Source of the DNA: an uncultured Gammaproteobacteria bacterium | GTDB lineage: Bacteria > Pseudomonadota > Gammaproteobacteria > GCA-001735895 | Direction of reading: 5' to 3' | DNA: 64,000 nt | Assembly (NCBI GenBank): GCA_963835795.1 | Contig: CAWIHJ010000023.1 | Location: 9,059-73,058 of the forward strand | Part shown: one piece after another, positions 1-64,000 of the stretch | How positions within the stretch are numbered: the first letter of the stretch is position 1 | Layout: every line of letters starts with the position of its first letter | Program-made: the position numbers and the translations under genes | Notes under the pieces: model-generated | What the model saw: only the letters and a program-made list of their open reading frames with translations | What the model was told of the DNA's origin: nothing | Databases searched by the model: none

Positions 1-241
1 AACCCATTTGCTGCAGGATTTGCGCCATGTTACCGGTGCCGCAGCCCGCGTCGAGAATCCTCGCGTCAAAATCCCGGATCAGCCTGCCGGCGAAGCCGGC
101 TGCAACCGCGATGTAGGGATTGCCACTGGCCCAGATTTGCTGGTCGTAATCCTGCGCCCATTCATCGTATAGCGTTTCCAGGTCGCGATGATCGCCACCG
201 GCCTGGTACACGCGATCCAGCCAGGTTTCCAGATCTTCCAT
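1..241 (-). CDS. Class I SAM-dependent methyltransferase, N-terminal part (gene runs off the window start)
   Basis: Reverse-strand translation from the ATG (complement of 239-241) reads MEDLETWLDRVYQAGGDHRDLETLYDEWAQDYDQQIWASGNPYIAVAAGFAGRLIRDFDARILDAGCGTGNMAQILQQMG. It contains the motif-I glycine loop LDAGCGTG. The frame is open to the window edge, so it is not on the ORF track. Confidence 0.7.
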   Translation of the reverse strand, partial: MEDLETWLDRVYQAGGDHRDLETLYDEWAQDYDQQIWASGNPYIAVAAGFAGRLIRDFDARILDAGCGTGNMAQILQQMG

Positions 242-414
242 AAAATCTCCTTGCAAGTCGATGAATTTGCCAGCAGATTATGTCTTTCAAGAATTAATCT
301 CAAGCGGGAGAAGCGAGTGGATCCAGCATTTGCAGGCAGACGAACTGTCGTGCATCGTGATCAGCGGATTGATGCGATGTTTTCAATGTGCCCGTTCAGA
401 CAGGAGATTGCGCG

Positions 415-1668
415 TTGCGCTTAAGCGATCTCGATCAGCAGCGGCTGGATGGGAAGTTCGGCAAGGCCATGCAGTTTGCGATGGAAACGGTGGTCACCGC
501 CGCGGCTATCGACCAGGCGGAAAGCCTGATCGATATCAGCTTCGCGCACATCGATGCCTGCTTTTACAACGGCCGCGCGCACCTGGATTTCGTCAACTAC
601 CTGCTCGAGCACGGTGCCACCCTGGCGGTGCCGAGCTGGACCAATAATGGCCTGGTAGCGCTCAACGATCTGACCCTGCGCGATCCGGGCAAAAGCCGGG
701 AAATGGAAGAAGCGCGACAATTGATGCTGGCCTACGTCAAGCTCGGCTGCCGCCCGGTCTGGACTTGCGCGCCGTATCAGCTGCCTGACAGGCCCGCACT
801 CGGTGAACACATTGTGGGGTCGGAGTCGAACGCGGTCAGTTTTTATAACTCGGTGATCGGTGCGCGCAGCAACATGTACGGCGACTACCTGGATGTCTGT
901 GCGGCGGTCACCGGGCGTGTGCCGTTTACCCGTTTGCACCGTGACGAGGCGCGTGCTGCGCAAGTGGTCTTTGATGTCAGCAAGATTCCCCAGGCGATTC
1001 TCGACAACGACCTGTTTTATCACTTGCTCGGACATTTTATTGGTCTTAACAGCCACTACCGGGTACCGGCAATCCTGGGCTTGCCGCAGGCTTGTAACGA
1101 AGACGATTTGAAAGCGATCAGCGCGGCCGCGAGTTCCGCCGGCAGCGTGCCGCTGTTTCATGCCGTCGGCATCACGCCCGAAGCCCCAACGCTTGCGAGC
1201 GCCTGCCAGGATCAGGCACCACAACAGACCATCGAACTGACGCTGGCGGATCTGCAGGCATCGCGCGCGCAACTCGGCGGCAATACCGCTAGCGCCCTGG
1301 TGGGCGTTGCCCTCGGCACGCCGCACTTCTCTTTCAGCGAATTCGAGCGGCTGGTGGCATTACTCGACCGGCGTTCGATTTATCCTGGCCTGGTGTTTTA
1401 CCTGACCACCAGCCGTCACGTTCACCAACTGGCGCAGGAGCAGGGCTGGATCGACCTGCTGCAGCAGGCCGGAGTCCGGATCGTTACCGATACCTGTACC
1501 TATTTTTCACCCGCGGTAAACGGGCTGCGCGGCAAGATCATGACCAATTCGGCGAAATGGGCCTACTACGCACCCGGCATGTTGCCGGTGGAAGCGGTGA
1601 TCGGCAGCCTTGCGGAATGCGTCGAATCGGCGGTCAGCGGCAGCGTGGTGCTCGATCAATGGCAGTGA
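415..1668 (+). CDS. Aconitase X catalytic (large) subunit, DUF521 family; bacterial members act as cis-3-hydroxy-L-proline dehydratase
   Basis: ORF 388..1668. The N-terminus (M)RLSDLDQQRLDGKFGKAMQFAMETVV and the ~420 aa length fit the AcnX large subunit. Start placed at TTG 415, 9 nt after AGGAG (401-405); GTG 388 is the alternative. Confidence 0.75.
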   Translation: MRLSDLDQQRLDGKFGKAMQFAMETVVTAAAIDQAESLIDISFAHIDACFYNGRAHLDFVNYLLEHGATLAVPSWTNNGLVALNDLTLRDPGKSREMEEARQLMLAYVKLGCRPVWTCAPYQLPDRPALGEHIVGSESNAVSFYNSVIGARSNMYGDYLDVCAAVTGRVPFTRLHRDEARAAQVVFDVSKIPQAILDNDLFYHLLGHFIGLNSHYRVPAILGLPQACNEDDLKAISAAASSAGSVPLFHAVGITPEAPTLASACQDQAPQQTIELTLADLQASRAQLGGNTASALVGVALGTPHFSFSEFERLVALLDRRSIYPGLVFYLTTSRHVHQLAQEQGWIDLLQQAGVRIVTDTCTYFSPAVNGLRGKIMTNSAKWAYYAPGMLPVEAVIGSLAECVESAVSGSVVLDQWQ

Positions 1669-2090
1669 TCAGGAGTGAACAGATAGACACCCAGTCGCTG
1701 GTGCCAGGCGAGGCCTGCGGCGAGGCGCTGGTGCTCGAGCAGACGCTGAGTTTCTGGGGTGGCTTTGATCCCGTCAAGGGGCAGATCATCGACGTGCATC
1801 ATGCGCAATCTGGTGAGCGGGTTGCCGGCAAGGTGCTGTGCATCCCACGCAGCAAGGGTTCAGCCGGCACCCCGGGTGGAATCGCCGAAACCCTGCGCAA
1901 CGGCAGCGGCCCGCGGGCATTCGTGTTGGGTGAGCGCGACGTCAATATCAGCGTTGGCGTGCTGGTGGCGAATCGACTCTACGGCATGAAGGTCCCGGTG
2001 ATACGGGTGTCAATGGAAGACATGGCGCGTATCAGTAGCGGCGATCAGATCAGTATTGATATCGAGGGCAAGCTGTCAATCAGTCGTTAG
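1659..2090 (+). CDS. Aconitase X swivel (small) subunit, DUF126 family
   Basis: In-frame ATG at 1659 inside ORF 1557..2090 overlaps the upstream stop (ATGGCAGTGA), suggesting translational coupling. MAVIRSEQ...GEACGEALVLEQTLSFWGGFDPVKGQIIDVHH...SKGSAGTPGGIAE is typical of the AcnX small subunit. Confidence 0.75.
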   Translation: MAVIRSEQIDTQSLVPGEACGEALVLEQTLSFWGGFDPVKGQIIDVHHAQSGERVAGKVLCIPRSKGSAGTPGGIAETLRNGSGPRAFVLGERDVNISVGVLVANRLYGMKVPVIRVSMEDMARISSGDQISIDIEGKLSISR

Positions 2091-2093
2091 CCC

Positions 2094-2245
2094 GAATATT
2101 GCGCCAGTATCTCGGCGCTGGCTTGTTCAGAAACGTCTGAACTTGTGCTTCCTTCGAGCCATAGCTGCGGCTATGACTCTTAGTCCAGCCCGGCGTCCAG
2201 ACGTTTCTGTCCTGCGCAATCGCTCGAGATACTGACGCAATATTC
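2094..2245. repeat. ~150-bp nested (three-tier) imperfect palindrome filling the convergent intergenic gap
   Basis: Outer arms: GAATATTGCGCCAGTATCTCG (2094-2114) pairs with CGAGATACTGACGCAATATTC (2225-2245), 20 of 21 positions. Middle arms: CAGAAACGTCTG (2128-2139) pairs with CAGACGTTTCTG (2198-2209), perfect. Centre: CATAGC-tgcg-GCTATG (2160-2175). Confidence 0.8.
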
Positions 2246-3359
2246 AGGCTAGTGCAGATTGCACCAGGCGGTGAAAATGATGCAATGCGTGTTCGCTTTC
2301 TCCGCTGCGCCCAGGGTCTACCATGTAGGCACCCTGGTCATAGCTGGCCGATTTCAATCCGCGTTGTACCGATTCACAAATGTCGATGTCTTCGGGTGAC
2401 AGGCGTTCGTTGACATAATCTGCGCGCGGCTGATAGACCGCACCGCTGCTGGTCAGTGAATGCCCGTTGAAATCGCAGCTGCCGACGGAAAGCGGGCGCA
2501 CCGAAAACACGCCCAGTGCGTTTGGCCCCGGCAGCACGTTGAAGGTGGTGTTGGGCCACAGGTACCAGAATATGGATTGCCTGAAATCCGCCTTGCTATC
2601 GAGCGCATAAGCGCTGTTGTCACTGCGGATTTGCGGCCCGTACTGGCGGGACCAGCAATCGAAAACCTCGACCTGGTAGCTGTCCATGTCGATGATCGAG
2701 GCGAAGTCCGGATGGGCACCACGGCAGTGGTAACATTCGACGTAATTGTCGACGACGACTTTCCAGCCGGAGCGGATGTTGGAGTCACCCTGTTCGTTGT
2801 TGTGCGTCAGTTGCAATTCATCGAGGTAGGGCAGGTGGGAACGAATGTCCTGTTCCAGGTCACCGGCCAGCGTTTGCAGGGGGCTCGCGTGGTCGTCGAG
2901 GTTGACGAAAACGAAGCCGCAGAAAACTTCCAGGCGAATTTCACGCAAGCAGAAATCGTCACCGTTAAAGCCGCTGCGGTGTTCACTCATCGGTGCGCGC
3001 GCGAGCAGGCCCTGGTTGCTGTAAGACCAGCCATGGTAGGGGCAGACGATCAGGTTTTGCAGCTTGCCGCTACCGTTGAGCAGTTCGTGCGCGCGGTGTC
3101 GGCAGATATTGTAGAAAGCGCGTAGCTGACCATCGTCGGAGCGGATGGCGAAAACGTTTTCGTCGCAGATGCGCAAGGTGGCGTAGGCGCCGATCTCGCG
3201 CAGCATTGCTTCGGGGGCCAGGTATTGCCAGCTACGGTAAAAGATTCGCCGCTTTTCCTGCTCAAAGACGTCCGCCGACAGGTAATAGTCCGACGACAGC
3301 GTGAACGAGGCGGCAGGATTGTCGGTGAGTGGCTGGCGCAGCGGAGGTAGCTTGGACAT
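2244..3359 (-). CDS. Rieske [2Fe-2S] non-haem-iron oxygenase alpha subunit, CntA/GbcA/Stc2-like (quaternary-amine monooxygenase/demethylase type)
   Basis: 371-aa ORF. Rieske motif CRHRAH...CPYHGW; mononuclear iron region WKVVVDNYVECYHCRGAHPDF; C-terminal ESVQRGLKS...SEHALHHFHRLV. Length and motif order resemble carnitine oxygenase CntA. It lies 13 nt downstream of proV on the same strand. Confidence 0.8.
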   Translation of the reverse strand: MSKLPPLRQPLTDNPAASFTLSSDYYLSADVFEQEKRRIFYRSWQYLAPEAMLREIGAYATLRICDENVFAIRSDDGQLRAFYNICRHRAHELLNGSGKLQNLIVCPYHGWSYSNQGLLARAPMSEHRSGFNGDDFCLREIRLEVFCGFVFVNLDDHASPLQTLAGDLEQDIRSHLPYLDELQLTHNNEQGDSNIRSGWKVVVDNYVECYHCRGAHPDFASIIDMDSYQVEVFDCWSRQYGPQIRSDNSAYALDSKADFRQSIFWYLWPNTTFNVLPGPNALGVFSVRPLSVGSCDFNGHSLTSSGAVYQPRADYVNERLSPEDIDICESVQRGLKSASYDQGAYMVDPGRSGESEHALHHFHRLVQSALA

Positions 3360-3372
3360 GCCAGTGCCGTTT

Positions 3373-4405
3373 TCAGGAACGACTGTCCATGGCCTTGAGG
3401 ATCATCGACTGATCGATTTCGCCGACAATCTGATCCTGCGCATCGACCACCGCGAGTGGGCCGTTGGCGGCAATGGCGATGTCGATCAATGAGTCGAGTT
3501 TGGCGCTTTCGTTTACTCTCTGCGCACCATTGGCGCGTACCGCGTCGGAGGCGCGCGCGCATGATCTTGCCGACGCTGAGCACCTTGTAACGCGGCACGT
3601 CTTCAGTGAAGTCGCGCACGTAGTCATCGATCGGGTTGGCGACGATTTCTTCGGGCGTGCCGATTTGCACGACTTCGCCGTCCTTCATGATGGCGATGTG
3701 GTCGCCCATCTTGATGGCTTCGAGAAAGTCGTGGGTGATGAAGATCATGGTCTTGTGCACTTCGGCCTGTATCTTCAACAGCTCATCCTGCATCTCGCGG
3801 CGAATCAGCGGATCGAGGGCGCTGAACGGCTCGTCGAAGATCAGTATCTCCGGGTCGACCGCCATCGCGCGGGCCAGGCCCACGCGTTGCTGCATACCAC
3901 CTGACAGTTCGCGGGGATAATGATCGGCCCAGCCGTGCAGCCCAACCTTTTCCAGCACTTCCATCGCCTTTGCCTTGCGTTCCTTGCGCTCCATGCCACG
4001 TATCTCGAGGCCAAAGGAAATGTTGTCGATTACCTTGCGGTGCGGAAACAGGCCGAAATGCTGGAACACCATGCTCATGCGGAAGCGGCGCAGCTCGATC
4101 AATTTAGCATCGTTGTAATGCATGATGTCTTCGCCGTCGATGATCATTTCACCGGCGGTCGGGTCGATCAGGCGCGATATACAGCGCACCAGGGTCGACT
4201 TGCCACTACCCGACAGTCCCATGACGACAAAGGTTTCCCCGGTATTGATTTCAAAGGAAACGTTCTTGACGCCGATGACATGGCCGGTTTGCTCCTGCAC
4301 CTCGGCGCGCGACAGCGAATAATCCAGGTTCTCCAGGGTACGTTTGGGATAGGTGCCAAATATCTTCCAGATATTTTTACAGATGATCTTAGGAGACTCG
4401 GACAT
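3373..4405 (-). pseudogene. proV: Glycine betaine/proline-type ABC transporter ATP-binding protein (ProV/OpuAA-like), frame disrupted once
   Basis: Starts at ATG 4405 (MSESPKIICKNIWKIFG) behind GAGGGTG. Walker A GLSGSGKST, signature LSGGMQQRVGLARA, Walker B ILIFDEPFSALD. After ...VPRYKVLSVGKIMRA the CBS-domain tail (ASDAVRANGAQRVNESAKLDSLIDIAIAANGPLAVVDAQDQIVGEIDQSMILKAMDSRS*) continues in another frame (ORF 3373..3627). The shift falls in the (GC)5 run at 3551-3560. The 503-aa track ORF 3050..4561 is a read-through artefact. Confidence 0.85.
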
Positions 4406-4663
4406 TTCACCCTCTAAATGGTCTTTTGTTATAAACCGGAGGCGCTCTTTCGGGATTACACCCCGGGTCGTGCCAATCTGCGCCGGTGATATGCGGCGAG
4501 CGCTCGATAGCGATCCATAGTAGCCAGAACGCCAACATCCTGCAATCCATGCCGGTTGCACCGATCAGCGATTGAATTCAGAGATTACCGGGCAAGCGGT
4601 TTACACAGCACGTTGCAGATAAAAATAATCGACGCTAAGCTAGCACATACCTGAGGAGGTTAG

Positions 4664-6796
4664 ATGAATACAACCGTCGAAAGCCAGCTGGATCCCGGCT
4701 GGTGGAGCATTACCTGGCAAGAACGCCGGCACTGGATTGTTACCTTTGCGGTTTTCGCGCTGTCGCTGGTGATCTGGAAACTCAACGGCGGCGAGACGAT
4801 ATTCCCGCAAAGCTGGATCGACTCCTTCCCGTTCGCTGCAACCGTCGACGAATTCGACAAGTGGCTGCGACCTTTCGTGCAGCCCACCACGCGAATGATC
4901 GGCGTCGGCGTCACATGGTTCTACGAGCTGATGGCGGATTTCCTGATTTTTACCCAGTGGCAGGTAGTCTTTGTGATCCTGGTGTTGCCGGCCTTTGCCT
5001 ACGGTGGTTTACGCCTCGGCCTGTTGGCGATCATCGCGGTCAGTTCCTGGCTGGTAATGGATTTCTGGGACGAGTCGATGGAAACGCTGAGCCTGATGAC
5101 CATCTCGATCATCATTTCAGTCATCATCGGCGTGTTGTTCGGCATCCTCGCCTCGCAAAGCGACCGGGCCGAGGCGATCATCAAGCCGATCCTCGACACG
5201 ATGCAAACCCTGCCCGCATTCATCTACCTGATTCCGGCGTTTTACCTGTTCGGCATCGGTCCGCCTGGCGCGATCCTGGCGACTGTCATCTACGCGTTGC
5301 CGCCGGTAGTGCGTTTAACCAACCTCGGCATTCGCCAGGTACCCCAGGGCATCGACGAGGCCGCAACTTCGTTTGGTGCGACGCGCTCGCAATTGTTGCT
5401 CAAGATCAAGATTCCGCTGGCGATGCCGTCGATCAAGCTGGGCATCAACCAGACCGTGATGATGGCGCTGGCGCTGGTCGTACTGGCCACTTTCATCGGC
5501 TCGCCTGGCCTCGGCGACGTGGTGTATACCGGATTGCAGCGGCTGAATGTCGGCAAGGCACTCGAAGGCGGCCTTGCGATTGTGTTGATGGCGATCGTGC
5601 TCGACCGGGTGACCTACGCGATGGGCCATATCGAACAAACCAGCGCCAGCCAGCACGATCATGTGTTTCGACTGTTTCCGCAAGGCCTGGAGAATTTCAA
5701 ACTCATAGTCTACGCCGAATATGGTATCGACTGGATCTGGAGGCAGATCGCGTCGGCGGGAAATACGGTTGCGCTGCTCGTCACCCTGGCGGTGTGCAAG
5801 CTGGTCGCCGTGGTGCATTCGAATTTCGCCGAAAAACTGCGCGAAGCCATGCTCGCGCGCAGCTTCCTGATCGCCAGCCTGGTGTTGATCACACTGTTGA
5901 TGCTGCTCGAGGCGTATTCCGACATGTATGGCAATTTCCCGCGTGAATGGGAGTACCGCTTCCGTACACCGGTAAACCAGTTCATGGATGATCTGATTAC
6001 CAACGACATATTTTATGGTATCACCCAGGGGATCAAGGAAGCGCTCTGGTACGGTCTGGTCAACCCACTGAATACATTTTTCAAAGGGTTGCCGTGGTGG
6101 TATACCTGCGTGATCTTTATCGGCATCGCCTACCTGGTCAGCGGGCGTACGCTGGCGATTGCGACGCTGGTCGGCCTGTTGTTCATCGGTGCCACTGATC
6201 TGTGGCTATTTGGCATGACCACCTTGTCCACAGTGCTGGTGTCGGTGATGATCTGTTTTGTCATCGGTGTGCCACTCGGAGTCCTGTCCGCTTACAATCG
6301 TACGGCCGATGTGATTATCAAACCGGTGCTGGATACGATGCAGACCTTGCCGGTTTTTGTTTACCTGGTGCCCGTGGTGATGTTCTTCCAGGGTGGCCAG
6401 GTATCGGCGGTTATCGCCACGGTGATTTATGCGATTGCGCCGATCGTGCGCTGTACCGCGCTCGGTATTCGTGAATTGCCAACGGAAATCAACGAGGTAT
6501 CCAATTCGTTTGGTGCGACCATAAGCCAAACCCTGATCAAGGTGAAAATCCCGATGGCGATTCCGGCGATCATGGTCGGCATTAACCAGGGCATTATGAT
6601 GGCCCTGGCGATGGAAGTCGTGACCCCGCTGATCGGCGGCAAAGGACTGGGCCTGCAGGTTTTCGACGGCATGAATCGCGCCAGCCTCGGCATCTCCCTG
6701 CAAGCGGGACTCGGAATAGTGCTGCTTGCGATCATCCTCGATCGCATGTCGCAGGCCTGGACCAAAACCCAGCGCGAAGCCATGGGATTAAACTGA
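4664..6796 (+). CDS. proW: Tandem-fused ABC permease: two ProW/OpuAB-type transmembrane domains in one 710-aa polypeptide
   Basis: Two internal copies of the permease core: IIKPILDTMQTLPAFIYLIPA...SFGATRSQLLLKIKIPLAMPSIKLGINQTVMMAL and VIIKPVLDTMQTLPVFVYLVPV...SFGATISQTLIKVKIPMAIPAIMVGINQGIMMAL. ATG 4664 follows GAGGAGG. Confidence 0.85.
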   Translation: MNTTVESQLDPGWWSITWQERRHWIVTFAVFALSLVIWKLNGGETIFPQSWIDSFPFAATVDEFDKWLRPFVQPTTRMIGVGVTWFYELMADFLIFTQWQVVFVILVLPAFAYGGLRLGLLAIIAVSSWLVMDFWDESMETLSLMTISIIISVIIGVLFGILASQSDRAEAIIKPILDTMQTLPAFIYLIPAFYLFGIGPPGAILATVIYALPPVVRLTNLGIRQVPQGIDEAATSFGATRSQLLLKIKIPLAMPSIKLGINQTVMMALALVVLATFIGSPGLGDVVYTGLQRLNVGKALEGGLAIVLMAIVLDRVTYAMGHIEQTSASQHDHVFRLFPQGLENFKLIVYAEYGIDWIWRQIASAGNTVALLVTLAVCKLVAVVHSNFAEKLREAMLARSFLIASLVLITLLMLLEAYSDMYGNFPREWEYRFRTPVNQFMDDLITNDIFYGITQGIKEALWYGLVNPLNTFFKGLPWWYTCVIFIGIAYLVSGRTLAIATLVGLLFIGATDLWLFGMTTLSTVLVSVMICFVIGVPLGVLSAYNRTADVIIKPVLDTMQTLPVFVYLVPVVMFFQGGQVSAVIATVIYAIAPIVRCTALGIRELPTEINEVSNSFGATISQTLIKVKIPMAIPAIMVGINQGIMMALAMEVVTPLIGGKGLGLQVFDGMNRASLGISLQAGLGIVLLAIILDRMSQAWTKTQREAMGLN

Positions 6797-6903
6797 TTTC
6801 TGTGTGCTCGACAAGGGCCATTGCAGACAGTATCATGCTTTGATTCCGCCGGGTTTCGGCGGTGAATAACAACTACGAAGAGAGCATAAGAGGAGTAAAA
6901 ACA

Positions 6904-7855
6904 ATGTCCAAATTTATAAAAACCGTGTTGGCAGTGACTGTGCTGGCGCTGAGTCTTGGCGCCACATCAACGCTACAGGCCGCCAAACGTCTGACCGTTG
7001 CCGACCTTGACTGGACCGGCGCTGTAGTGACCTGCCGAACCCTGCAATACGTGCTGGAAAATGAAATGGGTTACAAGGTCAAAACCGTTACCATGCCCGG
7101 TGGTCCGGGCGCCTGGGAAGCAGTGCGTTCGGGTGATATCGATTACTATTGCGAGACCTGGCCTTCCTATAACCCGATCAAGTCGCAATACCTCAAGGAA
7201 TACGGTGGCGATGGTTCGTTGGTGAAAGTTGCCGATACCGGCATCATCGGTTTCAGCGGCTACTTCGTACCGCGCTACGTGATCGAAGGTGATGCCTCGC
7301 GCGGCATTCCCGCTTCCGCGCCGAAGCTGAAGTCCTACAAGGACATGAACCAGTACAAGCACATGTTCAAAAGCCTGGAATCGGGTGATCGCGGTAACCT
7401 GATCGGTTGTCCGGTTGCAGCCTGGCTGTGTGAAGACCAGACAGCGAATGGATACCCTGGGAGTCGATTTCTATGCGCAGGCGCTGGGTTCGGAAACTGC
7501 CCACTGGGCGGAAATGCAGGCCAAGTACAAGCGTGGTGAACCCTTCATCGCTTACGCCTGGTCTCCGCACTGGATTCACGCGGCGCTTGACCTGGTCGAA
7601 ATTGAATTGCCGGCACACAGCGATGAAAAGTGGCCAGCCACGACCTGGCCGCAGGATGTCACTTTCAAATTCACCAATCCGAATTTTCTGAAAGAAAATC
7701 CTGAAGTGGTCATGCTGCTCGAAAAGCATCGCCTGACCAACAAGCAGCAGGCGGGCATGATTTATGAAATCGACGTGAAGAAGCGCGACATGGATGAAGT
7801 GGTTGCCGAATGGATGGAAGCCAACGAATCCACCTGGCGCAAGTGGCTTCCCTAG
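6904..7855 (+). pseudogene. proX: Glycine betaine/choline-type periplasmic substrate-binding protein (ProX/OpuAC-like), frame disrupted once
   Basis: ATG 6904 follows AGAGGAG. Signal peptide MSKFIKTVLAVTVLALSLGATSTLQAAK. ORF 6862..7539 carries the N-terminal lobe up to ...NLIGCPVAAWLCEDQ. ORF 7415..7855 carries the rest (RMDTLGVDFYAQALGSETAHWAEMQAKYKRGEPFIAYAWSPHW...). The shift is near 7430-7450. Confidence 0.8.
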
Positions 7856-7902
7856 GTCGGATTAACTAGATCGATTTAACTAGATCGATTCAACAATGAT
7901 CT

Positions 7903-7937
7903 AAACCAGGCTCCTGCGGGGGCCTGGTTTTTTTTGC
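7903..7937 (+). terminator. Rho-independent terminator after proX
   Basis: AAACCAGGC (7903-7911) pairs with GCCTGGTTT (7922-7930) and is followed by a T-run to 7937. Confidence 0.75.
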
Positions 7938-7993
7938 GGTCGAAAAATCCCCCGCGATCAATAACCACCTGATGCCAGGTTTCCTGTGCTGAT

Positions 7994-9439
7994 CTAGCCC
8001 AGGTTTCCGACCCAGGCAGGCGGCCGGTACAGGTTCCATTTGAAATGTTCCTCCAACTGCGACGCCAGTTGCAGCAGGACGTGATCCTGGCAGCTATGCC
8101 CCGCCAATTGTACAGCGCAGGGATGTTCGCCGGGATTCAGTTGAATTGGCAGCGACGCCGCGGGCTGCCCGGTCACGTTGCAAATATAGGCAAATGGCGC
8201 AAACGCATGGCCGGTTTCGCCCCAGGTCTCGAAGCTGAAATTCTTGGTACGGCTATCCATTGTGCCGACAGCAATCGGGTCGCTGCCGAGCGATGGGGTC
8301 AACAGCAGGTCCAGCTCGCGCATTGAGCCCATTAACTTGAGGCTTGCTGCGTGCGCACCGTGGCGGGCACGGTAGAGGTCCATCGCGGACAATCCGGCAA
8401 CGTGTTCACGCAGGTAGCGGGTCAGGGCTTCGAGTTCGTGATCTTCCGGCGCCCGGCCGATTTCCGCGATTCGATTTTCAATTTCGTAGACGATATCCAC
8501 CATCCACAGGTCTTCCATCCAGCTACCGAGGTTCAGATCCGTCGGATACTGGTAGGAACGGATTTCATGTCCCATGTCCGCAAGTACCGCGCTTACCCGA
8601 TCGACGGCCTCGGCCTGGGCGCCACCGACCTCAAGCCCGTAAGGTGTGGATTTACAGATGCCGATGCGCAATTTTTCCAGCGGTTGGTCGAGCGCAGCGA
8701 GATAGGATTCGACTGCGGGGCGCACGTGGTAGCGGTTACCGAGCAGTGGAGCGGCACTCGAGTCGAGCGCCGCGGCGCTGTCGCGCACCGAACGGGTCAG
8801 CACGTGATCGGAGTTGAAGCCGTTGGAAATCTCCTGGTAATAGGGGCCCACCGGGTTCAAGCCGGTGGTGGGTTTCAAGCCGAATACACCGCAACAGGCA
8901 GCGGGGATGCGAATTGAACCGCCGAGATCGGTAGCATGCGCCAGTGGCACCATGCCCGAGGCAACTGCCGCACCGGCGCCACCCGAGCTACCGCCGGTAG
9001 TCACCTCGGCATTCCACGGATTCAGGGTGACGCCACGAAATGTCGGCTCGCAAACGAAATCCTCGGCAAATTCGGGCGTATTGGTTTTGCCGAGAATGAT
9101 CAGCCCGGCGTTACGCCAGCGCGCTACCAGTTCACTGTCTGGCTTGCTGCTCGCGCCATCGAAAAAGCGCGATGAAAACGTGGTCGGCATGTCCGCGCTG
9201 AACTGATTCACGTCTTTCAGCAGAAACGGGCTACCGGCAATGGGAGTGTCCGGCAGGTCGGCTGATGCACGCTGCCGGGCGTTGTCATAATTGGTCATCA
9301 CCAGGGCGTTTAGCCGTTCATTCATCAGCTCTACCGCTGCGATAGCCGTTTCCGTCACTTCCTGCGCGGACAGGTCGCCCTGCTTGATTGCCGCGGCAAG
9401 GCCGACCGCATCCAGATCGGCATATTCACTGTATTTCAT
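7994..9439 (-). CDS. Amidase-signature family amidase
   Basis: GGSSGGAGAAVASGMVPLAHATDLGGSIRIPAACCGVFGLKPT is the amidase signature. Start chosen at the internal ATG 9439 (MKYSEYADLDAVGLAAAIKQGDLSAQEV); the track ORF extends to 9499. Confidence 0.85.
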   Translation of the reverse strand: MKYSEYADLDAVGLAAAIKQGDLSAQEVTETAIAAVELMNERLNALVMTNYDNARQRASADLPDTPIAGSPFLLKDVNQFSADMPTTFSSRFFDGASSKPDSELVARWRNAGLIILGKTNTPEFAEDFVCEPTFRGVTLNPWNAEVTTGGSSGGAGAAVASGMVPLAHATDLGGSIRIPAACCGVFGLKPTTGLNPVGPYYQEISNGFNSDHVLTRSVRDSAAALDSSAAPLLGNRYHVRPAVESYLAALDQPLEKLRIGICKSTPYGLEVGGAQAEAVDRVSAVLADMGHEIRSYQYPTDLNLGSWMEDLWMVDIVYEIENRIAEIGRAPEDHELEALTRYLREHVAGLSAMDLYRARHGAHAASLKLMGSMRELDLLLTPSLGSDPIAVGTMDSRTKNFSFETWGETGHAFAPFAYICNVTGQPAASLPIQLNPGEHPCAVQLAGHSCQDHVLLQLASQLEEHFKWNLYRPPAWVGNLG

Positions 9440-9661
9440 GGTTAGCCCTGGGCTGTGGAATAGCCGCCTATTAATACGGTATAACTCGCTCAAGATCAAA
9501 TCCAGGCTGGAAACCGGATGCGGCTAATCGACTGGGATAATGACTGCATTCGTTGCGCTGGGGCTGGGTTACATCCACTCACTCCAGGTAACATAAAATG
9601 ATAAGATCAGCAGCGACACCGTAGTTTAAACCTGACCGGGTGCCTCTCCGCTGGAGCCAAT

Positions 9662-11095
9662 ATGTCCGCACACAACATGCTCATCATCATGTCCGACGAA
9701 CACACCCGCTCGGTCATGGGGGCCTACGGTAATCCATTGGCGCATACGCCAACGCTGGATAGCCTTGCGGCCCAGGGTGTACGCTTTGACAACGCCTACA
9801 CGCCATCGCCCATTTGTATTCCGGCGCGTGCCAGCTTTGCCACCGGAACCCAGGTTTTCGAGCATCGCTGCTGGTCATCGGCCGAACCTTACTACGGCCA
9901 GCAACAGAGCTGGATGCATCGGTTGCGCGAACAGGGGCACGAGGTCGCCTCGATTGGGAAACTGCATTACCGCTCGGCAGCCGACGATGTTGGCTTTAGC
10001 GAATCGCTGTTGCCGATGTACCTGGCCAATAACGGCCGTGGCTGGCCACAAGGTCTGCAACGCAAGCCGATGGGCGACTTCCCCGATACGGTTGAGCTGG
10101 CTAAAGAATTGGGCCCTGGTGAAACAAGCTATACCCAATATGATCGTGACATTGCCGCGGCGGCCGTCGACTGGATAAGCCAGCGTTCTGGCAAGGTTTC
10201 CGCAAAGCCATGGGTGTTGTTCGTGTCGTTTATCTGTCCCCATTTTCCACTGTCGGCGCCACAGCAATTTTTCGATCTCTATGACGATGTCGAATTACCG
10301 TCGGCCTATGATCGTGATCCACAGACACGCCTCAAGCATCCGGTGATCGATGCCATGCGCGGGTTCTGGGACTACGCGGATTACTTCGATGCGGATAGCG
10401 AGTTGCTGGGGTTGAAAAACTACTACTCCCTGTGCAGTTTTCTCGATGACAATGTTGCGCAGGTGCTGGGCGCGTTACAGGTCAGCGGGCAGGATGCGAA
10501 TACGCAGATTGTTTATACCAGCGACCACGGCGACATGATCGGTAATCACGGTATCTGGTGTAAATCCTACATGTACGAGGATTCGGTCGGTATTCCAATG
10601 ACCTTGACGGGACCGGGTATCGAGCCGGGTACCAATTCGACCCCGGTATCGCTCACCGACCTCGCCAGCACCGTCGAACTGGCGGTGGGCGCGAACCCGG
10701 CACCTGCCGATCAGGATTGGCAGGGTCGCCCATTGCAGCATTTCCTCGGCGCACCCGAAAGCGAGCGGCTAGTGATCAGCGAGTACCACGACGGTGGCAG
10801 TCCCTGCGGTTTCTACATGCTGCGCCGCGGGCGCTGGAAACTGGTGTTTTTCGCCGAGGGCAATCCGCCGTTGCTGTTCGATCTCGAACTCGATGCGCGC
10901 GAAATGACCAACCTCGCGGAAGATCCGGCGCACGCGTCGATCCTGCGCGAACTGATCCGGCAACTGCATGAAATCCTCGATCCGCAAGCGGTCAATCAGC
11001 AGGCGTTTACGGACCAGGCGCAAATGATCGAGCGGCTGGGCGGCATGGATGTCATCCTGTCAATGCCGAGTTTCAACCACACGCCACTCGATTAG
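9662..11095 (+). CDS. Formylglycine-dependent sulfatase family protein (aryl/choline-sulfatase-like)
   Basis: N-terminal MLIIMSDEH and the C-x-P-x-R motif in TPSPICIPARASFATG; later YTSDHGDMIGNHG. 477 aa. Confidence 0.8.
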   Translation: MSAHNMLIIMSDEHTRSVMGAYGNPLAHTPTLDSLAAQGVRFDNAYTPSPICIPARASFATGTQVFEHRCWSSAEPYYGQQQSWMHRLREQGHEVASIGKLHYRSAADDVGFSESLLPMYLANNGRGWPQGLQRKPMGDFPDTVELAKELGPGETSYTQYDRDIAAAAVDWISQRSGKVSAKPWVLFVSFICPHFPLSAPQQFFDLYDDVELPSAYDRDPQTRLKHPVIDAMRGFWDYADYFDADSELLGLKNYYSLCSFLDDNVAQVLGALQVSGQDANTQIVYTSDHGDMIGNHGIWCKSYMYEDSVGIPMTLTGPGIEPGTNSTPVSLTDLASTVELAVGANPAPADQDWQGRPLQHFLGAPESERLVISEYHDGGSPCGFYMLRRGRWKLVFFAEGNPPLLFDLELDAREMTNLAEDPAHASILRELIRQLHEILDPQAVNQQAFTDQAQMIERLGGMDVILSMPSFNHTPLD

Positions 11096-12038
11096 ATCGA
11101 TTTAAGTTCCCCAATCCCTATGCCCTGTTCCCCGGCGAGGGCATAGAGCAGGTAAATGCGTCCGTCTTCCTGGTAAATGGCGGGATCGCGCAATTGATTG
11201 GCGCGCTGCATGATGCCGCCATAGCGAGATGCCGTAGCGGGTAAGTCAGCGCCTTCCCAGTCACGCCGGGCGCGGTGTACCTCGACGGCTGCGCCGAGGC
11301 GCCATCGCTGCCAGTCGCCATCGGTGTGCAAGGTCGATACCAGGATACGTTCCGGAGAATCGCCCACCCGCGTCCAGAACAGGTACCAGCGGCCTTCGAA
11401 TTGCAACAGCGCGTGGTGGCGAATCGGTTCGCTGGTAAGTTTGGGACCTGCTTCAAAGTCGGTGAGTCCATCGCGTGAACGGTACAACTGTGCCGGCATG
11501 GCGAGCGCGTAAAACCAGTCGTCGATACGAAACAGGCGCAGATAAGGGGAGCCCAGGATTTGCGGGCATGCGTTGAATTTCAGCCCGTTGTCGGAAACAG
11601 CAACCCGGCGTGCGCTGCAGGCCGTTGTCGAGACGGCCGTGATAGTAAAGGCACAGTTGTCTGATTTTCCTCGTCAATCCACAGGTCGGGAGAAGCGATG
11701 TGCGGGTAATTGCCGTCCTGATCGTTTTCGATGTAGCTCCTGGCCTCGGGATCGAGCGCTTCCATCGCGGGAGGAGTGAATGCGAAAAGGCTGTCTTCAA
11801 GTGCCAGTGGCGGTGGTTGCTGCAGTCGCCAGGGACCTTGCAGATGGTCGCTTAATGCCAGACGAATCGAGCGTCCCTCGTGATGCGCAAAGTAGAGCAG
11901 GTATTTTGCCGGGGCGGGATCGACCCAGGCGGGGCAACGAATCAGCGACGGCCCGTTGACGTTGCCATCGAGTTCGCTCCAATGATCAGCGCTGATGATC
12001 GGCGCATCGGTCAGGTAGTCAAACTTGAACACGCTCAC
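11092..12038 (-). pseudogene. Beta-propeller glycosyl-hydrolase-like protein of unknown function, last gene of ABC operon 1, two frame disruptions
   Basis: Three fragments read continuously after frame changes. Fragment 1: MSVFKFDYLTDAPIISADHWSELDGNVNGPSLIRCPAWVDPAPAKYLLYFAHHEGRSIRLALSDHLQGPW...DLWIDEENQ. Fragment 2: QLCLYYHGRLDNGLQRT. Fragment 3: RVAVSDNGLKFNACPQILGSPYLRLFRIDDWFYALAMPAQLYRS...YLLYALAGEQGIGIGELKSI*. Shifts are near 11655-11670 and 11601-11617. The family call rests on recalled motif resemblance only. Confidence 0.35.
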
Positions 12039-12048
12039 GCCTGCGCGT

Positions 12049-13692
12049 CTAAGCGGAGGTGACGCCCTTTTCGGCTCTCGCCTTCAGCAGGTCAGTCAGC
12101 CAGTCGGGATCCATCTCTGGCACCGACGACAGCAGCAACTCGGTGTATTCGGGGTAGGGTGGTGACAGAATTTCACTCTTCATGCCCTGTTCGACGACCT
12201 GGCCCTGCAACATCACCACGATTTGATCGGAGATGGCTTTCACCGTGGCGATGTCGTGGGTGATGAAGATGTAGGTCAGGTCGAGTTCGCGTTGCAGACG
12301 CAACAACAGTTCGAGAATACCTTTCTGCACGATCTGGTCGAGCGCCGAGGTGACTTCGTCGCAGATGATCAGTTCCGGATTAGCCGCCAGCGCACGCGCG
12401 ATGCAGATGCGTTGTTTTTGGCCACCCGATAACTCCGCCGGCAATCGATCGATAAAGGTTTCGTTGAGTTCGATCATTTCCATCAGTTCCATCAGGCGAT
12501 TGTCGCGTTCGCGCCCCCGCAGCCCGAGATAAAATTCGAGTGGACGGCCGATGATATCGCGTACCGTATGGCGCGGATTCATCGCCGTGTCGGCCATCTG
12601 GTAAATCATCTGGATCTTTTGCAATTGATCGACACTGCGACCAGCGAGTGTTGGCGGCAGGGCTTTACCGTCGAACAGAATCTGGCCCTTGGAGGGCGGC
12701 AACAGGCCGGTGATGACGCGTGCCGCGGTCGACTTGCCCGAACCCGATTCACCGACGATCGCAACCGTATGGCCACGCGGCACTTCGATGCTGACGTCGT
12801 CGAGCACCTTGGCACTGCCGGTGTAACTGGCATCGATGTGGTCGACCTTGAGAATAATGTCGCCCGAACGTTCTTCCGGTTTGTCGATCGAGCGCACCGA
12901 CCACAGTGACTTGGTGTATTCCTTTTCCGGATGCGACAGCATTTTGCGCGTCTCGGCGTCTTCGATGGTTTCACCGTAGCGCAATACCTTGATGATATCG
13001 GCCATTTGCGCGACCACCGCGAGATCGTGGGTGATGTAGATCGCCGCGGTGTGAAACTGTTCGACGATTTGTCGCATCGCGGCGAGCACTTCGACCTGGG
13101 TGGTTACGTCCAGCGCCGTGGTGGGTTCGTCAAAAATGATCAGGTCGGGGCGCGAAGACATCGCCATGGCAGTCATCACGCGTTGCAACTGGCCGCCGGA
13201 AACCTGGTGTGGAAAACGGTCACCGATGGTATCGGGGTTGGGCAACTGCAGGTCGCGATACAGTTTGCGCGCATCGGCCTTGGCCTCGGCTTCCGATTTG
13301 ATGTTGCGACGCACCGTCGACTCGACGGTTTGCTCGATCAACTGGTGCGCCGGGTTGAAGGATGCCGCCGCCGATTGGGCCACGTAAGCAATTCGGGCAC
13401 CGCGCAAGGCGCGTCTCTCGGCCGCCGGCATTTTGATCAGATCCATGCCGTCGAAGGTGATGCTACCGCTGGTAATGCGGCATCCGGCACGCGCATAGCC
13501 CATGGCGGCGAGCCCGAGCGTCGATTTGCCGGCGCCGGATTCACCGATCAGGCCCATGATTTCGCCGCGTCGCAGGGTGATGTCCACGCCCTTGACGATT
13601 TCATGCCAACGATCGTCGCTGTAGCCGTCGATCACGATATCGCGCATTTCCAGCAGGATATCGCCCTTTGTTCCCATTTTCTCTTCACTCAT
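12049..13692 (-). CDS. Dpp/Opp-type ABC transporter ATP-binding protein with duplicated ATPase domains
   Basis: Two Walker A motifs (GESGAGKST, GESGSGKST), two signatures ([18 protein letters not shown]) and two Walker B motifs ([22 protein letters not shown]). 547 aa. Confidence 0.9.
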   Translation of the reverse strand: MSEEKMGTKGDILLEMRDIVIDGYSDDRWHEIVKGVDITLRRGEIMGLIGESGAGKSTLGLAAMGYARAGCRITSGSITFDGMDLIKMPAAERRALRGARIAYVAQSAAASFNPAHQLIEQTVESTVRRNIKSEAEAKADARKLYRDLQLPNPDTIGDRFPHQVSGGQLQRVMTAMAMSSRPDLIIFDEPTTALDVTTQVEVLAAMRQIVEQFHTAAIYITHDLAVVAQMADIIKVLRYGETIEDAETRKMLSHPEKEYTKSLWSVRSIDKPEERSGDIILKVDHIDASYTGSAKVLDDVSIEVPRGHTVAIVGESGSGKSTAARVITGLLPPSKGQILFDGKALPPTLAGRSVDQLQKIQMIYQMADTAMNPRHTVRDIIGRPLEFYLGLRGRERDNRLMELMEMIELNETFIDRLPAELSGGQKQRICIARALAANPELIICDEVTSALDQIVQKGILELLLRLQRELDLTYIFITHDIATVKAISDQIVVMLQGQVVEQGMKSEILSPPYPEYTELLLSSVPEMDPDWLTDLLKARAEKGVTSA

Positions 13693-13698
13693 AGCTAC

Positions 13699-14652
13699 TC
13701 AGTCCTTCAGGCCGCTGGATTTATGCAGGAACCAGTCGACCACGAAATTGACCGCCACGGTCAGCAGCGCGATCGCGGCAGCGGGCAGCATCGGTGTCAT
13801 GGCGGCGGTGAAATCATACTCGGCAAACTGGATCAGGCCCGCGGTTTCGCGCACCATCGACCCCCAGTCGGCGGTGGGTGGCTGAATGCCGACACCGAGG
13901 AAGGAAAGGGCGGCTATGGTCAGGAATACGAAGCAGAAGCGCAGTCCGAACTCGGCCACCAGCGGCGGCATGATGTTGGGCAGAATTTCGCGGTACAGTA
14001 TCCAGAACATCTTTTCACCACGCAGTTTCGCGACTTCGACGTAATCCATGACCACGACGTTCAGCGATACCGCACGCGCGATACGAAATACCCGGGTCGA
14101 GTCGAGTACCGCGATGATGATGATCAGGTTGAGCGTGTTGGCGCCGAACATCGACAGCAGGATCAGCGCGAAGATCAGGCTCGGAATCGCCATCAATACA
14201 TCGACCGAGCGACTCAACAGGTTGTCGAGCAAACCGTTGTTATTGATCGCCGCGGTAATGCCGAGACCACCGCCGATGACAAATGCGAACAGTGTGGTGA
14301 CGAAGGCGATGCCGACCGTGTTGCGCGCGCCGTAAATCAGCCTGGAGAGCACGTCGCGCCCGAGTTGATCGGTGCCAAACATGTATTCGTCGCTCCACGG
14401 CGCGTAGGATAGCGAGAATATTTCGGCTTCACCGAACGGCGCCAGCAATGGCGCGAAAATGGCGAAAAAAACGTAAATGGTGATCACCGTGAGACCGAAC
14501 AGCGCGGTCGGCGGTGCGGTTTTCAGGCCTCGCCAGACGTTCTCTTTCAAGGTACGACGCGCCTTGATTACGCCGACTTCGCCGGCCGCCGAGTATCCCT
14601 GGTCGCCGAGATCTCCCGACTCTTCGGGAGTATTGTCTTTTGGATTATTCAT
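13699..14652 (-). CDS. ABC permease, DppC/OppC-like
   Basis: 317-aa multi-TM ORF with the binding-protein-dependent permease core (LGTDQLGRDVLSRLIYGARNTVGIA...). It overlaps the upstream permease by 4 nt. Confidence 0.85.
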   Translation of the reverse strand: MNNPKDNTPEESGDLGDQGYSAAGEVGVIKARRTLKENVWRGLKTAPPTALFGLTVITIYVFFAIFAPLLAPFGEAEIFSLSYAPWSDEYMFGTDQLGRDVLSRLIYGARNTVGIAFVTTLFAFVIGGGLGITAAINNNGLLDNLLSRSVDVLMAIPSLIFALILLSMFGANTLNLIIIIAVLDSTRVFRIARAVSLNVVVMDYVEVAKLRGEKMFWILYREILPNIMPPLVAEFGLRFCFVFLTIAALSFLGVGIQPPTADWGSMVRETAGLIQFAEYDFTAAMTPMLPAAAIALLTVAVNFVVDWFLHKSSGLKD

Positions 14653-15632
14653 CGTGGATGCAACAGCCGTGGGTTAGTGATGATGGATATGATGTCCGCA
14701 AACAGATTAAGCAGGATGTAGGTTGCCGCGAAAATCATCGCACAGCCCTGAACCACCGGAACATCGCGCGTGGTCACCGCATCCACCATCAGTTGCCCGA
14801 CCCCGGGATAAACGAACACCACCTCGACGACCACCACGCCAACCACCAGGTAGGCGAGGTTGAAAGCGATGACCGTGACGATTGGCGCCCAGGCGTTGGG
14901 CAGCGCGTGGCGCAGGATGATTTCTGCTTTGGACGCACCCTTGAGGTCAGCCATCTCGATGTACGGGCTTGCCATCAGGTTGATGATCGCCGCACGCGTC
15001 ATGCGCATCATGTGCGCGACGATGACCAGCGTCAGCGTCAGCGCGGGCAGGGCGGTCAGGTAGACCCGGTCCCAGAATTGTTCGTCCGGGCTGATATTGG
15101 CGAGCGATGGAAATACCTTGGTAAATGACGACAGTCCCAGTATCAGCAGGTAAGCAACGAAAAATTCCGGGAAAGAAATCGTCGTCAGGGTTAGCGCGTT
15201 TACCGTTCGATCGTAAATCGAGTTTCGATACAGGGCCGCGGTAATACCCAGGAACAGCGCCAATGGCACCGAGATGATGGCCGCCATCGACGCCAGGAAA
15301 AGCGTGTTGGCAAGTCGCGGCGCGAGTAATTCAATGACTGGTCGCGATCGATCGCTCCCTCCCGACGAGCCACGGCCAGAGAAGGAGTTGCCCATATCCC
15401 CGGTGAGGATACCGCCCAGCCAGTCGAAATAACGTTCGTGGATTGGCAGGTCGAGTCCCAGTTCGCGACGAAACGCGGCCACGGTTTCCGGCAGTGCCGA
15501 CTGACCGAGTATTGCCTGGCCAAAATCGCCTGGCAGGAATTCGATTGAACTGAACAGGATCAAGCTGACCACGAATAGCGTGACCAATCCCAGGCCAAGC
15601 CGTTGCAGTATGGTGCGTATCACTGGATGCAC
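14649..15632 (-). CDS. ABC permease, DppB/OppB-like
   Basis: 327 aa, starting MHPVIRTILQRLGLGLVTLFVVSLILFSSIEFLPGDF, with SPYIEMADLKGASKAEIILRHALPNA typical of DppB-type permeases. Confidence 0.85.
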   Translation of the reverse strand: MHPVIRTILQRLGLGLVTLFVVSLILFSSIEFLPGDFGQAILGQSALPETVAAFRRELGLDLPIHERYFDWLGGILTGDMGNSFSGRGSSGGSDRSRPVIELLAPRLANTLFLASMAAIISVPLALFLGITAALYRNSIYDRTVNALTLTTISFPEFFVAYLLILGLSSFTKVFPSLANISPDEQFWDRVYLTALPALTLTLVIVAHMMRMTRAAIINLMASPYIEMADLKGASKAEIILRHALPNAWAPIVTVIAFNLAYLVVGVVVVEVVFVYPGVGQLMVDAVTTRDVPVVQGCAMIFAATYILLNLFADIISIITNPRLLHPR

Positions 15633-15765
15633 AGTGTTTCCCCCTCAGATTTTGATGACCTTCAGCCACCGTTTTATAATCGGTCGCTTACAGCCTTTTA
15701 TTTTTTTGCTGCAAAAACATAGCGGGTAATGGGCGTCATTGCCCATTACCCGTGTTACTACCCTA

Positions 15766-17370
15766 TTAAGCGAACCACCAGCGTTCGGCGTTCTTGTTGC
15801 CGTCAAACTCCCAGTTACCGGCGAGTTTTTCAGGGGTGCCGATTTGCTTGCTCACCGCGTGGATGTTGTTGGCATACATCGGAATCAGCGCGCCACCGTC
15901 GTCGTTGACGAGTTCCTGGGCTTCGAAATACATGGCCTCGCGCTTCTTGGTATCGAGTTCCGAACGTGCCGCCAGTACCAGCTTGTTGAACTTGTCGGCA
16001 GCCGGACCGGTTCTCCAGTCGGTGTCGTTCCAGTTGCCGTCGGCCAGGTAGGCTGAAGTAAACATCCAGTCCGCAGTCGGACGACCGCCCCAGTAACAGG
16101 CGCCCCAGGCTTTCTTGTTCCACACGTTCGACCAGTAACCATCCTTTGGCTCACGCACCACGTTGATGTTGAGACCCGCATTGGAGGCCGAATCCTTGAT
16201 CAGCAGTGCGGCATCGACGGCGCCGGAGAAAGCCGCTTCGGAAGTGCTGAGATCGAGCGTGACGCCTTCCATACCGGCTTTCTTGAGGTGGAACCTTGCC
16301 TGGTCCGGATCGTACTTGCGCTGCGGCATCACGTTGTTGTGAAACGCCTGCGAGGCGGAAATCGGGTGATCGTTGCCCAATGCGCCATGGCCGAGCAGAA
16401 TCTTCTGTACCAGCGCTTCACGATCGACCGACAATTTCACCGCCATGCGCAGGTCATAGTTGTCGAACGGTGCTATGGTGACGCGCATCGGAAAGGTGTA
16501 ATGCAAGGTGCCGGTCACTTCGAGAATATTGATGTTCGGATTGCGTCCGAGCAGGTGAACCGTTTTCGGATCGACGCGGTTGATCGCATGCACGTCCTTG
16601 TTCATTACCGCATTTTGACGCGCAGTGGTGTCGATCAGGGCAATCATTTCGACTTCATCGAAATGTGCGCGGTCTGACTTGAAGTAGTTGGGATTGCGCT
16701 TGTAGGTAGTGCGTACGCCCGGCTCGAAGCGATCGATAATGTAACCACCGGTGCCGAAGCCGGCCTGCCAGTCCATTGCGCCGTTAAATTCCGGGAAAAT
16801 CGCGAAGTGATAGTCGCTCAGAATGAATGGGAAGTCGGCATTGCCTGCGTTGAGCTTGAAGGTGACTTCATTGGGCCCAGTCTTCTTCATGTCTATTACT
16901 GCTTCGATCAGCGATTTACCCGCCGATTTGGTATCTTCGCCCCGATGGTGATTCATCGATGCGATGACGTCTTCCGGAGTCACTGTCTTGCCGTTATGAA
17001 ATTCGACGCCCTTGCGCAACTTGATAATCCAGGTCTTGGCGCCGTCTTTGGCTTCGTAGCTTTCAGCCAGTTCGGGAACGAGTTCGCCGTTGTTGCCGAC
17101 TTCGAACAGGTGGTTGGCGTAGGTATAGACCATGTTTTGCATGAAGCCGTTTTCATGGGTGCCGGGGTCCAGCGAATCGGTCGTCGATCCGTGCGCGGTG
17201 CCCATGACGAACTTGCCGCCGCGCTTGGGCATGGCCGCATGTACGGATTGAGTCAGCAGGCTGGCTGCAAACGGGGCGGCAAGTCCCATTGCGCCGGCCA
17301 GGCGAATGAATTCACGACGTTCGAGTTTGCCTTCTCTCGTCGCTTTTTCGAGATCTTTGATATCTGCCAT
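15766..17370 (-). CDS. ABC substrate-binding protein, family 5 (DppA/OppA-like), Tat signal
   Basis: Twin-arginine leader ERREFIRLAGAMGLAAPFAASLL followed by a family-5 SBP body (PELAESYEAKDGAKTWIIKLRKGVEFHNGKTVTPEDV). 534 aa. Confidence 0.85.
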   Translation of the reverse strand: MADIKDLEKATREGKLERREFIRLAGAMGLAAPFAASLLTQSVHAAMPKRGGKFVMGTAHGSTTDSLDPGTHENGFMQNMVYTYANHLFEVGNNGELVPELAESYEAKDGAKTWIIKLRKGVEFHNGKTVTPEDVIASMNHHRGEDTKSAGKSLIEAVIDMKKTGPNEVTFKLNAGNADFPFILSDYHFAIFPEFNGAMDWQAGFGTGGYIIDRFEPGVRTTYKRNPNYFKSDRAHFDEVEMIALIDTTARQNAVMNKDVHAINRVDPKTVHLLGRNPNINILEVTGTLHYTFPMRVTIAPFDNYDLRMAVKLSVDREALVQKILLGHGALGNDHPISASQAFHNNVMPQRKYDPDQARFHLKKAGMEGVTLDLSTSEAAFSGAVDAALLIKDSASNAGLNINVVREPKDGYWSNVWNKKAWGACYWGGRPTADWMFTSAYLADGNWNDTDWRTGPAADKFNKLVLAARSELDTKKREAMYFEAQELVNDDGGALIPMYANNIHAVSKQIGTPEKLAGNWEFDGNKNAERWWFA

Positions 17371-17607
17371 TCTAAAATTCCTCAGGTAATTATTTGCATG
17401 AGTCCCTGTCTGGGATCTTGTTTAATCGGAAGTTTACTGTCCGCCAGAGTTAGACGGCGTTGAATGCACTTCGTTCATTCGGTCTTTGTAACATAGGACG
17501 GGGTAGCGTATCAATTTTTTACTGGGATTCCTGAAATGAGGGGTGGCTTACCCTGGCGGCCAGCTGCAATCACAGCATTTTTGCTCGACTACAACAATAA
17601 GCAGCGC

Positions 17608-19138
17608 TCAGGCGCGAGCTTCCAGCTCGATTTTGCGTCGAGCGACATATTCCTGTAACGCGTCATCGATTCCCGGGTCGATGGCAGGCTGTTGATATTC
17701 CGCGAGCAGTTGCTTCCAGATCTGGTTGGCGCGCTGTTCGGTGTTGACCGAACCGGCTTCGAGCCAGGATTCGTGGTTACTCCAGTTCGACAGGAGCGGT
17801 GCGTAAAAGGCGTTCTCGTAGCGTGACATGGTGTGTTCGGCACCGAAGAAGTGCCCGCCGGGACCCACTTCACGGATGGCATCGCGCGCCAGGGTTTCGG
17901 CGTTGACTTCGAAGGGTTCGAGACTGGCCGCCACCATCTGCAGTATTTCGGCATCGATGATCAGTTTTTCCAGCGACGCGGTGAGCCCGCCGTGCAACCA
18001 GCCGGCCGCGTGCTTGATCATGTTGGCCTGCCCGGATATCGCCCCCCACAGCGACAGACAGCTCTCGTAGGCCGCCTGCGCGTCGGGGCAGTTGGCGGCG
18101 TTGACGTTACTCGAGCGAAACGGCACGCGAAGTCGCCTGGCCAGTTGTCCCGAGGCCTGGGCCGCCTGCAGGTATTCGGGCGTGCCGAAAGCGGGTGAGC
18201 CGGTCTTCATGTCGACATTTGAAGTAAACCCCCCGTAGAGCACCGGCGCGCCGGCGCGCACGATCTGCGTCAGTGCAATGCCCGCCATGGCCTCGGCATG
18301 CTGCAGCGCAAGCGCCCCGGCCAGCGTGATGGGCGCCATGGCCCCGGATAGCGTGAACGGGGTAATCGCCGAGGCCTGCCCATGTTCGGCCAGGGTGATC
18401 AGGCCTTCGGCCATCGGAATATCGAGTTGCAGCGGGGTGTTGGTGTTGATAATTCCGCACAGGGCCGGTGTTTCGATCAGATCCTTCGGGGCTTTTGCCG
18501 AGACTGATGGCCATCATGTTGATGGCATCGAGGGTTTGCCCGCGCCCCATGGTCCAGGGCACCCAGTTCTTGTCGAGCAAGGTGCACTGGGCATAAAACA
18601 GGTCCAGGTGACGGCTCGGGGCAGGCAGGTCCATGGCTTCGAAACCACCGCCGCCATCCTGGTGCAAAATGTCGAGGCTTTGCACCAGGCGAATGAAATC
18701 GCACATTTCCGCATAGCTGCCGGTGCGCCGGCCCTTGTCTGCGTCCATCACGTAGGCGGGACCTCCCACCGAGGTGAAGATCGCGTGTCCAGCGCCAATG
18801 CGCAAACGCTTCGCCGGATTGCGGGCTTCCAGGGTAAAGCTTGCTGGGGCTTTGGCGATCAGCGCTTCGACCAGCGCGGAATCGAAGCGAACCCGTTGGC
18901 TGGAATTGTCCACATCGAATCCCGCCTTGCCATAATGCATGCGCGCCGCATCCGACAGGATCGTCATGCCGGTTTCCTTGAGTATCGACAGGCCCGCCAG
19001 GTGAATGCTTTCCAGCGCGTCGTCTGACAGCAGCGCGTAGGGCGGATTGTAATAGCGCAGCGGCTTCCAGGGTGGCTGTGCGAGCGTGCCGGAGGTGCGG
19101 ATCTTGCGTGCACCGCGGCGGCGTGATGGCTGGGTCAT
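17608..19138 (-). pseudogene. mttB: MttB-superfamily (COG5598) methyltransferase, non-pyrrolysine type, one frame disruption
   Basis: ORF 18107..19138 (MTQPSRRRGARKIRTSG...LSDDALESIHLAGLSILKETGMTILSD...MMAISLGKSPE) joins ORF 17608..18414 extended upstream (DLIETPALCGIINTNTPLQLDIPMAEGLITLAEHGQASAITPFTLSGAMAPIT...GGHFFGAEHTMSRYENAFY). The shift is at the CCCC/GG runs around 18483-18491. The start overlaps the stop of the upstream flavoprotein gene (ATGA). Confidence 0.8.
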
Positions 19139-21211
19139 GAAAGTCTCCTCGGCAGGTTGTCAGGGTCAGGATTTAGCGGTTGTAGCAAGGCGCGTTCGCG
19201 TCGGCACAGCAGGCTGGCAGGTGGTGCATCGAATTCGCGCGCGAATTTGTGCCCGCTGTAGACCGCATCGGCGATGCTCGAGGGCACCAGGCAATCACCA
19301 ATGCGGGTGGCGTCGACATCGAGTTGATCGAACAGCTCGTGCCTGGCGCTGCGCCCGGTGACCAGTACCAGGTGGTCAAACTCGTGCCTGAAGGTTTTGC
19401 CACTGTAAGTGCAACGGCTGGTCAGGCATTGGCTGTCAATCGATTCTGCTGTTTGCGAAAAGACCATTTGCAGGCCCATTGCGGACAATTTCTTTTGAAT
19501 GAACTCCTGCTCGTCGGTCATCACCGTCCAGGCTGAAACCATCAGTTGCGGCGTCAGGTAAGTAACCGTCGATCCCTCGGCGAGCAATTTCTCCGCCAGT
19601 GCGCCGCCCATCATGTAGTGTTCATCGTCGTATATCAGCACCCGACCGGATAACCTGGTGCCGGCAAACAAGTCGTCGGGCGTATGGATGCCGGCGCTCG
19701 CGGCGATGCTGATCGGGTGGTGCAGGCTGGCGCCTTGCCCATCGCGCCGCCACTGGCTGCCGGTGGCGATGACCACGGCATCGGCGCCAAATTCGCGAAT
19801 CTCGGCGGCGCGTAAGCGGGCTGTCGAGGTAAATTTCGACGTTGGCCATTTGCGCCAGCAGGTGAGCGCGATAATCGCGCACGCGAATCCAGTTTTGCAG
19901 ACCAGGCAGCGAAGCCTCGTGGATGACGCGGCCACCGAGTGCTGTGCCGGCTTCCGACAGGGTCACCTGGTAGCCGCGACGCGCCAGGCTGAGCGTGGCT
20001 TCGAGACCCGCCGGGCCGCCTCCGACCACGAGGATCGAGGCATCCGATTTGGCCGCGGTCGATTTTCTCCGGGTGCCAACCGCGACGCCATTCTTCGCCG
20101 ATGGTCGGATTCTGCGTACAGCGTAAAGGTGAGGCCTCGTTATTCGCCGAACGACAGATGTTGCAACCAATGCATTCGCGAATTTCATCTTCGCGCCCGT
20201 TATCGATCTTGTGCGGTAAAAACGGGTCGGCGATTGACGGTCGCGCGGCGCCGATGAAATCCTGCACGCCGCGTTTGATCTGATCGACCATGGTATCTGG
20301 TGAAGTAAAACGACCAACGCTGACTACGGGTTTCGAAGTGAGGGATTTGACGATGCCGGCGTACTCTTGCTGGAAGCCTTCAGCCGAAAAGCGCGAACTG
20401 CAGGAATCGTTGCCAAGACTGCCGCCCAGCGCGATGTCCCAGAGATCCGGGAGTTCGCCCAGCAATTCGATGATCTGGCGGCCTTCATGCATCGGCTTCG
20501 ATCCCCTCCGCGCCCTGCAACTTCGTCGATCGCAAGGCGCACCGCAACCGCGCAGCGATCGCCGACCGCTGCTCGCGTATCCTCGATCAATTCGCGCAAC
20601 AGGCGGCAGCGGTTTTCCAGCGAACCCCCGTATTCGTCGCGGCGATGATTGGTCAGCGGCGAGAGGAACTGGAAGGGCAGGTAGTCGTGACCGGCATACA
20701 CGTAAATGATGTCGAAACCGGCCTGCTGCGCGCGCATCGCGGCGTCACGATGCCACCCCCTGAAGGCCGCGATGTCGTCGAGTTCCATGCCTTTCACCTG
20801 GGTCGGATTCAGGTATTTCGCCGATACCGCACTAGGGAGCGAGCGCGACTTCGCGCGTGCCGCGATTATTCGCGTGACTAGCCGCCGTGCCACAGTTCGA
20901 TGCCGGCCAGCGCGCCATGTCGGTGAATGGCCTCACAGGTAATCTGCCAGCTGGCTGCATGTCTTCGTCGTCCCACAGGCTCAGGTAGGCAAACGGGGTT
21001 TCGTCGGAACTCGGGTGAATCGAACAATACTCGGTGCAGACAACGCCCCAGCCACCTTCCGCCTTGATGGCACGCAGGGCGGCTGAACTGTTGGGTTTCA
21101 TGTTACCCATGCCGGTTGCGTGTGGTGTCTGGTAGAAACGATTGGGTGCGGTAACCGGACCAATCTTGAACGGGTTCGAAGAGGCAGATCGTAACGAGGG
21201 TTTCTGGACAT
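19135..21211 (-). pseudogene. Trimethylamine/dimethylamine-dehydrogenase-family Fe-S flavoprotein (OYE-like FMN barrel + 4Fe-4S + ADP/FAD-binding domains; StcD/N-methylproline-demethylase-like), about 7 frame disruptions
   Basis: The fragments read in order as:
- MSRNPRYDLPL / NPFKIGPVTAPNRFYQTPHATGMG...WDDEDMQPAG
- QITCEAIHRHGALAGIELWHGG
- SHANNRGTREVALAP
- SAVSAKYLNPTQVKGMELDDIAAFRGWHRDAAMRAQQAGFDIIYVYAGHDYLPFQFLSPLTNHRRDEYGGSLENR...AVRLAIDEVAG
- MHEGRQIIELL...IRECIGCNICRSANNEASPLRCTQNPTIGEEWRRGWHPEKI
- SDASILVVGGGPAGLEATLSLARRGYQVTLSEA...ANVEIYLDSPLT
- AAEIREFGADAVVIATGS...IGDCLVPSSIADAVYSGHKFAREFD
The Cys motif and CTQNPTIGEEWRRGWHPEK closely resemble trimethylamine dehydrogenase (TMADH). 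Confidence 0.8.
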
Positions 21212-21240
21212 GGTTTTCGGGTCTCGTCACGTTTAATTTA

Positions 21241-21258
21241 GTTGAACGATCGTACAAC
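21241..21258. promoter_or_regulatory. 18-bp near-perfect palindrome in the divergent flavoprotein/TetR promoter gap (candidate TetR operator)
   Basis: GTTGAACGATCGTACAAC matches its own reverse complement at 16 of 18 positions. It sits between the flavoprotein start (21211, minus strand) and the TetR start (~21300, plus strand). Confidence 0.45.
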
Positions 21259-21299
21259 AAGGGATAAGCTGGCGCAATTATTTTTAAGCCCGGAAATAA

Positions 21300-21940
21300 A
21301 TGTGGTCGCTAAAAGCGAAGGAAAAACAGGCATTTAGCCGAAAATCGGCTGCTACGAGACGCGCGAGAACTGATCGCTGCGGGAATTGCCTGTCTCGGCA
21401 AAGGCGGCATGGCCGGTTTTACCATCGACCAGATTTGCAAGCAGGCAAGGGTATCGCGCGGACTGGTAAACCACCATTTCAAATCCAAGGACGAATTGCT
21501 GTCCTGCATTTACGCCGAGATGACCGATCACCTGGTACAGGATTATGCCACTGCGAAAACACCCGTGACCTGCTCGCGCAAATCATCGAAACCAGTTTCG
21601 ATGAAGACGACCTTCAACCGTTCAAATTTGCGCGCCTGGCTGGCGATCTGGGGGCAGGTATCAAGCAATCCAGCACTCAGCCGGCTGCACAAGCAACGTT
21701 ATGATTATTATCGGCAAAGAATTATTGCGCGCCATCAGCAACAGCAGTTTCGGGCGCCGATGAACGCCTCAACACGAAAGTGTGGCGCGCCAGCTCATCG
21801 CCATTATCGATGGTCTCTGGCTTGAGTACTGTTTACACTCGGAGAGTTTTTCGCTGGCCGCCGCGAAGGCGGATTGCTACCAGTTTCTCGAAGCCTACGG
21901 GATCAAGATCACAGCCCGGCCCAGAACCGCAAAGGAATAG
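21300..21940 (+). pseudogene. TetR-family regulator, BetI-like, multiple frame disruptions
   Basis: The HTH segment ARELIAAGIACLGKGGMAGFTIDQICKQARVSRGLVNHHFKSKDELL is followed, in changing frames, by three further pieces. These are RDLLAQIIETSFDEDDLQPFKF, then RAWLAIWGQVSSNPALSRLHKQRYDYYRQR, then ARQLIAIIDGLWLEYCLHSESFSLAAAKADCYQFLEAYGIKITARPRTAKE* (stop 21938-21940). The WLAxW...LIDGLWL pattern matches E. coli BetI. The exact start is uncertain. Confidence 0.65.
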
Positions 21941-21944
21941 AGTA

Positions 21945-23231
21945 TTGCCGCGTCGTCCCGTTACTTTTAGTGCCGCCCTGGGTTCTTCCTGGGCATTATT
22001 GCTCGGTTTCGGCATCCTCATGCTGGGCGACGGCCTGCAGGGCACACTGCTCGCCATTCGTGCGGATCTGGAAGGCTTTTCGGCGACCCTGACCGGCCTG
22101 GTCATGTCGACCTTTTACCTGGGTTTCCTGTTCGGCTCGATCCTGACCCCGCGGATTACCATCAAGGTTGGGCATATCCGTGTGTTTGCCGCTTTCGCCG
22201 CGCTGTCTTCTGCCGCCATCCTGGTGCACGCGCTGGTGGTCAGCGTGCCGGTGTGGATGGCGATGCGGCTGTTGAGTGGCTTCTGTTTTGCCGGTTTGTA
22301 TATCGTCGCCGAGAGCTGGTTGAACGATCGTGCCACCAATGAAACGCGCGGCAAGTTGCTGTCCATGTACATGGTAGTCACCTACATCGGTGTCGGTTCG
22401 GGCCAATTGCTGTTGAACCTGGCCAACCCACTCGATTTTGAACTGTTTATACTGACTTCGATTCTGATTTCGGTTGCCGTGGTGCCGCTGCTGCTGTCGG
22501 CTGGATCGCCACCGACCTTTCACGATTCGGTACGCATCAGCCTGTGGCAACTGTTTCGCCTGACGCCGCTCGGCATCGTCAGCATGTTTGCGGTCGGGCT
22601 GGTCACCGCGACCTTCTTCGCGCTGGGGCCGGTATACGCGCAGCGCATCGGTCTCAGTATTCGCGATATTTCCTATTTCATGACCGCGGCGGTGGTCGGC
22701 ACGGTGATATTGCAGGGCCCGATCGGGGCACTTTCCGACCGTTACGATCGGCGCACGGTGCTCACCCTGGTAACCATACTGACATCGGTGTCGGCGTTGG
22801 TCTGCATACCCGCGGAGCAAGTCTCAGGCATGGCCCTGTTCGCCGCCGTTGCGCTGTTTGGCGGGCTGGCGTTTCCGCTGTATTCGATTTGTATCGCTTA
22901 TACCAACGACCACCTCGACCCGAAGCAGATGATCGCGGCCAGCGGTGCGCTGGTGATGGTCGGTGGGCTCGGCGCGATTACCGGGCCGGTGCTGATTGCC
23001 ATGATCATGGATGCCTACGGACACCAGTCGCTGTTCTGGTCGATCGCGGCGATCCATGGTTTGACCGGGGTGTTTGCGATCTATCGTATGTTGCGCAGCG
23101 CCCCGGTGCCCATGGATCGCCAGGGTCACAGCACCGCGACGGCGGTTCATCCGTCGGGATCAGCCATCGAATCGATACAGCAATACGCCAGCGAAGAATA
23201 CGAAGCGGTAGTCTTCGCGGAACGGCATTGA
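21945..23231 (+). CDS. MFS transporter (YcaD-like family)
   Basis: 12-TM-like ORF containing GHIRVFAAFAALSSAAILVHA...LLSGFCFAGLYIVAESWLNDRATNETRGKLLSMY. Start placed at TTG 21945, 7 nt after AAGGAA. The 5' part of track ORF 21780..23231 belongs to the TetR tail region. Paralogous to 29639..30928. Confidence 0.75.
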   Translation: MPRRPVTFSAALGSSWALLLGFGILMLGDGLQGTLLAIRADLEGFSATLTGLVMSTFYLGFLFGSILTPRITIKVGHIRVFAAFAALSSAAILVHALVVSVPVWMAMRLLSGFCFAGLYIVAESWLNDRATNETRGKLLSMYMVVTYIGVGSGQLLLNLANPLDFELFILTSILISVAVVPLLLSAGSPPTFHDSVRISLWQLFRLTPLGIVSMFAVGLVTATFFALGPVYAQRIGLSIRDISYFMTAAVVGTVILQGPIGALSDRYDRRTVLTLVTILTSVSALVCIPAEQVSGMALFAAVALFGGLAFPLYSICIAYTNDHLDPKQMIAASGALVMVGGLGAITGPVLIAMIMDAYGHQSLFWSIAAIHGLTGVFAIYRMLRSAPVPMDRQGHSTATAVHPSGSAIESIQQYASEEYEAVVFAERH

Positions 23232-23278
23232 GTTAAGAGCCTGGATCTCGATCGGGCAGATCCGCGGTGCAGCGTTGC

Positions 23279-23661
23279 CTAGAGCTGATCGAGTAACCGG
23301 TCGATGTACTGTGTCCGCAGCGCGATGTCTTCCTGCAACAGGCGGATCTCTTCCTTCAGCATGGCTTTCAGGTCCAGGCCCTCGGCTTTCGCCATCTTGA
23401 GTTGTTCGAGTTCGTGCAGCGCTTCGCGAAATGCGGGAGTGCTGGCATACAGGTCTGGGTTTTGCGGGTGCCGCTGTCGACCATCACCGATTCCTTCACC
23501 TGCGGAAACTTGTAGCGCCGGATGACCGGCAGCAAGGATCCTTTCTTGCGGCTGTAGGCGATCTGCAATACATCGGTCTTGCCGACCGTGTAAACCGCGA
23601 ACTTTTCGATTTCTTCGGGGTGCCGGATACCCATTTCGGTCAGTTTCGGATACTTGCTCAT
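23279..23661 (-). pseudogene. DUF3461-family small protein, one frame disruption
   Basis: MSKYPKLTEMGIRHPEEIEKFAVYTVGKTDVLQIAYSRKKGSLLPVIRRYKFPQVKESVMVDSGT then continues in another frame. That frame reads PQNPDLYASTPAFREALHELEQLKMAKAEGLDLKAMLKEEIRLLQEDIALRTQYIDRLLDQL* (stop 23279-23281). The shift is near 23455-23475. Family assigned from memory of DUF3461 N-termini. Confidence 0.5.
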
Positions 23662-23695
23662 AATTTTTCCTCAGGTAGATTAATATCAGGACTGA

Positions 23696-25591
23696 TTACG
23701 GCACATGTATCTGAGGATCGTCTTGTCCCAGTTTTTCGTAACCGCGTAGTATTTTCTGCGCTTCGGCTTCGGCTTCATTCAGTTGTTCGAGGGTCAGGTG
23801 ACAGGCGATCTGGTGGCCGTTGTCCAGCTCCAGTATCGGTGGAGTGACGACCGGGCAGGTATCCTCGATGGCCATGGGACAGCGATTGTAGAACGGACAA
23901 CCCTTGGCGGTAATTTCCACGCCGCGCGCAATACCGACCGCCATTTCGCGCTTTTTCATCGTGTCTTCGAGCCAGCCGATGCGCATCTCCGGCACCGAGC
24001 TGATCAACAGGCGGGTGTAGGGATGGAAGGGCGGTTCGAGGACTTCGTCGGTTGGGCCCTGTTCGACGATGCGCCCGGCGTAAAGCACGACGATTTCATC
24101 GGCGAACGAGGAGACGGTCGACAGGTCATGACTGATGAAAACGAACGACACACCGGTCTTGTCACGCAGCGCGGTCAGCAGTTTGATGACGTTGGCACCG
24201 ACGATACTGTCGAGTGCTGAGGTGACTTCGTCACAGAGCATGACTTCGGGGTTCGCCGCCAGCGAACGGGCGAGGTTGATGCGCTGTTTTTGCCCGCCCG
24301 ACAATTCCATCGGGTAACGATTGGCAAAGGCTGCGGGCAACTCGACCATTTCCAGGATTTCAGCTACCTTGGCGTGCTTTTCACGTCCTTTTAGTCCGTG
24401 GTAAAACTCCAGCGGGCGGCCGATGATATTGCCGATCAACTGCTTGGGATTCAGCGCGGTATCCGCCATCTGGAACACAAATTGTACCTTCTGCAATTCG
24501 TCGAGCTCGCGGTCGAGTAAATTTCCCTCGAGCTTCTTGCCATCGAGAATGATATCGCCGCGCGCCGGGGGCAACATGCCCGCCATGACGCGCGCCAGCG
24601 TCGATTTGCCACAGCCCGATTCGCCGATAACACCGACCACGTGACCGTTCTTCACGCTGACGTTGATGTCTTTCAGGATCGGAATAACCGGCTCACCGTC
24701 GACGATTCCGCCGTAACCGGCGGTCATGTTCCTGACTTCGATATTGTCGACCACGCGATCGTGGTCACCGCTGGCATCTTCACCCTGACCGGATTCGGGT
24801 TTCGGGCGTACTGCGTCCATCAGCCGCTTGGTGTAAGCGTGCGTCGGGTGGTTGATGATTTGATCCACGCTACCCTGTTCCATGATTTCACCGCGATAGA
24901 GTACAACGATGTGATCCGCCACCTGCGCCACCACGGCGAGATCGTGGGTCACGTAGATGGCGGCCGAATTCTGCTCGCGGATGACTTTCTTGAACGCCTT
25001 CAACACCTCGATCTGGGTGGTGACGTCGAGCGCCGTGGTCGGTTCGTCGAGCACCATCAGGTCGGGTTTGCTACACAGCGCCATGGCCGCCATCAGGCGC
25101 TGCAACTGGCCGCCGGAAACCTGGTGCGGGTAGCGATAGCCGATACGGTCCGGATCGGGTAACTCGAGCGCATGATAGAGCTCGATCGCGCGTTCGTTGG
25201 CTTCTTCCTGGGTCAGGATGCCGTGTAACACCGCAGCCTCGGTGACTTGCTCGTTGATGGTAATCGCCGGGTTGAAGGTCGCCGCGGCGCTCTGCGCGAG
25301 GTAGGCGACTTTGCCGCCGCGCAGATCGCGCTGTTCGACTGGCGGCATGGTCAACACGTCCTTGCCGAACAAGCAGCATTCGCCTCCGGTGAAATACAGT
25401 CCGGGTTTGGTGTACGCCAGGGTCGCCAGCGAGATGGTGGTCTTGCCCGAACCGGACTCGCCGATCAGGGCGACGACTTCGCCCTTGTGGATATCGAAGG
25501 TAACGCCGCGCACAATCTCGACTTCCTTGCCGTCATCGTCGTAGGCGCTGATGCGTAAATCTTTTACTTCAAACAGTTTCTCTTTAGCCAT
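23696..25591 (-). CDS. Dpp/Opp-type ABC transporter ATP-binding protein with duplicated ATPase domains (operon 2)
   Basis: Walker A motifs GESGSGKTT and GESGCGKST, signatures VSGGQLQRL and LSGGQKQRI, and a C-terminal Cys-rich oligopeptide-type tail [16 protein letters not shown]. 631 aa. Confidence 0.9.
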
Positions 25592-25596
25592 CTGTT

Positions 25597-26554
25597 CTAC
25601 ACCATTTTCTTTGCGAGACTGCCGCCGGACTTGGCGGAGATATCATCGACAATCAGGTTGATCGCGATGGTAAAGGAAGCAATCGCCAGCGCCGGCCAGA
25701 TCGCCGAATAAGAGCCGTAGGTCAGGCCCTGCAGGTTTTCACGCACCATGCTGCCCCAGTCGGAGGCGGGTGGTTGCACGCCGAGCCCGAGGAAACTCAG
25801 GCTGGAGATGAACAGCACCACGAACACCAGGCGCAGACCGAAGTCGGTGGCCAGCGGCATCGCCGCATTGGGCAGTACTTCCGCGCGGATTATCCACCAG
25901 ATGCCCTCACCGCGGGTCTGCGCCGCCTCGACAAAGTCCTGCACCATGATGTCCTGGCCGAGCGCGCGTGCGATGCGGAACACGCTGGTGGCGTAGATCA
26001 CCGAGGCCGTGCCGATCAGATATGGGTATCGACGATCCCAGCGCCGCGATCACGATCAGGCCGAGCATGATCGTCGGTAGCGCGAGTATCGCGTCGTTGA
26101 CCCGGCTGATGCCCATGTCGATCCAGCCGCCCTTGACCGCGGCCAGAATGCCGAGGGTGATGCCGATCAGGTAGGCGATCAGCGTCGCGGCGAGCGAGAT
26201 GCCGATGGTATTGCGGGCACCGAACAGGATGCGCGACAGGGTATCCCTGGCGAGATAATCGGTACCCAGGTAAAAAGTGCCGTATTCGTTGGTGAGTAAA
26301 CCTCCGTCTTTGGAGTATTCGGGGTCGCCGTAACTCAGGAAGCTGTCATCGCCATCCATGTCCATTTCGTGGAAAGGCGCGATACTCGGGCCGATGATGC
26401 AGATGATCAGCCAGAAAGCGACCACGGCGCAGGAGGCGTAACCGACCCAGGTCAGGCTGAATTTTCGTTTCGGCGGCGCATCCGGTAACTCCGCAAAGGA
26501 GTCCAGTTCCGCGATGACTTCTTCTTCTTTCTTGCTTGCTACTTGTTCAGTCAT
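25597..26554 (-). pseudogene. ABC permease, DppC/OppC-like (operon 2), one frame disruption
   Basis: ATG 26554 (MTEQVASKKEEEV...) behind GAGGGGA. ...LGTDYLARDTLSRILFGARNTIGISL...IAALGSSIPI continues in ORF 25597..26001 extended upstream (LIGTASVIYATSVFRIARALGQDIMVQDFVEAAQTRGEG...). The shift is near 26018-26030. Confidence 0.8.
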
Positions 26555-26571
26555 GGTTATATCCCCTCGAA

Positions 26572-27524
26572 CTATTTCGGATTGCGCAGACGCGGGTTGG
26601 AAAGTATCGAACCGATATCCGCAAGCAGAATCAGGACTACGTAGGTGCCGCAAAAAATCATTGCGCAGGCCTGCACCAGCGGCAGGTCACGCGTTTGCAC
26701 GCCGTCGATCATCAACTTGGCGAGGCCAGGGTAGGCGAAGATGGTTTCGACGATGACCACGCCGCTGACCAGGTAGGCCAGGTTCAGCGCGATGACGTTG
26801 ATGATCGGTCCGATCGCGTTGTAAAACGCGTGGCGCATGATGATGCGGCTGCGCGGTACGCCTTTGAGGATCGCCATTTCGATGTAGGGCGAACTCATCA
26901 CGTTGAGTATGCCGGCGCGGGTCATGCGAATCATTTGCGCCGACACGACGATGACCAGCGTAATCAGCGGCATCGCCAGGGCTTTCATCAGTTGCCAGAA
27001 GGATTCTTCGCCAGTCATGTAGGCAGTCGACGGCAGCCAGTGCAGTTCGACCGCGAGGATCAGCACCGCGACGGTGGCGATGAAAAACTCGGGAACCGAA
27101 ATCAGGCTCAGGGTGCCGAAGGTAACGATGCGGTCCAGCCAGGTGCCGGGATGCATCGCCGCCCACAGGCCGAGCGCGATGGAAATGGGAATCGAGATGA
27201 TCGCAACCCAGCCGGCCATCATCACCGTGTTGCCGAGGCGACCGCCGATCAGGCTGGAAATGGTCGCGCCGCCGGCCTTGGAGATGCCGAGATCGCCGGT
27301 GACCATGTCACCCAGCCAGCCAAAATAGCGGATGTACCAGGGTTGATCGAGACCGAGTTCGGCACGCAGTGCGGCCAGGGTCTCGGGTGTTGCCGACTGA
27401 CCGAGACACGATCTGGGCGACGTCGCCGGGCAATATGCTGGTGGCGATGAAATACGATCACCGATACCACCCACAGGGTTGCGAGGCCGATGCCAATTCG
27501 CTGCATGACCATTCGTGTCATCAT
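26572..27524 (-). pseudogene. ABC permease, DppB/OppB-like (operon 2), two frame disruptions near the 5' end
   Basis: The gene reads MMTRMVMQRIGIGLATLWVVSVIVF, then IATSILPGDVAQIV, then LGQSATPETLAALRAELGLDQPWYIRYFGWLGDMVTGDLG, ending ...SPYIEMAILKGVPRSRIIMRHAFYNA...NPRLRNPK*. Shifts are near 27443-27455 and 27401-27415. Confidence 0.8.
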
Positions 27525-27661
27525 TGGATGAATTCCCCCTCGATTATTGTCTTTTCAACTTATAAGCATCCATACATTTTACTCATCGTTCATTCCGTGA
27601 ACTCAATTTATATCGTGGTACCGATTTGCGCATCTACAACCGGGCAGTTAGATTATCTACA

Positions 27662-27698
27662 ACAAAAAAGGGCCTGTATAAACGAGTTATACAGGCCC
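27662..27698 (-). terminator. Strong rho-independent hairpin between the SBP gene and the permease genes of operon 2
   Basis: GGGCCTGTATAA (27670-27681) pairs with TTATACAGGCCC (27687-27698). The A-run at 27664-27669 gives a T-tract on the minus strand. It lies ~30 nt downstream of the SBP stop codon (27727-27729). Confidence 0.75.
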
Positions 27699-27726
27699 TT
27701 CAGGTTGCTTATTGCAATTTTCGGGT

Positions 27727-29364
27727 TTATGCCAGCCAGATGAATTCCGGCCATTCACAACCACCGAGCTGTCCCAGCGGTACCGTGGGCATGCCCATGA
27801 CATTGTTAGCGATACCGTCGTTGATGTTGGAAAATGCCGGAATGACCATGCCGCTGTCTTCGTGGACCAGGGTTTGCATTTCGCAGTACATCTCGTGACG
27901 TTTCGACCGGATCGATTTCGGCCAGTGACAGGGTCAGCAGACTCACCCATGCGCTCGTTGTTCCAGAAGGTGTCGTTCCACGGCAGCGCCGGGGCCGAAC
28001 TGGATGCCGAGCTGCGAGTTTGCGGTCGGACGCATGTTCCAGGTGACCACGTTGAGCGGCTCCTTCATCCACACCGCACCCCAGTAACCGTCGGTCGGCA
28101 CCTTCTTCAACTGCAGGTCGAAGCCGATCTTGGCGCAGTTGGCCTGGGCGGTCAGGCAGATGTCCTCGATACCACCGGATACCGGCGCGACGTAAAGTTC
28201 GGCTGACGAAATGCCGGATTTCTTGAAGTGGAACTTGGCCTTGTCCGGATCGTAGGGGCGTATCCGGCAACTCGCTAGCAGAAGTCCTTGCCGTGCGCGA
28301 GCCGAAATCGGCGTGTCGTTACCGACCGAACCCTTGCCCTTGAGGATACGCTTGACGATACGCTCGCGATCCTGGATGTATTTCATACCCAGCACGAAAG
28401 TCATCGTTGTTGCCCGGCGCAGGTATTTCGCAGAACACAAATACCGAGTTGCAAGGCGGCCGGAGTTGACAGCAGGGTAACACCATCGGCGCTTTCGATC
28501 TGGCGGAACGCGTTGGGCTCGATCTGGGTTATCATTTGCATGTCACCGGCTATCAGCGCATTGACGCGCGCCACCGGATCGGTGATCGCGGTGATTTCGA
28601 TCGCGTCCAGATTTGGCACCCTCACGCCAGTAGTTCTTGTTGCGCGAGTGCACGGACTTGACGCCGGGCTGGAAAGAATCCATGACATAGGGTCCTGTGC
28701 CGATGCCATTGCCGGTAGAACCCTTCTGCACGATCTTGGTCTGGAACAGGCCGAGCAGGGTGGGCAGGTCGGCATTCGGTGATTCCAGGATCGCCTTGAC
28801 TTCCATCGGGCCGGTCTTCTTCCATTCCTTCACCGATGCCAGTACCGATTTGATTACCGACTTGGAGTCTTCACCCTGGTGGCGCTTCATCGTGTAGACC
28901 ACGTCATCTGCGGTCAGCTTGGCACCATCGTGGAATGTGACACCTTTGCGGATCTTGAAAGTCCACTCGGTAGCATTGCTATTGGGTTCGAAGGATTCGG
29001 CCAACTCCGGCTGTGGAGTCAGGTCGTTGGCGTGCTGGATAAGGCTGTTATAGGTAGCGCGGCCACGGGTGTAATCGATGGTCGAAGTAAACAGGGTCGG
29101 ATCGAGTTGATCGTTCGGACCGTGCAGATTCGATGCCATGCGCACCGAACCGCCTTTTTTCGGTGTGGCGGCCATGACCGACTTGCCATCGGTCAGCAGT
29201 TGTTCGGCGACGGTCAACGAGACCCCGGTGACCATGGCGAGCTTGAGGGCATCGCGCCGCGTGACCTGGCCAGTACCGCCTTTCACCATCTTGTCTACCA
29301 GGTCCTTGTCGGCCTGGCTGAGATCCCGGAAATTCAATTCGGATTGGGATTTGTCGTGTTTCAT
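27727..29364 (-). pseudogene. ABC substrate-binding protein, family 5 (operon 2), Tat signal, at least 6 frame disruptions
   Basis: The fragments read in order as:
- MKHDKSQ...VTRRDALKLAMVTGVSL...ATPKKGGSVRMASNLHGPNDQLDP...PELAESFEPNSNATEWTFKIRKGVTFHDGAKLTADDV...NKNYWREG
- VPNLDAIEITAITDPVARVNALIAGDMQMITQIEPNAF
- VFCEIPAPGNNDDF
- VLGMKYIQDRERIVKRILKGKGSVGNDTPIS...YDPDKAKFHFKKSG...TDGYWGAVWMKEPLNVVTWNMRPTA
- WNDTFWNNERM
- LLTLSLAEIDPVE
- RKRHEMYCEMQTLVHEDSGMVIPAFSNINDGIANNVMGMPTVPLGQLGGCEWPEFIWLA*
Paralog of 15766..17370. Confidence 0.75.
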
Positions 29365-29638
29365 TTTCTCTCCTCGATTATGTAGTAATGGTACTTCTTA
29401 TAATATTAGTGGACGATGAACCTTTGCTTAACCTGCCGGAGCATTAAAGCGAAGAAGTCTGGAGTGTTGGCCAAAGACGAACTCACCGTGAACGGTCCTA
29501 GCCTAATAGCAGCACTATTTAATGTCAAAGGCTGCTTCAGGGACCCGGATCGGGGAAATAATGCAAGGGGGATGATATCGAGCATTGATTGGTTTAGAGT
29601 AGCGTTCAATCCGGGATGCGCCCGGTGCTGGATCGCCC

Positions 29639-30928
29639 TTGTACAAGACTCTTATCACCCTCAGCTCGATTCTGTTCAGCTATGGCCTGTTGCTGCTGGC
29701 CAACGGTCTGTTCGCGACCCTGCTCGGGGTGCGTTCGCAGTCGGAAGGCTTTTCCTCGAACCTGATGGGCTTCGTTGTCGCGGCCTATTTCAGCGGGCTA
29801 TTGCTGGGTGGACTGTTCGCCGCGCGGGTAGTGTTTCGTGTCGGTCATATCCGCTCGTTTGCAGCCTTTGCGTCGTTGATGTCGGCGTCCGCTTTGATGC
29901 ACCCCATGTTTGTCGATGGCTACGCGTGGATGGCATTTCGCCTGGTGGCGGGGTTCAGCATGGCGGGCATGATCATGGTGACCGAAAGCTGGTTGAATGA
30001 AACCGCGAGCAATAACACGCGCGGCAAAGTCCTGTCGATCTACATGATTACCAATTACTTCGCCGCCGGTTGCGGTAACTTTTTATTAACCGTGGGTGAT
30101 CCGTCGCATTTCGAACTGTTCAGCCTGGCATCGATCATCTTTTCACTGTCGCTGGTGCCGGTGCTGCTGACGCGTGCCAATGCCCCGGTGCCGTCGCGCG
30201 CCGAACGCATGCATGTCTGGGAGCTGTATCGTATCGCGCCGCTCGGTGTAGTTGGCGTGTTTTGCTGTGGGCTGGTGAATGCCAGTATCAACGGTCTCGG
30301 TTCGGTGTTCGCCACCAATATCGGCTTTGACAGCCATCAACTGGCCACCTTCATGGCGGTGCTGGTGATGAGTGGTTTGATCCTGCAGTGGCCGATCGGA
30401 ATTTTGTCGGACCGTATCGGGCGCGGTCCGCTACTGGTGTATATCCCGCTGGTGGTCGCGCTCGCCGCTGTCTGGCAGTTGTACGCTGATGGTTTTATGC
30501 CGGTGCTGGTCGGCGCCGGCTTTCTGGGCGCGTTCGTCTTCACCCTTTACTCGTTGTCGGCGGCGACTGCCAATGATCGCGTGACCTCTGGCCAACGCGT
30601 GCAGGTGGCGGGCGCGCTGTTGATCACTTATGGCGCCGGCGCGGTCATCGGGCCGATCGTCGCCGGCCAGTTCATGAGTCTGCTCGGCCCGCAGGGGCTG
30701 TTCTTTTATATCGCCCTGATCGAACTGGTGCTCTGCGCCTTTTCCATTTTGACCCGCAAAAACCGCGTTGGCAGTCGGGATAAACGTAAGCCCTATGTCG
30801 CGGTGCCGTCGACCGGGGCAACTTCCAACGAGCTCTACGTGTCGGCCCACGAAGAAAAACCGGATTCGGTCGCGTCCGGCGACGACACCGACTTCGTTCA
30901 ATGGAAGGCGCCTCGCACGGATGACTGA
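29639..30928 (+). CDS. MFS transporter (YcaD-like), paralog of 21945..23231
   Basis: TTG start at 29639. GHIRSFAAFASLMSASALMHP...LVAGFSMAGMIMVTESWLNETASNNTRGKVLSIY mirrors the other MFS. 429 aa. Confidence 0.8.
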   Translation: MYKTLITLSSILFSYGLLLLANGLFATLLGVRSQSEGFSSNLMGFVVAAYFSGLLLGGLFAARVVFRVGHIRSFAAFASLMSASALMHPMFVDGYAWMAFRLVAGFSMAGMIMVTESWLNETASNNTRGKVLSIYMITNYFAAGCGNFLLTVGDPSHFELFSLASIIFSLSLVPVLLTRANAPVPSRAERMHVWELYRIAPLGVVGVFCCGLVNASINGLGSVFATNIGFDSHQLATFMAVLVMSGLILQWPIGILSDRIGRGPLLVYIPLVVALAAVWQLYADGFMPVLVGAGFLGAFVFTLYSLSAATANDRVTSGQRVQVAGALLITYGAGAVIGPIVAGQFMSLLGPQGLFFYIALIELVLCAFSILTRKNRVGSRDKRKPYVAVPSTGATSNELYVSAHEEKPDSVASGDDTDFVQWKAPRTDD

Positions 30929-32267
30929 AGCGCAGGCGGCACTCGAAGTATCCCACCGCAAGGTGTGGATGCTCGCCGGTCCAATCATCCTCTCGAATAT
31001 ATCGGTTCCCCTGGTCGGTGCCGTGGATACCGCGGTGGTTGGCCATCTGCCAGGTCCGGAGTCGATCGGCGCGGTTGCCCTCGGTGCGCTGATTTTCAGT
31101 TTTCTTTACTGGGGCTTCGGCTTTCTGCGCATGGGTACTACGGGCTTCATCGCCCAGGCTTTTGGCGCTGGCGACCATGACGGACTTGCGGATACCCTGC
31201 TGCGCGTACTGTTGCTCGCGGTGATTCTCGGCGCGGTCATCATCCTGGTTGCCGCACCCATCATCGACTTTGCCTTTTACCTGATCGATACCAGTGAACA
31301 GGTCGAAGGCCTTGCGCGCGACTACGCGGTCATCCGTATCTGGAGCGCGCCCGCGGTGCTGTGTATCTATGCCTTTACCGGCATCTTTATCGGCATGCAC
31401 AATACACGCGCCGCCTTCATACTGCAGCTGGTGCTGAATATCAGCAACGTGTTGCTCGACCTGCTGTTCGTGCTGGTGTTCGAGTGGGGTGTCGAAGGTG
31501 TTGCGCTGGCCTCGATCATTGCCGAGTACCTGGCGATGCTGGTGGGTATCTACCTGCTGCGTCGATCCATTCGCAATGCTTTCGAGCGCTACAACCGTGC
31601 CCGATTGTTTGCACGCGCGGCTTTACTCAGCCTGTTCAGCGCCAACGGCAATATCTTCGTACGCACCTTGTGCATGTTGTTTGCCTTCAGCTATTTCACC
31701 GCGAAAAGCGCGGGACAGGGCGAAGTGATTCTCGCCGCAAACGCCATACTGATGCATTTGCAGAGCTTTATGGCCCACGGGCTGGATGGTTTTGCGCACG
31801 CGGTCGAGGCGCTTGCGGGAAGCGCTTACGGTGCGAAAAAAGTGTCCGCGTTTCGGCGCGCGGTTTTCCTCACCAGCCTGTGGGCCGCGGTGGTGGCAGT
31901 GCTGGCAGCGGCAGTTTTCTGGATCTGGGGTGGGGCAATTATCAACTTGTTCACCAATATCGACACGGTAATCACAAGCGCCTTGCAGTATCTGCCGTGG
32001 ATGATCTTGGCACCTTTGATATCGGTGTGGAGTTTTCAACTCGACGGTATTTTCATCGGCACCGGGCACACTCGCGAAATGCGCAACGCGATGATTTTTT
32101 CGCTGCTGACTTATTTACTGGTGTTGCAACTGACCATCCCCTGGCTCGGCAATCACGGGCTGTTTCTTGGACTCGCATTTTTCATGTTGATACGCGCGGC
32201 TTCGCTGCTATTCTACCTGCGCGGAATCGAAACCGCGATCCGCAACAGCGAAACCGCGAAGCTATGA
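30921..32267 (+). CDS. MATE-family efflux transporter (DinF/NorM-like)
   Basis: Internal ATG 30921 overlaps the MFS stop (ATGACTGA). MTEAQAALEVSHRKVWMLAGPIILSNISVPLVGAVDTAVVGHL is a typical MATE N-terminus. 448 aa, 12-TM-like. Confidence 0.85.
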   Translation: MTEAQAALEVSHRKVWMLAGPIILSNISVPLVGAVDTAVVGHLPGPESIGAVALGALIFSFLYWGFGFLRMGTTGFIAQAFGAGDHDGLADTLLRVLLLAVILGAVIILVAAPIIDFAFYLIDTSEQVEGLARDYAVIRIWSAPAVLCIYAFTGIFIGMHNTRAAFILQLVLNISNVLLDLLFVLVFEWGVEGVALASIIAEYLAMLVGIYLLRRSIRNAFERYNRARLFARAALLSLFSANGNIFVRTLCMLFAFSYFTAKSAGQGEVILAANAILMHLQSFMAHGLDGFAHAVEALAGSAYGAKKVSAFRRAVFLTSLWAAVVAVLAAAVFWIWGGAIINLFTNIDTVITSALQYLPWMILAPLISVWSFQLDGIFIGTGHTREMRNAMIFSLLTYLLVLQLTIPWLGNHGLFLGLAFFMLIRAASLLFYLRGIETAIRNSETAKL

Positions 32268-33027
32268 ATCCAGTCATATTCCTGTGGGCTCACCCACGCT
32301 CGATGTCGACCGCGATCGAACGCATCATGCGCGAGCGCGGCGATTTCGACTGCCTGCACGAGCCCTTCCTGCACTATTACTACCTGCAAAAGACGCGCAA
32401 ATCGCTGCGCCATTTTAACGACGAGCAGCGATTATCCGCGCAGCTACGCGGAAACTCGCGATCGGGTGCTGGAACACGCTGAAAAAGCGCCGGTTTTTGC
32501 CAAGGACATGAGTTACTACGTCATCCCCGAGATTCTGCAGGATGCCGAGTTTTGCCGGCGCGTGCGCCATTGCTTCCTGGTGCGCCAGCCCGATGCACGC
32601 CATCCTCTCCTACTACCGGCTCGATCCCGAGGTGACTCTGGATGAAGTGGGAATCGAGAGTCAGTGGCGTCACTTACAGGGATTGCTGGCGCTCGGCATC
32701 GATAATCCTGTGTTGCTCGAGGCAGAGGCGGTGCAACGCGATACGGCTGCCACCATGCGCCAGTTCTGGATGGCGCTCGGGCTCGACGATAAACCGGCTG
32801 CGCTCAACTGGGACCAGGCTTCGACCCCGGACGACTGGAACTACGTTCAGGGATGGCACCAGGACGTGTCCGCATCGAGCGGAATTCAGGCGTCATCGGC
32901 TGCCGAGGAGCAGCGCAAACAAGTACAATTCGAACAACTGTGCGAACGCGAACCCAGGCTCACGGAATACCTGGAGCATCATCAGCCCTTTTATCGTCAA
33001 CTCCTCGAACACAGCCTGACGCGAGGG
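32264..33027 (+). pseudogene. P-loop sulfotransferase-like protein, two frame disruptions, no stop before the following MFS
   Basis: ATG 32264 overlaps the MATE stop (ATGA). The gene reads MNPVIFLWAHPRSMSTAIERIMRERGDFDCLHEPFLHYYYLQKTRKSLRHFNDEQ. It continues DYPRSYAETRDRVLEHAEKAPVFAKDMSYYVIPEILQDAEFCRRVRHCFLVR, then AILSYYRLDPEVTLDEVGIESQWRHLQGLLALGIDNPVLLEAEAVQRD...HHQPFYRQLLEHSL. Shifts are near 32425-32440 and 32585-32600. WAHPRSMST resembles a PAPS 5'-phosphosulfate-binding loop. Family call is tentative. Confidence 0.45.
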
Positions 33028-34275
33028 TTGAAATGCGTCACTGAAGCGTTCGGCAAGCAACACCGTTTCCTGCTCGGTGCGCTGTTTCTCGGCCATCTGA
33101 GCAACGACTGGGTCGCCGGCACCCTGTGGCTGTTGGCGCCGGCGATCGCGGTCAGCATGGGGCTCGGGCCGACCGAAGTCGGTTTGATCCTGACCATCAA
33201 CGGCATCGGTGCGGGGCTAGCCTATATCCCCGCCGGTGTATTGTCGGATCGTTCGACGCGCCCGGGCTGGCTGATGTTGCTGAGCTTCTGGTGGGTAGCG
33301 GTCGGTTACCTGAGCGCCACGCTGGTGCCCGGATTCTGGGCCATTACCCTGCTGCTGGCCTTCGGCGTCATGGGCGACGCCTTCTGGCATCCGATCGCCA
33401 CCGGGGTGCTGGTCAAGGAAATGCCCGAACGACGTGCCCAGGCGCTCGGTATCCACGGCGTCGGTGGCAGTATCGGCGCCGAAGTGATCGCACCGCTCAG
33501 CACCGGCTTTCTGCTCGGATTTTTTAGCTGGCAGACCACGCTGCAGATACTGGTGCTGCCGGCCGTGATCATGGGGATATTGTTCATTCCGATTGCGCGG
33601 CGCATCAGCCGTGACAATCCCGGCAAGATCAAGCCGATCGACTTTCGTGGCATGGCGCGACACTGGAGCAAGCCTGCCGGCATCGCGCTGATGCTGATGA
33701 TGGTTCTGTACAACATGGCGTTGATCGCGCAGTTGGCGATGGCGCCGGTGTATTTTCAGACCGAGCACGGGTTGTCACCGTTTCATGCCGGCCTGATTTT
33801 CGCCGGCATCTTGATGCTTGGGTCGATCTTCCAGCCTTTTTTCGGCAAGTATTCGGATCTAAAGGGGCGCAAGCCGATGATCTTGCTGGTGCTGTTCAGC
33901 GTCAGTTTTTTTGCGCTGTTTGCCGGGCTCGCCGACAGTCTCTACTGGGCCATCCTCGGGCTGTTGCCGTCGGTGGTCATGCTCACCGCGGTGCGCCCGG
34001 TGATACTGGCAACGGCGGTGGAGTACAGCAGTAAATCCGAGTCCACCACGCTGGGTATCATTTTTACCGTGCTCGACGGAGTGGGTATGTTTGGCGCGCT
34101 GCTGGCCGGTATGGTTGCCGAATTCGAAATCGGCTATGCGTTTATCATGGCGGCGGTGCTGGCGCTGTGCGCTGCGCTGATTTGCCTGGTACTCAATTTT
34201 GAGATCGACAGGTCAGGCGCTGAGGAAGCGGCGACTAACGGTGAGCCGAACCTGATTAATCCAGTTGATCCTTGA
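33028..34275 (+). CDS. MFS transporter (third in this operon)
   Basis: C-terminal ~416 aa of track ORF 32542..34275: (L)KCVTEAFGKQHRFLLGALFLGHLSNDWVAGTLWLLAPAIAVSMGL...12-TM-like. TTG 33028 is the only plausible start, and the frame is open from the upstream gene. Confidence 0.65.
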   Translation: MKCVTEAFGKQHRFLLGALFLGHLSNDWVAGTLWLLAPAIAVSMGLGPTEVGLILTINGIGAGLAYIPAGVLSDRSTRPGWLMLLSFWWVAVGYLSATLVPGFWAITLLLAFGVMGDAFWHPIATGVLVKEMPERRAQALGIHGVGGSIGAEVIAPLSTGFLLGFFSWQTTLQILVLPAVIMGILFIPIARRISRDNPGKIKPIDFRGMARHWSKPAGIALMLMMVLYNMALIAQLAMAPVYFQTEHGLSPFHAGLIFAGILMLGSIFQPFFGKYSDLKGRKPMILLVLFSVSFFALFAGLADSLYWAILGLLPSVVMLTAVRPVILATAVEYSSKSESTTLGIIFTVLDGVGMFGALLAGMVAEFEIGYAFIMAAVLALCAALICLVLNFEIDRSGAEEAATNGEPNLINPVDP

Positions 34276-34819
34276 TGATGGCGTAGAGTTCGGGCCGATT
34301 GGCCGCGACTTCTGCAACGTCGAGACCCTCCAGTGAGTGCGGATACTTGAGCCAGCGCGCGGTCTCGTGCAGGTAATAATCCGGCACGCGGCTACTGCGA
34401 TTACGCGTTGGCTTGTAGTAGGGCACGGCGACGCGAATGTCCTGCGGCGTGTTTAGACGCGCCTTTTCCTGCAAATGGTTGATCACCGCTTCGATGGTCA
34501 ACCCGGTATCGAAAACATCGTCGACGATTAACAGGCGGTCTTCGTAGCTGCAGTTTTTGACCAGGTAATTCATGCCGTGGATGCGAATCTCCGCCGCCTG
34601 GCCATCGATGCCGCTATAGGATGAGGTGCGAATGGCGATGTGATCGGTTTCGATGCCGTACCAGGTGAGTAATTCCTGAATCGCGATACCCATCGGTACG
34701 CCGCCGCGCCAGATCGCAATCATGATCGACGGTCGAAACCCATCCTTGATGATTTCCGCGCCGAGACGAAACGAGTCTTCGAGCAATTGTTGAGCCGATA
34801 AATACTGTTTTTCACTCAT
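34256..34819 (-). CDS. Type I phosphoribosyltransferase-family protein (COG2236-like purine PRTase)
   Basis: 187 aa with the PRPP-binding loop LLIVDDVFDTGLT. Its 3' end overlaps the convergent MFS gene by 20 nt. Confidence 0.7.
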   Translation of the reverse strand: MSEKQYLSAQQLLEDSFRLGAEIIKDGFRPSIMIAIWRGGVPMGIAIQELLTWYGIETDHIAIRTSSYSGIDGQAAEIRIHGMNYLVKNCSYEDRLLIVDDVFDTGLTIEAVINHLQEKARLNTPQDIRVAVPYYKPTRNRSSRVPDYYLHETARWLKYPHSLEGLDVAEVAANRPELYAIIKDQLD

Positions 34820-34890
34820 CTGGCGTGCATTGGATTGGGTTGTGGTAGGCTTCGCCAGAATAGCATGAGAGTTACCCAGGACGCAGATTT

Positions 34891-35478
34891 ATGCAAGCTA
34901 AACGCTTTATCGACGAGCAGCAGCTACTCGAAGATTCCTTCCGGCTGGCACGGCAGATTTACCACAGCGGCTTTCGCCCCGATTTCATCGTCGGTGTGTG
35001 GCGCGGTGGTTCGACCGTGGGTATTTATGTGCAGGAATGCCTGCAGTATCTCGGGGTCGAAACCGATCACATCGCGGTGCGTACATCCTATCGAGGCCGC
35101 GACGACTACCTGCGCCAGCTCGAACAGGGGAGTGAAATGCGCGCGCATGGATTGCAATATTTGTTCGAAAACCTGAATGCCGACGATGCGCTGTTGATCG
35201 TCGATGACGTCTACAGCACCGGTCGCAATGTGCAGGCCATCGTCGACCGCCTGCGCCAGAAAAACAAGCGCAACATGGCGCGCGAGCTGCGTGTTGCAGC
35301 GCCTTATTACCGCCGTCGCGAGGGTAGCCATAATCCGCCTCCCGACTATTACCTGCAGCAAACCGAGGACTGGCTGGTATTGCCCTACGAACTGACTGGC
35401 ATCAGCCGGGACGAAATGGCAAAAAATAAACCATGGATACTTCCATTGCTCGATGAACTCAATCCAGGCTGGCAATAA
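34891..35478 (+). CDS. Type I phosphoribosyltransferase-family protein, paralog of 34256..34819
   Basis: 195 aa with LLIVDDVYSTGRN. It shares QQLLEDSFRL, GFRPxxIxxxWRGG, GxETDHIAxRTS and PDYYL blocks with the divergent neighbour. Confidence 0.7.
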   Translation: MQAKRFIDEQQLLEDSFRLARQIYHSGFRPDFIVGVWRGGSTVGIYVQECLQYLGVETDHIAVRTSYRGRDDYLRQLEQGSEMRAHGLQYLFENLNADDALLIVDDVYSTGRNVQAIVDRLRQKNKRNMARELRVAAPYYRRREGSHNPPPDYYLQQTEDWLVLPYELTGISRDEMAKNKPWILPLLDELNPGWQ

Positions 35479-35485
35479 CAAGCAC

Positions 35486-36660
35486 ATGAAATTTTCTGAT
35501 CTGACCAACCGCGTCAAGGGCGGTGCCGCCGACGCATGGGATTTGCACTACGAGGCCAAACAGGCAAAAGAGCAGGGCGAAGATGTCATCGTGCTCAGCG
35601 TTGGCGATCCTGACTTTGCCACGCCGCCAGGCGTCATCGAGAAAGCATCGCAGGCGATGCGCGAGGGCGATACCCATTACACCTCGATCCAGGGTCACCA
35701 GGTACTGCGCGAAGCCATTGCCGAGCGCCACCGCGCAAGCAGTGGCCAGTCGATTACTGCCGCCAACGTGATCACCACTTCGGGTGCGCAAAACGCGTTG
35801 TTCGCCTGTGCCCAGTGCCTGCTGGATGCCGGTGACGAGGCGATCGTTTTGCAGCCCATGTACGTGACTTACGAAGCGACGATACGCGCGCCGGGCGCCA
35901 GGCTGGTGCCGGTGGTGCTGGATGCGGAGAAGGGTTTTCGCCTCGAGCGCAAGGCGCTGGAGCAGGCCATCAGCGAACGCACGCGGGCCATATTTTATGC
36001 CTCGCCGAGCAATCCGACCGGGGTCGCGCTAAACCCGGACGAACTGCAAATGATCGCTGATCTCGCGCAGCAGCACGACCTGTGGGTGATCGCCGACGAG
36101 GTCTACGCCGATTTTGTCTTCGACGAGGAATTTCATCACATCGCCTCGCTGCCGGGTATGAACGATCGCGTCATCACCATCGGCAGCCTGTCCAAATCCT
36201 ATGCGATGATCTGGTTGGCGCGTGGGCTGGGCGATTGCACCGCTCGAGATGATCGCCAACATGGATAAACTGGCACTGTGCATGCTTTACGGTTTGCCGG
36301 GATTCATCCAGCAGGCCGGTGCACACGCCTTGTTGCACTGCGGTGAGGATTTGCAACGCATGCGCGCGGTTTATCGGCAGCGGCGGGACTACTTGTTCGA
36401 CGCTTTCTCGGCGATTCCCGGCTTGCAGCCATTGCTGCCGCAAGCCGGCATGTTCATGATGGTCGAGGTGCACGGGCAGTGGTTTCCCGACCGCTGAATT
36501 TGCCAGGGCACTTTACCAGGCGACCGGAGTATCGGTGCTCGATGCGACCGCCTTTGGCGCCAGTGCCGAGGGCTATGTGCGCGTATCCTATACGGTCAGC
36601 GAAAACGATCTGCAGGAAGCCTGTGGCCGGATCAAGTCTTTCATGGAAAACCTGCAATGA
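35486..36660 (+). pseudogene. Class I/II PLP-dependent aminotransferase (aspartate/aromatic-type), two frame disruptions
   Basis: The gene reads MKFSDLTNRVKGGAADAWDLHYEAKQAKEQGEDVIVLSVGDPDF...SPSNPTGVALNPDEL...ITIGSLSKSYAM. It continues GWAIAPLEMIANMDKLALCMLYGLPGFIQQAG...GMFMMVEVHG, then GFPTAEFARALYQATGVSVLDATAFGASAEGYVRVSYTVSENDLQEACGRIKSFMENLQ*. SLSKS carries the PLP lysine. Shifts are near 36205-36225 and 36475-36490. Confidence 0.8.
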
Positions 36661-37240
36661 ACGATACGAATCTTACGCGCTGCTGGTGGTGTGGTGACGA
36701 CGAACTCTACCAGCAGTACCACGATCTGGAATGGGGCGTGCCGGTACATGACGAGCGCGAGCTGTTCGAGTTTCTTTGTCTCGAAGGCGCGCAGGCCGGT
36801 TTGAGCTGGATTACGATTTTACGCAAGCGCGAGCACTATCGACGGGTATTCGACAATTTCGATGCCGATAAAATTGCCCGTTACGGGGATGGCAAAATCG
36901 CCGAGCTGTTACAGGATCCCGGAATTGTGCGCAATCGGCTCAAGGTCAACGGCTTCGTCAAGAATGCGCGCGCCTACCTCGAATATGCGCGAGCAGGGTT
37001 TGACCCTGGACGCCTACCTGTGGGATTTTGTTGACGGTAAACCGCGGCAAAACGCGCGCCAGTCCATGAGCTGAAGTGCCGGCAAACACCGAGATCTCGG
37101 ATGCCATGTCAAAGGATTTGAAAAAACGCGGATTTACTTTCGTCGGCAGCACCATATGTTATGCCTTCATGCAAGCTGCCGGCCTGGTGAACGATCACCT
37201 GGCCGACTGTTTTCGTCATCAACAATTGAAAGGAGATTGA
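36657..37240 (+). pseudogene. tag: DNA-3-methyladenine glycosylase I, two frame disruptions
   Basis: The gene reads MNDTNLTRCWWCGDDELYQQYHDLEWGVPVHDERELFEFLCLEGAQAGLSWITILRKREHYRRVFDNFD...NARAYL, then NMREQGLTLDAYLWDFVDGKPRQNARQSM, then EVPAKTEISDAMSKDLKKRGFTFVGSTICYAFMQAAGLVNDHLADCFRHQQLKGD*. The ATG overlaps the upstream stop (ATGA). Shifts are near 36985-36995 and 37065-37080. Confidence 0.85.
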
Positions 37241-37241
37241 T

Positions 37242-38063
37242 ATGTCGCTGCAGGCACAAGTCGAATTCCTCGCCCGGCGGGTGGAACGACCCATCTATTT
37301 CGCATCCAGCGCCGGGCGCAACGCCGCACACGAAATCGATCAGCCGATGCAGCGGGTTAGTGTCGATGTCAACGATGCCCGCTTAAGAGCCGATGCCGAC
37401 AGCGTCGATGAGTTTGGCATGCATCCTTCGGGGTTCAGCCTGCTCGAATTTCCTACCCGCGTGAATAACTTTCTCGATGCCAACGCGATCAGCGGCGTGT
37501 ACGAGGCCGAGGTGGACGTCTTTTTGAAATCAGTGACCGGCTGCAGTCGCGTACACATTTTCGATCATACGGTGCGCGCGTCGGACCCTGACCTGCGCGA
37601 ACAGAAGCAGGTACGCGAACCGGCTTACCTGGTGCACAACGATTACACGTCAAACTCGGGATTCGTCTGTCTGCGCGAAAACCTCGGCGCCGATGCCGAA
37701 CGGCTGGCACGCAGCCGCTTCCAGATCGTCAATGTCTGGCGTCCATTGGTCGATCCGGTGGAAGATTATCCACTGGCGCTGTGCGATGCACGCAGCCTCG
37801 ATCGCCAGGATTTGATCGATACCGAGCGCCGTGCCCCCAATCACACCGGTGAAATTCAGCTCGCGGTGCACGGCGGTGAACAGCAATGGTTTTACTTTTC
37901 CGAGATGCGGCCACCCGAGGTTCTGTTGTTCAAAACCTTCGATTCAAAAGATGGCGGCGTGCATCCCTGCAGCATTCACAGCGCCATTCGACTATCCCAG
38001 GCGCCAGCCAACGCGAAGCCACGTGAAAGTGTAGAAAGCAGGGCATTCGTGTTTTACGAATGA
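37242..38063 (+). CDS. CmcJ/NvfI (AsaB-like) family oxidoreductase
   Basis: 273 aa. HIFDHTVR...EPAYLVHNDYT...IVNVWRPL...YPLALCDARS...WFYFSEM blocks resemble the CmcJ/AsaB hydroxylase family. Assigned from memory of the family pattern. Confidence 0.5.
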   Translation: MSLQAQVEFLARRVERPIYFASSAGRNAAHEIDQPMQRVSVDVNDARLRADADSVDEFGMHPSGFSLLEFPTRVNNFLDANAISGVYEAEVDVFLKSVTGCSRVHIFDHTVRASDPDLREQKQVREPAYLVHNDYTSNSGFVCLRENLGADAERLARSRFQIVNVWRPLVDPVEDYPLALCDARSLDRQDLIDTERRAPNHTGEIQLAVHGGEQQWFYFSEMRPPEVLLFKTFDSKDGGVHPCSIHSAIRLSQAPANAKPRESVESRAFVFYE

Positions 38064-38106
38064 CCCTTTTATCCATCATTCACAAAGCGCCAACCCGGAA
38101 ACCGGC

Positions 38107-39240
38107 ATGACAGGATCAGAAACGAGAAGTTCGGCTTTGGACAGTATCTGGGAGGTTGCTATCGAAGCCGTCTCCGGCTACCCGGCGGTGGCCAATGCGC
38201 TGCAGGCCGATCCAGCCTACAGGCCTGAGCAGATATTCGCGGTCGGCAAGGCCGCGGCGGGCATGTGCCTCGGTGCCATCGACAACCTGCCTCCCTGCGA
38301 TGCACTGGTGGTGACCAAGTATGGTCATGCGGACGCCGAGCTGCAGGCGCGCGAGCGCGTTACCGTGCTTGAAGCCGGGCATCCGATACCGGACCAGAAC
38401 TCGCTTGCGGCCGGGCATGCTTTGCTCGAGAGCACCTTCACCATGCCGGCTGATAGCCGCCTGTTAGTGCTGGTTTCGGGTGGCGCATCGGCGCTCGCCG
38501 AGGCCTTGCCTGCCGACATGTCGCTAGCCGATTTACAGGAAAAGACCGATGCAATGATTGCCAGTGGCAACACCATCGGTGAAATCAACGCCTGGCGCAA
38601 AGCGCATTCATTGATCAAGGACGGCAAGCTATTGGAAGCCTTTCACGGTGCCGAAGTCCGTGTTTACGCCATATCGGATGTCGAAGGGGATGGTATCGAC
38701 ACGATTGGTTCCGGTATTGGCGACTGCCATCGCGCGACGGCGCGGGCGAATTCAAAAGTCATCGCGTCAAATAGCATCGCGCGTGCGCACGCCGAACAAA
38801 AAGCACGAGATCTGGGTCTGACCGTTCAACTCAATGAAGAAACGCTCTACGGGAATGTATACGATCTTGCCGCCAGCATCGGCGAAACCCTGCGCAGTGC
38901 CGAAGCGGGCGTCTATATCTGGGGCGGTGAACCCACGGTGATTTTACCGCGCAATCCTGGCCAGGGTGGCCGCAACCAGAGCCTGGCACTGGCCATATCC
39001 GAGCACCTGTCCGGTCTCGATCACATCAGCCTGCTGGTCGCCGGTACCGATGGCTCCGATGGACCGACAACCGCTGCCGGTGGCCGCGTGGACGGTGCTA
39101 CCTGGAAGAGGGGCGCGCGTGGCGCGCTAAAGCGGGCCGATGCCGGGACTTACCTCGAACGGCAGGGGGCATTGTTCGTAACCGGACCGACCAACACCAA
39201 CGTCATGGACCTCGCCATCGCCATCGTCGACGAGTCCTGA
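38107..39240 (+). CDS. Glycerate 2-kinase / hydroxypyruvate-reductase-like protein (DUF4147 + MOFRL domains)
   Basis: AVGKAAAGM...VLEAGHPIPD...LVLVSGGASAL...IWGGEPTVILPRNPGQGGRNQSLALA...LLVAGTDGSDGPT...TGPTNTNVMDL are hallmark MOFRL-family blocks. Confidence 0.75.
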   Translation: MTGSETRSSALDSIWEVAIEAVSGYPAVANALQADPAYRPEQIFAVGKAAAGMCLGAIDNLPPCDALVVTKYGHADAELQARERVTVLEAGHPIPDQNSLAAGHALLESTFTMPADSRLLVLVSGGASALAEALPADMSLADLQEKTDAMIASGNTIGEINAWRKAHSLIKDGKLLEAFHGAEVRVYAISDVEGDGIDTIGSGIGDCHRATARANSKVIASNSIARAHAEQKARDLGLTVQLNEETLYGNVYDLAASIGETLRSAEAGVYIWGGEPTVILPRNPGQGGRNQSLALAISEHLSGLDHISLLVAGTDGSDGPTTAAGGRVDGATWKRGARGALKRADAGTYLERQGALFVTGPTNTNVMDLAIAIVDES

Positions 39241-39264
39241 GGCCAACTGAATGAGCCATATCCT

Positions 39265-40752
39265 ATGAGCTACCGCGTACTCAGCGCAGAAATCGCCCAC
39301 GAAACCAACACCTTCAGCCGACGGCCTACCGATCAGCAAGCATTCCGTAATCATTTCTACCTGGTGGGTGGAGAGGCACTGGCGCGGCGCGTCGATGCCA
39401 ACACCGAAGTGGGCGGATTTCAGCAGGTTGCGCTGCAGCATGGCTGGATTCTCGATCACGTACTCAGCGCTGGCGCAGGGCCATCGGGCAAGGTGACCCA
39501 GGCAGCATTTGACTGGCTGCTCGAGCCGTTGTTAGACGCGCTCGCCAGCGTGAACTATGACGCGATTCTGCTTGGCTTGCACGGGGCCATGGTGACCGAG
39601 CAGAACGACGATGGCGAAGGTGAAATTCTACGGCGCCTGCGTGCCGTATGCGGGCCCGACATACCGATTGCGATCACGCTCGATTTGCATGCCAATGTCA
39701 GCCAGGCGATGTGTGACCTGGCCAATATCATCGTCTCGTACAAGACCTATCCACACGTGGACATGCGCGAGGCTGGTTGCCACGCGGCCCGCTTGCTGCA
39801 ATCCACGCTGTGCGGAGAAATCATGCCACGAACGATTCGCGCAAGCCGCCCGATGCTCGAAGAGGTCAATGGTGGTCGCACCGATACCGGTCCGATGCTC
39901 GAGCGCTTGCAGGCTGCGCGCGTATGGGAGCAACGTGAAGATGCGCATGCCGTCAGTATCAATGCCGGGTTTGCCAGTGCCGACATCGCGGAAGTCGGGC
40001 CGACTGTGCTGGTGACTTGCGAAGGTGATATGGAGCCACACCGGGCTTTTGCCGAAAATCTGATCGACGATATATGGCAACGCCGTGGTGAGGTGATCAA
40101 CGATTATCTCGACGTCGATACTGCAGCCGAGATTGCCAGTCGCCACGACGCCGGCAACGGACCGCTCATCATTGCGGACTATGCGGATAACCCGGGTGCC
40201 GGTGGCTATGGAGATTCCACCGAGCTTTTACGCGCGCTGCTGGCGGCAGGCATCAGCAATGCCTGTTTCGGCCCCATGGTCGATGCCGAAACCGTCCAGG
40301 CCCTGTGGCCACTCGCACCGGGCAGCGAGGTCGAAATCCAGCTCGGTGGTAAAACCGATCCCCGCTATGGTGGTGGACCACTTGTGCTGCAGGCGCAGTT
40401 GATTTCCAAAAGCGATGGCAATTACACGGGGCAGGGCGCAATGATTGGTGGACTGCAGCGCAGTTTCGGGCCGACCGCGGTGATTGGAATCGCGGGCATC
40501 GAGGTGCTGGTGACGACGTTTTCCGCACAGATGCTGGATTTGCAGCAATTCCGCAGCTTTGCCATCGAACCGACGACAAAGTCGGTGGTCGCGTTAAAGT
40601 CGATGCAACACTTTCGCGCCGATTTTGAACCGATCGCAGCCGCGGTCATCGTCTGCGACAGTGGCGCCTTGTGTACTCCGCGTTACCGCTTGCTCGATTA
40701 CCGTAAAGTGCCACGACCCATATTTCCACTCGACGCGGAACTCGACCCCTGA
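39265..40752 (+). CDS. M81-family metallopeptidase (MlrC/microcystinase-C-like)
   Basis: MSYRVLSAEIAHETNTFS...AILLGLHGAMVTE...DGEGEILRRLR...IAITLDLHANVS...VSYKTYPHVDM... matches the MlrC N- and C-domain pattern. 495 aa. Confidence 0.75.
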   Translation: MSYRVLSAEIAHETNTFSRRPTDQQAFRNHFYLVGGEALARRVDANTEVGGFQQVALQHGWILDHVLSAGAGPSGKVTQAAFDWLLEPLLDALASVNYDAILLGLHGAMVTEQNDDGEGEILRRLRAVCGPDIPIAITLDLHANVSQAMCDLANIIVSYKTYPHVDMREAGCHAARLLQSTLCGEIMPRTIRASRPMLEEVNGGRTDTGPMLERLQAARVWEQREDAHAVSINAGFASADIAEVGPTVLVTCEGDMEPHRAFAENLIDDIWQRRGEVINDYLDVDTAAEIASRHDAGNGPLIIADYADNPGAGGYGDSTELLRALLAAGISNACFGPMVDAETVQALWPLAPGSEVEIQLGGKTDPRYGGGPLVLQAQLISKSDGNYTGQGAMIGGLQRSFGPTAVIGIAGIEVLVTTFSAQMLDLQQFRSFAIEPTTKSVVALKSMQHFRADFEPIAAAVIVCDSGALCTPRYRLLDYRKVPRPIFPLDAELDP

Positions 40753-40789
40753 AGTTCAGCCCAATCTGTAGTCGCAATCGGCAGTCTGC

Positions 40790-42658
40790 TTACAACATTG
40801 CCTTGATTTCATCGAGCGCGGCCGGATCCTCGATGGTCGATGGCACCACGTAATCGTCGCCATCGACGATGGCGCGCAGGGTTTTTCGCAATATTTTCCC
40901 GGAACGGGTTTTTGGCAGGCGAGCGACGATCAACGCCTGTTTGAAAGCGGCCACCGCACCGATGTCCCTGCGCACCATCGCGATCACTTCATCGATCACC
41001 TGTGCGGGCGCGGCACCCGACATGTTTTTCAACACCACGAAGCCCATCGGTAGCTGGCCCTTGAGTTCGTCGCGCCGACCGATAACGGCGCATTCGGCAA
41101 CCATCGGATGCTTGCCGACAATCTCTTCCATCTCGCCGGTCGACAGCCGGTGCCCGGCAACGTTGATCACGTCATCCATGCGACCCATGATGTACAAGTA
41201 GCCATCTTCATCGAAGTAACCGCCGTCACCGGTGGTGAAATAACCGGGATAGGTTTCCAGGTAGTTAGCCTTGAAACGTTCGTCGTCGCCCCAGATCGAG
41301 GTCAGGCAGCAGGGTGGTAGTGGCAGCTTGATGGCGATGAATCCCTGTTCATTGGCTTTGAGCCGATTGCCGGCTTCATCGAGAATTTGCACGTCGAATC
41401 CAGGCACGGGCACGGTCGATGACCCGGACTTAACCGGCATCGATTCGAGGCCGTGCAGGTTGGCGGCGATTGACCAGCCGGTCTCCGTTTGCCACCAGTG
41501 ATCGAGTATCGGCACTTTAAAGGTTTCAGCCAGCCACTCGTAGGTGGGCGGGTCGAGACGTTCGCCAGCGGCAAATATGGTTTCCATGCAGGAAATATCG
41601 TATTGACGCGCAAGTTCGGCCTGCGGATCTTCCTTGCGGATCGCGCGAAATGCGGTTGGCGCAGTGAACAGGGCTTTCACCCGGTGTTCTGCAATAACCC
41701 TCCAGAAGGCGCCAGCGTCGGGGGTCATAATCGGTTTGCCCTCGTAGAGCACGGTTGTACAGCCATGAATCAGTGGCCCGTAGACAATATAGGAATGACC
41801 GACCACCCAACCGACATCGGAAGCCGCCCAGAACACTTCACCGGGCTGCATGTCGTAAATCGCGGTCATGCTGTACTTCATTGCCACTGCATGCCCGCCA
41901 TTTTCACGCACCACGCCCTTGGGTTTACCGGTGGTACCCGAGGTGTAGAGGATGTACAACGGGTCGCTACCTTTTACCGGCACGCAAGCGGCCGGTTCGG
42001 CAGCAGCCTGGGCCTGCGCCCAGTCGACATCGCGCCCGGCCTGCATGCTGGCTTCGGACTCGGGGCGTTGCCACACAATGCAGTGAGTGGGCTTGTGCTG
42101 TGCCAGATTGATGGCGCTGTCGACGATGGGCTTGTATTCGATCACGCGATTGATTTCGATACCGCAGGAAGCGGTTAACAACACTTTGGGAGTGGCATCG
42201 TCGAGACGCAGTGCGAGCTCGGGCGGGGCGAAGCCGCCAAACACCACCGAATGGATCGCGCCGAGGCGCGCGCAGGCCAGCATCGAGATCAGCGCCTGCG
42301 GAATCATCGGCAGGTAAATTACCACGCGATCGCCTTTGCCAACCCCGTGATTTTTGAGCATGCCGGCACACAGCGCCACCTCGTCCCGCAACTGGCGAAA
42401 GCTGTATTTGCGCTGCTGCCCGGTAACCGGTGAATCGTAAATAAGCGCCGTCTGCTCGGCGCGACCATTATCGACATGAAAGTCGAGCGCGAGGTGGCAG
42501 GTATTCAATTCGCCGTCGGCAAACCAGCGATCGATACCCTGTTCATCGCGAGTCAGAACTTCGCTTGCAGCCTGGTACCAGTCCAGTGCTTTGGCCTTTT
42601 CGGCCCAGAAAGCTTGTGGATCTTCGATCGAAGCGCGGAATTCCTTTGCATAGCTCAT
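40790..42658 (-). CDS. prpE: Propionate--CoA ligase (short-chain acyl-CoA synthetase)
   Basis: 622 aa. MSYAKEFRASIEDPQAFWAEKAKALDW..., AMP-binding motif [36 protein letters not shown]. Collinear with E. coli PrpE as I recall it. Confidence 0.8.
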   Translation of the reverse strand: MSYAKEFRASIEDPQAFWAEKAKALDWYQAASEVLTRDEQGIDRWFADGELNTCHLALDFHVDNGRAEQTALIYDSPVTGQQRKYSFRQLRDEVALCAGMLKNHGVGKGDRVVIYLPMIPQALISMLACARLGAIHSVVFGGFAPPELALRLDDATPKVLLTASCGIEINRVIEYKPIVDSAINLAQHKPTHCIVWQRPESEASMQAGRDVDWAQAQAAAEPAACVPVKGSDPLYILYTSGTTGKPKGVVRENGGHAVAMKYSMTAIYDMQPGEVFWAASDVGWVVGHSYIVYGPLIHGCTTVLYEGKPIMTPDAGAFWRVIAEHRVKALFTAPTAFRAIRKEDPQAELARQYDISCMETIFAAGERLDPPTYEWLAETFKVPILDHWWQTETGWSIAANLHGLESMPVKSGSSTVPVPGFDVQILDEAGNRLKANEQGFIAIKLPLPPCCLTSIWGDDERFKANYLETYPGYFTTGDGGYFDEDGYLYIMGRMDDVINVAGHRLSTGEMEEIVGKHPMVAECAVIGRRDELKGQLPMGFVVLKNMSGAAPAQVIDEVIAMVRRDIGAVAAFKQALIVARLPKTRSGKILRKTLRAIVDGDDYVVPSTIEDPAALDEIKAML

Positions 42659-42817
42659 TATCAGTCCCCCCTCAGGTGTTTTATTTTTCCGGGTATAAAC
42701 CAGGGTTAATCATATAATAATCAAGTGTGAATAATACGGGTGTCCTTTATGGCGAACATTGGAAAAATTAATGCTGAATACCGATGTCTTGTCGACAATC
42801 AATGCAAAACTGCCCTG

Positions 42818-43729
42818 TTACCTGCCAAAGGACTGATTCATAATTTCGATAAATCGCTTTGCCGGCGCCGATAAAAATTTGCCTTTACGAGTGACGATTC
42901 CATAGCTGCGCTTGGGGAAATACTGATCCACGGGTATCACGCACATGGCCGCGCGATCCTGCTCGGTGATACACACATCGGTGACGATCGATATACCCTG
43001 GCCCAGGCTGACGTAACGCTTGATGACTTCCCAGCCGCCGGCTTCGAGAGTGACCCGAAAATTGACGTTGTGCTGGGCAAACACCATTTTGACGATATGC
43101 CAGGTGCTGAGATGACGCGGTGGCAAAATCAGACCGTACTTGCCGATATCGGCAATGGTGATTTTTTCCATCAGCGCGAGTGGATGATCGAGCGGCGTGA
43201 TGACGACCGGGTTATAGGTAACAATCGGATCGTAGGTCAGGTCCTCGGGTACTTCCAGCATCGAACCGATGGCAAAATCGACCGCGTCGGTGCGTAGCAT
43301 TTCCATGCCGTTACGGCCGGTTTCATTGGCGAGGCGCAATTTTATTCCCGGATATTGGTGGGAAAACTTGCCCACGGGTTCCGGTAACACGTAAAGAATC
43401 GTGGATTCTCCGGCGGCAATATTGAGTTCACCGGACGTCAGGTTTCCGCAGTGTGCGTCAAAGGTCTCTTTCAGGCGATCGATACCTTGCACGTGTGGCA
43501 GGCAAAGTTCATAGAGGATACTGCCTTCGGTTGTCAGGGTCAGTTTCGGGCCATTGCGTTCGAACAGGATCGTGTCCATTTCCTCTTCGAGTGCATGAAT
43601 TTGCAGCGAGATTGTCGGTTGACTGGCAAACAGTGATTCAGCCGCCCTGGTCATACTGCCGAGTTTGGCCGTCTGACAAAAAGCGCGCAGCTTTTTAAGG
43701 TGATTTTGCTTGTAGTAAGAATTGGCCAT
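42818..43729 (-). CDS. LysR-family transcriptional regulator
   Basis: N-terminal wHTH LKKLRAFCQTAKLGSMTRAAESLFASQPTISLQIHALEEEMDTILFER followed by a periplasmic-binding-like effector domain. 303 aa. Confidence 0.9.
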   Translation of the reverse strand: MANSYYKQNHLKKLRAFCQTAKLGSMTRAAESLFASQPTISLQIHALEEEMDTILFERNGPKLTLTTEGSILYELCLPHVQGIDRLKETFDAHCGNLTSGELNIAAGESTILYVLPEPVGKFSHQYPGIKLRLANETGRNGMEMLRTDAVDFAIGSMLEVPEDLTYDPIVTYNPVVITPLDHPLALMEKITIADIGKYGLILPPRHLSTWHIVKMVFAQHNVNFRVTLEAGGWEVIKRYVSLGQGISIVTDVCITEQDRAAMCVIPVDQYFPKRSYGIVTRKGKFLSAPAKRFIEIMNQSFGR

Positions 43730-44099
43730 ATGTTTGTCTCGCGATACGAATTATTAGGTAGTTCAATGCAAAAATCAAATTTGATGAATTAATTCAATAC
43801 ACCAGATATTTAGCCGGTCGTTTCGCAAGCAAACCAACGTCGTTTCGACGGGGGGAAATGTCGACCTGATCGCAGTGTTGCGCTGGATTTGCCGGCATAA
43901 TCCGGTTGGTTCGAAACTTGATCATTTATAACAAAACCCAATAGCTTTGATTAAATAAATTGGCTTTTTAAATAGTAGGAGTTGGGTATATTGGGCAACC
44001 TGCAGATCTTGCGCCTCGAGTGAGCGGGCCTTAACCGAAATAAACCATTTTTAGAGTGCCAACCGGATGTATGACCATATTTTTGAGAGAAACCACAAC

Positions 44100-45404
44100 A
44101 TGAATAGAGACGAGCAAATCACCGCCCTGGAGCAGGAATGGCAGGACAACCCGCGTTGGACGAATATAACGCGGGGTTACAGTGCCGCTGACGTGGTACG
44201 TCTGCGCGGCTCGGTACAGCCGGAAAATACACTGGCGCGCATGGGGGCCGAGAAGCTCTGGGCGCAGGTAAACGGTGCGGCCAAAAAAGGCTACGTCAAC
44301 AGCATGGGCGCCATCACCGGTGGCCAGGCTATGCAACAGGCCAAGGCAGGTATCGAGGCCATTTACCTGTCCGGCTGGCAAGTTGCCGCCGACGGCAATA
44401 CCTCGGAAACCATGTACCCGGATCAATCCCTGTACGCCTATGACTCGGTGCCGGCGATGGTTCGTCGCATCAACAACACCTTTCGACGCGCCGATGAAAT
44501 TCAATGGGGTCGTGGCATCAATCCAGGTGACGACAATTTTGTCGACTACTTCCTGCCGATTGTGGCCGATGCCGAAGCGGGTTTCGGTGGCGTGCTGAAC
44601 GCCTTTGAATTGATGAAGAACATGATCGCTGCCGGCGCCGGCGGCGTGCACTTCGAAGATCAACTGGCCGCGGTCAAGAAATGCGGCCACATGGGCGGCA
44701 AAGTATTGTTACCGACGCAGGAAGCCGTGCAGAAGCTGATAGCGGCGCGCCTGGCCGCCGACGTCATGGGTGTACCCACGGTGCTGCTGGCGCGTACCGA
44801 TTCCGAGGCGGCTAACCTGCTGACCTCTGACGTCGACGATAGAGACAAGCCATTTTTAACCGGCGAGCGTACCAATGAAGGTTTTTACGTCGTCAAGAAT
44901 GGGCTCGAACAGGCCATTTCACGCGGCGTTTCCTACGCCGCCTACGCCGACATGGTGTGGTGTGAAACCGGTACCCCGGATCTCGGTTTTGCGCGTGAAT
45001 GGGCCGAGGCCGTGCGTGCAGAGCACCCGGGCAAGCTGCTGGCTTACAACTGTTCGCCGTCATTCAACTGGAAGAAAAACCTGGACGACAAGACCATTGC
45101 CGAATTCCAGGACAGGCTGGCCGAGATGGGTTACAAGTACCAGTTCATCACGCTAGCCGGTATCCACAACATGTGGTACAACATGTTCGATCTGGCGCAT
45201 GATTACGCGCGTGGCGAAGGCATGAAACATTACGTCGAGAAGGTACAGGAGCCCGAGTTCGCGGCGGCTGACAAGGGATACAGTTTCGTATCGCACCAGC
45301 AGGAAGTGGGCGCCGGTTACTTTGACGATGTGACCACCACCATCCAGGGCGGCGCTTCATCGGTTACCGCAATGGCTGGATCGACTGAAGAAGATCAGTT
45401 CTAA
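44100..45404 (+). CDS. aceA: Isocitrate lyase
   Basis: Signature KKCGHMGGK, with [24 protein letters not shown] and NCSPSFNW. Start taken at ATG 44100 ([14 protein letters not shown]); the track ORF begins at 44067. Confidence 0.95.
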
Positions 45405-45426
45405 TCAGACTAATCGATTGAACACA

Positions 45427-45461
45427 AAGCGCATGGAGTTTTACTCTGTGCGCTTTTTTTT
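45427..45461 (+). terminator. Rho-independent terminator after aceA
   Basis: AAGCGCA (45427-45433) pairs with TGCGCTT (45449-45455) and is followed by a T-run. Confidence 0.65.
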
Positions 45462-45586
45462 GGACAAGGATATTTACAGCTTGCAGGATGCTTTTAAAAT
45501 TGATTACACGGGGAAACGCCTTTCGCGTTATTGTTGATCCCTTGTATCCCGCAAAAACAGGGCATTGATTGAATCGAGAGAGTGCG

Positions 45587-46066
45587 ATGACATTTAAAAC
45601 AGCAGACTTGTGTGACCAGCATGAGGGTAAGGTGCAGGTAGTGAACCCCGGATTACATAACTTTGGCGCGCGGAACCGCTTCCATGGCGAGATGGTAACC
45701 GTCAAGGCTCTGGGCGACTTTTCCCAGGTACGCGCACAGGTGAAATCCGCGGGCCAGGGAAAAGTGCTGGTGGTCGACAATGACGCGGTGATGCAAGTGG
45801 CCATGCTCGGCGATCTGCTGGCGGCCGCAGCCGTTGAAAATGGCTGGCAGGGCGTTGTCATCAACGGCTGCATTCGCGATTCAGCCGACCTGGCTGGCAT
45901 GGATATCGGGGTAAAGGCACTGGCGTGCATTCCCGCCCGCGGTAAACGCGCGGAGCAGGGCGAGGTCAATGTACCGCTGGACTTTCTCGGCGCCGAGTTT
46001 CGCCCCGGCGAATTTCTCTACAGCGATGAGGATGGCATATTGTTGTCCGCAGAGGCGTTACTCTAA
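45587..46066 (+). CDS. rraA: RraA-family protein (RNase E regulator / HMG-CHA aldolase-oxaloacetate decarboxylase fold)
   Basis: MTFKTADLCDQHEGKVQVVNPGLHNFGARNRFHGEMVTVKA...KVLVVDNDAVMQVAMLGDLLAAAAVENGWQGVVINGCIRD is typical of RraA. ATG 45587 follows GAGAGAG. Confidence 0.8.
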   Translation: MTFKTADLCDQHEGKVQVVNPGLHNFGARNRFHGEMVTVKALGDFSQVRAQVKSAGQGKVLVVDNDAVMQVAMLGDLLAAAAVENGWQGVVINGCIRDSADLAGMDIGVKALACIPARGKRAEQGEVNVPLDFLGAEFRPGEFLYSDEDGILLSAEALL

Positions 46067-46084
46067 GCAGATGCAAAATTCAGG

Positions 46085-47824
46085 CTAACGCTTGAAACGA
46101 AACTTCTTCGCGTAGGGGAAAACGTCCTCGAAGATGCCGGCCTTGATGTTTTCCTGTTTTTGTATCCAGAAGGCTGGATCGAGTAAATCGCGATGGTGTT
46201 TCATAAACACCTGGCGTACGCGATTGTCGGCAAACAGAAAAGTCGAAAACTGTTCCGGAAACACGTCATTTGCGGCAATGCTGTACCAGGGTTCCGATGC
46301 CATTTCGTCTTCGGGGTAAAGCGCCTCTGGAATCGCGCGGAAATTGCATTCGGTCAGGTAGCAGATCTCGTCATAATCGTAGAATACGACCCGCCCCTGG
46401 CCCTGGCCGGTAACGCCGAAATTTTTAAGCAGCAAATCCCCGGGGAATATATTCGCCGCGGCCAGTTCCTTTATGGCCTGCCCGTAACCTTTCATCAGGC
46501 GTTCGAGATACTTTTCATTGGCTTGCTTGACCGCGATATTGAGCGGCGTCATGCGCCGCTCGATGTAGAGGTGCTTGATGATGATCTGGTCGCCTTTTTC
46601 GGAAATGCTGTTGGCGCAGGTGTCATATAGCTCTTCGAGCAAGTCTTCGGCAAATCGACTGCATGGCATGGCGACGTGGGAATATTCCAGTACGTCGGAC
46701 ATGCGTCCCACGCGATCGTGCATTTTCACCAGACGGTAAGTGTCGAGCACCTGTTGGCGAGTGGTTTTTTTCGGTGGCGGAAAGCGGTCGCGGATCACCT
46801 TGAATACGTAGGGATAGGAGGGCAGGGTAAACACCGCCATGACCATACCCTTGATCCCGGGCGCAAAGATCAACTCGTCTTCGGAATGCTTCAGATGATG
46901 CAGGTACTCGCGGAAAAAAACGGTTTTGCCCTGTTTGTGGAAACCGATCGCCGAGTAAAACGATTCCTTGTTGCGGTTTGGCATCAGGCGCCGCAGGAAG
47001 GTCACGATCGACGATGGCACCGGATGGTCAACCATGAAATAGACGTAGGAAAATTCGAACAGACGATTCAGGCCCTGGGTACCGAGAATGAGTGCATCGG
47101 CGTAAATCGAACCATCACCTCGGTGCAGCAACGGAATGGCGAAGGGGATGGTCTTGTCCGAATTGATCGCCTGGCCGACGATGTAGGCGGCCTTGTTGCG
47201 AAAAAATACACTGCTGATGACCTGAAACTGAAAGTTTAGATGGGCGTGCCGAGGTCGCGCAAAGGGTTGTTTGACCAGGGCGCGAATGATATTGCGAACA
47301 TCACGACTGATGTTTTCAAACGGCAGGTTGAAGCCAGCGTCGAGTAACACCTGTTTGATCGAGGCGCGAAACCCGCGTTTGGCGGGGTAGTAAACGTGAT
47401 AGGACGGTTTCTGCGAATCGATGTGCTCGGTGGAAACGGCGCTGCGCACAAAGATGTAATCGTTATCAAAATAATCGCGGTGAAACAACGCGCAAAATAC
47501 CGAGTTGTAAAACGATTCTGCCAGCTCCGGCTGTAGGTGATTACTGATCAACAACACGTATTCGCGTTTCACCGCAAACCATAACTGACTGTCGAATGGT
47601 TCGAGGGTGAACTGGTTCTGCAGGTCCTGGATTGCGTCGCGTACGCGAATGTCATAAAACTTGATGCGCTCGCGCGAGGCTTCGCGCTCGGCTGCCCAAT
47701 CGGCATTTTCAAAGCGTTCGCGCGCGCCACTGGTAATCTTGCTGAAGATGGTGAAATGGCGGTTGAAACCATTCAGAATGGTATCGGCGATTTGCACCGG
47801 CTGGCCGTTGACCATGGTTTGCAT
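46085..47824 (-). CDS. aceK: Isocitrate dehydrogenase kinase/phosphatase
   Basis: 579 aa. IADTILNGFNRHFTIFSKITSGARERFENADW...LAESFYNSVF...NIFPGDLLLKNFGVT...RVVFYDYDEI... matches AceK throughout. Confidence 0.9.
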   Translation of the reverse strand: MQTMVNGQPVQIADTILNGFNRHFTIFSKITSGARERFENADWAAEREASRERIKFYDIRVRDAIQDLQNQFTLEPFDSQLWFAVKREYVLLISNHLQPELAESFYNSVFCALFHRDYFDNDYIFVRSAVSTEHIDSQKPSYHVYYPAKRGFRASIKQVLLDAGFNLPFENISRDVRNIIRALVKQPFARPRHAHLNFQFQVISSVFFRNKAAYIVGQAINSDKTIPFAIPLLHRGDGSIYADALILGTQGLNRLFEFSYVYFMVDHPVPSSIVTFLRRLMPNRNKESFYSAIGFHKQGKTVFFREYLHHLKHSEDELIFAPGIKGMVMAVFTLPSYPYVFKVIRDRFPPPKKTTRQQVLDTYRLVKMHDRVGRMSDVLEYSHVAMPCSRFAEDLLEELYDTCANSISEKGDQIIIKHLYIERRMTPLNIAVKQANEKYLERLMKGYGQAIKELAAANIFPGDLLLKNFGVTGQGQGRVVFYDYDEICYLTECNFRAIPEALYPEDEMASEPWYSIAANDVFPEQFSTFLFADNRVRQVFMKHHRDLLDPAFWIQKQENIKAGIFEDVFPYAKKFRFKR

Positions 47825-48152
47825 CGGTTGACTCCCGGGCTGACTAAATCATACAAAACAATGCTGCGGCGAGCCTTGATTGCACTTGAAAAGGTAGAAA
47901 CTGATGAATACTGCGACGAGCTATTCGCTGTGCAAAACGCTTGCGGTGCGAAATTCGCGGGAAGTGTTACTTATCGCAACCGGCAGGTCAATACGCAGTC
48001 CAATTAGCAGGTAAAAAGCGTTGATTAAGATCAAAGCAATGCCAGATCCACACGCTTAAAGGGCGCAAACGTCTTGTCGCTTGGCTTGCTTTATGTAAGC
48101 ATTGCGCGAGTACTTTATTTACCGGTTATTCATCAAGTTCAAGGGAAACGCC

Positions 48153-50099
48153 ATGTCAGATAACAAAACTTTTCCACCTTCAGCCGAATTTGTTGCGCAG
48201 GCGAATATCAACGCAGCTCAATATGACGAGATGTATCGACAATCGGTTGAAGATCCCGAAGGCTTCTGGTCGGAACAGGCGGAAAACTACCTGTCATGGT
48301 TCAAACCCTGGAACTCGGTGTGCGACTGGAGTTTTGATAAAAAGGATTTGCACATCAGCTGGTTTGCAGGCGCCGAGCTCAACGTTTCCTACAACTGCCT
48401 GGACCGGCATCTCGAGACGCGCGCTGACCAGGTAGCCATCATCTGGGAATCGGACAATCCCGATAAGCATCGCAAAATCACCTATGCCGAACTGCACGCA
48501 GAAGTCTGCAAGTTTGCCAACGTGTTGAAAGCGCAGGGCGTCGCCAGGGGGGACTGCGTTTCGATCTACATGCCGATGGTGCCCGAAGCGGCAGTGGCGA
48601 TGCTCGCCTGTACCCGCATCGGCGCCGTGCACTCGATTGTGTTTGGCGGATTTTCACCCGATGCGTTGCGCGATCGCATTCAGGATTCCGATTGCCAGGT
48701 GGTGATTACCGCTGACCAGTCGGTGCGCGGTGGCAAGCGTGTACCGCTCAAGGCGAATGCCGATAAAGCGGTCAGCCAGTGCCCGAATGTAAAGAGCGTC
48801 ATCGTGGTACAGCGCGGCGGCGAGCCCGTGGAGTGGACCCAGGGCCGTGATATCTGGTATCACGAAGCCATGGCAAGCGCATCGGATCAATGCGAGCCGG
48901 AAATGATGGGAGCCGAGGATCCGCTGTTCATCCTCTACACATCGGGATCAACTGGCAAGCCCAAGGGCGTGTTACACACCACTGCGGGGTATTTGCTGCA
49001 GGCTGCGATGACCCACAAGCTGGTGTTCGATTACAAGGATGGTGAAGTCTACTGGTGTACGGCCGACGTCGGCTGGGTGACCGGCCACACCTACATCGTT
49101 TATGGGCCACTGGCCAATGGCGCCACCACCCTGATGTTCGAGGGCATACCCACCTATCCGGATATTTCCCGTTTCTGGCAGATATGCGACAAGCACGACG
49201 TGTCGATTTTTTACACTGCGCCGACGGCGATACGAGCGCTGATGGGCGCCGGCGATGAGCCGGTTACAAAAACTTCGCGTAAATCCCTGCGCCTGCTGGG
49301 TACCGTCGGCGAACCGATTAATCCCGAAGCCTGGATGTGGTATCACAACGTGGTAGGCAATGGTCGCTGCCCGATTGTCGACACCTGGTGGCAGACCGAA
49401 ACCGGTGCGCACATGATGACGCCGTTACCGGGTGCGACGGCAACCAAACCGGGTTCGGCCACTTTTCCGTTTTTCGGTGCGCAACCGGTGTTGCTGGACG
49501 ACGAGGGCAAAGAGATCGAGGGTAACCCGGCTTCCGGCAATCTCGCCATGCGCGCGCCCTGGCCATCGATGATGCGCAGCGTATACGGCGATCACAAGCG
49601 TTTTTATGAAACCTATTTCGCGCTGTTCAAGGGCTATTACTTTACCGGTGATGGCGCACGCCGCGATGAAGATGGTTATTACTGGATCACCGGGCGCGTC
49701 GACGATGTGCTCAACGTGTCGGGCCATCGTCTCGGCACCGCCGAGATCGAATCGGCGCTGGTGAAACACCCGGCCGTTGCCGAAGCCGCGGTGGTCGGAT
49801 ATCCGCACGACATCACCGGGCAGGGCATTTATGCCTATGTCACGCTGATGGCCGGTGAAGCGGAGAGCGATGCGCTGAAAGACGAGTTGAACAAGCTGGT
49901 ACGCAGCGAAATTGGACCGATTGCCAAGGTCAATATCATCCAGTGGGCACCCGGGTTACCGAAGACCCGTTCCGGCAAAATCATGCGCCGTATCCTGCGC
50001 AAGGTTGCCGCCAACGAAATCGACAGCCTGGGCGATACCTCGACCCTGGCCGATCCCGGTGTGGTCGATGACCTGATCGAGAAACGGTTGAACCGTTAA
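48153..50099 (+). CDS. acs: Acetyl-CoA synthetase
   Basis: [43 protein letters not shown]..., [33 protein letters not shown] 48153 follows AAGGGA; the track ORF starts at 48102. Confidence 0.95.
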
Positions 50100-50119
50100 T
50101 ATTCGCTGGTCACTACTAG

Positions 50120-50144
50120 AACCCCGCTATCGCGGGGTTTTTTT
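50120..50144 (+). terminator. Rho-independent terminator after acs
   Basis: AACCCCGC-tatc-GCGGGGTT followed by TTTTT. Confidence 0.85.
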
Positions 50145-50251
50145 ATGCTGCGATGGCGTGCCAGGGTTGATTATTGGATTCATCGGACTGTTGCAAGTTC
50201 TCGTTTTTTTCTCTACACTCGCTGAGAATAAAATGAGAAGGGTGATACCCC

Positions 50252-50851
50252 ATGCTGACGTCGCAAGAACAGAAAACATTACAGTTTATCCGCAACTACC
50301 TGGCCCAACATGGCTATGCGCCGAAGTTCAAGGAAATTGGCATGGCGATCGGGGTTAACTCGCAAGGCACTATCCATCGCTACGTGCAGGCCCTGGAAGA
50401 CAAGGGCTATATCGATCGAATCAAGGGTAACTCGCGCGGAATGAGCCTGGTGGATTTGCCGTTGGTGAGTCCACCGACCATCCCGCTGCTTGGCAAGATT
50501 GCCGCGGGCTTGCCGCTGGAGGCGATCGAGGATCAGCAGGAGCTGAATCTTGCCGAAATGTTTATGGGCCCGGAGCTGTTTGCATTGCGCGTTACCGGCG
50601 ACTCAATGGTCGACGCCGGTATCCTCGACGAGGATTACGTCATCATCCGTAAACAACCAGTCGCGAAGGACGGGGATATCGTCGTTGCGATGATCGACAA
50701 GTCTGAAGCGACGCTCAAACGCTTCAAACGCCGGGGCGAGGATCAGATCGCGTTGATTCCTGAAAACCAGCAGATGGAGCCGATGATTTATGCCGCCGAA
50801 CGCGTCAGCATTCACGGAATACTCGTTGGCCAGTTACGGAACTATCGCTAA
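50252..50851 (+). CDS. lexA: LexA repressor
   Basis: N-terminal wHTH LTSQEQKTLQFIRNYLAQHGYAPKFKEIGMAIGVNSQGTIHRYVQALEDKGYI. Ala-Gly cleavage site in GKIAAGLP. Catalytic Ser in GDSM and Lys in ATLKRF. Confidence 0.95.
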   Translation: MLTSQEQKTLQFIRNYLAQHGYAPKFKEIGMAIGVNSQGTIHRYVQALEDKGYIDRIKGNSRGMSLVDLPLVSPPTIPLLGKIAAGLPLEAIEDQQELNLAEMFMGPELFALRVTGDSMVDAGILDEDYVIIRKQPVAKDGDIVVAMIDKSEATLKRFKRRGEDQIALIPENQQMEPMIYAAERVSIHGILVGQLRNYR

Positions 50852-50883
50852 AGCCTGGACCGTGCCCGCGGCAAATGGACTTT

Positions 50884-51672
50884 TCAGCCCTTGTGGGTTG
50901 TCTCGAGGGTACGCAACAGGTCGCTGATGATACGTGGGTTGCCGGCCACTACCTGACCATTATCGAGAGAATTGGCGTCGCCGTTGAAATCAGTGACCAG
51001 TCCACCGGCTTCGCGTACGATCAGCGCGCCTGCCGCAATGTCCCAGGCACCGAGCCCGTCTTCCCAGTAACCATCGAGTCGGCCTGCCGCCACGTAGGCG
51101 AGGTCGAGTGCTGCTGATCCGGCGCGGCGTACGTCGGTGGCCTTGCTGAAAAAAGCGGAGAAAGTCTTGATGAAGTCATCCAGCTGATCCGGATTACGAA
51201 ATGGGAATCCGGTCGCCAGCAGCGCTCCCTGTGCGGTTTTCAGGCTGGCAACACGAATACGCCGATTGTTCAGGGTGGCGCCATCGCCGCGACTGGCGGC
51301 AAATAATTCCTGCTTGTAGGGGTCGTAGATGACCGCGTGAGCCAGGCGACCCCGATGTTCACAGGCGATGGAGACGGCGTAGTGTGGAAAGCCGTGCAGA
51401 AAATTGGTGGTGCCGTCGAGGGGGTCGATAATCCAGCGGTATTCGTCCTGGCCTTCGATTACACCCGACTCCTCGGCCAGAATGCTGTGCCCGGGATAGG
51501 CTTTGAGCAATTCCTCTATGATCAATGACTCGGCCTGGCGGTCGACTTCACTGACAAAGTCGTTGCGCGCTTTTACTTCAACCTTCAAGTCGGGTACTTT
51601 GTTGATCTTGCGAACGATGAAATCGCCCGCGCGATGGGCCGCTCGAATCGCGATATTGAGCATTGGTTGCAT
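50884..51672 (-). CDS. suhB: Inositol monophosphatase family protein
   Basis: MQPMLNIAIRAAHRAGDFI..., with motifs ILAEESG, WIIDPLDGTTNF and WDIAAG. Start at the internal ATG 51672. Confidence 0.9.
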   Translation of the reverse strand: MQPMLNIAIRAAHRAGDFIVRKINKVPDLKVEVKARNDFVSEVDRQAESLIIEELLKAYPGHSILAEESGVIEGQDEYRWIIDPLDGTTNFLHGFPHYAVSIACEHRGRLAHAVIYDPYKQELFAASRGDGATLNNRRIRVASLKTAQGALLATGFPFRNPDQLDDFIKTFSAFFSKATDVRRAGSAALDLAYVAAGRLDGYWEDGLGAWDIAAGALIVREAGGLVTDFNGDANSLDNGQVVAGNPRIISDLLRTLETTHKG

Positions 51673-51770
51673 GGGAGTTCGGCGTGCTGGAAAAGGCGCG
51701 CAGTCTAGCAAACGGGCCTCCAATAGACCAGAAGTAAACAGCAGGACAAAAGCGGCTGAGGCGCCACGCG

Positions 51771-52493
51771 ATGAAATTGCAGAATATCCGGATCGTCATG
51801 ATCGGTACTTCCCATCCCGGTAACATCGGTGCGGCGGCGCGAGCCATGCTGAACATGTCGATCGAGCGCCTGGCGCTGGTCGATCCACAGTGCAAGATCG
51901 GTGAGATAGCTTACGCGCGCGCTTCCGGAGCTAACCAGGTGCTCGACAATCGCGAGACTCATGCCCACCTGGCCGATGCGATTGCCGATTGCAAACTGGT
52001 TATCGCAACTACCGCGAGGCGACGATCGCTGGCCTGGCCGGAATTCGCTCCTCGACAGATGGTCGAGAATTTATTCGCGATGGATGACGACAGCCAGGTC
52101 GCACTGGTGTTCGGACGCGAGGATTCAGGGCTCAGCAATGATGAACTGCAACTGTGCAACCAGATGGTGTGTATTCCCACCAATCCTGATTTCAGTTCAC
52201 TTAACGTGGCTTCGGCAATTCAGGTGATGTGTTATGAGATCTATCAACACCAGACAAGTATGGCCGAGCAGTCCATCGAGCCTGATGAGGATCTGTTGGC
52301 CACGAGTAGTGAAGTGGAAGGCTATCTCGAGCATTTGCATCGAGTCATGGATGCCACTGGCTTTCTCAATCCGGATCAACCCAAAATGCTCTTGCGGCGT
52401 TTGCGGCGCCTCTACCTGCGCACCCATTTGTCGCATATCGAGGTCAATATCCTGCGCGGCATTCTGACGGCGGTTGAAAAATCTCGCGATTGA
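51771..52493 (+). CDS. trmJ: tRNA (cytidine/uridine-2'-O)-methyltransferase, SpoU/TrmH class
   Basis: MKLQNIRIVMIGTSHPGNIGAAARAMLNMSIERLALVDP...VALVFGREDSGLSNDELQLCNQMVCIPTNPDFSSLNVASAIQVMCYE. It also holds the conserved position between suhB and the isc genes. Confidence 0.85.
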   Translation: MKLQNIRIVMIGTSHPGNIGAAARAMLNMSIERLALVDPQCKIGEIAYARASGANQVLDNRETHAHLADAIADCKLVIATTARRRSLAWPEFAPRQMVENLFAMDDDSQVALVFGREDSGLSNDELQLCNQMVCIPTNPDFSSLNVASAIQVMCYEIYQHQTSMAEQSIEPDEDLLATSSEVEGYLEHLHRVMDATGFLNPDQPKMLLRRLRRLYLRTHLSHIEVNILRGILTAVEKSRD

Positions 52494-52593
52494 TTGTTAC
52501 AAAACATTACAAATCGTTACCTGAGTGAAAAGCTTTGCTCGTGGTTGCTCTCTATCATCGGTTTTCGTAATCAAACCACTACGGAGACTATCC

Positions 52594-53046
52594 ATGAAAC
52601 TTTCTACTCGTATTATCACAGCAGTATTGCTGGTGGTCGGCAGTTCCAGCATCGTTTATGCCGTCAACAAACACGGCGATTGGGGCATGAGCCCTGAAGA
52701 AAAGATTGAATTTGTCAGCGACAGGGTTACCAGCAAGCTCGGTCTTGATGAAGCCCAGCGGCAGAGGTTTTCCGCGATGGCGGAGCTGTTCGCTGCGACC
52801 ATGCAGGAAATCAAACCGGGTCATGAGCAACATCTTGGTGAGATATCCGCGCTGTTGCAGGAACCCAGCTTCAACCAGGCGCAGGCGCTCGATATGATTC
52901 AGCAAAAGACGCAGCTGGTGAATGAGAAAGCACCCCTGTTAATCGCATCGCTGGCTGAATTTCTTGATTCCCTGACAGCTGAACAAAAGAACCAGCTACA
53001 GGAGTTCTTGCAACATCGACACAAGCATCACCGGTCTACTCATTGA
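52594..53046 (+). CDS. CpxP/Spy-family periplasmic protein (two LTxxQ-type motifs)
   Basis: Signal peptide MKLSTRIITAVLLVVGSSSIVYA, motifs LDEAQ and LTAEQ, and a His-rich tail. ATG 52594 follows GGAGA. Confidence 0.6.
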   Translation: MKLSTRIITAVLLVVGSSSIVYAVNKHGDWGMSPEEKIEFVSDRVTSKLGLDEAQRQRFSAMAELFAATMQEIKPGHEQHLGEISALLQEPSFNQAQALDMIQQKTQLVNEKAPLLIASLAEFLDSLTAEQKNQLQEFLQHRHKHHRSTH

Positions 53047-53133
53047 TCCATGTCTACCAGTGTGGCTTCTCTTGCAGAAGCCACACTGTACAATACGCGA
53101 TGACTGGTGAACCGACCTGGGGGCTGGCCTCGT

Positions 53134-53796
53134 ATGCGCAAAATTCTGCTGATTGACGATGACGAAAAACTGGCGCAACCCTTGCGACAGTATTTTGCCC
53201 GTTTCGATCTGCAGCTCGACAATGAGATCGATCCGCTTGCGGCAATCGAACGCAATCGCAGAGAAGCCTTTGACCTGATCATACTCGACGTCATGCTGCC
53301 GCAGATCGACGGCTTCGAAACCTGCAAGCGCATCCGCAAGGAGAGCGATATCCCCATCATCATGTTGACCGCACGTGGCGAGGTCATGGATCGCGTCGTC
53401 GGACTCGAGCTAGGTGCTGATGATTACTTGCCGAAACCCTTCGAGCCGCGTGAGCTGGTGGCGCGAATACAGAATATCCTGAGGCGGCATCAACCTCCCG
53501 AATCCCGGGTTTATCGCTGGGGCGAACTGTGTCTCGACCTCGATCGCCAGCAGCTATTTCGCAAGGATGAGGTCGTCGCGCTGACGGCCGCCGAACTGGG
53601 TTTATTGTCCTTGCTGGCACAAAATCAGCAGCGCATTTTGTCGCGCGATGAAATCATGCAAACTCTGCGCGGTATCGATGCCGATATCTATAGTCGTGCT
53701 ATCGACGTGCTGATCAGTCGCCTGCGCCGCAAATTGCAATCTCCTGAACTGATCCGTACCCAACGCGGGCTGGGCTACCAGCTGGTTGGTCACTGA
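53134..53796 (+). CDS. OmpR-family response regulator, CpxR-like
   Basis: MRKILLIDDD...DLIILDVMLPQIDGFETCKRIR...IIMLTARGEVMDRVVGLELGADDYLPKPFEPRELVARIQNILRR plus a winged-helix output domain ending GLGYQLV. Confidence 0.9.
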   Translation: MRKILLIDDDEKLAQPLRQYFARFDLQLDNEIDPLAAIERNRREAFDLIILDVMLPQIDGFETCKRIRKESDIPIIMLTARGEVMDRVVGLELGADDYLPKPFEPRELVARIQNILRRHQPPESRVYRWGELCLDLDRQQLFRKDEVVALTAAELGLLSLLAQNQQRILSRDEIMQTLRGIDADIYSRAIDVLISRLRRKLQSPELIRTQRGLGYQLVGH

Positions 53797-55100
53797 TGCT
53801 GGATTATCTTGTCGGCAAGTGGCAAAGCCTGGTATTTCGGCTGCTGTTTTACTTTTTACTGGCCATATTGGCACTGGCGCTGGTGCTGGCGTTCAGTTTC
53901 AGCCAGCGCCTGCGTCCGCACATCGAACAGCAACTTCTGCCAAATGTAGAGCGCTATCTCGATTACCTGGTCGGTGATATCGGCAACCCTCCTGACCTGG
54001 GGGTTGCCCGGCAACTCGCGGACAGCCTGCCGTTTGAAATCAGGATTGAAGGACCGGGAATCGAATGGAATTCCAGCCCGGGAATCGAACCGATAGCGAG
54101 CTACGATTTCAAACCGGCGCCAGCGCCTTACGAGTCCATTTACTACAGCCACCGGCGCCATAGGGAACTGGTGCTGATCAAGCGCAATGATCTGCAATAC
54201 CTGTTCGTTGTCGAAGATGGTTTTCGGCGTGGTTCCGAGCTAAGGCACTGGCTGTTATTCGGGGGGCTGGGCACAATCCTGGTGCTGCTGTATTTCGGCA
54301 TTCGACGCCTGTTCCGGCCCATCGCCGCGCTGTCCGAGCAGGTGCGTAAAATTGGCGAAGGCGATCTGCAGCAAACCGTCGATTCCGGGAACAGGGGCGA
54401 ACTCGGGATGTTGGCGGCCGGCGTGAATCAGATGTCCGCGCAGATCCGTTCCATGCTGGAGAACAAGTCGGGCCTGTTGCTGGCGATCAGCCACGAGTTA
54501 CGCTCCCCGTTGACGCGCATGCGGGTGAACCTGGAACTGCTCGATGACAGTGATATCAAACCAGGGTTAATCGAAGATATTCGCGTGATGGAATCCCTGC
54601 TGGCAGCGATTCTTGAATCGGAGAAGTTGACCAGCGGTCATGCGCCGTTGGCGAAAAAACCGGTGGAACTCGATCGACTGGTGGAAGAGGTGGTCGACAG
54701 ACATCCAGGGCGTGATCGTATTCGTTGCCAGTTGATCCCGCTGCGCCTTGAGGTCGATGAGTTACGTGTCAAACTGTTGCTCAAGAATCTGCTCGACAAC
54801 GCGCTGCAATATTCTGCCGATGCCAGTCAGGTGGTCGAAGTCCGCCTGACCTCTAGCGAGAACAGGGCCATTCTCGAGGTGATCGATCGGGGCATCGGAA
54901 TCGCTGCGGAAGAACTTCCCCGCCTGGGTGAAGCCTTTTACCGTCCCGATAGCGCACGTGGACGCAGTACCGGTGGCTATGGTCTTGGACTCTACCTGTG
55001 CCGCCTGATCTGCGACGCTCACGAAGGCGATTTGCACATCGAAAGTGCGCCCGGAGAGGGCACCCGGGTTGAGGTCCGATTGCCTCTTGATAATAGTTGA
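53796..55100 (+). CDS. Sensor histidine kinase (2 TM, HAMP, HisKA, HATPase_c)
   Basis: H-box ISHELRSPLTRM, N-box LLKNLLDNALQY, G-boxes DRGIGI and GGYGLGL. The start overlaps the RR stop (TGATG). Confidence 0.9.
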   Translation: MLDYLVGKWQSLVFRLLFYFLLAILALALVLAFSFSQRLRPHIEQQLLPNVERYLDYLVGDIGNPPDLGVARQLADSLPFEIRIEGPGIEWNSSPGIEPIASYDFKPAPAPYESIYYSHRRHRELVLIKRNDLQYLFVVEDGFRRGSELRHWLLFGGLGTILVLLYFGIRRLFRPIAALSEQVRKIGEGDLQQTVDSGNRGELGMLAAGVNQMSAQIRSMLENKSGLLLAISHELRSPLTRMRVNLELLDDSDIKPGLIEDIRVMESLLAAILESEKLTSGHAPLAKKPVELDRLVEEVVDRHPGRDRIRCQLIPLRLEVDELRVKLLLKNLLDNALQYSADASQVVEVRLTSSENRAILEVIDRGIGIAAEELPRLGEAFYRPDSARGRSTGGYGLGLYLCRLICDAHEGDLHIESAPGEGTRVEVRLPLDNS

Positions 55101-55128
55101 CCATTTTAGTCAGGATTGTATACTGACG
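55097..55128 (+). promoter_or_regulatory. Putative sigma70 promoter of the isc operon with an overlapping inverted repeat
   Basis: TTGACC (55097-55102), 16-nt spacer, TATACT (55119-55124), lying ~30 nt upstream of the iscR ATG. The inverted repeat AGTCAG (55108-55113)-N9-CTGAC (55123-55127) spans the -10 element, as expected for an autoregulatory site. Confidence 0.45.
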
Positions 55129-55153
55129 CTGTTTTACGCAACCTGCTTGCACT

Positions 55154-55612
55154 ATGCGACTATCCACTAAAAGCCGATACGCGGTCACCTCACTGCTCGA
55201 TCTTGTCATGCACTCTGACAAGGGGCCGGTGTCGCTCGCCGATATTTCGATCCGCCAGGGGATTTCGTTGTCTTACCTGGAGCAGCTGTTCGCCAAGATG
55301 CGACGCAACAAGCTGGTCATCAGTACGCGCGGGCCGGGTGGTGGCTATAGTCTTGGTTGTACTCCGGACGAGGTCTGTATCGCCGACGTCATCAATGCTG
55401 TCGATGAGGCAATGCAGGTTGTCAATAAAGGTGTTAACAGCGGTTCAGCGGATTATGAACCTTGTCTTACGGAACAGCTATGGGATGAATTGAGTGCTGA
55501 GATCGAAAGCTTTCTTACCACTATTTCGCTGGCCGACATGATGCAGAATAACGAGGTTCAGGAACTTTCCCGCGCCCACGATCTGCGCCAGAATCCCCAA
55601 AATTTGCTATAG
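55154..55612 (+). CDS. iscR: Rrf2-family regulator, IscR-like
   Basis: MRLSTKSRYAVTSLLDLVMHSDKGPVSLADISIRQGISLSYLEQLFAKMRRNKLVISTRGPGGGYSLG is collinear with E. coli IscR, and it is the first gene of the isc cluster. Confidence 0.85.
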   Translation: MRLSTKSRYAVTSLLDLVMHSDKGPVSLADISIRQGISLSYLEQLFAKMRRNKLVISTRGPGGGYSLGCTPDEVCIADVINAVDEAMQVVNKGVNSGSADYEPCLTEQLWDELSAEIESFLTTISLADMMQNNEVQELSRAHDLRQNPQNLL

Positions 55613-55616
55613 ACCG

Positions 55617-56765
55617 ATGTCGGTATACCTCGACCATAATGCAACCTCGCCGATGCACCCGGAAGTGGTGGATGCGATGCTGCCGTACTTGCACAATCCG
55701 CCTGGCAATCCATCCAGCCTGCACAGTTTTGGGCGGATGGCGCGTTCGGCAGTCGAATCGGCGCGCGGCCAGGTGGCTGATTTGTTGCATTGTGCTCCGG
55801 CCGATGTGGTATTCACTTCCGGCGGCACCGAGGCCAACAACTTGCTGCTGAAGGGTTACATCGATCGCGACAATCCAGCCTCGATCGTGAGCAGCGAAAT
55901 CGAGCATCCCAGCATTCTGCAACCGCTGCAGCAACTTCGCGAGGCAGGGGTGCCGGTAACGCTGTTGAAGTCGGATAGTAGCGGACAAATTGACCTGCAA
56001 GCGGCTAGCGAAGCACTCGCGACCTTGAAACCACAACTACTATCGATTATTTACGCCAATAACGAAACCGGTGTGATTCAGCCACTCGAAGAGCTTGCGG
56101 CAATGGTCGATCGCGATACTTGCCTGGTGCACAGTGATGCAACCCAGGCCGTGGGTAAAATTGACCTGGACCTGTCGCAGCTTGCGCTCGACGCGATCAG
56201 TTTCTCGGCGCATAAATTGCGCGGTCCCCAGGGCGTTGGTGTGCTGGTCGTCAAACGCAAGCCCCGCAGCCTGCTGATCAGCGGGGGAGAGCAGGAAAAC
56301 AAACGGCGCGGCGGCACTGAAAATGTTGCCGGTATTGTAGGGCTCGGAAAGGCGGCACAACTGGCTGGCCTTGAAATGGAGCAGCGCAGGCATTATCTGA
56401 GTCAACTACGGGACGTGTTCGAGAGCAGGCTGGCAACGATACCGGGTAGCGTCGTGTTTGGACAACAGGCCCCACGCTTGCCCAACACTACGTTTTTTGC
56501 GTTGCCTTATTATCATGGGGAAACCCTGTTAATGGAACTTGATCGCTCGGGTTTTGCGTTGTCCAGCGGATCGGCCTGCCACAGTATGGTGACCGAACCG
56601 AGCCACGTCCTCACGGCAATGTCGGTTGATAGCAACCTGGCATTAAACGCGATTCGCGTCAGTTTTGGTATGAGCAACACTTTGCAGGACGTTGAGTTGC
56701 TGGTCACCAGGTTACATGAACTGGTAAACAAGCTCCCGGCGGTAATTCGCCAGGCAGCGGGATAG
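55617..56765 (+). CDS. iscS: Class I cysteine desulfurase (IscS/NifS-like, short C-terminus)
   Basis: [24 protein letters not shown] (PLP lysine) and the active-site loop SSGSACHS. It is 382 aa and ends shortly after the catalytic domain. Confidence 0.85.
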
Positions 56766-56776
56766 TAGAGACGATT

Positions 56777-57100
56777 ATGGCAATACAACTTAGCGACATC
56801 GCCGCATCACGCGTGCAGAATTTTCTCGATAACCGCGGCAAGGGTATCGGCCTCAGGTTGGGGGTCAAAACCACCGGCTGCTCCGGGCTGGCTTATGTTA
56901 TCGAATTCGTCGATGAGATTCGCGACGATGATGAAGTGTTCGAGAGCAAGGGCGTCAAAGTGGTCGTGGACAAGAAAAGCCTGATGTTTCTCGATGGCAC
57001 CGAGGTGGATTTTTCCAAGGTCGGGCTCAACGAAGGGTTTCAGTTCAAGAATCCGAACGCCAAGGAAGCCTGTGGTTGCGGTGAGAGTTTTACCGTCTGA
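56777..57100 (+). CDS. iscA: Iron-sulfur cluster A-type carrier
   Basis: [16 protein letters not shown]...[14 protein letters not shown] carries the three conserved Cys. 107 aa. Confidence 0.9.
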
Positions 57101-57117
57101 ACGATTCATCCAGTTCG

Positions 57118-57657
57118 ATGCAGTCCCCTGATCTTAGTCAGAATTATTTTGAGTTGTTTGGCTTGCCAACCGCGTTCGAGGTAGATCGTGGCCAGTTGCG
57201 ATCCGCGCAACGGCGTTTACAGGCGGATTACCATCCCGATCGACACGTGAACGGCAGTGACCGCGATCGGCGGGTGTCGGTGCAGGTTGCCTCCTGGATT
57301 AACCAGGCCTACGACACCCTGCAGGATCCGGTCAAACGCGCACGCTATTTGCTCGAAATCAGCGGCGCCGACATACCCGATGATTCGGCGACTACCTCGG
57401 ATACCGCTTTCCTGATGGAACAGATCGAATTAAGGGAAGAAATTGAAGCCTGTCGTGACGCAGCAGATGGTCTGCAGCGCAGCCAGCAGGTGGCAGTGCA
57501 GCTCGCCCAGCGGGCTCGCGATCTGGCCGCTGAATTCGTTGCCGCTTTTACCGCGGGCGAACAGCTAAAGGCAACGCAGGTCAGCCATAAAATGCAATTT
57601 ATTCAGCGTCTCCAGCTGCAACTGGATGAGCTGCAGTTCGAACTTGAGGGTAAGTGA
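57118..57657 (+). CDS. hscB: Fe-S assembly co-chaperone HscB (J-type)
   Basis: [34 protein letters not shown] (J-domain HPD motif) plus a C-terminal helical domain. Confidence 0.9.
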
Positions 57658-59528
57658 TGGCGTTGTTGCAGATTTCCGAACCGGGCGAGTCAGCAGCGCC
57701 GCATCAGCATCGTTTTGCGGCGGGCATCGACCTGGGTACGACCAATTCGCTGGTAGCCACGCTGCGCAGTGGTGAGGCAGTGTGCCTGGCCGATGAGCAG
57801 GGACGCGTATTATTGCCCTCGATAGTGCACTACTCAGAGACAGGCATCCTGGTCGGTTACGAAGCTGCCGAACAGCAGGCCAACGATCCAATGAATGCCA
57901 TCGCTTCAGTGAAACGGTTGATGGGCCGTGGCAGTCAGGACGTCATGCGCCTGGGCAATGTTTTACCCTACGAACTTGTCGCCCAGCAAGACAGCAATGT
58001 GCCACGTATCCGCACTCGACGTGGTGATTTCACTGCGGTTGAAGTGTCGGCAGAAATTCTGCGTGCGCTGGCCCAACGCGCACGACAGAGTGTCGGTGCC
58101 GATCTGGAAGGGGTCGTCATCACCGTGCCCGCTTATTTCGACGATGCCCAGCGTCAGGCTACCCGTGACGCCGCAACCCTGGCCGGGTTGAATTTGTTCC
58201 GACTGTTAAACGAACCGACAGCGGCCGCCGTTGCCTACGGTCTGGACCAGGACAAGGATGGTTTGATTGCCGTTTACGATCTGGGTGGTGGCACCTTTGA
58301 TATTTCACTGCTGCAACTCAATCGTGGCGTTTTCGAGGTGTTGTCAACGGGCGGCGATTCATCGCTCGGGGGTGATGATATGGATCATGCCATCGGTGAG
58401 TGGATTATCGTTGAGGCCGGTTTCGACAATGTGAATGCGACTCTCGCGCGGCGTATTTTGCTGGCGTCACGCGCTGCCAAGGAATCCCTGACTACAGCCG
58501 ACTCGACCAGTATTGTGATCGAAGATGCGCAGCATTCCTGGTCGGGCACGCTGACGCGGGCGAATTTCGATCAGCTGGTAAAGAGTCTCATTTCCAATAC
58601 CCTGGCGGCCTGTCGGCGTGTTCTGCACGATGCCGGGGTGAAACAAGCCGAAATCGATGAAGTCATCATGGTCGGTGGCTCTACCAGGGTGCCCCTGGTA
58701 CAGGCAATGGTCGCCGAATTTTTCGACTGTGAGCCCATGTGCAAGCTCGATCCAGACCGGGTTGTTGCGCTCGGGGCCGCGATTCAGGCGGATATCCTCG
58801 CGGGAAACAAGCCTGACAGTGACATGCTGTTGCTCGATGTGTTGCCCCTGTCGCTAGGCATCGAAACCATGGGTGGCTTGAGCGATAAAATTATTCCCCG
58901 CAATACCGCCATACCGGTAGCGCGTGCCCAGGAGTTCACTACTTTCAAGGATGGTCAGACGGCGATGTCGGTGCACGTGGTGCAGGGTGAACGCGAGCTG
59001 GTTTCCGATTGCCGCTCGCTGGCGCGTTTCGAGTTGCGAGGGTTTCCGCCGATGACGGCTGGCGCTGCCCGCATACGTGTTACCTACCAGGTTGACGCCG
59101 ACGGCTTGATGTCGGTCACTGCAGTTGAAACCAGCAGCGGTGTCAGTGCCGAAATCGAGGTCAAACCCTCTTATGGCCTGACCGACGGGGAAATCGAAAC
59201 GATGTTGCTGGCGTCGACGCAATACGCGCGCGAAGACATCGAATTACGCATGTTGAAAGAACAACAGGTGGAGGCGCAGCGTGTCATCGAAGCAATCAAT
59301 TCGGCGCTTGCCGAAGATGGCGACCAACTGTTAAGCGCCGCGGAGCGCGAGATTATTATTGAGCATCGCGAGGCGCTGGCGGCAGTGCTGGAAACGGCCA
59401 CCACAGCAGAGCTGAAACGGTTGATCAAGGAAGTGGAGGCCGCCAGTGAATTTTACGTTGCGCGCCGCATGAACCACAGTGTGCAGCAAGCATTGGCTGG
59501 CAAACAAATTAACGAGGTTGATGTTTAA
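57657..59528 (+). CDS. hscA: Fe-S assembly chaperone HscA (Hsp70 class)
   Basis: [10 protein letters not shown]...[12 protein letters not shown]...[10 protein letters not shown]... The ATG at 57657 overlaps the hscB stop (TGATG). The track ORF starts one codon earlier at GTG 57654. Confidence 0.95.
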
Positions 59529-59867
59529 ATGACGAGGCTAACTATATTGCCCCACGATGAAATTTGCCCGCAGGGCGCGGTCATCGAGGCCGAACCGGGG
59601 ATGAGCCTGTGTGATGCGATGCTCAGTAACGGCATCGAGATAGAGCATGCCTGTGAAAAGTCCTGTGCCTGCACGACCTGCCACGTTCACGTGCGCGAAG
59701 GCTTCGACTCGCTCGCAGAATCAACCGAAGACGAAGACGATTATCTCGACAAGGCCTGGGGTCTGGACATGGATTCCCGGCTCAGTTGCCAGGCCGTAGT
59801 CGGTGATGAAGAATTGACCATAGAGATACCAAAGTACACCATCAACATGGTTTCCGAGAATCATTAA
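59529..59867 (+). CDS. fdx: [2Fe-2S] ferredoxin, adrenodoxin type
   Basis: CEKSCACTTCHV...LSCQ Cys pattern. 112 aa, immediately after hscA. Confidence 0.9.
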   Translation: MTRLTILPHDEICPQGAVIEAEPGMSLCDAMLSNGIEIEHACEKSCACTTCHVHVREGFDSLAESTEDEDDYLDKAWGLDMDSRLSCQAVVGDEELTIEIPKYTINMVSENH

Positions 59868-59885
59868 ATAACCGAGGAGCGAACA

Positions 59886-60086
59886 ATGAGCCTTAAGTGG
59901 ACAGATACCCTGGATATCGCCATTGAACTGAGCGATCTGCACGCAGATGTCGATCCGCAATACGTTCGTTTCACTGATTTGCATGCCTGGGTATGTGCGC
60001 TGGATGAATTCGACGACGATCCGCAACACTCGAATGAAAAGATCCTGGAGGCGATTCAAATGGCCTGGATCGATGAAGCGGACTGA
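59886..60086 (+). CDS. iscX: Fe-S assembly protein IscX (YfhJ)
   Basis: [46 protein letters not shown] matches the IscX pattern. 66 aa, last gene of the cluster. Confidence 0.85.
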
Positions 60087-60295
60087 TCAACAGTAACAGT
60101 CAAAATATTGACACTAAAGCGTCAGGTTTCCGACGAATTATCGTTTTAATTCAATTGGTTTTAAGCTGCTTTTAAGGTCAATTAGATGCAGTTCAGGCCG
60201 TTTGATGAAAATAATTAATTTCGGCGAAATTTATATAAAAATAGTCAGATCAAAAACTTAACACGTTTTCATAATGTTAATTCTATAAAGTGAAT

Positions 60296-60311
60296 TGTGA
60301 ACTTGATCACA
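60296..60311. promoter_or_regulatory. Perfect CRP/Clp-type binding motif TGTGA-N6-TCACA upstream of rpfF
   Basis: TGTGA (60296-60300), acttga, TCACA (60307-60311). A TTGACT hexamer follows immediately at 60313-60318. The site is ~165 nt upstream of the rpfF ATG, inside an AT-rich 390-bp leader. Confidence 0.55.
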
Positions 60312-60355
60312 GTTGACTTGCATTCAATACCCGGATTGGTAAATTGTTGGTTGTA

Positions 60356-60378
60356 ATTCATTGTTAACAACAATGAAT
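60356..60378. promoter_or_regulatory. 10-bp-arm inverted repeat (operator-like) in the rpfF leader
   Basis: ATTCATTGTT-aac-AACAATGAAT is perfect. A second, smaller hairpin AATACAA-gcgat-TTGTATT lies at 60389-60407. Confidence 0.4.
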
Positions 60379-60476
60379 AAACAGTTGAAATACAAGCGAT
60401 TTGTATTCAATTAAAACATAACCAGAGTTTTCCCGGATGCAATATTCGGGTATATAACCAACCCGGAGAGACACTT

Positions 60477-61343
60477 ATGAGCAATGTGGCAGCATTGGAA
60501 CATTCCGCCTATCGTATTTCGGAGGCCGACAAGGAAAGTCCCCTTAAAACCCACTACGATTCAAATTATCGCGTGTCCTGGGCTCTGATGAAGGCAACAC
60601 CACGCCCCTGTTTCACCAATGAACTCCTGTCTGAATTTCACGAATACATTCGTGTCGTTAAACAGGAGATGCGCGAATCCAAGGGTGAAAAATACGATTA
60701 CATCGTAGTAGGTTCAGATGTGCCCGGTGTATTTAACCTGGGTGGCGATCTCAACCTGTTCCGTAGTTATATCGAAAGCAACAATCGTGACGGTTTATTC
60801 AACTATGCAATTCGTTGTATCGACATATTGCACGAAAACATTTGTCACCTTGATTGCGATCTCACTACCATTGCACTGGTACAGGGAGACGCACTCGGCG
60901 GTGGTTTCGAATCCGCGTTGGCGAGTAATGTGATCATCGCCGAGAAAGGCACCCGGATGGGTCTGCCGGAAGTGTTATTCAACCTGTTTCCCGGGATGGG
61001 TGCTTACTCGTTGTTGTCGCGACGGGTCGGAACTTCCAGGGCCGAAAAAATCATTCTCAGTGGCAAACTGTATACCGCTGAAGAACTTTATGAGATGGGA
61101 GTGATCGACATACTTGCCGAGAAAGGTGACGGCGAGGTCGAGGTCTACAAGTATATCAAGGCGGCCAGTCGCTACTCCAACAGTTACAACGCGATTCGCA
61201 AGGTGCGCGATGTCTGCAACAACATCAGTTACGATGAGTTGATCGATATCGCCAAGATCTGGACTGAAGCAGCTTTTAAGCTGGATGCGCGCGATCTCAA
61301 AATGATGGGGCGCTTGATAAATCAGCAGAACCGACAGTTTTAG
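60477..61343 (+). CDS. rpfF: DSF-family signal synthase (RpfF-type crotonase)
   Basis: 288 aa. VFNLGGDLNLF, IALVQGDALGGGFESAL, MGLPEVLFNLFPGMGAYSLL, KIILSGKLYTAEELYEMGVID and the C-terminal DLKMMGRL are collinear with Xanthomonas RpfF as I recall it. Both catalytic Glu positions are retained. Confidence 0.75.
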   Translation: MSNVAALEHSAYRISEADKESPLKTHYDSNYRVSWALMKATPRPCFTNELLSEFHEYIRVVKQEMRESKGEKYDYIVVGSDVPGVFNLGGDLNLFRSYIESNNRDGLFNYAIRCIDILHENICHLDCDLTTIALVQGDALGGGFESALASNVIIAEKGTRMGLPEVLFNLFPGMGAYSLLSRRVGTSRAEKIILSGKLYTAEELYEMGVIDILAEKGDGEVEVYKYIKAASRYSNSYNAIRKVRDVCNNISYDELIDIAKIWTEAAFKLDARDLKMMGRLINQQNRQF

Positions 61344-61369
61344 GAAGCGCCGGCAAAGCAGCTAACCAG

Positions 61370-63911
61370 CTAGTGCCTGGCAATATCCTGTTGCCTGACA
61401 TTGCCCAGCGCCGCGGTTGTCTCGAGAAACGCGCTCTCGACTTCCGCGGCCATTTTTTTGATGCCGTCGGTGCCAATATCGTAAGGCTTTAAACCTTCGG
61501 CCCGTGCGCAGATACCTGACAGCTTTTTTGCCCCCAGTTCAATCGAAGAACCTTTCAGCGCATGCAGCGCTTCGCGGTATTCCAGGTAGTCACTATCCAC
61601 CGCAGCGTGAATGCGCTTCACCTGCCTGGTTCCGTCGCGTTCAAAATTGTGCAGCAGATTTTCCAGAAAATGAAAGTCGCCGAGATCTGCCAATTCCTTG
61701 AGCACGGCGTCGTCATACCAGGCAGAAATGCCTGAATCAGTCTGTCTGGTGGATATATCCGTATGAACCGGTTGCGCTGCAATCTCCGGCTTGATCACAT
61801 TGCGTGATATCGATGCAATTCGATCGAGCAGCGCGCGGGCATTGATCGGCTTGGTGAAAAATGCGTCTGCGCCTGCGTCGATACAGGCTGCTCGGGCTTC
61901 CGGTGTGGCGTCTGCCGTGAGCATGAGAATGGGCAGCGAGCGACTGGTATCCATGAAACGAATCGCTTTGACCACGTCGAGTCCATTCATTTCAGGCATG
62001 TTCATATCCAGGATCAGCAAATCGACCGCGGCAAAGTTTCCATCCAGCACATCGAGCACCTTCTCTCCACTGTCTACCATCTGCACGTTGTGGCCGGCAT
62101 GCCGCAGAATGCCCTGTATGACCTGTTGATTGACTGACATTGTCCTCGGCAACCAGTATGTTCAGCGTCCTGCGCCTGGGGCTGCCGACCATAGTGTTCA
62201 GCGAGGCTAACGATATTTTCATCGGTATAGTTGACCATCTGTGCAGCATGGATGGCGTTGAACAGGGTTCGTTTTTCCTGCGGCTCGACTATGGTCGAAA
62301 TGTAGTACTGGTTCACCGCATTGATATTGACCATGGTGTCGGATGAGTTGACCAGTATCAACGACAGGTTTTCGAGCAGCGGCTCGTTACGAATCATCAA
62401 CGCGAACTGTTCGGCATCGATGCTGCCGAGGCTTTCCTGGTCGACAATCGCACTGTGATAGTGGTTGCCCTGTTCGGCGGCTTTCAACAGCAGGGAAATG
62501 GCACGTGTCGGAGATTGCGCCAGGTCGAATTCGATGCTCCAGCCTTTCAGCGCTGGTTTGATCTGATTTGCGGTGGCATCGTTTGCCAACAGCAGAATGT
62601 GATTTTCGGCAAGGCTGCGCTCGTTGTGTGGCAAAGCCACGAAGGGCAACTCAAGCCAGAAGGTCGAACCCTTATCGAGTTCACTTTCGACACCGATGAC
62701 TCCGCCCATCAATTCCACCAACTCCTTGGAAATTGCGGTGCCAAGGCCGGTGCCGCCGTAGTTACGGTTCGATTTGTGCTCGGCCTGGGTGAAATCATCG
62801 AAAATCGTTTTCAGGAATTCGGCGGGCATGCCGACACCGGTATCGATGACTTCAAAGCGTATTATAGGCCGGTCGCTCGTCACCGCCAACGCGAAAAACG
62901 CGCAGGTTGACCGAGCCTCTGATCGGTAAACTTGATGGCGTTGTTGACGAGGTTAATCAATACCTGGCGCAAATGCTGATGATCGCCTTGCAGCGCGAAA
63001 GGGGTGTCCGGGTCGATATTGCAGGAAATCAGCAAATCCTTCGTTGCGGCAGCCGGCGATAACATGTAGATCACTGAATTGACGAGGGAATACAGGTCCA
63101 GTTCCTTGTTTTCAATGGTGATCTTGCCGGCCTCGATCTTGGCGATATCGAGCACGTTCTCGATCAGTTCAAGCAGTGAGTGCGCTGAGCTGTGAAGGGT
63201 ACCCACCAATTCCTGCTGCTCCGAGCTAAGCCGGGTTTCACGCAACAAATCGCCCATACCGATGACGCCACTCAATGGAGTCCTTAGTTCGTGTGACATA
63301 TTGGCCAGAAAACGGCTCTTGGCTTCATTGGCCTGCTTGGCCGAAGCGATCGCGGCGTGCAGTTTTTTCAACAGGAAGGCGGCGTAAAGCGGTAACACCA
63401 GCAGTATCAACAACAGGCTGATGGCAAAAGCGCGATGCTCCTGCCAATACTCACTGCCGAGGGTAACAATGCCAAAGCCGATCAGGCTGACACCGAATGA
63501 AATATACAGGTAGCGTGTGCCATAGCGAAACCCGTTGCCGAGGGTGACCCAAAGATAAAACACGAATAAGGGTACGTGATCGCCGCCGGTCCAGTACATG
63601 ACGATGGAAAGCGAAATCATGTCGAGAAGAATGCCGACTACCCGACGAATCGGCGAAGGCCGCGGATTGCGGATGATCGCCGCCAGGATCAAAAACGCAA
63701 TGCTGGTGGCACTGAGAATGATGATGCTGGGTGTCGAGCCGAGAACATCGGCCAGCTCCTTGTCGGATCCCCAGGGGATGCAGAAATAGACGACCAGGAT
63801 TAACGCGATCGCGAGTCGCAAAATCGCCTGTTCCGGCTCGGTATCACCGGTTCCCTTCAAGCGCCGTTTGAGTTGCCCCAGCAAACTGATTTTGGTGTCA
63901 GATCCATCCAT
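61370..63911 (-). pseudogene. rpfC: Hybrid sensor kinase with RpfC architecture (multi-TM sensor, HisKA, HATPase_c, REC, HPt), about 3 frame disruptions
   Basis: The fragments read in order as:
- MDGSDTKISLLGQLKRRLKGTGDTEPEQAILRLAIALILVVYF... (5 TM-like segments) ...NMSHELRTPLSGV...LINLVNNAIKFTD
- PIIRFEVIDTGVGMP...GGTGLGTAISKELVELMGG...LAEHYG
- SPRRRTLNILVAEDN
- VNQQVIQGILRHAGHNVQMVDSG...LLILDMNMPEMNG...MLTAD...YREALHALKGSSIELGA
Shifts are near 62880-62900, 62185-62200 and 62135-62150. Confidence 0.75.
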
Positions 63912-63930
63912 AACGGGGCAACCGGAATTA

Positions 63931-64000
63931 TTAGCCGTCGCTAAATGCTTTGTAAATACTGGAAATATTGTCGATACGCTCGAAAAACGCTTCGACGCAA
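63931..64000 (-). CDS. rpfG: 3' end of an upstream gene, likely an HD-GYP response regulator (RpfG-like); partial
   Basis: The reverse-strand frame reads ...CVEAFFERIDNISSIYKAFSDG* with its stop at 63931-63933. An (FDP)xxVEAF-type ending is typical of HD-GYP domain C-termini, and the position upstream of rpfC matches Xanthomonas rpfG. Only 23 codons are visible. Confidence 0.4.
   Translation of the reverse strand, partial: CVEAFFERIDNISSIYKAFSDG

Follow-up and report, generated by a model that had tools for sequence, protein, structure and literature searches.

A conserved flavoprotein-MttB gene module on a gammaproteobacterial metagenome contig, a candidate system for quaternary-amine demethylation

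In anaerobes, the genes for the MttB-superfamily enzymes MtgB (DSY3156), MtpB, MtcB, MtyB and MthB adjoin or share a dedicated corrinoid protein and activase. Glycine betaine is bound in MtgB by Y97, R312, H348 and F356 (PMC13080624). Aerobic Ruegeria relies on the unlinked corrinoid protein MtgC and the pterin (folate) methyltransferase MtgD, in common with a split methionine synthase, and in aerobic marine bacteria several MttB paralogues, up to seven of pfam06253 per genome, rely on one unlinked MtgC and MtgD (PMC12478193). In the current view, the many MttB paralogues of marine and soil Proteobacteria channel methyl groups from various N-osmolytes into one common route that depends on B12 (PMC12478193). 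In the proline betaine (stachydrine) route, the Rieske demethylase Stc2 or HpbBC acts first and is followed by the flavin-dependent N-methylproline demethylase HpbA/StcD (PMC3950512).

We analysed a 64-kb stretch of DNA (the window), which is part of a 91-kb metagenome contig from an uncultured gammaproteobacterium. The locus of interest and its neighbours comprise the following features.

9662-11095, plus strand: choline-sulfatase-like gene, convergent with the locus (Pfam Sulfatase)
11092-12038, minus strand: beta-propeller protein gene, about 312 aa (no Pfam match; fold from the AlphaFold model of an intact orthologue)
12049-13692, minus strand: fused double ATPase, 547 aa, intact (Pfam ABC_tran twice)
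13699-14652 and 14649-15632, minus strand: two ABC permeases, intact (Pfam BPD_transp_1 twice)
15723-15752, minus strand: stem-loop of 12 pairs (8 G-C) with a T-run, 3' of the binding-protein gene (terminator-like scan)
15766-17370, minus strand: family-5 (Dpp/Opp/Nik-type) periplasmic binding protein, 534 aa, intact (SBP_bac_5 PF00496, E 2e-64)
17608-19138, minus strand: non-pyrrolysine MttB-superfamily methyltransferase gene (PF06253 in two pieces, E 6e-48 and 6e-119)
19135-21211, minus strand: TMADH/histamine-dehydrogenase-family Fe-S flavoprotein gene (Pfam Oxidored_FMN, Pyr_redox_2 and OYE-like pieces in three frames)
21241-21258, no strand assigned: 18-nt palindrome GTTGAACGATCGTACAAC, 30 nt upstream of the flavoprotein ATG (inverted-repeat search)
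about 21300-21944, plus strand: BetI-like TetR-family repressor gene (Pfam TetR_N and BetI-type TetR_C_6, PF13977)
21945-23231, plus strand: MFS transporter gene, directly after tetR (Pfam MFS_1)

Gene content and conservation of the locus

The initial annotation had described a minus-strand unit divergent from a BetI-like tetR gene, and Pfam searches recovered the same content and order. In the 5' to 3' direction the unit runs flavoprotein, mttB, binding protein, permease, permease, double ATPase and propeller gene, facing the plus-strand tetR. The genes that the annotation summed as six products are all present, but its own list holds seven. Because a 237-nt gap lies 3' of mttB and a strong hairpin 3' of the binding-protein gene, the flavoprotein-to-propeller unit may be two transcripts. 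The stem-loop at 15723-15752 is probably an intra-operon attenuator or stabiliser. The proposed ATGA coupling of the flavoprotein gene and mttB was found at 19135-19138, where the start codon of mttB overlaps the stop codon of the flavoprotein gene.

Related marine Gammaproteobacteria carry intact loci with the same synteny, namely L001 (about 78% nucleotide identity over 16 kb), L084, L085 and L086. Among fetched loci that reach far enough upstream of mttB and encode an MttB at least 56% identical, the flavoprotein gene lies directly upstream of mttB, the exceptions being L012 (a Leisingera MAG) and L015; in L013 the flavoprotein gene is divergent from mttB. This adjacency spans Alpha- and Gammaproteobacteria, including cultured Mesorhizobium and Fuscovulum, and the translational coupling is usually kept. 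A core of 18-nt palindromic operator, TetR, flavoprotein and MttB recurs in Mesorhizobium and Rhodobacterales. The gene cluster is real and conserved, and the pairing of flavoprotein and MttB to which the initial annotation drew attention is a conserved unit across bacterial classes.

The transporter genes have the composition of a Dpp/Opp/Nik family-5 importer, with an SBP_bac_5 protein, two BPD_transp_1 permeases and OppD/F-type ATPase domains. The N-terminus of the binding protein, ERREFIRLAG...VHA/A, is a twin-arginine signal as judged by eye, and its best PDB match is AapF (7KZ8, E 6e-26). None of the NCBIfam equivalogs DppA, NikA, GsiB and opine-binding CntA reaches its cut-off for this protein. 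The permeases and the ATPase are 91-96% identical to their L001 orthologues. The peptide-type importer that had been annotated is present, but as an accessory; it is missing in L084 and is replaced elsewhere by a non-orthologous Dpp-type system. The MFS gene, which falls outside the interval first annotated, is 91% identical to that of L001 and lies beside tetR, co-transcribed with it, in each of the four intact loci from the gammaproteobacterial lineage of the window (L001, L084, L085 and L086).

The stop of the propeller gene overlaps the convergent sulfatase gene. The propeller protein has no Pfam, NCBIfam or PDB sequence match, and its 6814 homologues are all unnamed or "hypothetical". Modelled with AlphaFold (pLDDT 94), an intact orthologue folds into a five-bladed propeller that resembles GH43/GH130 proteins; Foldseek matches the model to GH43/GH130 structures with an E value of 2e-9 and TM scores of 0.55-0.64, at only 10-15% identity. 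The sulfatase scores 261 against the NCBIfam choline-sulfatase cut-off of 433, and its gene adjoins the module in four of the four intact loci of this lineage.

The window also holds genes for a Rieske oxygenase, a betaine ABC system and AcnX near the locus, as well as hscA and a second Dpp-like operon at 23696-29211. A tRNA scan found nothing, and megablast of the locus against plasmids gave weak matches to ABC genes only.

The methyltransferase, the flavoprotein and the repressor

The two pieces of the MttB gene cover positions 3-213 and 235-499 of the PF06253 profile, which places the protein in the superfamily. After repair of one +1 insertion near 18470-18496 it has 509 aa and is 84-89% identical to intact metagenome proteins. 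Three repaired variants were absent from the protein collection, and in a scan of species genomes the best among the matches listed was 69% identical. The score against pyrrolysine-type MttB (TIGR02369) is 280.8 bits, below the cut-off of 525, and the repaired frame has no internal stop, in agreement with the earlier assignment as a non-pyrrolysine MttB. PDB searches matched 4YYC (E 7e-98) and MtgB (9YCE/2QNE, phmmer E 1e-87), the latter end to end at only moderate identity. With the characterised enzymes of anaerobes the protein shares the superfamily, the TIM-barrel fold, the lack of pyrrolysine and the carboxylate-pairing Arg R312 (with H348). The MtgB residues Y97, R312, H348 and F356 align to G, R, H and G, so that the two residues that bind the carboxylate are retained and the two that provide the cation-pi contact are not. 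Specificity for glycine betaine was rejected on these grounds. The substrate is probably a compound other than glycine betaine, and it probably has a carboxylate group. Since both aromatics are Gly, it would be different from, and probably bulkier than, that of MtgB.

The flavoprotein has about 688 aa after repair. The earlier assignment to the TMADH family held, as Pfam domains and PDB matches agree: an intact orthologue matches histamine dehydrogenase (3K30) with E 4e-197 and TMADH (1DJN) with E 3e-161. It shares with TMADH and histamine dehydrogenase (1DJN/2TMD, 3K30, 6DE6) the three-domain build, with an OYE-like FMN domain and an ADP-binding domain, and the 4Fe-4S motif CxxCxxC...C. The motifs ECIGCNICRSANNEASPLRCTQNP and VVGGGPAGLEA are legible in the window itself, and the 4Fe-4S cysteines, the Y169/H172/D267 triad, R222 and Y60 are retained. 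The differences lie at the cofactor link and in the substrate bowl. Cys30, which forms 6-S-cysteinyl-FMN in TMADH, is Ala in this flavoprotein; the site reads PHATGMG in the window and L001, PHCIGAG in TMADH and PHCNGMG in histamine dehydrogenase. The uncharacterised structure 6L6J likewise has Ala at this position. With residues counted by hand, the flavoprotein retains Y60 of the aromatic bowl of TMADH (Y60/W264/W355) but has Leu in place of W264 and Asn in place of W355. The two replacements led to the rejection of trimethylamine specificity, and because of them the substrate should be neither trimethylamine nor, presumably, histamine. The substrate class is an extrapolation, given that the FMN-anchoring Cys and two of the three bowl residues are absent.

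The intact TetR orthologue of L001 has 211 aa. TetR carries the BetI-type C-terminal domain, and its NCBIfam score against BetI (TIGR03384) is 111.7, short of the cut-off of 201.3. The palindrome at 21241-21258 is its probable operator. Five gammaproteobacterial loci with diverging flanks have it almost unchanged, with a single substitution in L001, and Mesorhizobium (L005, L007 and L087) also has its core upstream of the gene for the flavoprotein. Its chance expectation in the window is 0.04.

Frame disruptions in the window

Frameshift-aware alignment identified about 17 frameshifts in four genes of the locus. The flavoprotein gene is broken by 9-10 single-base insertions (19819-21184), tetR by about four errors (near 21366, 21556, 21606 and 21775), mttB by one and the propeller gene by two +1 insertions (11608 and 11663). 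The initial annotation had raised the worry that such frameshifts would leave the locus non-functional. The frameshifts are indeed present in the sequence, but the worry is largely answered, since they behave like assembly errors. Nineteen of 22 frame events are +1, and paired insertions could account for the other three. No stop codon interrupts the repaired frames. Their dN/dS values against L001 are 0.084 for the flavoprotein, 0.076 for MttB and 0.17 for TetR, and intact L001-L085 pairs give 0.072 for MttB and 0.186 for TetR; the window branch has no excess dN and no trace of relaxed selection. Similar frame errors affect unrelated genes of the window (proV, opuAC, two other permeases and DUF3461). 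An independently assembled Logan contig (L090), found by exact look-up of the window's Rieske gene, matches window positions 828-3769 with 99.9% identity, and the sole gap is an extra G in the window that breaks proV. This insertion, which lies outside the locus, is the only one compared with independent data; exact look-up of the MFS, sulfatase, ATPase, binding-protein and neighbouring-ATPase genes returned no contigs.

As the disruptions are mostly +1, come without relaxed selection, hit unrelated genes and in one case are missing from an independent assembly, errors of assembly are the most likely cause of most or all of them. That the frameshifts are real and the copy in this strain is decaying and no longer functional is highly improbable. 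The distribution of the errors would fit that explanation, and targeted inactivation as well: 14 fall within the 2.7 kb of the flavoprotein gene and tetR, against none in 5.3 kb of transporter genes, and one relative (L003) retains just MttB and a truncated transporter. However, nearly all of the errors are insertions, and neither stops, deletions nor a raised dN/dS accompany them. True pseudogenisation was rejected on this basis, together with the like errors in unrelated genes and the absence of the proV error from L090.

A proposed two-step demethylation and its alternatives

The initial annotation reported no corrinoid protein, activase or CoM/THF methyltransferase gene at the locus, and Pfam and tblastn searches found none in the 64-kb window. 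B12-binding, pterin-binding and RamA domains were absent from the sizeable ORFs scanned in the window; about ten large ORFs, including the 23696-29211 operon and hscA, were assigned by homology or by eye and not by Pfam. Two genuine MtgC-like proteins gave no tblastn match in the window, and an Rfam scan found no riboswitch there, whether for cobalamin, THF or another ligand. No locus with a flavoprotein-MttB module has a corrinoid gene within 10 kb. A B12-binding gene lies within 10 kb in only 2 of about 90 fetched loci; the motif regex screen yielded mostly false positives, Pfam confirming 2 of 10.

The annotation had regarded this absence as a puzzle in a host with aerobic markers, among them aceA and aceK, which are both present in the window. 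The arrangement is instead the expected one, because in aerobic marine bacteria the MttB paralogues share one unlinked MtgC and MtgD (Mausz et al. 2025), aerobic Ruegeria being the precedent (PMC12478193). In a plasmid collection, MttB paralogues are located either on another replicon than the MtgC gene, as in Sinorhizobium sp. K101, or 500 kb away from it. Mesorhizobium, a module-bearing genus, also has highly conserved MtgC-like genes. The locus resembles MtgBCD of Ruegeria pomeroyi in combining a pfam06253 enzyme of an aerobic marine proteobacterium with corrinoid and pterin partners that are not adjacent; there, several paralogues exist per genome and flavoprotein demethylases act after the first methyl removal, as would be the case here (PMC12478193). 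It differs in lacking the glycine-betaine-binding aromatics and in having its own TetR and operator and peptide-type ABC and MFS transporters. The follow-on enzyme differs as well, being a TMADH-family Fe-S flavoprotein coupled to MttB here and of the DMGDH or sarcosine-oxidase type with MtgBCD.

In our preferred reading, to which we assign a probability of about 0.6, the locus is a working substrate-inducible catabolic module for a quaternary amine, probably one bearing a carboxylate, with MttB followed by the flavoprotein and with frameshifts that are mostly or entirely assembly errors. The BetI-like TetR would occupy the conserved palindrome between the divergent genes until substrate or product releases it. 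The compound would be taken up by the Dpp-like ABC importer, by the MFS carrier encoded beside tetR, or by both. By analogy with described systems, MttB would move one N-methyl group to the Co(I) of a corrinoid protein whose gene lies in another part of the genome, and, as in Ruegeria MtgBCD, an MtgD-type enzyme would hand the methyl to tetrahydrofolate. The flavoprotein would then oxidise the tertiary amine to formaldehyde and a less methylated amine, with electrons probably passing to ETF. The propeller protein, or in other hosts a CocE/NonD hydrolase, would probably trim a conjugated substrate or product. TMADH-type enzymes require the lone pair of the amine, which quaternary amines do not have, so MttB would act first and the flavoprotein second. 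This order, already suggested in the initial annotation, is chemically required and is kept as the best model. StcD/HpbA probably belong to the same family as the flavoprotein of the locus. Stachydrine catabolism is likewise a two-step N-demethylation in which a flavoprotein takes the second methyl, as is proposed here, but its first step is catalysed by an oxygenase, whereas here it would be a B12-type methyl transfer (PMC3950512).

It is unlikely that the two enzymes merely share a regulator and serve separate substrates, MttB acting on a betaine and the flavoprotein on a histamine- or polyamine-like amine or in side-chain aldehyde release. The closer match to histamine dehydrogenase than to TMADH and the loss of W264 and W355 would fit such a division, as would the Mesorhizobium proteins, in which the flavoproteins are about 52% identical to one another and their MttB partners about 96%. 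Against it, the ATGA coupling and the single shared operator point to one pathway, and MttB acting on a quaternary amine yields a tertiary amine, exactly the class of compound oxidised by this family of flavoproteins. That same coupling, with co-inheritance across bacterial classes, and the lack of corrinoid genes near the modules and of a cobalamin riboswitch in the window could also indicate an MttB that needs no corrinoid and forms a fixed pair with the flavoprotein, its role being either to transfer methyl straight to tetrahydrofolate or just to present the substrate. We consider this quite improbable. All characterised MttB-superfamily members methylate a corrinoid (PMC13080624, PMC8604678), the aerobic MtgB with experimental support likewise has no linked corrinoid gene (PMC12478193), the alignment with MtgB runs end to end, and Mesorhizobium carries both the module and MtgC-like genes. 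If correct, it would mean an oxygen-tolerant, B12-independent quaternary-amine demethylase. There is only a slim chance that the pair is a self-contained cobalamin-independent demethylase, in which the MttB fold binds the amine and works directly with the flavoprotein or tetrahydrofolate; this would represent new MttB-superfamily chemistry and an operator-TetR-flavoprotein-MttB cassette carried between Alpha- and Gammaproteobacteria.

In literature searches neither a flavoprotein-MttB module nor PDB entry 6L6J was found described. The system would be an uncharacterised variant of MttB-type demethylation. As a practical warning, the contig carries many single-base insertions, and its apparent pseudogenes should therefore not be taken as biology. 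The clade is unusually tractable, with a fixed flavoprotein partner, its own repressor and recognisable operator, and cultured carriers in Mesorhizobium, Fuscovulum and Rhodobacter. Identification of the substrate would add a compound to the methylated nitrogen currencies, and it would show whether B12- and flavin-dependent demethylation are routinely wired together.

Gene content and conserved arrangement

The ORF listing and Pfam matches bear out the gene list of the initial annotation. Its figure of six products was a miscount, as the list itself names seven.

Genes of the locus (window positions; minus-strand genes from the ORF listing and Pfam, the TetR gene from Pfam)
about 21300-21944, divergent from the minus-strand genes, TetR with a BetI-type C-terminal domain
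19135-21211, minus, OYE-type FMN plus FAD/NAD(P) flavoprotein
17608-19138, minus, MttB family
15766-17370, minus, family-5 binding protein
14649-15632 and 13699-14652, minus, two permeases
12049-13692, minus, fused double ATPase
11092-12038, minus, last gene, about 312 codons, without a family match

The flavoprotein stop and the MttB start overlap in ATGA, and the translated binding protein has a twin-arginine motif, ERREFIRLAG...VHA/A, at its N-terminus. The gene order proposed for one minus-strand unit is correct. Given a 237-nt gap 3' of mttB and a strong hairpin 3' of the binding-protein gene, the unit may comprise more than one transcript. The last gene belongs to a family of thousands of unnamed homologues. 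A confident AlphaFold model of an intact orthologue (pLDDT 94) is a five-bladed propeller, and the earlier beta-propeller call holds; the likeness to GH43 and GH130 enzymes is at the level of the fold only.

In the window's own lineage of uncultured marine Gammaproteobacteria (loci L001, L084, L085 and L086; MttB 73-89% identical), all four loci share tetR with the MFS gene, the genes for the flavoprotein and MttB and, in convergent orientation, a choline-sulfatase-like gene. L001 and L085 have the ABC importer, L084 lacks it, and in L086 it comes with a CocE/NonD (S15) hydrolase; three of the four loci encode the propeller protein. A wider survey covered 80 species-genome loci among the matches listed. 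At MttB identities of 56% or more, nearly all testable loci among these matches have the flavoprotein gene immediately upstream of mttB; L012 and L015 are exceptions, and in L013 the gene is divergent. With MttB below 56%, no listed locus has it beside mttB. Other cultured carriers besides those named next are M. neociceri CCANP35 and Rhodobacter sp. KR11. RefSeq-annotated carriers include plasmids from Mesorhizobium sp. B2-1-8 and from Fuscovulum ytuae YMD61, with a shared order of FAD-dependent oxidoreductase, trimethylamine methyltransferase family protein, CocE/NonD hydrolase, five-gene Dpp-type ABC system and TetR.

The flavoprotein start is preceded, at a distance of 30 nt, by an 18-nt palindrome, GTTGAACGATCGTACAAC. 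In the Gammaproteobacterial loci the palindrome hardly varies (one substitution in L001) despite diverged flanks, and its core occurs at the equivalent place in Mesorhizobium. This pattern of conservation defines a core unit of putative operator, TetR, flavoprotein and MttB; the transporters and the hydrolase-like accessory are the variable part of the module. A near-copy of the palindrome with two mismatches, GTTGAACGATCGTGCCAC, lies at window 22319-22336 within the MFS gene downstream of tetR and may be an additional site for the repressor or a chance match.

Two further loci vary the arrangement. A complete 3.7-Mb Gammaproteobacterial MAG (GCA_020354435.1, CP070646.1; L003 10001-14745) encodes an MttB of 80% identity together with the binding protein and one permease; a second permease is truncated, and there is neither a flavoprotein nor a TetR gene. 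The module seems to have been partly dismantled there. Within Mesorhizobium, the MttB proteins of L005-L011 and L087 are about 96% identical and their flavoproteins only about 52%, an apparent exchange of the flavoprotein partner within the module.

Frame disruptions: assembly error or decay

Frameshift-aware alignment used the proteins of L001, an intact syntenic metagenome locus with about 78% nucleotide identity to the window across 16 kb. It placed 9-10 frame events in the flavoprotein gene, four in tetR, one in mttB and two in the last gene. Events also fall outside the locus, in opuAC, the DUF3461 gene and two permeases of the neighbouring ABC operon; proV is broken as well, and ORF breaks near 36265 are probably in an aminotransferase gene.

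Single-base insertions (approximate window positions)
flavoprotein gene: about 21184, 21168, 20955, 20946, 20880, 20837, 20521, 20487, 20057, 19819
tetR: four
mttB: one, near 18470-18496
last (propeller) gene: 11663, 11608
gene-breaking, elsewhere in the window: 3554, 7441, 23451, 26020, 27406, 27452

Real decay of the locus in this strain would fit the clustering of the events, 14 of which fall within 2.7 kb; the 5.3 kb of transporter genes are free of them. Against it, +1 insertions account for 19 of the 22 events, the remaining three fit paired insertions, no deletion is found among the 22, and the repaired frames contain no stop codons. The repaired genes are under purifying selection: in comparisons with L001 the flavoprotein gene has a dN/dS of 0.084, mttB of 0.076 and tetR of 0.17, close to the intact L001-L085 pairs (mttB 0.072, tetR 0.186), and the comparison with L001 and L085 found no excess of non-synonymous change on the window branch. 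The four related loci for which gene calls were available are each intact. The window belongs to a single 91,444-bp contig, and its relatives carry the label 'MAG: Gammaproteobacteria bacterium'. An independent Logan assembly (contig L090, run ERR12040029) matches window 828-3769, a stretch outside the locus to which this check is confined, at 99.9% identity with exactly one gap, an extra G in the window near 3554. This base breaks proV, which in L090 ends 14 nt before the next gene. The insertion bias, low dN/dS, intact relatives, origin from a single contig and Logan contig together favour assembly error over decay, which is highly improbable. The apparent damage of the locus is most likely technical, and the apparent pseudogenes of the contig are probable assembly errors.

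The two enzymes and their likely substrate

An intact orthologue of the flavoprotein matches the histamine dehydrogenase structures 3K30 (E 4e-197) and 6DE6, the unnamed entry 6L6J and TMADH (E 3e-161) over its full length. Catalytic residues are conserved; the four cluster cysteines, Y169/H172/D267, R222 and Y60 are all retained. On this sequence evidence, the protein is a genuine member of the TMADH family, as had been proposed, and not an obvious histamine dehydrogenase. Trimethylamine dehydrogenase itself was rejected, with W264 and W355 of the trimethylamine-binding bowl replaced by Leu and Asn. Cys30, the covalent FMN link, is Ala, as in 6L6J.

The methyltransferase is of the non-pyrrolysine type, in agreement with the initial annotation, as it has no in-frame stop and scores far below the cut-off of the pyrrolysine-type equivalog. 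The structures closest to it are 4YYC, a putative trimethylamine methyltransferase, and that of the glycine betaine enzyme MtgB, in which four glycine betaine-binding residues have been described (Picking et al. 2026, PMC13080624). The carboxylate-holding R312 and H348 are conserved in the window MttB, and the aromatic Y97 and F356 are both glycine. These residues suggest that the substrate is an acidic quaternary amine, different from glycine betaine and probably bulkier.

Window 373-11095 is part of a conserved island of methylated-osmolyte genes in which the locus lies.

Features within window 373-11095
AcnX large and small subunits (cis-3-hydroxyproline dehydratase family)
GbcA-like Rieske oxygenase, below the GbcA cut-off
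ProV/ProW/OpuAC betaine-type ABC system
amidase and choline-sulfatase-like enzyme

These neighbours recur in L084 and L086 and may point to a substrate that resembles hydroxyproline betaine or is sulfated. Beyond the MFS gene, a second Dpp-like ABC operon (window 23282-29211; binding protein, two permeases, 631-aa double ATPase and DUF3461 gene) is kept in all four related loci. Further along, an isc cluster (window 55127-59864) encodes IscR, an IscS-like protein, IscA, HscB, HscA and ferredoxin, with no iscU-sized gene between the IscS-like and iscA genes.

Corrinoid partner and proposed pathway

B12-binding, pterin-binding and activase domains are absent from the scanned window ORFs, and the window contains no riboswitch. 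Two genuine MtgC-like corrinoid proteins, 81% identical, are encoded in loci of different Alphaproteobacteria (L035 2058-2819 and L042 11058-11771). With these as tblastn queries, no MtgC-like gene was found in the window or any other fetched locus. The missing partner had been correctly noted, and it is no anomaly, as aerobic Ruegeria pomeroyi demethylates glycine betaine through pfam06253 proteins whose partners are the unlinked corrinoid protein MtgC and the pterin methyltransferase MtgD, as established by proteomics and knock-outs (Mausz et al. 2025, PMC12478193). MtgC and MtgD also serve in a split methionine synthase, mtgC is also found in marine Gammaproteobacteria, and genomes hold up to seven pfam06253 paralogues whose substrates are not known (PMC12478193). 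In Sinorhizobium sp. K101, from the plasmid collection, MtgC lies on another replicon than the MttB paralogue and flavoprotein homologue. Genes 83-95% identical to the two queries occur in Mesorhizobium, Aminobacter, Sinorhizobium, Paracoccus and Shinella, an unusually strong conservation that is consistent with a shared core role. An MttB clade working independently of any corrinoid would also explain the lack of a linked gene, and is improbable beside the published unlinked system.

The flavoprotein family requires a free amine lone pair, and MttB would therefore have to act first. We infer a route in which the BetI-like repressor would leave the palindrome, allowing induction, and the substrate would be imported by the ABC system, the MFS carrier or both. 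MttB would then move one methyl group onto a trans-encoded corrinoid protein and on to tetrahydrofolate, and the Fe-S flavoprotein would oxidise the tertiary amine product to formaldehyde and a less methylated amine. We give this sequential model a probability of about 0.6; a non-sequential pairing of the two enzymes is unlikely. The logic is that of the breakdown of glycine betaine via dimethylglycine to sarcosine, here with a flavoprotein from another family.

The locus belongs to the MttB-superfamily quaternary-amine demethylation of aerobic Proteobacteria. It differs from characterised MttB systems in its coupled TMADH-family partner, dedicated repressor and putative operator, peptide-type and MFS transporters, and a predicted pocket that excludes glycine betaine. 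No description of the flavoprotein-MttB module was found in the literature searched. The strange-looking feature of the locus already has a published explanation, its apparent damage is most likely technical, and the module is a testable orphan with cultured carriers.

Follow-up and report, generated by a model that had tools for sequence, protein, structure and literature searches.

Genes of the iron–sulfur cluster (ISC) system divided between two distant loci in a gammaproteobacterial lineage

Why would an isc operon keep the chaperone genes hscB and hscA without the gene for IscU, the scaffold on which their products act? The question arises from a 64,000-nucleotide stretch of DNA (hereafter the window) from an uncultured gammaproteobacterium, probably of the Woeseiaceae/Woeseiales. 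An initial sequence-only reading had found this combination odd and offered three explanations: IscU is encoded elsewhere, another scaffold is the chaperone client, or the pathway has been rewired around IscA. We combined whole-genome profile searches, comparison with related genomes and phylogenetic analysis to distinguish between them.

An operon without iscU and its counterpart on a second contig

The open reading frame (ORF) listing places seven genes on the plus strand at 55154–60086 of the window (locus A): an iscR-like gene, a gene for a 382-aa desulfurase, iscA, hscB, hscA, fdx and iscX. Families were assigned with NCBIfam models and their curated cut-offs.

55154–55612, plus strand: iscR2, 152 aa, IscR paralogue
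55617–56765, plus strand: nifS2, 382 aa, NifS-like class I cysteine desulfurase, a class V aminotransferase
56777–57100, plus strand: iscA, 107 aa, A-type Fe–S carrier (TIGR02011, 175.7 bits; cut-off 150.6)
57118–57657, plus strand: hscB, J-type co-chaperone (TIGR00714, 95.9 bits; cut-off 46.75)
57654–59528, plus strand: hscA, Hsp70-type Fe–S chaperone (NF003520, 943.6 bits; TIGR01991, 859 bits; both above their cut-offs)
59529–59867, plus strand: fdx, ISC [2Fe–2S] ferredoxin (TIGR02007, 177.2 bits; cut-off 132.1)
59886–60086, plus strand: iscX (TIGR03412, 116 bits; cut-off 40.4)

Neither the ORF listing nor a whole-genome PF01592 profile search revealed an iscU or other NifU_N-type ORF, or a remnant of one, in locus A. 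The gene order first reported for this operon is thereby confirmed, and the ORF listing also bears out the spacing of only 11 nt between the nifS2 stop and the iscA start.

The same search returned a single strong NifU_N (PF01592) match in the genome, at 182 bits, on contig C89. It belongs to a second isc locus (locus B).

G000:C89:7390–5280, minus strand, outside the window: iscR1-iscS-iscU, the cluster-building core
G000:C89:5657–5280, minus strand: iscU within it, 125 aa (PF01592, 182 bits), with the motifs GAPACGD, GCGSAIA and LPPVKIHC

The three genes share one strand, encode proteins of 157 aa (IscR), 407 aa (IscS) and 125 aa (IscU), and are followed by unrelated TRAP-transporter genes. 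The IscU retains C37, D39, C63, H105 and C106 together with the LPPVK motif. The IscS, ~80% identical to its E. coli counterpart, aligns to residues 1–404 of that protein without a gap, including the C-terminal LSPLWDMYK helix (α12); in IscS, helix α12 (residues 379–391) is needed for IscU binding (Shi et al. 2010, PMC2854127). Thus, of the three explanations, the first describes this genome: the search for IscU, NifU and Nfu homologues yields one U-type scaffold, encoded on C89 in a canonical iscR-iscS-iscU unit and carrying LPPVK. Taken across both loci, the genome has the IscU scaffold, an α12-bearing IscS, and HscB, HscA, Fdx, IscA and IscX as expected of an ISC system; what it lacks is their union in a single operon. 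SufB/D (PF01458) and Nfu (PF01106) gave no match in this 79%-complete genome, and an alternative scaffold of either kind was provisionally rejected. Only one further A-type carrier is present in the same assembly, on C1.

The chaperones themselves carry the marks of an ordinary IscU cycle. The HPD motif of HscB is intact, and, in an alignment with the E. coli protein (1FPO), L92, M93, E97, E100 and F153 are conserved and L96 is replaced by isoleucine. These six residues are those that we take, from the HscB mutagenesis literature, to form the IscU-binding patch. With this patch in HscB and LPPVK on the locus B IscU, the chaperones would therefore still have their normal client, and on these sequence features a canonical HscB/HscA–IscU cycle is the simplest reading. 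The apparent oddity of chaperones without a client is removed.

Could the absence of iscU from locus A be an artefact? The genome is a 129-contig bin, 79% complete with 3.75% contamination, so either a foreign iscS-iscU contig might have been binned with it or a misassembly might have dropped iscS-iscU from the operon; an assembly error had been named at the outset as a way of dismissing the observation. Comparison of isc loci in relatives speaks strongly against both. The order iscR2-nifS2-iscA-hscB-hscA occurs in 12 of the 12 loci first examined within the genus, and the iscU-less locus A, accompanied by a separate iscR1-iscS-iscU locus, is found in the representatives examined from each of the family's four genera. 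Among the genomes searched, this family alone represents the order. Such recurrence therefore excludes an assembly accident; the junction of nifS2 stop, short gap and iscA appears in more than 30 independent assemblies. Moreover, both loci share one contig in two relatives: they lie 411 kb apart on a 1.9-Mb contig in G033, and ~2.07 Mb apart in the single-contig genome G036. Within the bin, the window contig ranks 11th and C89 16th of 120 contigs by nearness to the mean tetranucleotide composition, and the IscS tree mirrors both the NifS2 tree and the taxon tree. We give an artefact practically no credence. The sequence-only reading had allowed that the case would amount to a trivial relocation if a canonical, normally expressed iscU lay elsewhere and the arrangement were common in the family; a canonical iscU and a family-wide arrangement were both found, and to that extent relocation, accompanied by duplication of the regulator, is an apt description.

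Identity, partner surfaces and loss of the 382-residue desulfurase

The desulfurase of locus A had been described as an IscS lacking its C-terminal tail. It does end without α12, at a point equivalent to about position 382 of E. coli IscS. It is, however, a distinct NifS-like paralogue that exists beside a full-length IscS. Its best NCBIfam model is NifS (TIGR03402), at 398 bits below the cut-off of 530.75, and it falls further below the IscS models TIGR02006 (292 bits; cut-off 643) and NF010611 (309 bits; cut-off 548). Its neighbours are isc genes, and the linkage to nifU or other nif genes that marks NifS is absent. NifS2 is 38% identical to the IscS of the same genome. In a maximum-likelihood tree, from which genes of stand-alone iscR-nifS-iscA modules were left out, NifS2 forms a clade (100/100) that is sister to the tandem-1 desulfurases of outgroups G020 and G029 (94/81) and lies outside the IscS clade (100/99), on a long branch (0.68, versus 0.05 for IscS). 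This position and the 38% identity rule out a recent duplicate of IscS; NifS2 is an older paralogue.

Gene order points the same way. G020 and G029, from two other gammaproteobacterial families, carry iscR, a NifS-like gene, iscS, iscU, iscA, hscB, hscA, fdx and iscX in this order. In a sample of one genome per family of Gammaproteobacteria, a NifS-like gene lies directly beside iscS in at least 19 of 150 families (about 13%), and the tandem also occurs in alphaproteobacterial and Rickettsiales loci. On the basis of these tandem layouts and the tree, NifS2 has therefore long occupied the iscR-proximal position, and the change in the window lineage is that iscS-iscU no longer adjoins it. Among open-access papers and preprints, we found no functional study of the IscR-proximal NifS-like paralogue.

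We then compared 26 NifS2 orthologues residue by residue, with numbering transferred through the gapless alignment of the C89 and E. coli IscS proteins and IscS interfaces used as defined previously (Shi et al. 2010, PMC2854127; PMC11302665). His104, Asp180, Gln183, His205, the pyridoxal phosphate (PLP) lysine Lys206, Cys328 in its SSGSAC loop and Arg354 are kept in all 26. By contrast, Trp45 is replaced by arginine in 26 of 26, Arg225 is deleted and Glu347 lost, and there is no conservation at Arg116, Arg237 or Arg340; the IscU-interface positions E309, A316 and E347 of IscS all differ. Helix α12 (LSPLWxMYK) is absent, and a conserved, clade-specific tail, KLPAxxRQAA, stands in its place. Measured against the IscS subfamily, NifS2 thus agrees in its active site and departs from it in equivalog score, in α12 and in the surface formed by Trp45 and Arg220/223/225. 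With the catalytic residues kept and the interface residues lost, NifS2 therefore appears catalytically competent and is without much of the IscS surface for IscU, TusA/ThiI and CyaY/IscX.

Related genomes provide natural knock-outs of nifS2. The gene is deleted in four congeneric species (G058, G069, G043 and G057), in which iscR2 is directly followed by iscA after a gap of 110–180 nt. In G017 the gene is N-terminally deleted, contains an in-frame stop and has Lys206 changed to Asn; in G014 only ~80 C-terminal codons are left; and in G003 there is an internal stop. A tree built from IscR2, IscA and HscB forces at least two independent losses, in the groups {G017, G058, G069} (100/100) and {G057, G043} (100/99), and places G014 elsewhere. 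Deletion or disruption of the gene has therefore occurred within the genus on no fewer than two to four independent occasions, and NifS2 is dispensable. All genomes with a clean deletion retain iscS-iscU, and iscR2, iscA and hscBA also stay.

These losses bear on the proposal that the pathway was rewired around IscA. In its strongest form, NifS2, IscA, HscBA, Fdx and IscX would constitute a second, IscU-independent route that runs parallel to IscS–IscU, with IscA as both scaffold and chaperone client. The 11-nt nifS2-iscA gap, the lack of the IscU-binding helix in NifS2 and the possession of its own conserved tail would suit such a route, as would the fact that iscR-nifS-like-iscA exists by itself, as a module of three genes, in three unrelated families (G221, G111 and G171). 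Those modules, however, come without hscBA. In the genus, nifS2 has repeatedly been lost or disrupted, whereas iscA-hscBA-fdx-iscX and iscSU are always kept, which leaves the rewiring unsupported. HscB retains docking residues specific to IscU, and an LPPVK-bearing IscU is present in every genome checked, those without nifS2 included. We judge an IscA-based route to be very improbable.

Operators and IscR paralogues at the two loci

Each locus has a predicted IscR operator at its promoter. The elements upstream of locus A are:

55093–55117, plus strand: IscR type-1-like box ATAGTTGACCATTTTAGTCAGGATT, 22 of 25 positions against the E. coli type-1 consensus
55097–55102 (−35, TTGACC) and 55119–55124 (−10, TATACT), plus strand: promoter, the best σ70-like match in the region (10 of 12)

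The ATAGTTGACCATTTTAGTCAGGATT box overlaps the −35 element, which also contains the TGA stop codon of the upstream kinase gene (55098–55100), and it is invariant in 32 aligned upstream regions from four genera. At locus B, the box ATTCCTGACTAAATTAGTCAGGAAT is a perfect palindrome that matches 23 of 25 consensus positions. It begins directly after a promoter of the form TTGACC-16-TATAAT, ends 13 nt upstream of the iscR1 start codon and, in upstream alignments, is likewise invariant across genera. Scanning the 3.78-Mb genome with the E. coli type-1 consensus yielded only two sites with at least 20 of 25 matches and a GAC...AGTC core, namely the two isc promoters. In two outgroups (G029 and G111) the box covers the −35, which is the locus A arrangement; a third (G020) combines a box at the −35 with another that follows the −10, the latter resembling that of locus B. 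Locus A has therefore retained the promoter position of the ancestor. With E. coli IscR regulation as the model (reviewed in PMC8593673), we infer from the predicted type-1 boxes that [2Fe–2S]-IscR1 may repress both isc units. A Woeseiales metatranscriptome paper (PMC7451513) makes no mention of isc genes.

The two regulators form separate clades (each 100/98) within gammaproteobacterial IscR; the tree does not place them relative to G020 and G029. Their DNA-binding parts are alike: IscR2 has an intact recognition helix (ISLSYLEQLF, with S40, E43 and Q44) and wing (RGPGGGY), and SLSYLEQLF and RGPGGGY do not vary and are shared with IscR1. They differ in the cluster-binding part. IscR1 and all outgroup IscRs, stand-alone iscR-nifS-iscA modules included, keep C-X5-C-X5-C-X2-H, whereas IscR2 has no cysteine at 92 or 98 and has Glu at 107 in place of His107 in 33 of 33 orthologues from four genera. 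Cys104, inside an invariant EPCLTE.LW motif, is the only canonical ligand left. Accordingly, IscR2 falls below the IscR cut-offs (TIGR02010, 165 bits against 207.55; NF008110, 161.5 against 275) and passes that of the Rrf2 superfamily model (130.8 bits; cut-off 73.3).

In E. coli, Glu43 blocks apo-IscR from type-1 sites. By that rule, a cluster-less IscR with Glu43 should not bind such sites, and IscR2 has this residue. The Rhodobacter sphaeroides IscR, with a single cysteine, binds an Fe–S cluster (Remes et al. 2015, PMC4618611), and we therefore do not assume IscR2 to be cluster-free. As a tentative possibility, IscR2 might represent a novel kind of IscR, one that either works without a cluster or senses through Cys104 and that partitions control of the ISC regulon between the building module, iscR1SU, and the delivery module, with the NifS-like enzyme as a dedicated sulfur donor for IscA or IscR and not for IscU. 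If so, this paralogue would have escaped canonical [2Fe–2S] sensing. Our search of open-access papers and preprints found none that describes IscR2 or the ISC split.

A two-locus ISC system, its history and its relation to known systems

Taken together, these observations make it very likely that the lineage has a bipartite ISC system running the ordinary IscU pathway, in which locus B builds clusters, locus A delivers them, and iscS-iscU stands apart with its own copy of iscR. In this model, locus A would hold iscA, hscB, hscA, fdx and iscX, for delivery and support, behind IscR2 and an accessory NifS2, and its HscB and HscA would act on IscU made at locus B. Repression by [2Fe–2S]-IscR1 through the type-1 boxes would keep both halves co-regulated, while IscR2 may add an input independent of the canonical cluster. 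NifS2, the positional orthologue of the gene between iscR and iscS in many other Gammaproteobacteria, would serve as a non-essential extra sulfur donor, whose partner is probably not IscU bound in the manner of IscS.

Two histories could have produced this arrangement. In the one that we favour, iscS-iscU departed from a single ancestral operon, iscR-nifS2-iscS-iscU-iscA-hscBA-fdx-iscX, to form a unit of its own with a copy of iscR, and IscR2 would afterwards have been left with one of its four cluster ligands. Alternatively, two ancestral units, iscR-nifS-iscA and iscR-iscS-iscU-iscA-hscBA-fdx-iscX, recombined near iscA; the present function would be the same. Stand-alone iscR-nifS-like-iscA modules do exist in three other families, and the closed genome G221 has iscSUA-hscBA-fdx 528 kb from such a module. 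The presence at each locus of its own IscR, both from within the gammaproteobacterial group, would also fit two units. Recombination near iscA is nevertheless at odds with locus B, where no iscA remnant follows iscU in five of five genomes checked, and with the window IscA, which is nearer to the hscBA-linked IscA of outgroups (62–66% identity) than to that of stand-alone modules (53–58%). The nearest relatives of NifS2 in the tree, in which module-type genes are absent, are the tandem-1 genes from the full operons of G020 and G029. We therefore consider recombination of two units unlikely and retain the departure of iscS-iscU from one operon as the favoured history.

The presence of chaperones without their client thus has an ordinary explanation, the client gene being at the other locus. 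What the lineage offers is a naturally divided ISC system: throughout the order, the genes that build clusters stand apart from those that deliver them, and each set has its own IscR and IscR operator. Members of the host group are very numerous in marine sediments, and the split arrangement is therefore quantitatively common in nature. IscR2, poor in ligands yet conserved across four genera, provides a natural test of an apo-type IscR beside a sensing copy. The window also draws attention to a widespread and apparently unstudied NifS-like desulfurase between iscR and iscS, whose dispensability is shown by the natural knock-outs in the genus.

Compared with the iscRSUA-hscBA-fdx-iscX operon of E. 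coli and Azotobacter, all components have orthologues in the window genome, and the overlap of promoter and IscR type-1 box is shared by locus A. The E. coli and Azotobacter genes, however, form one locus, whereas those of the window lineage are divided between two distant ones and include an additional NifS-like desulfurase and two IscR paralogues, one of which lacks three of the four ligands. The search of the 79%-complete window genome also turned up no SUF system, a further difference. The Rhodobacter sphaeroides IscR resembles IscR2 in having no canonical Cys3–His set and one cysteine in its C-terminal part; it is, however, the only IscR of that organism and has its cysteine at a non-homologous position, whereas IscR2 keeps the Cys104 position and exists beside a fully liganded IscR1.

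For NifS2, the closest parallels are the tandem iscR-nifS-like-iscS-iscU operons of Gammaproteobacteria and of Alphaproteobacteria/Rickettsiales, with whose IscR-proximal desulfurases of ~370–385 aa it groups; a comparator of this kind, PDB 4IXO, is annotated as 'NifS-like protein'. The window lineage differs from these in that iscS-iscU no longer adjoins nifS2, which is decaying in several species. A further comparator is the IscS of Archaeoglobus fulgidus (PDB 4EB5, 'Probable cysteine desulfurase 2'), a class I desulfurase that, at 382 aa, has the same length as NifS2. We take the 4EB5 entry to be a complex of this desulfurase with IscU, in which case the shortness of the C-terminus is not enough by itself to exclude IscU binding. 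What sets NifS2 apart in this comparison is its divergence from IscS at the IscU-interface positions E309, A316 and E347.

A second cysteine and the operators of the two isc loci

IscR2, the IscR paralogue of the window's isc operon (locus A), retains Cys104 as its sole canonical cluster ligand. Aligning the IscR sequences revealed a genus-specific second cysteine at column 74 (window about 55373-55375), within the motif VCIADV, in 30 of 33 IscR2 sequences. This column holds Ser or Asp in IscR2 of the other three genera of the family, and Ser, Ala or Met in outgroup IscRs and in IscR1, which is encoded with iscS and iscU at locus B.

A histidine-kinase gene (window 53796-55100) lies upstream of iscR2, and the isc promoter's -35 hexamer (55097-55102) contains the kinase's TGA stop codon. 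Four loci from relatives (L008, L009, L012 and L028) have another upstream gene, but the same promoter and IscR box. At locus B (L003), the IscR box (G000:C89:7404-7428) is a perfect 25-nt palindrome situated in the predicted 5' leader, ending 13 nt upstream of the iscR1 ATG. Owing to this position and symmetry, the transcribed box could also fold into a hairpin close to the ribosome-binding site of the mRNA.

A possible accessory Fe-S locus, a further desulfurase and a class V aminotransferase

In g15, another genus of the family, locus A carries an insertion of about 2.5 kb (L071 11250-13756, G082:C1) between fdx and iscX. The same genome contains a third locus (L073, G082:C4 about 278.8-281.2 kb) encoding an IscA-like protein, an IscU/NifU-like protein (50% to IscU) and then a 403-aa NifS-like desulfurase. 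A locus of nearly identical type occurs in a distant family (L019, G027:C3). The g15 third locus may represent an accessory Fe-S unit, whether of NIF type or of another kind.

Some species of the window's genus encode an additional class I desulfurase of about 380 aa (L078, G049:C5; L079, G018:C123). It forms its own clade and is 41-44% identical both to IscS and to NifS2, the window's NifS-like desulfurase. The window genome, G000, lacks it. G000 encodes a long class V aminotransferase (G000:C4:16059-17258), whose open frame spans about 489 aa and scores 262 bits against Pfam Aminotran_5; it has a CFCAHPY motif instead of a SufS/IscS-type active-site loop. Its branch is very long, and it served solely as the tree outgroup.

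Free-standing iscR-desulfurase-iscA modules

Three unrelated gammaproteobacterial families contain a free-standing three-gene module of iscR, a NifS-like desulfurase gene and iscA:

L097, G221:C1 about 1.486 Mb, iscR-NifS-like-iscA
L100, G111:C26, iscR-NifS-like-iscA
L101, G171:C52, iscR-NifS-like-iscA

In the closed genome G221, 528 kb separate the module from iscS-iscU-iscA-hscBA-fdx, which have no iscR of their own and a clpX-like gene upstream. The IscR proteins of these stand-alone modules possess the full Cys3-His ligand set.

Follow-up and report, generated by a model that had tools for sequence, protein, structure and literature searches.

A predicted DSF-family quorum-sensing locus next to the isc operon in an uncultured marine gammaproteobacterial clade

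Genes at the locus and their layout

Three genes occupy the end of the window (the whole 64-kb stretch of DNA that was analysed). An intact rpfF-like gene for a predicted DSF synthase (60477–61343, + strand; 288 aa) faces, in convergent orientation, an rpfC-like gene for a hybrid sensor kinase (61370–63911, − strand), which carries four +1 frameshifts and has a repaired product of 845 aa. The third is represented by its 3′ end (63931–64000, − strand), 22 codons and a TAA; we infer it to be rpfG, encoding a REC + HD-GYP c-di-GMP phosphodiesterase whose domains lie beyond the window. The iscR-iscS-iscA-hscB-hscA-fdx-iscX operon (55154–60086, + strand) precedes rpfF and is genomic context, not part of the signalling system.

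An earlier note on this DNA had set the 288-aa crotonase apart from ordinary enoyl-CoA hydratases by its RpfF-type sequence blocks and both catalytic glutamates, and comparison with the two kinds of protein bears this out. The product scores 79 bits against Pfam ECH_1 (cutoff 27), as expected of that fold, and 373 bits against NCBIfam NF006452 (cutoff 177), i.e., some 200 bits above the threshold. Its PDB matches to RpfF and Bcam0581 structures (6dgn, 5fus, 7zq7 and 3m6m) reach 188–204 bits, while the other crotonases in the PDB score at most 65 bits (AUH, 65; DspI, 50), leaving a gap of 120–140 bits between the RpfF-family structures and all others. The blocks VFNLGGDL, ALGGGFE and MGLPEVLFNLFPGMGAYS are all found in the translation of the open reading frame at 60477–61343 (+). 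In the alignment to 3m6m, E145 and E165 correspond to the catalytic E141 and E161 of Xanthomonas campestris (Xcc) RpfF, in what we take to be the native Xcc numbering, offset by a presumed 16-residue tag in the 3m6m construct. Identities lie between 39 and 43% (41% to Xcc RpfF; 39% to Bcam0581), and the xanthomonad RpfF equivalog model NF053515 is not passed (239.6 bits; cutoff 550). On these score gaps and pairwise identities, the gene product is placed in the RpfF/DSF-synthase family, with DSF synthesis as its predicted function, and would represent a sister lineage about equally far from Xcc RpfF and Bcam0581.

The 22 codons and stop at 63999–63931 (−) translate to CVEAFFERIDNISSIYKAFSDG followed by the stop. 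Over these 22 aa, the peptide is 73–82% identical to the C-termini of the REC + HD_5 (HD-GYP) proteins of 377–394 aa that L002 and L006 encode at this point of the locus, in line with the earlier suggestion that the visible codons end like an HD-GYP domain; inspection of the open reading frames in L005 revealed a very similar protein end. Pfam confirms REC + HD-GYP upstream of rpfC in all three of these relatives. With rpfF convergent to rpfC and the putative rpfG upstream of the latter, the order is that of Xcc, where rpfF and an rpfG-rpfC operon converge (PMC4504480). About 80 further loci, such as those of Methylophaga, Thiobacillus and Leptospirillum, are laid out in this way; of the roughly 60 genome and 25 metagenome loci in which the sensor was detected, most have rpfF opposite an intact rpfC, and another receiver-domain match just upstream of the latter fits rpfG. 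Layout, domains and syntenic relatives thus agree in supporting what the sequence had first suggested: the three genes form an rpfF / rpfC-rpfG DSF-family cluster with the convergent arrangement of Xanthomonas, in a gammaproteobacterium that is not a xanthomonad. As also noted earlier, a linked rpfB is missing, none being found between iscX and rpfF; this is normal, since in Xylella and Burkholderia rpfB likewise lies apart from the cluster (PMC4504480). Clusters of this type are on record for bacteria other than xanthomonads, such as Methylophaga, and the locus adds to this known kind.

The relatives L002, L005, L006, L013 and L081 (isc proteins about 50–90% identical) also have rpfF next to isc, an adjacency that is therefore taken as ancestral to the clade of the window. 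The earlier description of the cluster as "appended" to the isc operon, in the sense of an acquisition, does not hold: the position is no recent addition.

The sensor kinase and its frame breaks

Pfam recognises HisKA, HATPase_c, Response_reg and Hpt in the kinase gene. The repaired product reads, in order, an N-terminal D-T-E-x-x-Q motif, 5–6 transmembrane (TM) segments (five strong and one weaker hydrophobic segment), HisKA, HATPase, a receiver-fold domain, REC and HPt, which upholds the full RpfC domain order with about five TM segments read from the sequence before. Every catalytic motif is intact, the phospho-sites being H207 (HisKA), D634 (REC) and H782 (HPt), and 148 aa separate the REC Asp from the HPt His (145 in Xcc). 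The REC domain has the Xcc RpfC REC as its best PDB match (3m6m_D, 83 bits versus 62 for the next), a domain that in Xcc binds RpfF and would be predicted to do so here. Directly before TM1, D23-T24-E25-x-x-Q28 matches in sequence four of the five residues that are essential for DSF binding in Xcc RpfC (R15, D17, S18, E19 and Q22; S18T is functional; PMC5391125), a Thr standing at the position of R15.

Between HATPase and REC, the window RpfC has an extra receiver-fold domain of about 115–160 aa. This inter-domain region has no sequence match among solved structures and was revealed by a fold search: in Foldseek, the modelled open reading frame at 62074–62889 (−), which covers the C-terminal part of the HATPase and the receiver-fold domain, found ShkA (6qrj) as its best match (E 1.6e-7). 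Caulobacter ShkA shares the order CA, receiver-like domain, REC, its pseudo-receiver REC1 preceding REC2; however, the receiver-like domains of the two show no similarity in sequence, and ShkA has another input and no HPt. The likeness is one of fold and domain order and is no indication of c-di-GMP binding. Xcc RpfC presumably lacks the extra domain, judging by its length and the positions of D512 and H657. Two other apparent peculiarities of these sensors were discarded: longer match spans, which looked like a 1-kb insertion, simply take in the REC domain of the adjacent rpfG, and the short N-terminal homologues that would have made truncation a lineage trait reflect the bias of a word-based search, full-length intact genes being abundant.

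The earlier note counted three frame disruptions in rpfC; disruptions are indeed present, but there are four, near 62922, 62874, 62166 and 62138 (− strand), each a +1 single-base insertion. Break 1 (62922; ACCGA[T]CAGAGG, the exact extra base being ambiguous within a few nt) lies in the HATPase N-box/G1 region, where nine out of nine relatives have one base fewer, and break 2 (62874; GAGC[G]ACCGG) follows 48 nt later. Break 3 (62166; CAGGAC[G]CTGAAC, or else in a CCCC run 10 nt upstream) falls in the linker just before strand β-1 of REC, and break 4 (62138; GACAAT[G]TCAGTC, between LVAEDN and SVNQQV) 28 nt further on, so that the four form two tight pairs. Deletion of the four bases yields an uninterrupted RpfC of 845 aa, collinear with intact orthologues. 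No in-frame stop occurs among the lesions, and private substitutions at otherwise invariant columns are not in excess (six in the window; six and five in the neighbours L082 and L083). Close relatives are in frame across every break site, and rpfC is intact in every short-read relative. At least eight other genes of the window carry frameshift-only lesions, mostly +1 (OpuAC, MTTB, an OYE-type flavoprotein, DUF3461, an ABC permease, SBP_bac_5, an aminotransferase and Tag). Frameshift sites outside rpfC are located at about 7440, 18490, 19850, 20055, 20510, 26030, 28410, 28610 and 36220; 11 of the 14 shifts of known direction in the window are +1 (one-sided binomial ~0.03). Three of the four break sites in rpfC are outside homopolymers, so the homopolymer errors typical of 454, Ion Torrent or nanopore sequencing offer no explanation, a point against an assembly artefact.

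The earlier reading of the strain as a signal-blind producer with a broken sensor is doubtful in view of the four +1 insertions, the lack of other decay, the intact gene in short-read relatives and the frameshift-only lesions elsewhere in the window. The sequence comparisons indicate that this reading is probably an assembly artefact, in which the four breaks would be single-base insertion errors of an indel-prone assembly, and that the sensor probably works in this organism. If the insertions were real, rpfC would be a recently inactivated pseudogene, and DSF would be made but not sensed through RpfC-RpfG; it might even be overproduced, with RpfC no longer sequestering RpfF. Such a loss, which we regard as rather unlikely, would fit the uneven spread of the lesions, four in rpfC and three in the OYE gene while most long genes (many of them of 530–710 aa) are intact, and the presence of the frameshifted state in the public NCBI/ENA deposit (P0035). 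It would also fit the damage to rpfC in other assemblies (a frameshift in L001, an in-frame stop in L006) and the fact that the adjacent MTTB and OYE/TMADH-like genes, of one pathway, are both hit, as expected when a dispensable function is lost. Bacterial pseudogenes, however, usually show a deletion-biased spectrum that includes nonsense mutations, whereas rpfC has neither a nonsense mutation nor a deletion, all its lesions being paired +1 insertions beside intact catalytic motifs and no excess of replacements at conserved columns; similar lesions, moreover, affect about one sixth of the window genes, including those for the aminotransferase and a DNA glycosylase.

The frame changes could in principle be functional, either as programmed +1 frameshifts or as a split of the histidine kinase from REC-HPt at break 3. 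A point for this comes from L081, the closest relative at the DNA level, which shifts at the position of break 3 with the same 16-nt spacing; in a search for frameshifts shared with this contig, breaks 1, 2 and 4 proved absent, and the break at site 3 is inseparable from noise, L081 being a long-read contig of 1.96x coverage in which the frame breaks roughly every 400 nt. P0036 and P0042 (74–80% identity) and L082–L093 read straight through, no slippery or stop-codon context is conserved, a separate REC-HPt protein would have no start codon, and breaks 1, 2 and 4 fall inside the HATPase and REC folds, all of which makes a functional frame change extremely improbable. Hardly more credible is that the crotonase is an ordinary enoyl-CoA hydratase of fatty-acid or aromatic-acid metabolism, flanked by a hybrid kinase and a response regulator of a generic kind that are unrelated to it. 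The 240 bits obtained with the RpfF equivalog (below 550) would allow this, as would the lack of an RpfC or RpfG model in NCBIfam, in which the kinase core also matches models of the TorS/BarA type. Against it stand the 120–140-bit gap to every non-RpfF crotonase, DspI included, the wide margin over the NF006452 cutoff, its linkage, conserved over classes and phyla, to this kinase and HD-GYP regulator, a REC domain nearest to that of RpfC, and the conserved DSF-docking motif.

Promoter and leader of rpfF

A CRP/Clp-type perfect palindrome, TGTGAACTTGATCACA, lies at 60296–60311, 181 nt upstream of the rpfF ATG; the window has no other exact match. In 14 relatives of the clade, the CRP-type site is kept at −179 to −197, with a spacer of variable sequence. 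It is followed by a predicted sigma-70-like promoter (60317–60345, + strand) with a −35 element CTTGCA (60317–60322), a 17-nt spacer and a −10 element TAAATT (60340–60345); CTTGCA and GTAAATT are invariant or nearly so in 15 sequences. The gene is thus predicted to be transcribed from its own conserved promoter, with the CRP/Clp-type operator just upstream and a structured leader downstream.

The 5′ leader of about 130 nt (60346–60476, + strand) comprises three hairpins, H1 (60356–60378), H2 (~60383–60412) and H3 (60432–60450; loop UGCAAUA), and a Shine-Dalgarno sequence, GGAGAG (60465–60470, +). H3 shows compensatory changes in six out of six pairs, 92% of the cells being paired. The leader RNA model (R1) matches 18 sequences, all from clade members, and the leader has no match in Rfam. 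An anti-sequestor role of H3 towards the Shine-Dalgarno sequence was considered and dropped, the alternative pairing not being conserved. Tentatively, the operator and the 130-nt leader, with its three covarying hairpins and an invariant-like YGCAAYA loop, might constitute an undescribed module controlling the DSF synthase gene; it could be a new riboregulator, acting as a riboswitch or by binding a protein, and link fatty-acid quorum sensing to the status of cAMP or c-di-GMP.

Relation to known DSF systems

The locus resembles rpfF/rpfGHC of Xanthomonas campestris in gene layout, in an RpfF that retains both catalytic Glu residues, in an RpfC with a short putative N-terminal sensor (D-S/T-E-x-x-Q) by TM1, about five TM segments, HisKA-HATPase-REC-HPt and the nearest REC, and in the REC + HD-GYP regulator found in its syntenic relatives. 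It differs in lacking rpfH and a linked rpfB, in an RpfF that stays under the xanthomonad equivalog cutoff, in the Thr at the R15 position and the extra receiver-fold domain of RpfC, and in following the isc operon, with a CRP-type operator and a structured leader before rpfF. The clusters of Methylophaga, Thiobacillus, Methylobacillus, Leptospirillum and Acidithiobacillus have the same three genes in the same orientation, with 47–62% identity in RpfF and 35–59% in full-length RpfC, including the extra receiver-like domain. Their neighbourhood is another one, however, with no isc genes and no match to the leader model R1, and they have no exact CRP-type site at the equivalent position upstream of rpfF (one occurs farther upstream, at −318, in L010). 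A third kind comprises Burkholderia cenocepacia Bcam0581 (RpfF_Bc)/RpfR and Cronobacter RpfF/R, whose synthase is just as close to that of the window (39% identity; 201–204 bits); there, the sensor is the cytoplasmic PAS-GGDEF-EAL protein RpfR, in contrast to the membrane hybrid kinase and HD-GYP regulator here. Bcam0581 acts as a dehydratase and thioesterase on 3-hydroxyacyl-ACP and serves as a model for the window RpfF.

By analogy with the Xanthomonas and Burkholderia paradigms, RpfF, with its crotonase fold, would convert 3-hydroxyacyl-ACP to a free cis-2-unsaturated fatty acid by dehydratase and thioesterase activity. RpfC would bind the fatty acid at the short N-terminal sensor beside TM1 and autophosphorylate at H207, with the phosphate reaching the RpfG receiver by way of D634 and H782; the HD-GYP domain of this regulator would then degrade c-di-GMP. 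Overall, a DSF-family quorum-sensing locus that an uncultured marine clade of gammaproteobacteria has passed on by vertical inheritance seems a fairly likely explanation of the region, the breaks in the sensor gene being probable insertion errors. A story of a signal-blind producer would depend on four one-base insertions in a window where similar lesions affect about one sixth of the genes, and calls for caution. The locus would add to the RpfF/RpfC/RpfG catalogue a lineage of uncultured marine gammaproteobacteria that is found in marine and hydrothermal metagenomes, and it indicates that the sensors outside the xanthomonads have an additional receiver-like domain. The operator and leader, both conserved, may provide a testable handle on the control of DSF synthesis outside plant pathogens.

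A DSF-type gene cluster downstream of the isc genes

The ORF map of the section from 55 to 64 kb and its Pfam content bear out the cluster as the earlier note had described it. The genes iscR, iscS, iscA, hscB, hscA, fdx and iscX (55154-60086, plus strand) are followed by an AT-rich spacer of 390 nt and an ORF for 288 amino acids (60477-61343, plus strand). Three overlapping minus-strand ORFs are convergent to the latter (63911-62880, 62889-62074 and 62152-61370) and jointly contain HisKA, HATPase_c, Response_reg and Hpt; upstream of them, another minus-strand gene enters the window with its final 22 codons and ends at 63931. There is no iscU between iscS and iscA (11-nt gap), and the related loci L002, L005 and L006 are arranged alike. 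The note had the cluster "appended" to the isc operon; however, the isc–rpfF adjacency is common to L002, L005, L006, L013 and L081 (isc proteins some 50-90% identical to those of the window), and the position of rpfF after isc is therefore ancestral to the uncultured clade of the window.

The 288-aa protein is a crotonase (Pfam ECH_1) that exceeds the cutoff of NCBIfam NF006452 by some 200 bits and scores 240 bits with the xanthomonad RpfF equivalog model, under its 550-bit cutoff. When all PDB sequences were searched, the top four matches were the four DSF-synthase entries (6dgn, RpfF; 5fus, Bcam0581; 7zq7; 3m6m, RpfF of Xanthomonas campestris, Xcc) at 188-204 bits, as compared to 65 bits at best for other crotonases and 50 bits for P. 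aeruginosa DspI. In alignment with Xcc RpfF, E145 and E165 fall on its catalytic glutamates, and the proposal of an RpfF-type enzyme with both glutamates kept holds. Judged by sequence, the protein is a third lineage within the DSF-synthase family and not a housekeeping hydratase, because it is about as far from Xcc RpfF (41% identity) and Bcam0581 (39%) as these are from each other (40%).

The visible part of the gene upstream of rpfC, the tail CVEAFFERIDNISSIYKAFSDG with its stop, matches the C-terminal ends of proteins of 377-394 aa encoded in the equivalent place in L002 and L006 (73-82% identity), and the end of the L005 protein is very like it. Since these syntenic proteins in L002, L005 and L006 consist of REC and HD_5/HD, with an HHE...GYP motif, the gene is probably rpfG. 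With one genome per species, we found 589 relatives of the crotonase; of the best 80, whose layout was examined, about 60 have a recognisable sensor convergent to the crotonase gene, almost without exception as one unbroken frame, and in most of these loci another receiver-domain match, immediately upstream of the sensor, fits rpfG. The host taxa include Methylophaga, Thioalkalivibrio, Acidithiobacillus, Thiobacillus, Methylobacillus, Zetaproteobacteria and Leptospirillum; a 2015 review of DSF signalling already named rpfF-rpfG-rpfC clusters for Methylophaga, Leptospirillum, Thiobacillus and Methylobacillus. The nearest full-length relatives occur in JGI metagenome contigs (L082, 78% RpfC identity; L083, 76%).

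Domain architecture of the RpfC sensor

Three frame disruptions had been reported in rpfC; their presence stands but not their number. In a tblastn search with the intact 854-aa orthologues of L002 and L005, the window matched in five collinear segments, which lie in frames 3, 1, 2, 3 and 1, and there are therefore four frame changes. Removal of one base at each of approximately 62922, 62874, 62166 and 62138 gives an uninterrupted RpfC of 845 amino acids (63911-61370, minus strand), with five strong and one weaker hydrophobic segments, phospho-sites in the H-box (H207), receiver (D634) and HPt (H782), and unbroken N, G1 and G2 boxes. The closest PDB match of its REC is the REC of Xcc RpfC co-crystallised with RpfF (83 bits versus 62 for the runner-up). 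In Xcc RpfC, R15, D17, S18, E19 and Q22 are essential for DSF binding, and Thr is functional at S18 (PMC5391125). The repaired protein carries D23-T24-E25-P-E-Q28 immediately N-terminal to TM1, by which four of the five (D17, S18, E19 and Q22) would be matched as D23, T24, E25 and Q28, whereas no counterpart of R15 is kept.

The distance from the REC Asp to the HPt His is 148 aa, as compared to 145 aa in Xcc RpfC (D512, H657). An extra region (residues ~425-583; 62167-62640, minus strand), for which no PDB sequence match was found, lies between HATPase and REC. AlphaFold models it, at pLDDT 74-91, as a receiver fold of the (beta-alpha)5 type, and the top Foldseek match of this model is the CA plus pseudo-receiver (REC1) of ShkA, with CheY-like proteins at a TM-score of ~0.7; an Asp (IVDQ) is nearly invariant. 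Going by the model, the extra domain is a receiver-fold, pseudo-receiver-like domain; the non-xanthomonad RpfC homologues have it in common.

Origin of the frame breaks in rpfC

The earlier note called the sensor broken and, should the disruptions be real, the strain blind to its signal; we consider it fairly probable that the four breaks are an assembly artefact. Against nine aligned relatives, all four are +1 single-base insertions, in two tight pairs with members 48 nt and 28 nt apart; there is no in-frame stop, private substitutions at otherwise invariant columns are not raised (6, as compared to 6 in L082 and 5 in L083), and rpfC is in frame in the close relatives P0036 and P0042. Moreover, at least eight other genes carry frameshift-only lesions, about one sixth of the window's genes being affected, and 11 of 14 shifts are +1 from our reading of the frames. 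These include genes for an MTTB-family methyltransferase (17608-19138, minus strand; one frameshift) and the adjoining OYE/Oxidored_FMN + Pyr_redox_2 flavoprotein (19135-20893, minus; about three), OpuAC (6862-7843, plus), DUF3461 (23282-23695, minus), a BPD_transp_1 (ABC) permease (25600-26686, minus), SBP_bac_5 (27946-29397, minus; two shifts), and Aminotran_1_2 + Adenine_glyco (Tag) (35453-37031, plus); from OpuAC on, the listed genes are split between frames or truncated, and no in-frame stop was seen in them. In favour of true decay of rpfC in the window strain, the less probable reading, it speaks that three of the four break sites lie outside homopolymers, that lesions are gathered in some genes while many of 530-710 aa are intact, and that the frameshifted rpfC exists in a public deposit (P0035, 100% identical, 91-kb contig). 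Furthermore, rpfC is also damaged in L006 (in-frame stop after GLGTTIS, 10950-10967) and L001 (frame change ahead of the HPt domain, 11135-11160).

In the 1.96x long-read contig L081 (5490-5520), the frame changes at the linker position of window break 3, and the EHYGRQ to LNILV spacing is also 16 nt; this may be noise that happens to fall here or a trait that both have. Elsewhere in the window (2247-4561, minus strand), the coding signal shifts frame twice from an ABC ATPase ORF (3050-4561) to a Rieske/ring-hydroxylating oxygenase ORF (2247-3401), with no Pfam match for the middle piece (3376-3684).

Candidate operator, putative promoter and leader RNA upstream of rpfF

A palindrome, GTCAA-N4-TTGAC (60099-60112), lies 13 nt past the iscX stop; the conservation of its half-sites in most clade relatives suggests a protein-binding site, and more conserved blocks (AATCAA..ACTT and TTTAAGG) occur downstream. 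The candidate CRP/Clp-type site TGTGAACTTGATCACA (60296-60311) is the sole exact match to TGTGA-N6-TCACA in the 64-kb window, where we calculate ~0.06 by chance. In 14 relatives from the clade, its half-sites are conserved as well, at -179 to -197 relative to the start of rpfF, with a variable spacer sequence. Directly downstream (within 60296-60345) are a putative -35 (CTTGCA) and, after 17 nt, a putative -10 (TAAATT); CTTGCA and GTAAATT are invariant or nearly so in the clade.

The 5′ leader of rpfF (~130 nt, 60346-60476) has hairpins at 60356-60378, ~60383-60412 and 60432-60450 (H3), and three are predicted in each clade leader. Of the cells in a plain MAFFT alignment, 75% are paired, as compared to at most 48% with partners slid by one column, and covariation is above all 500 shuffles; all six H3 pairs have compensatory changes, and a YGCAAYA loop is conserved. 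Simple Shine-Dalgarno sequestration was not supported, and no Rfam match was found. A covariance model of the leader matched 18 sequences, all of the window's clade and three of them outside the model-building set, with no match in Methylophaga or in any other genome locus covered by the search (L001-L040, L068). The window locus is a real DSF-type cluster, but an ordinary one, of a kind already known; the most original thing in the region is the candidate operator and the leader that are conserved ahead of rpfF.
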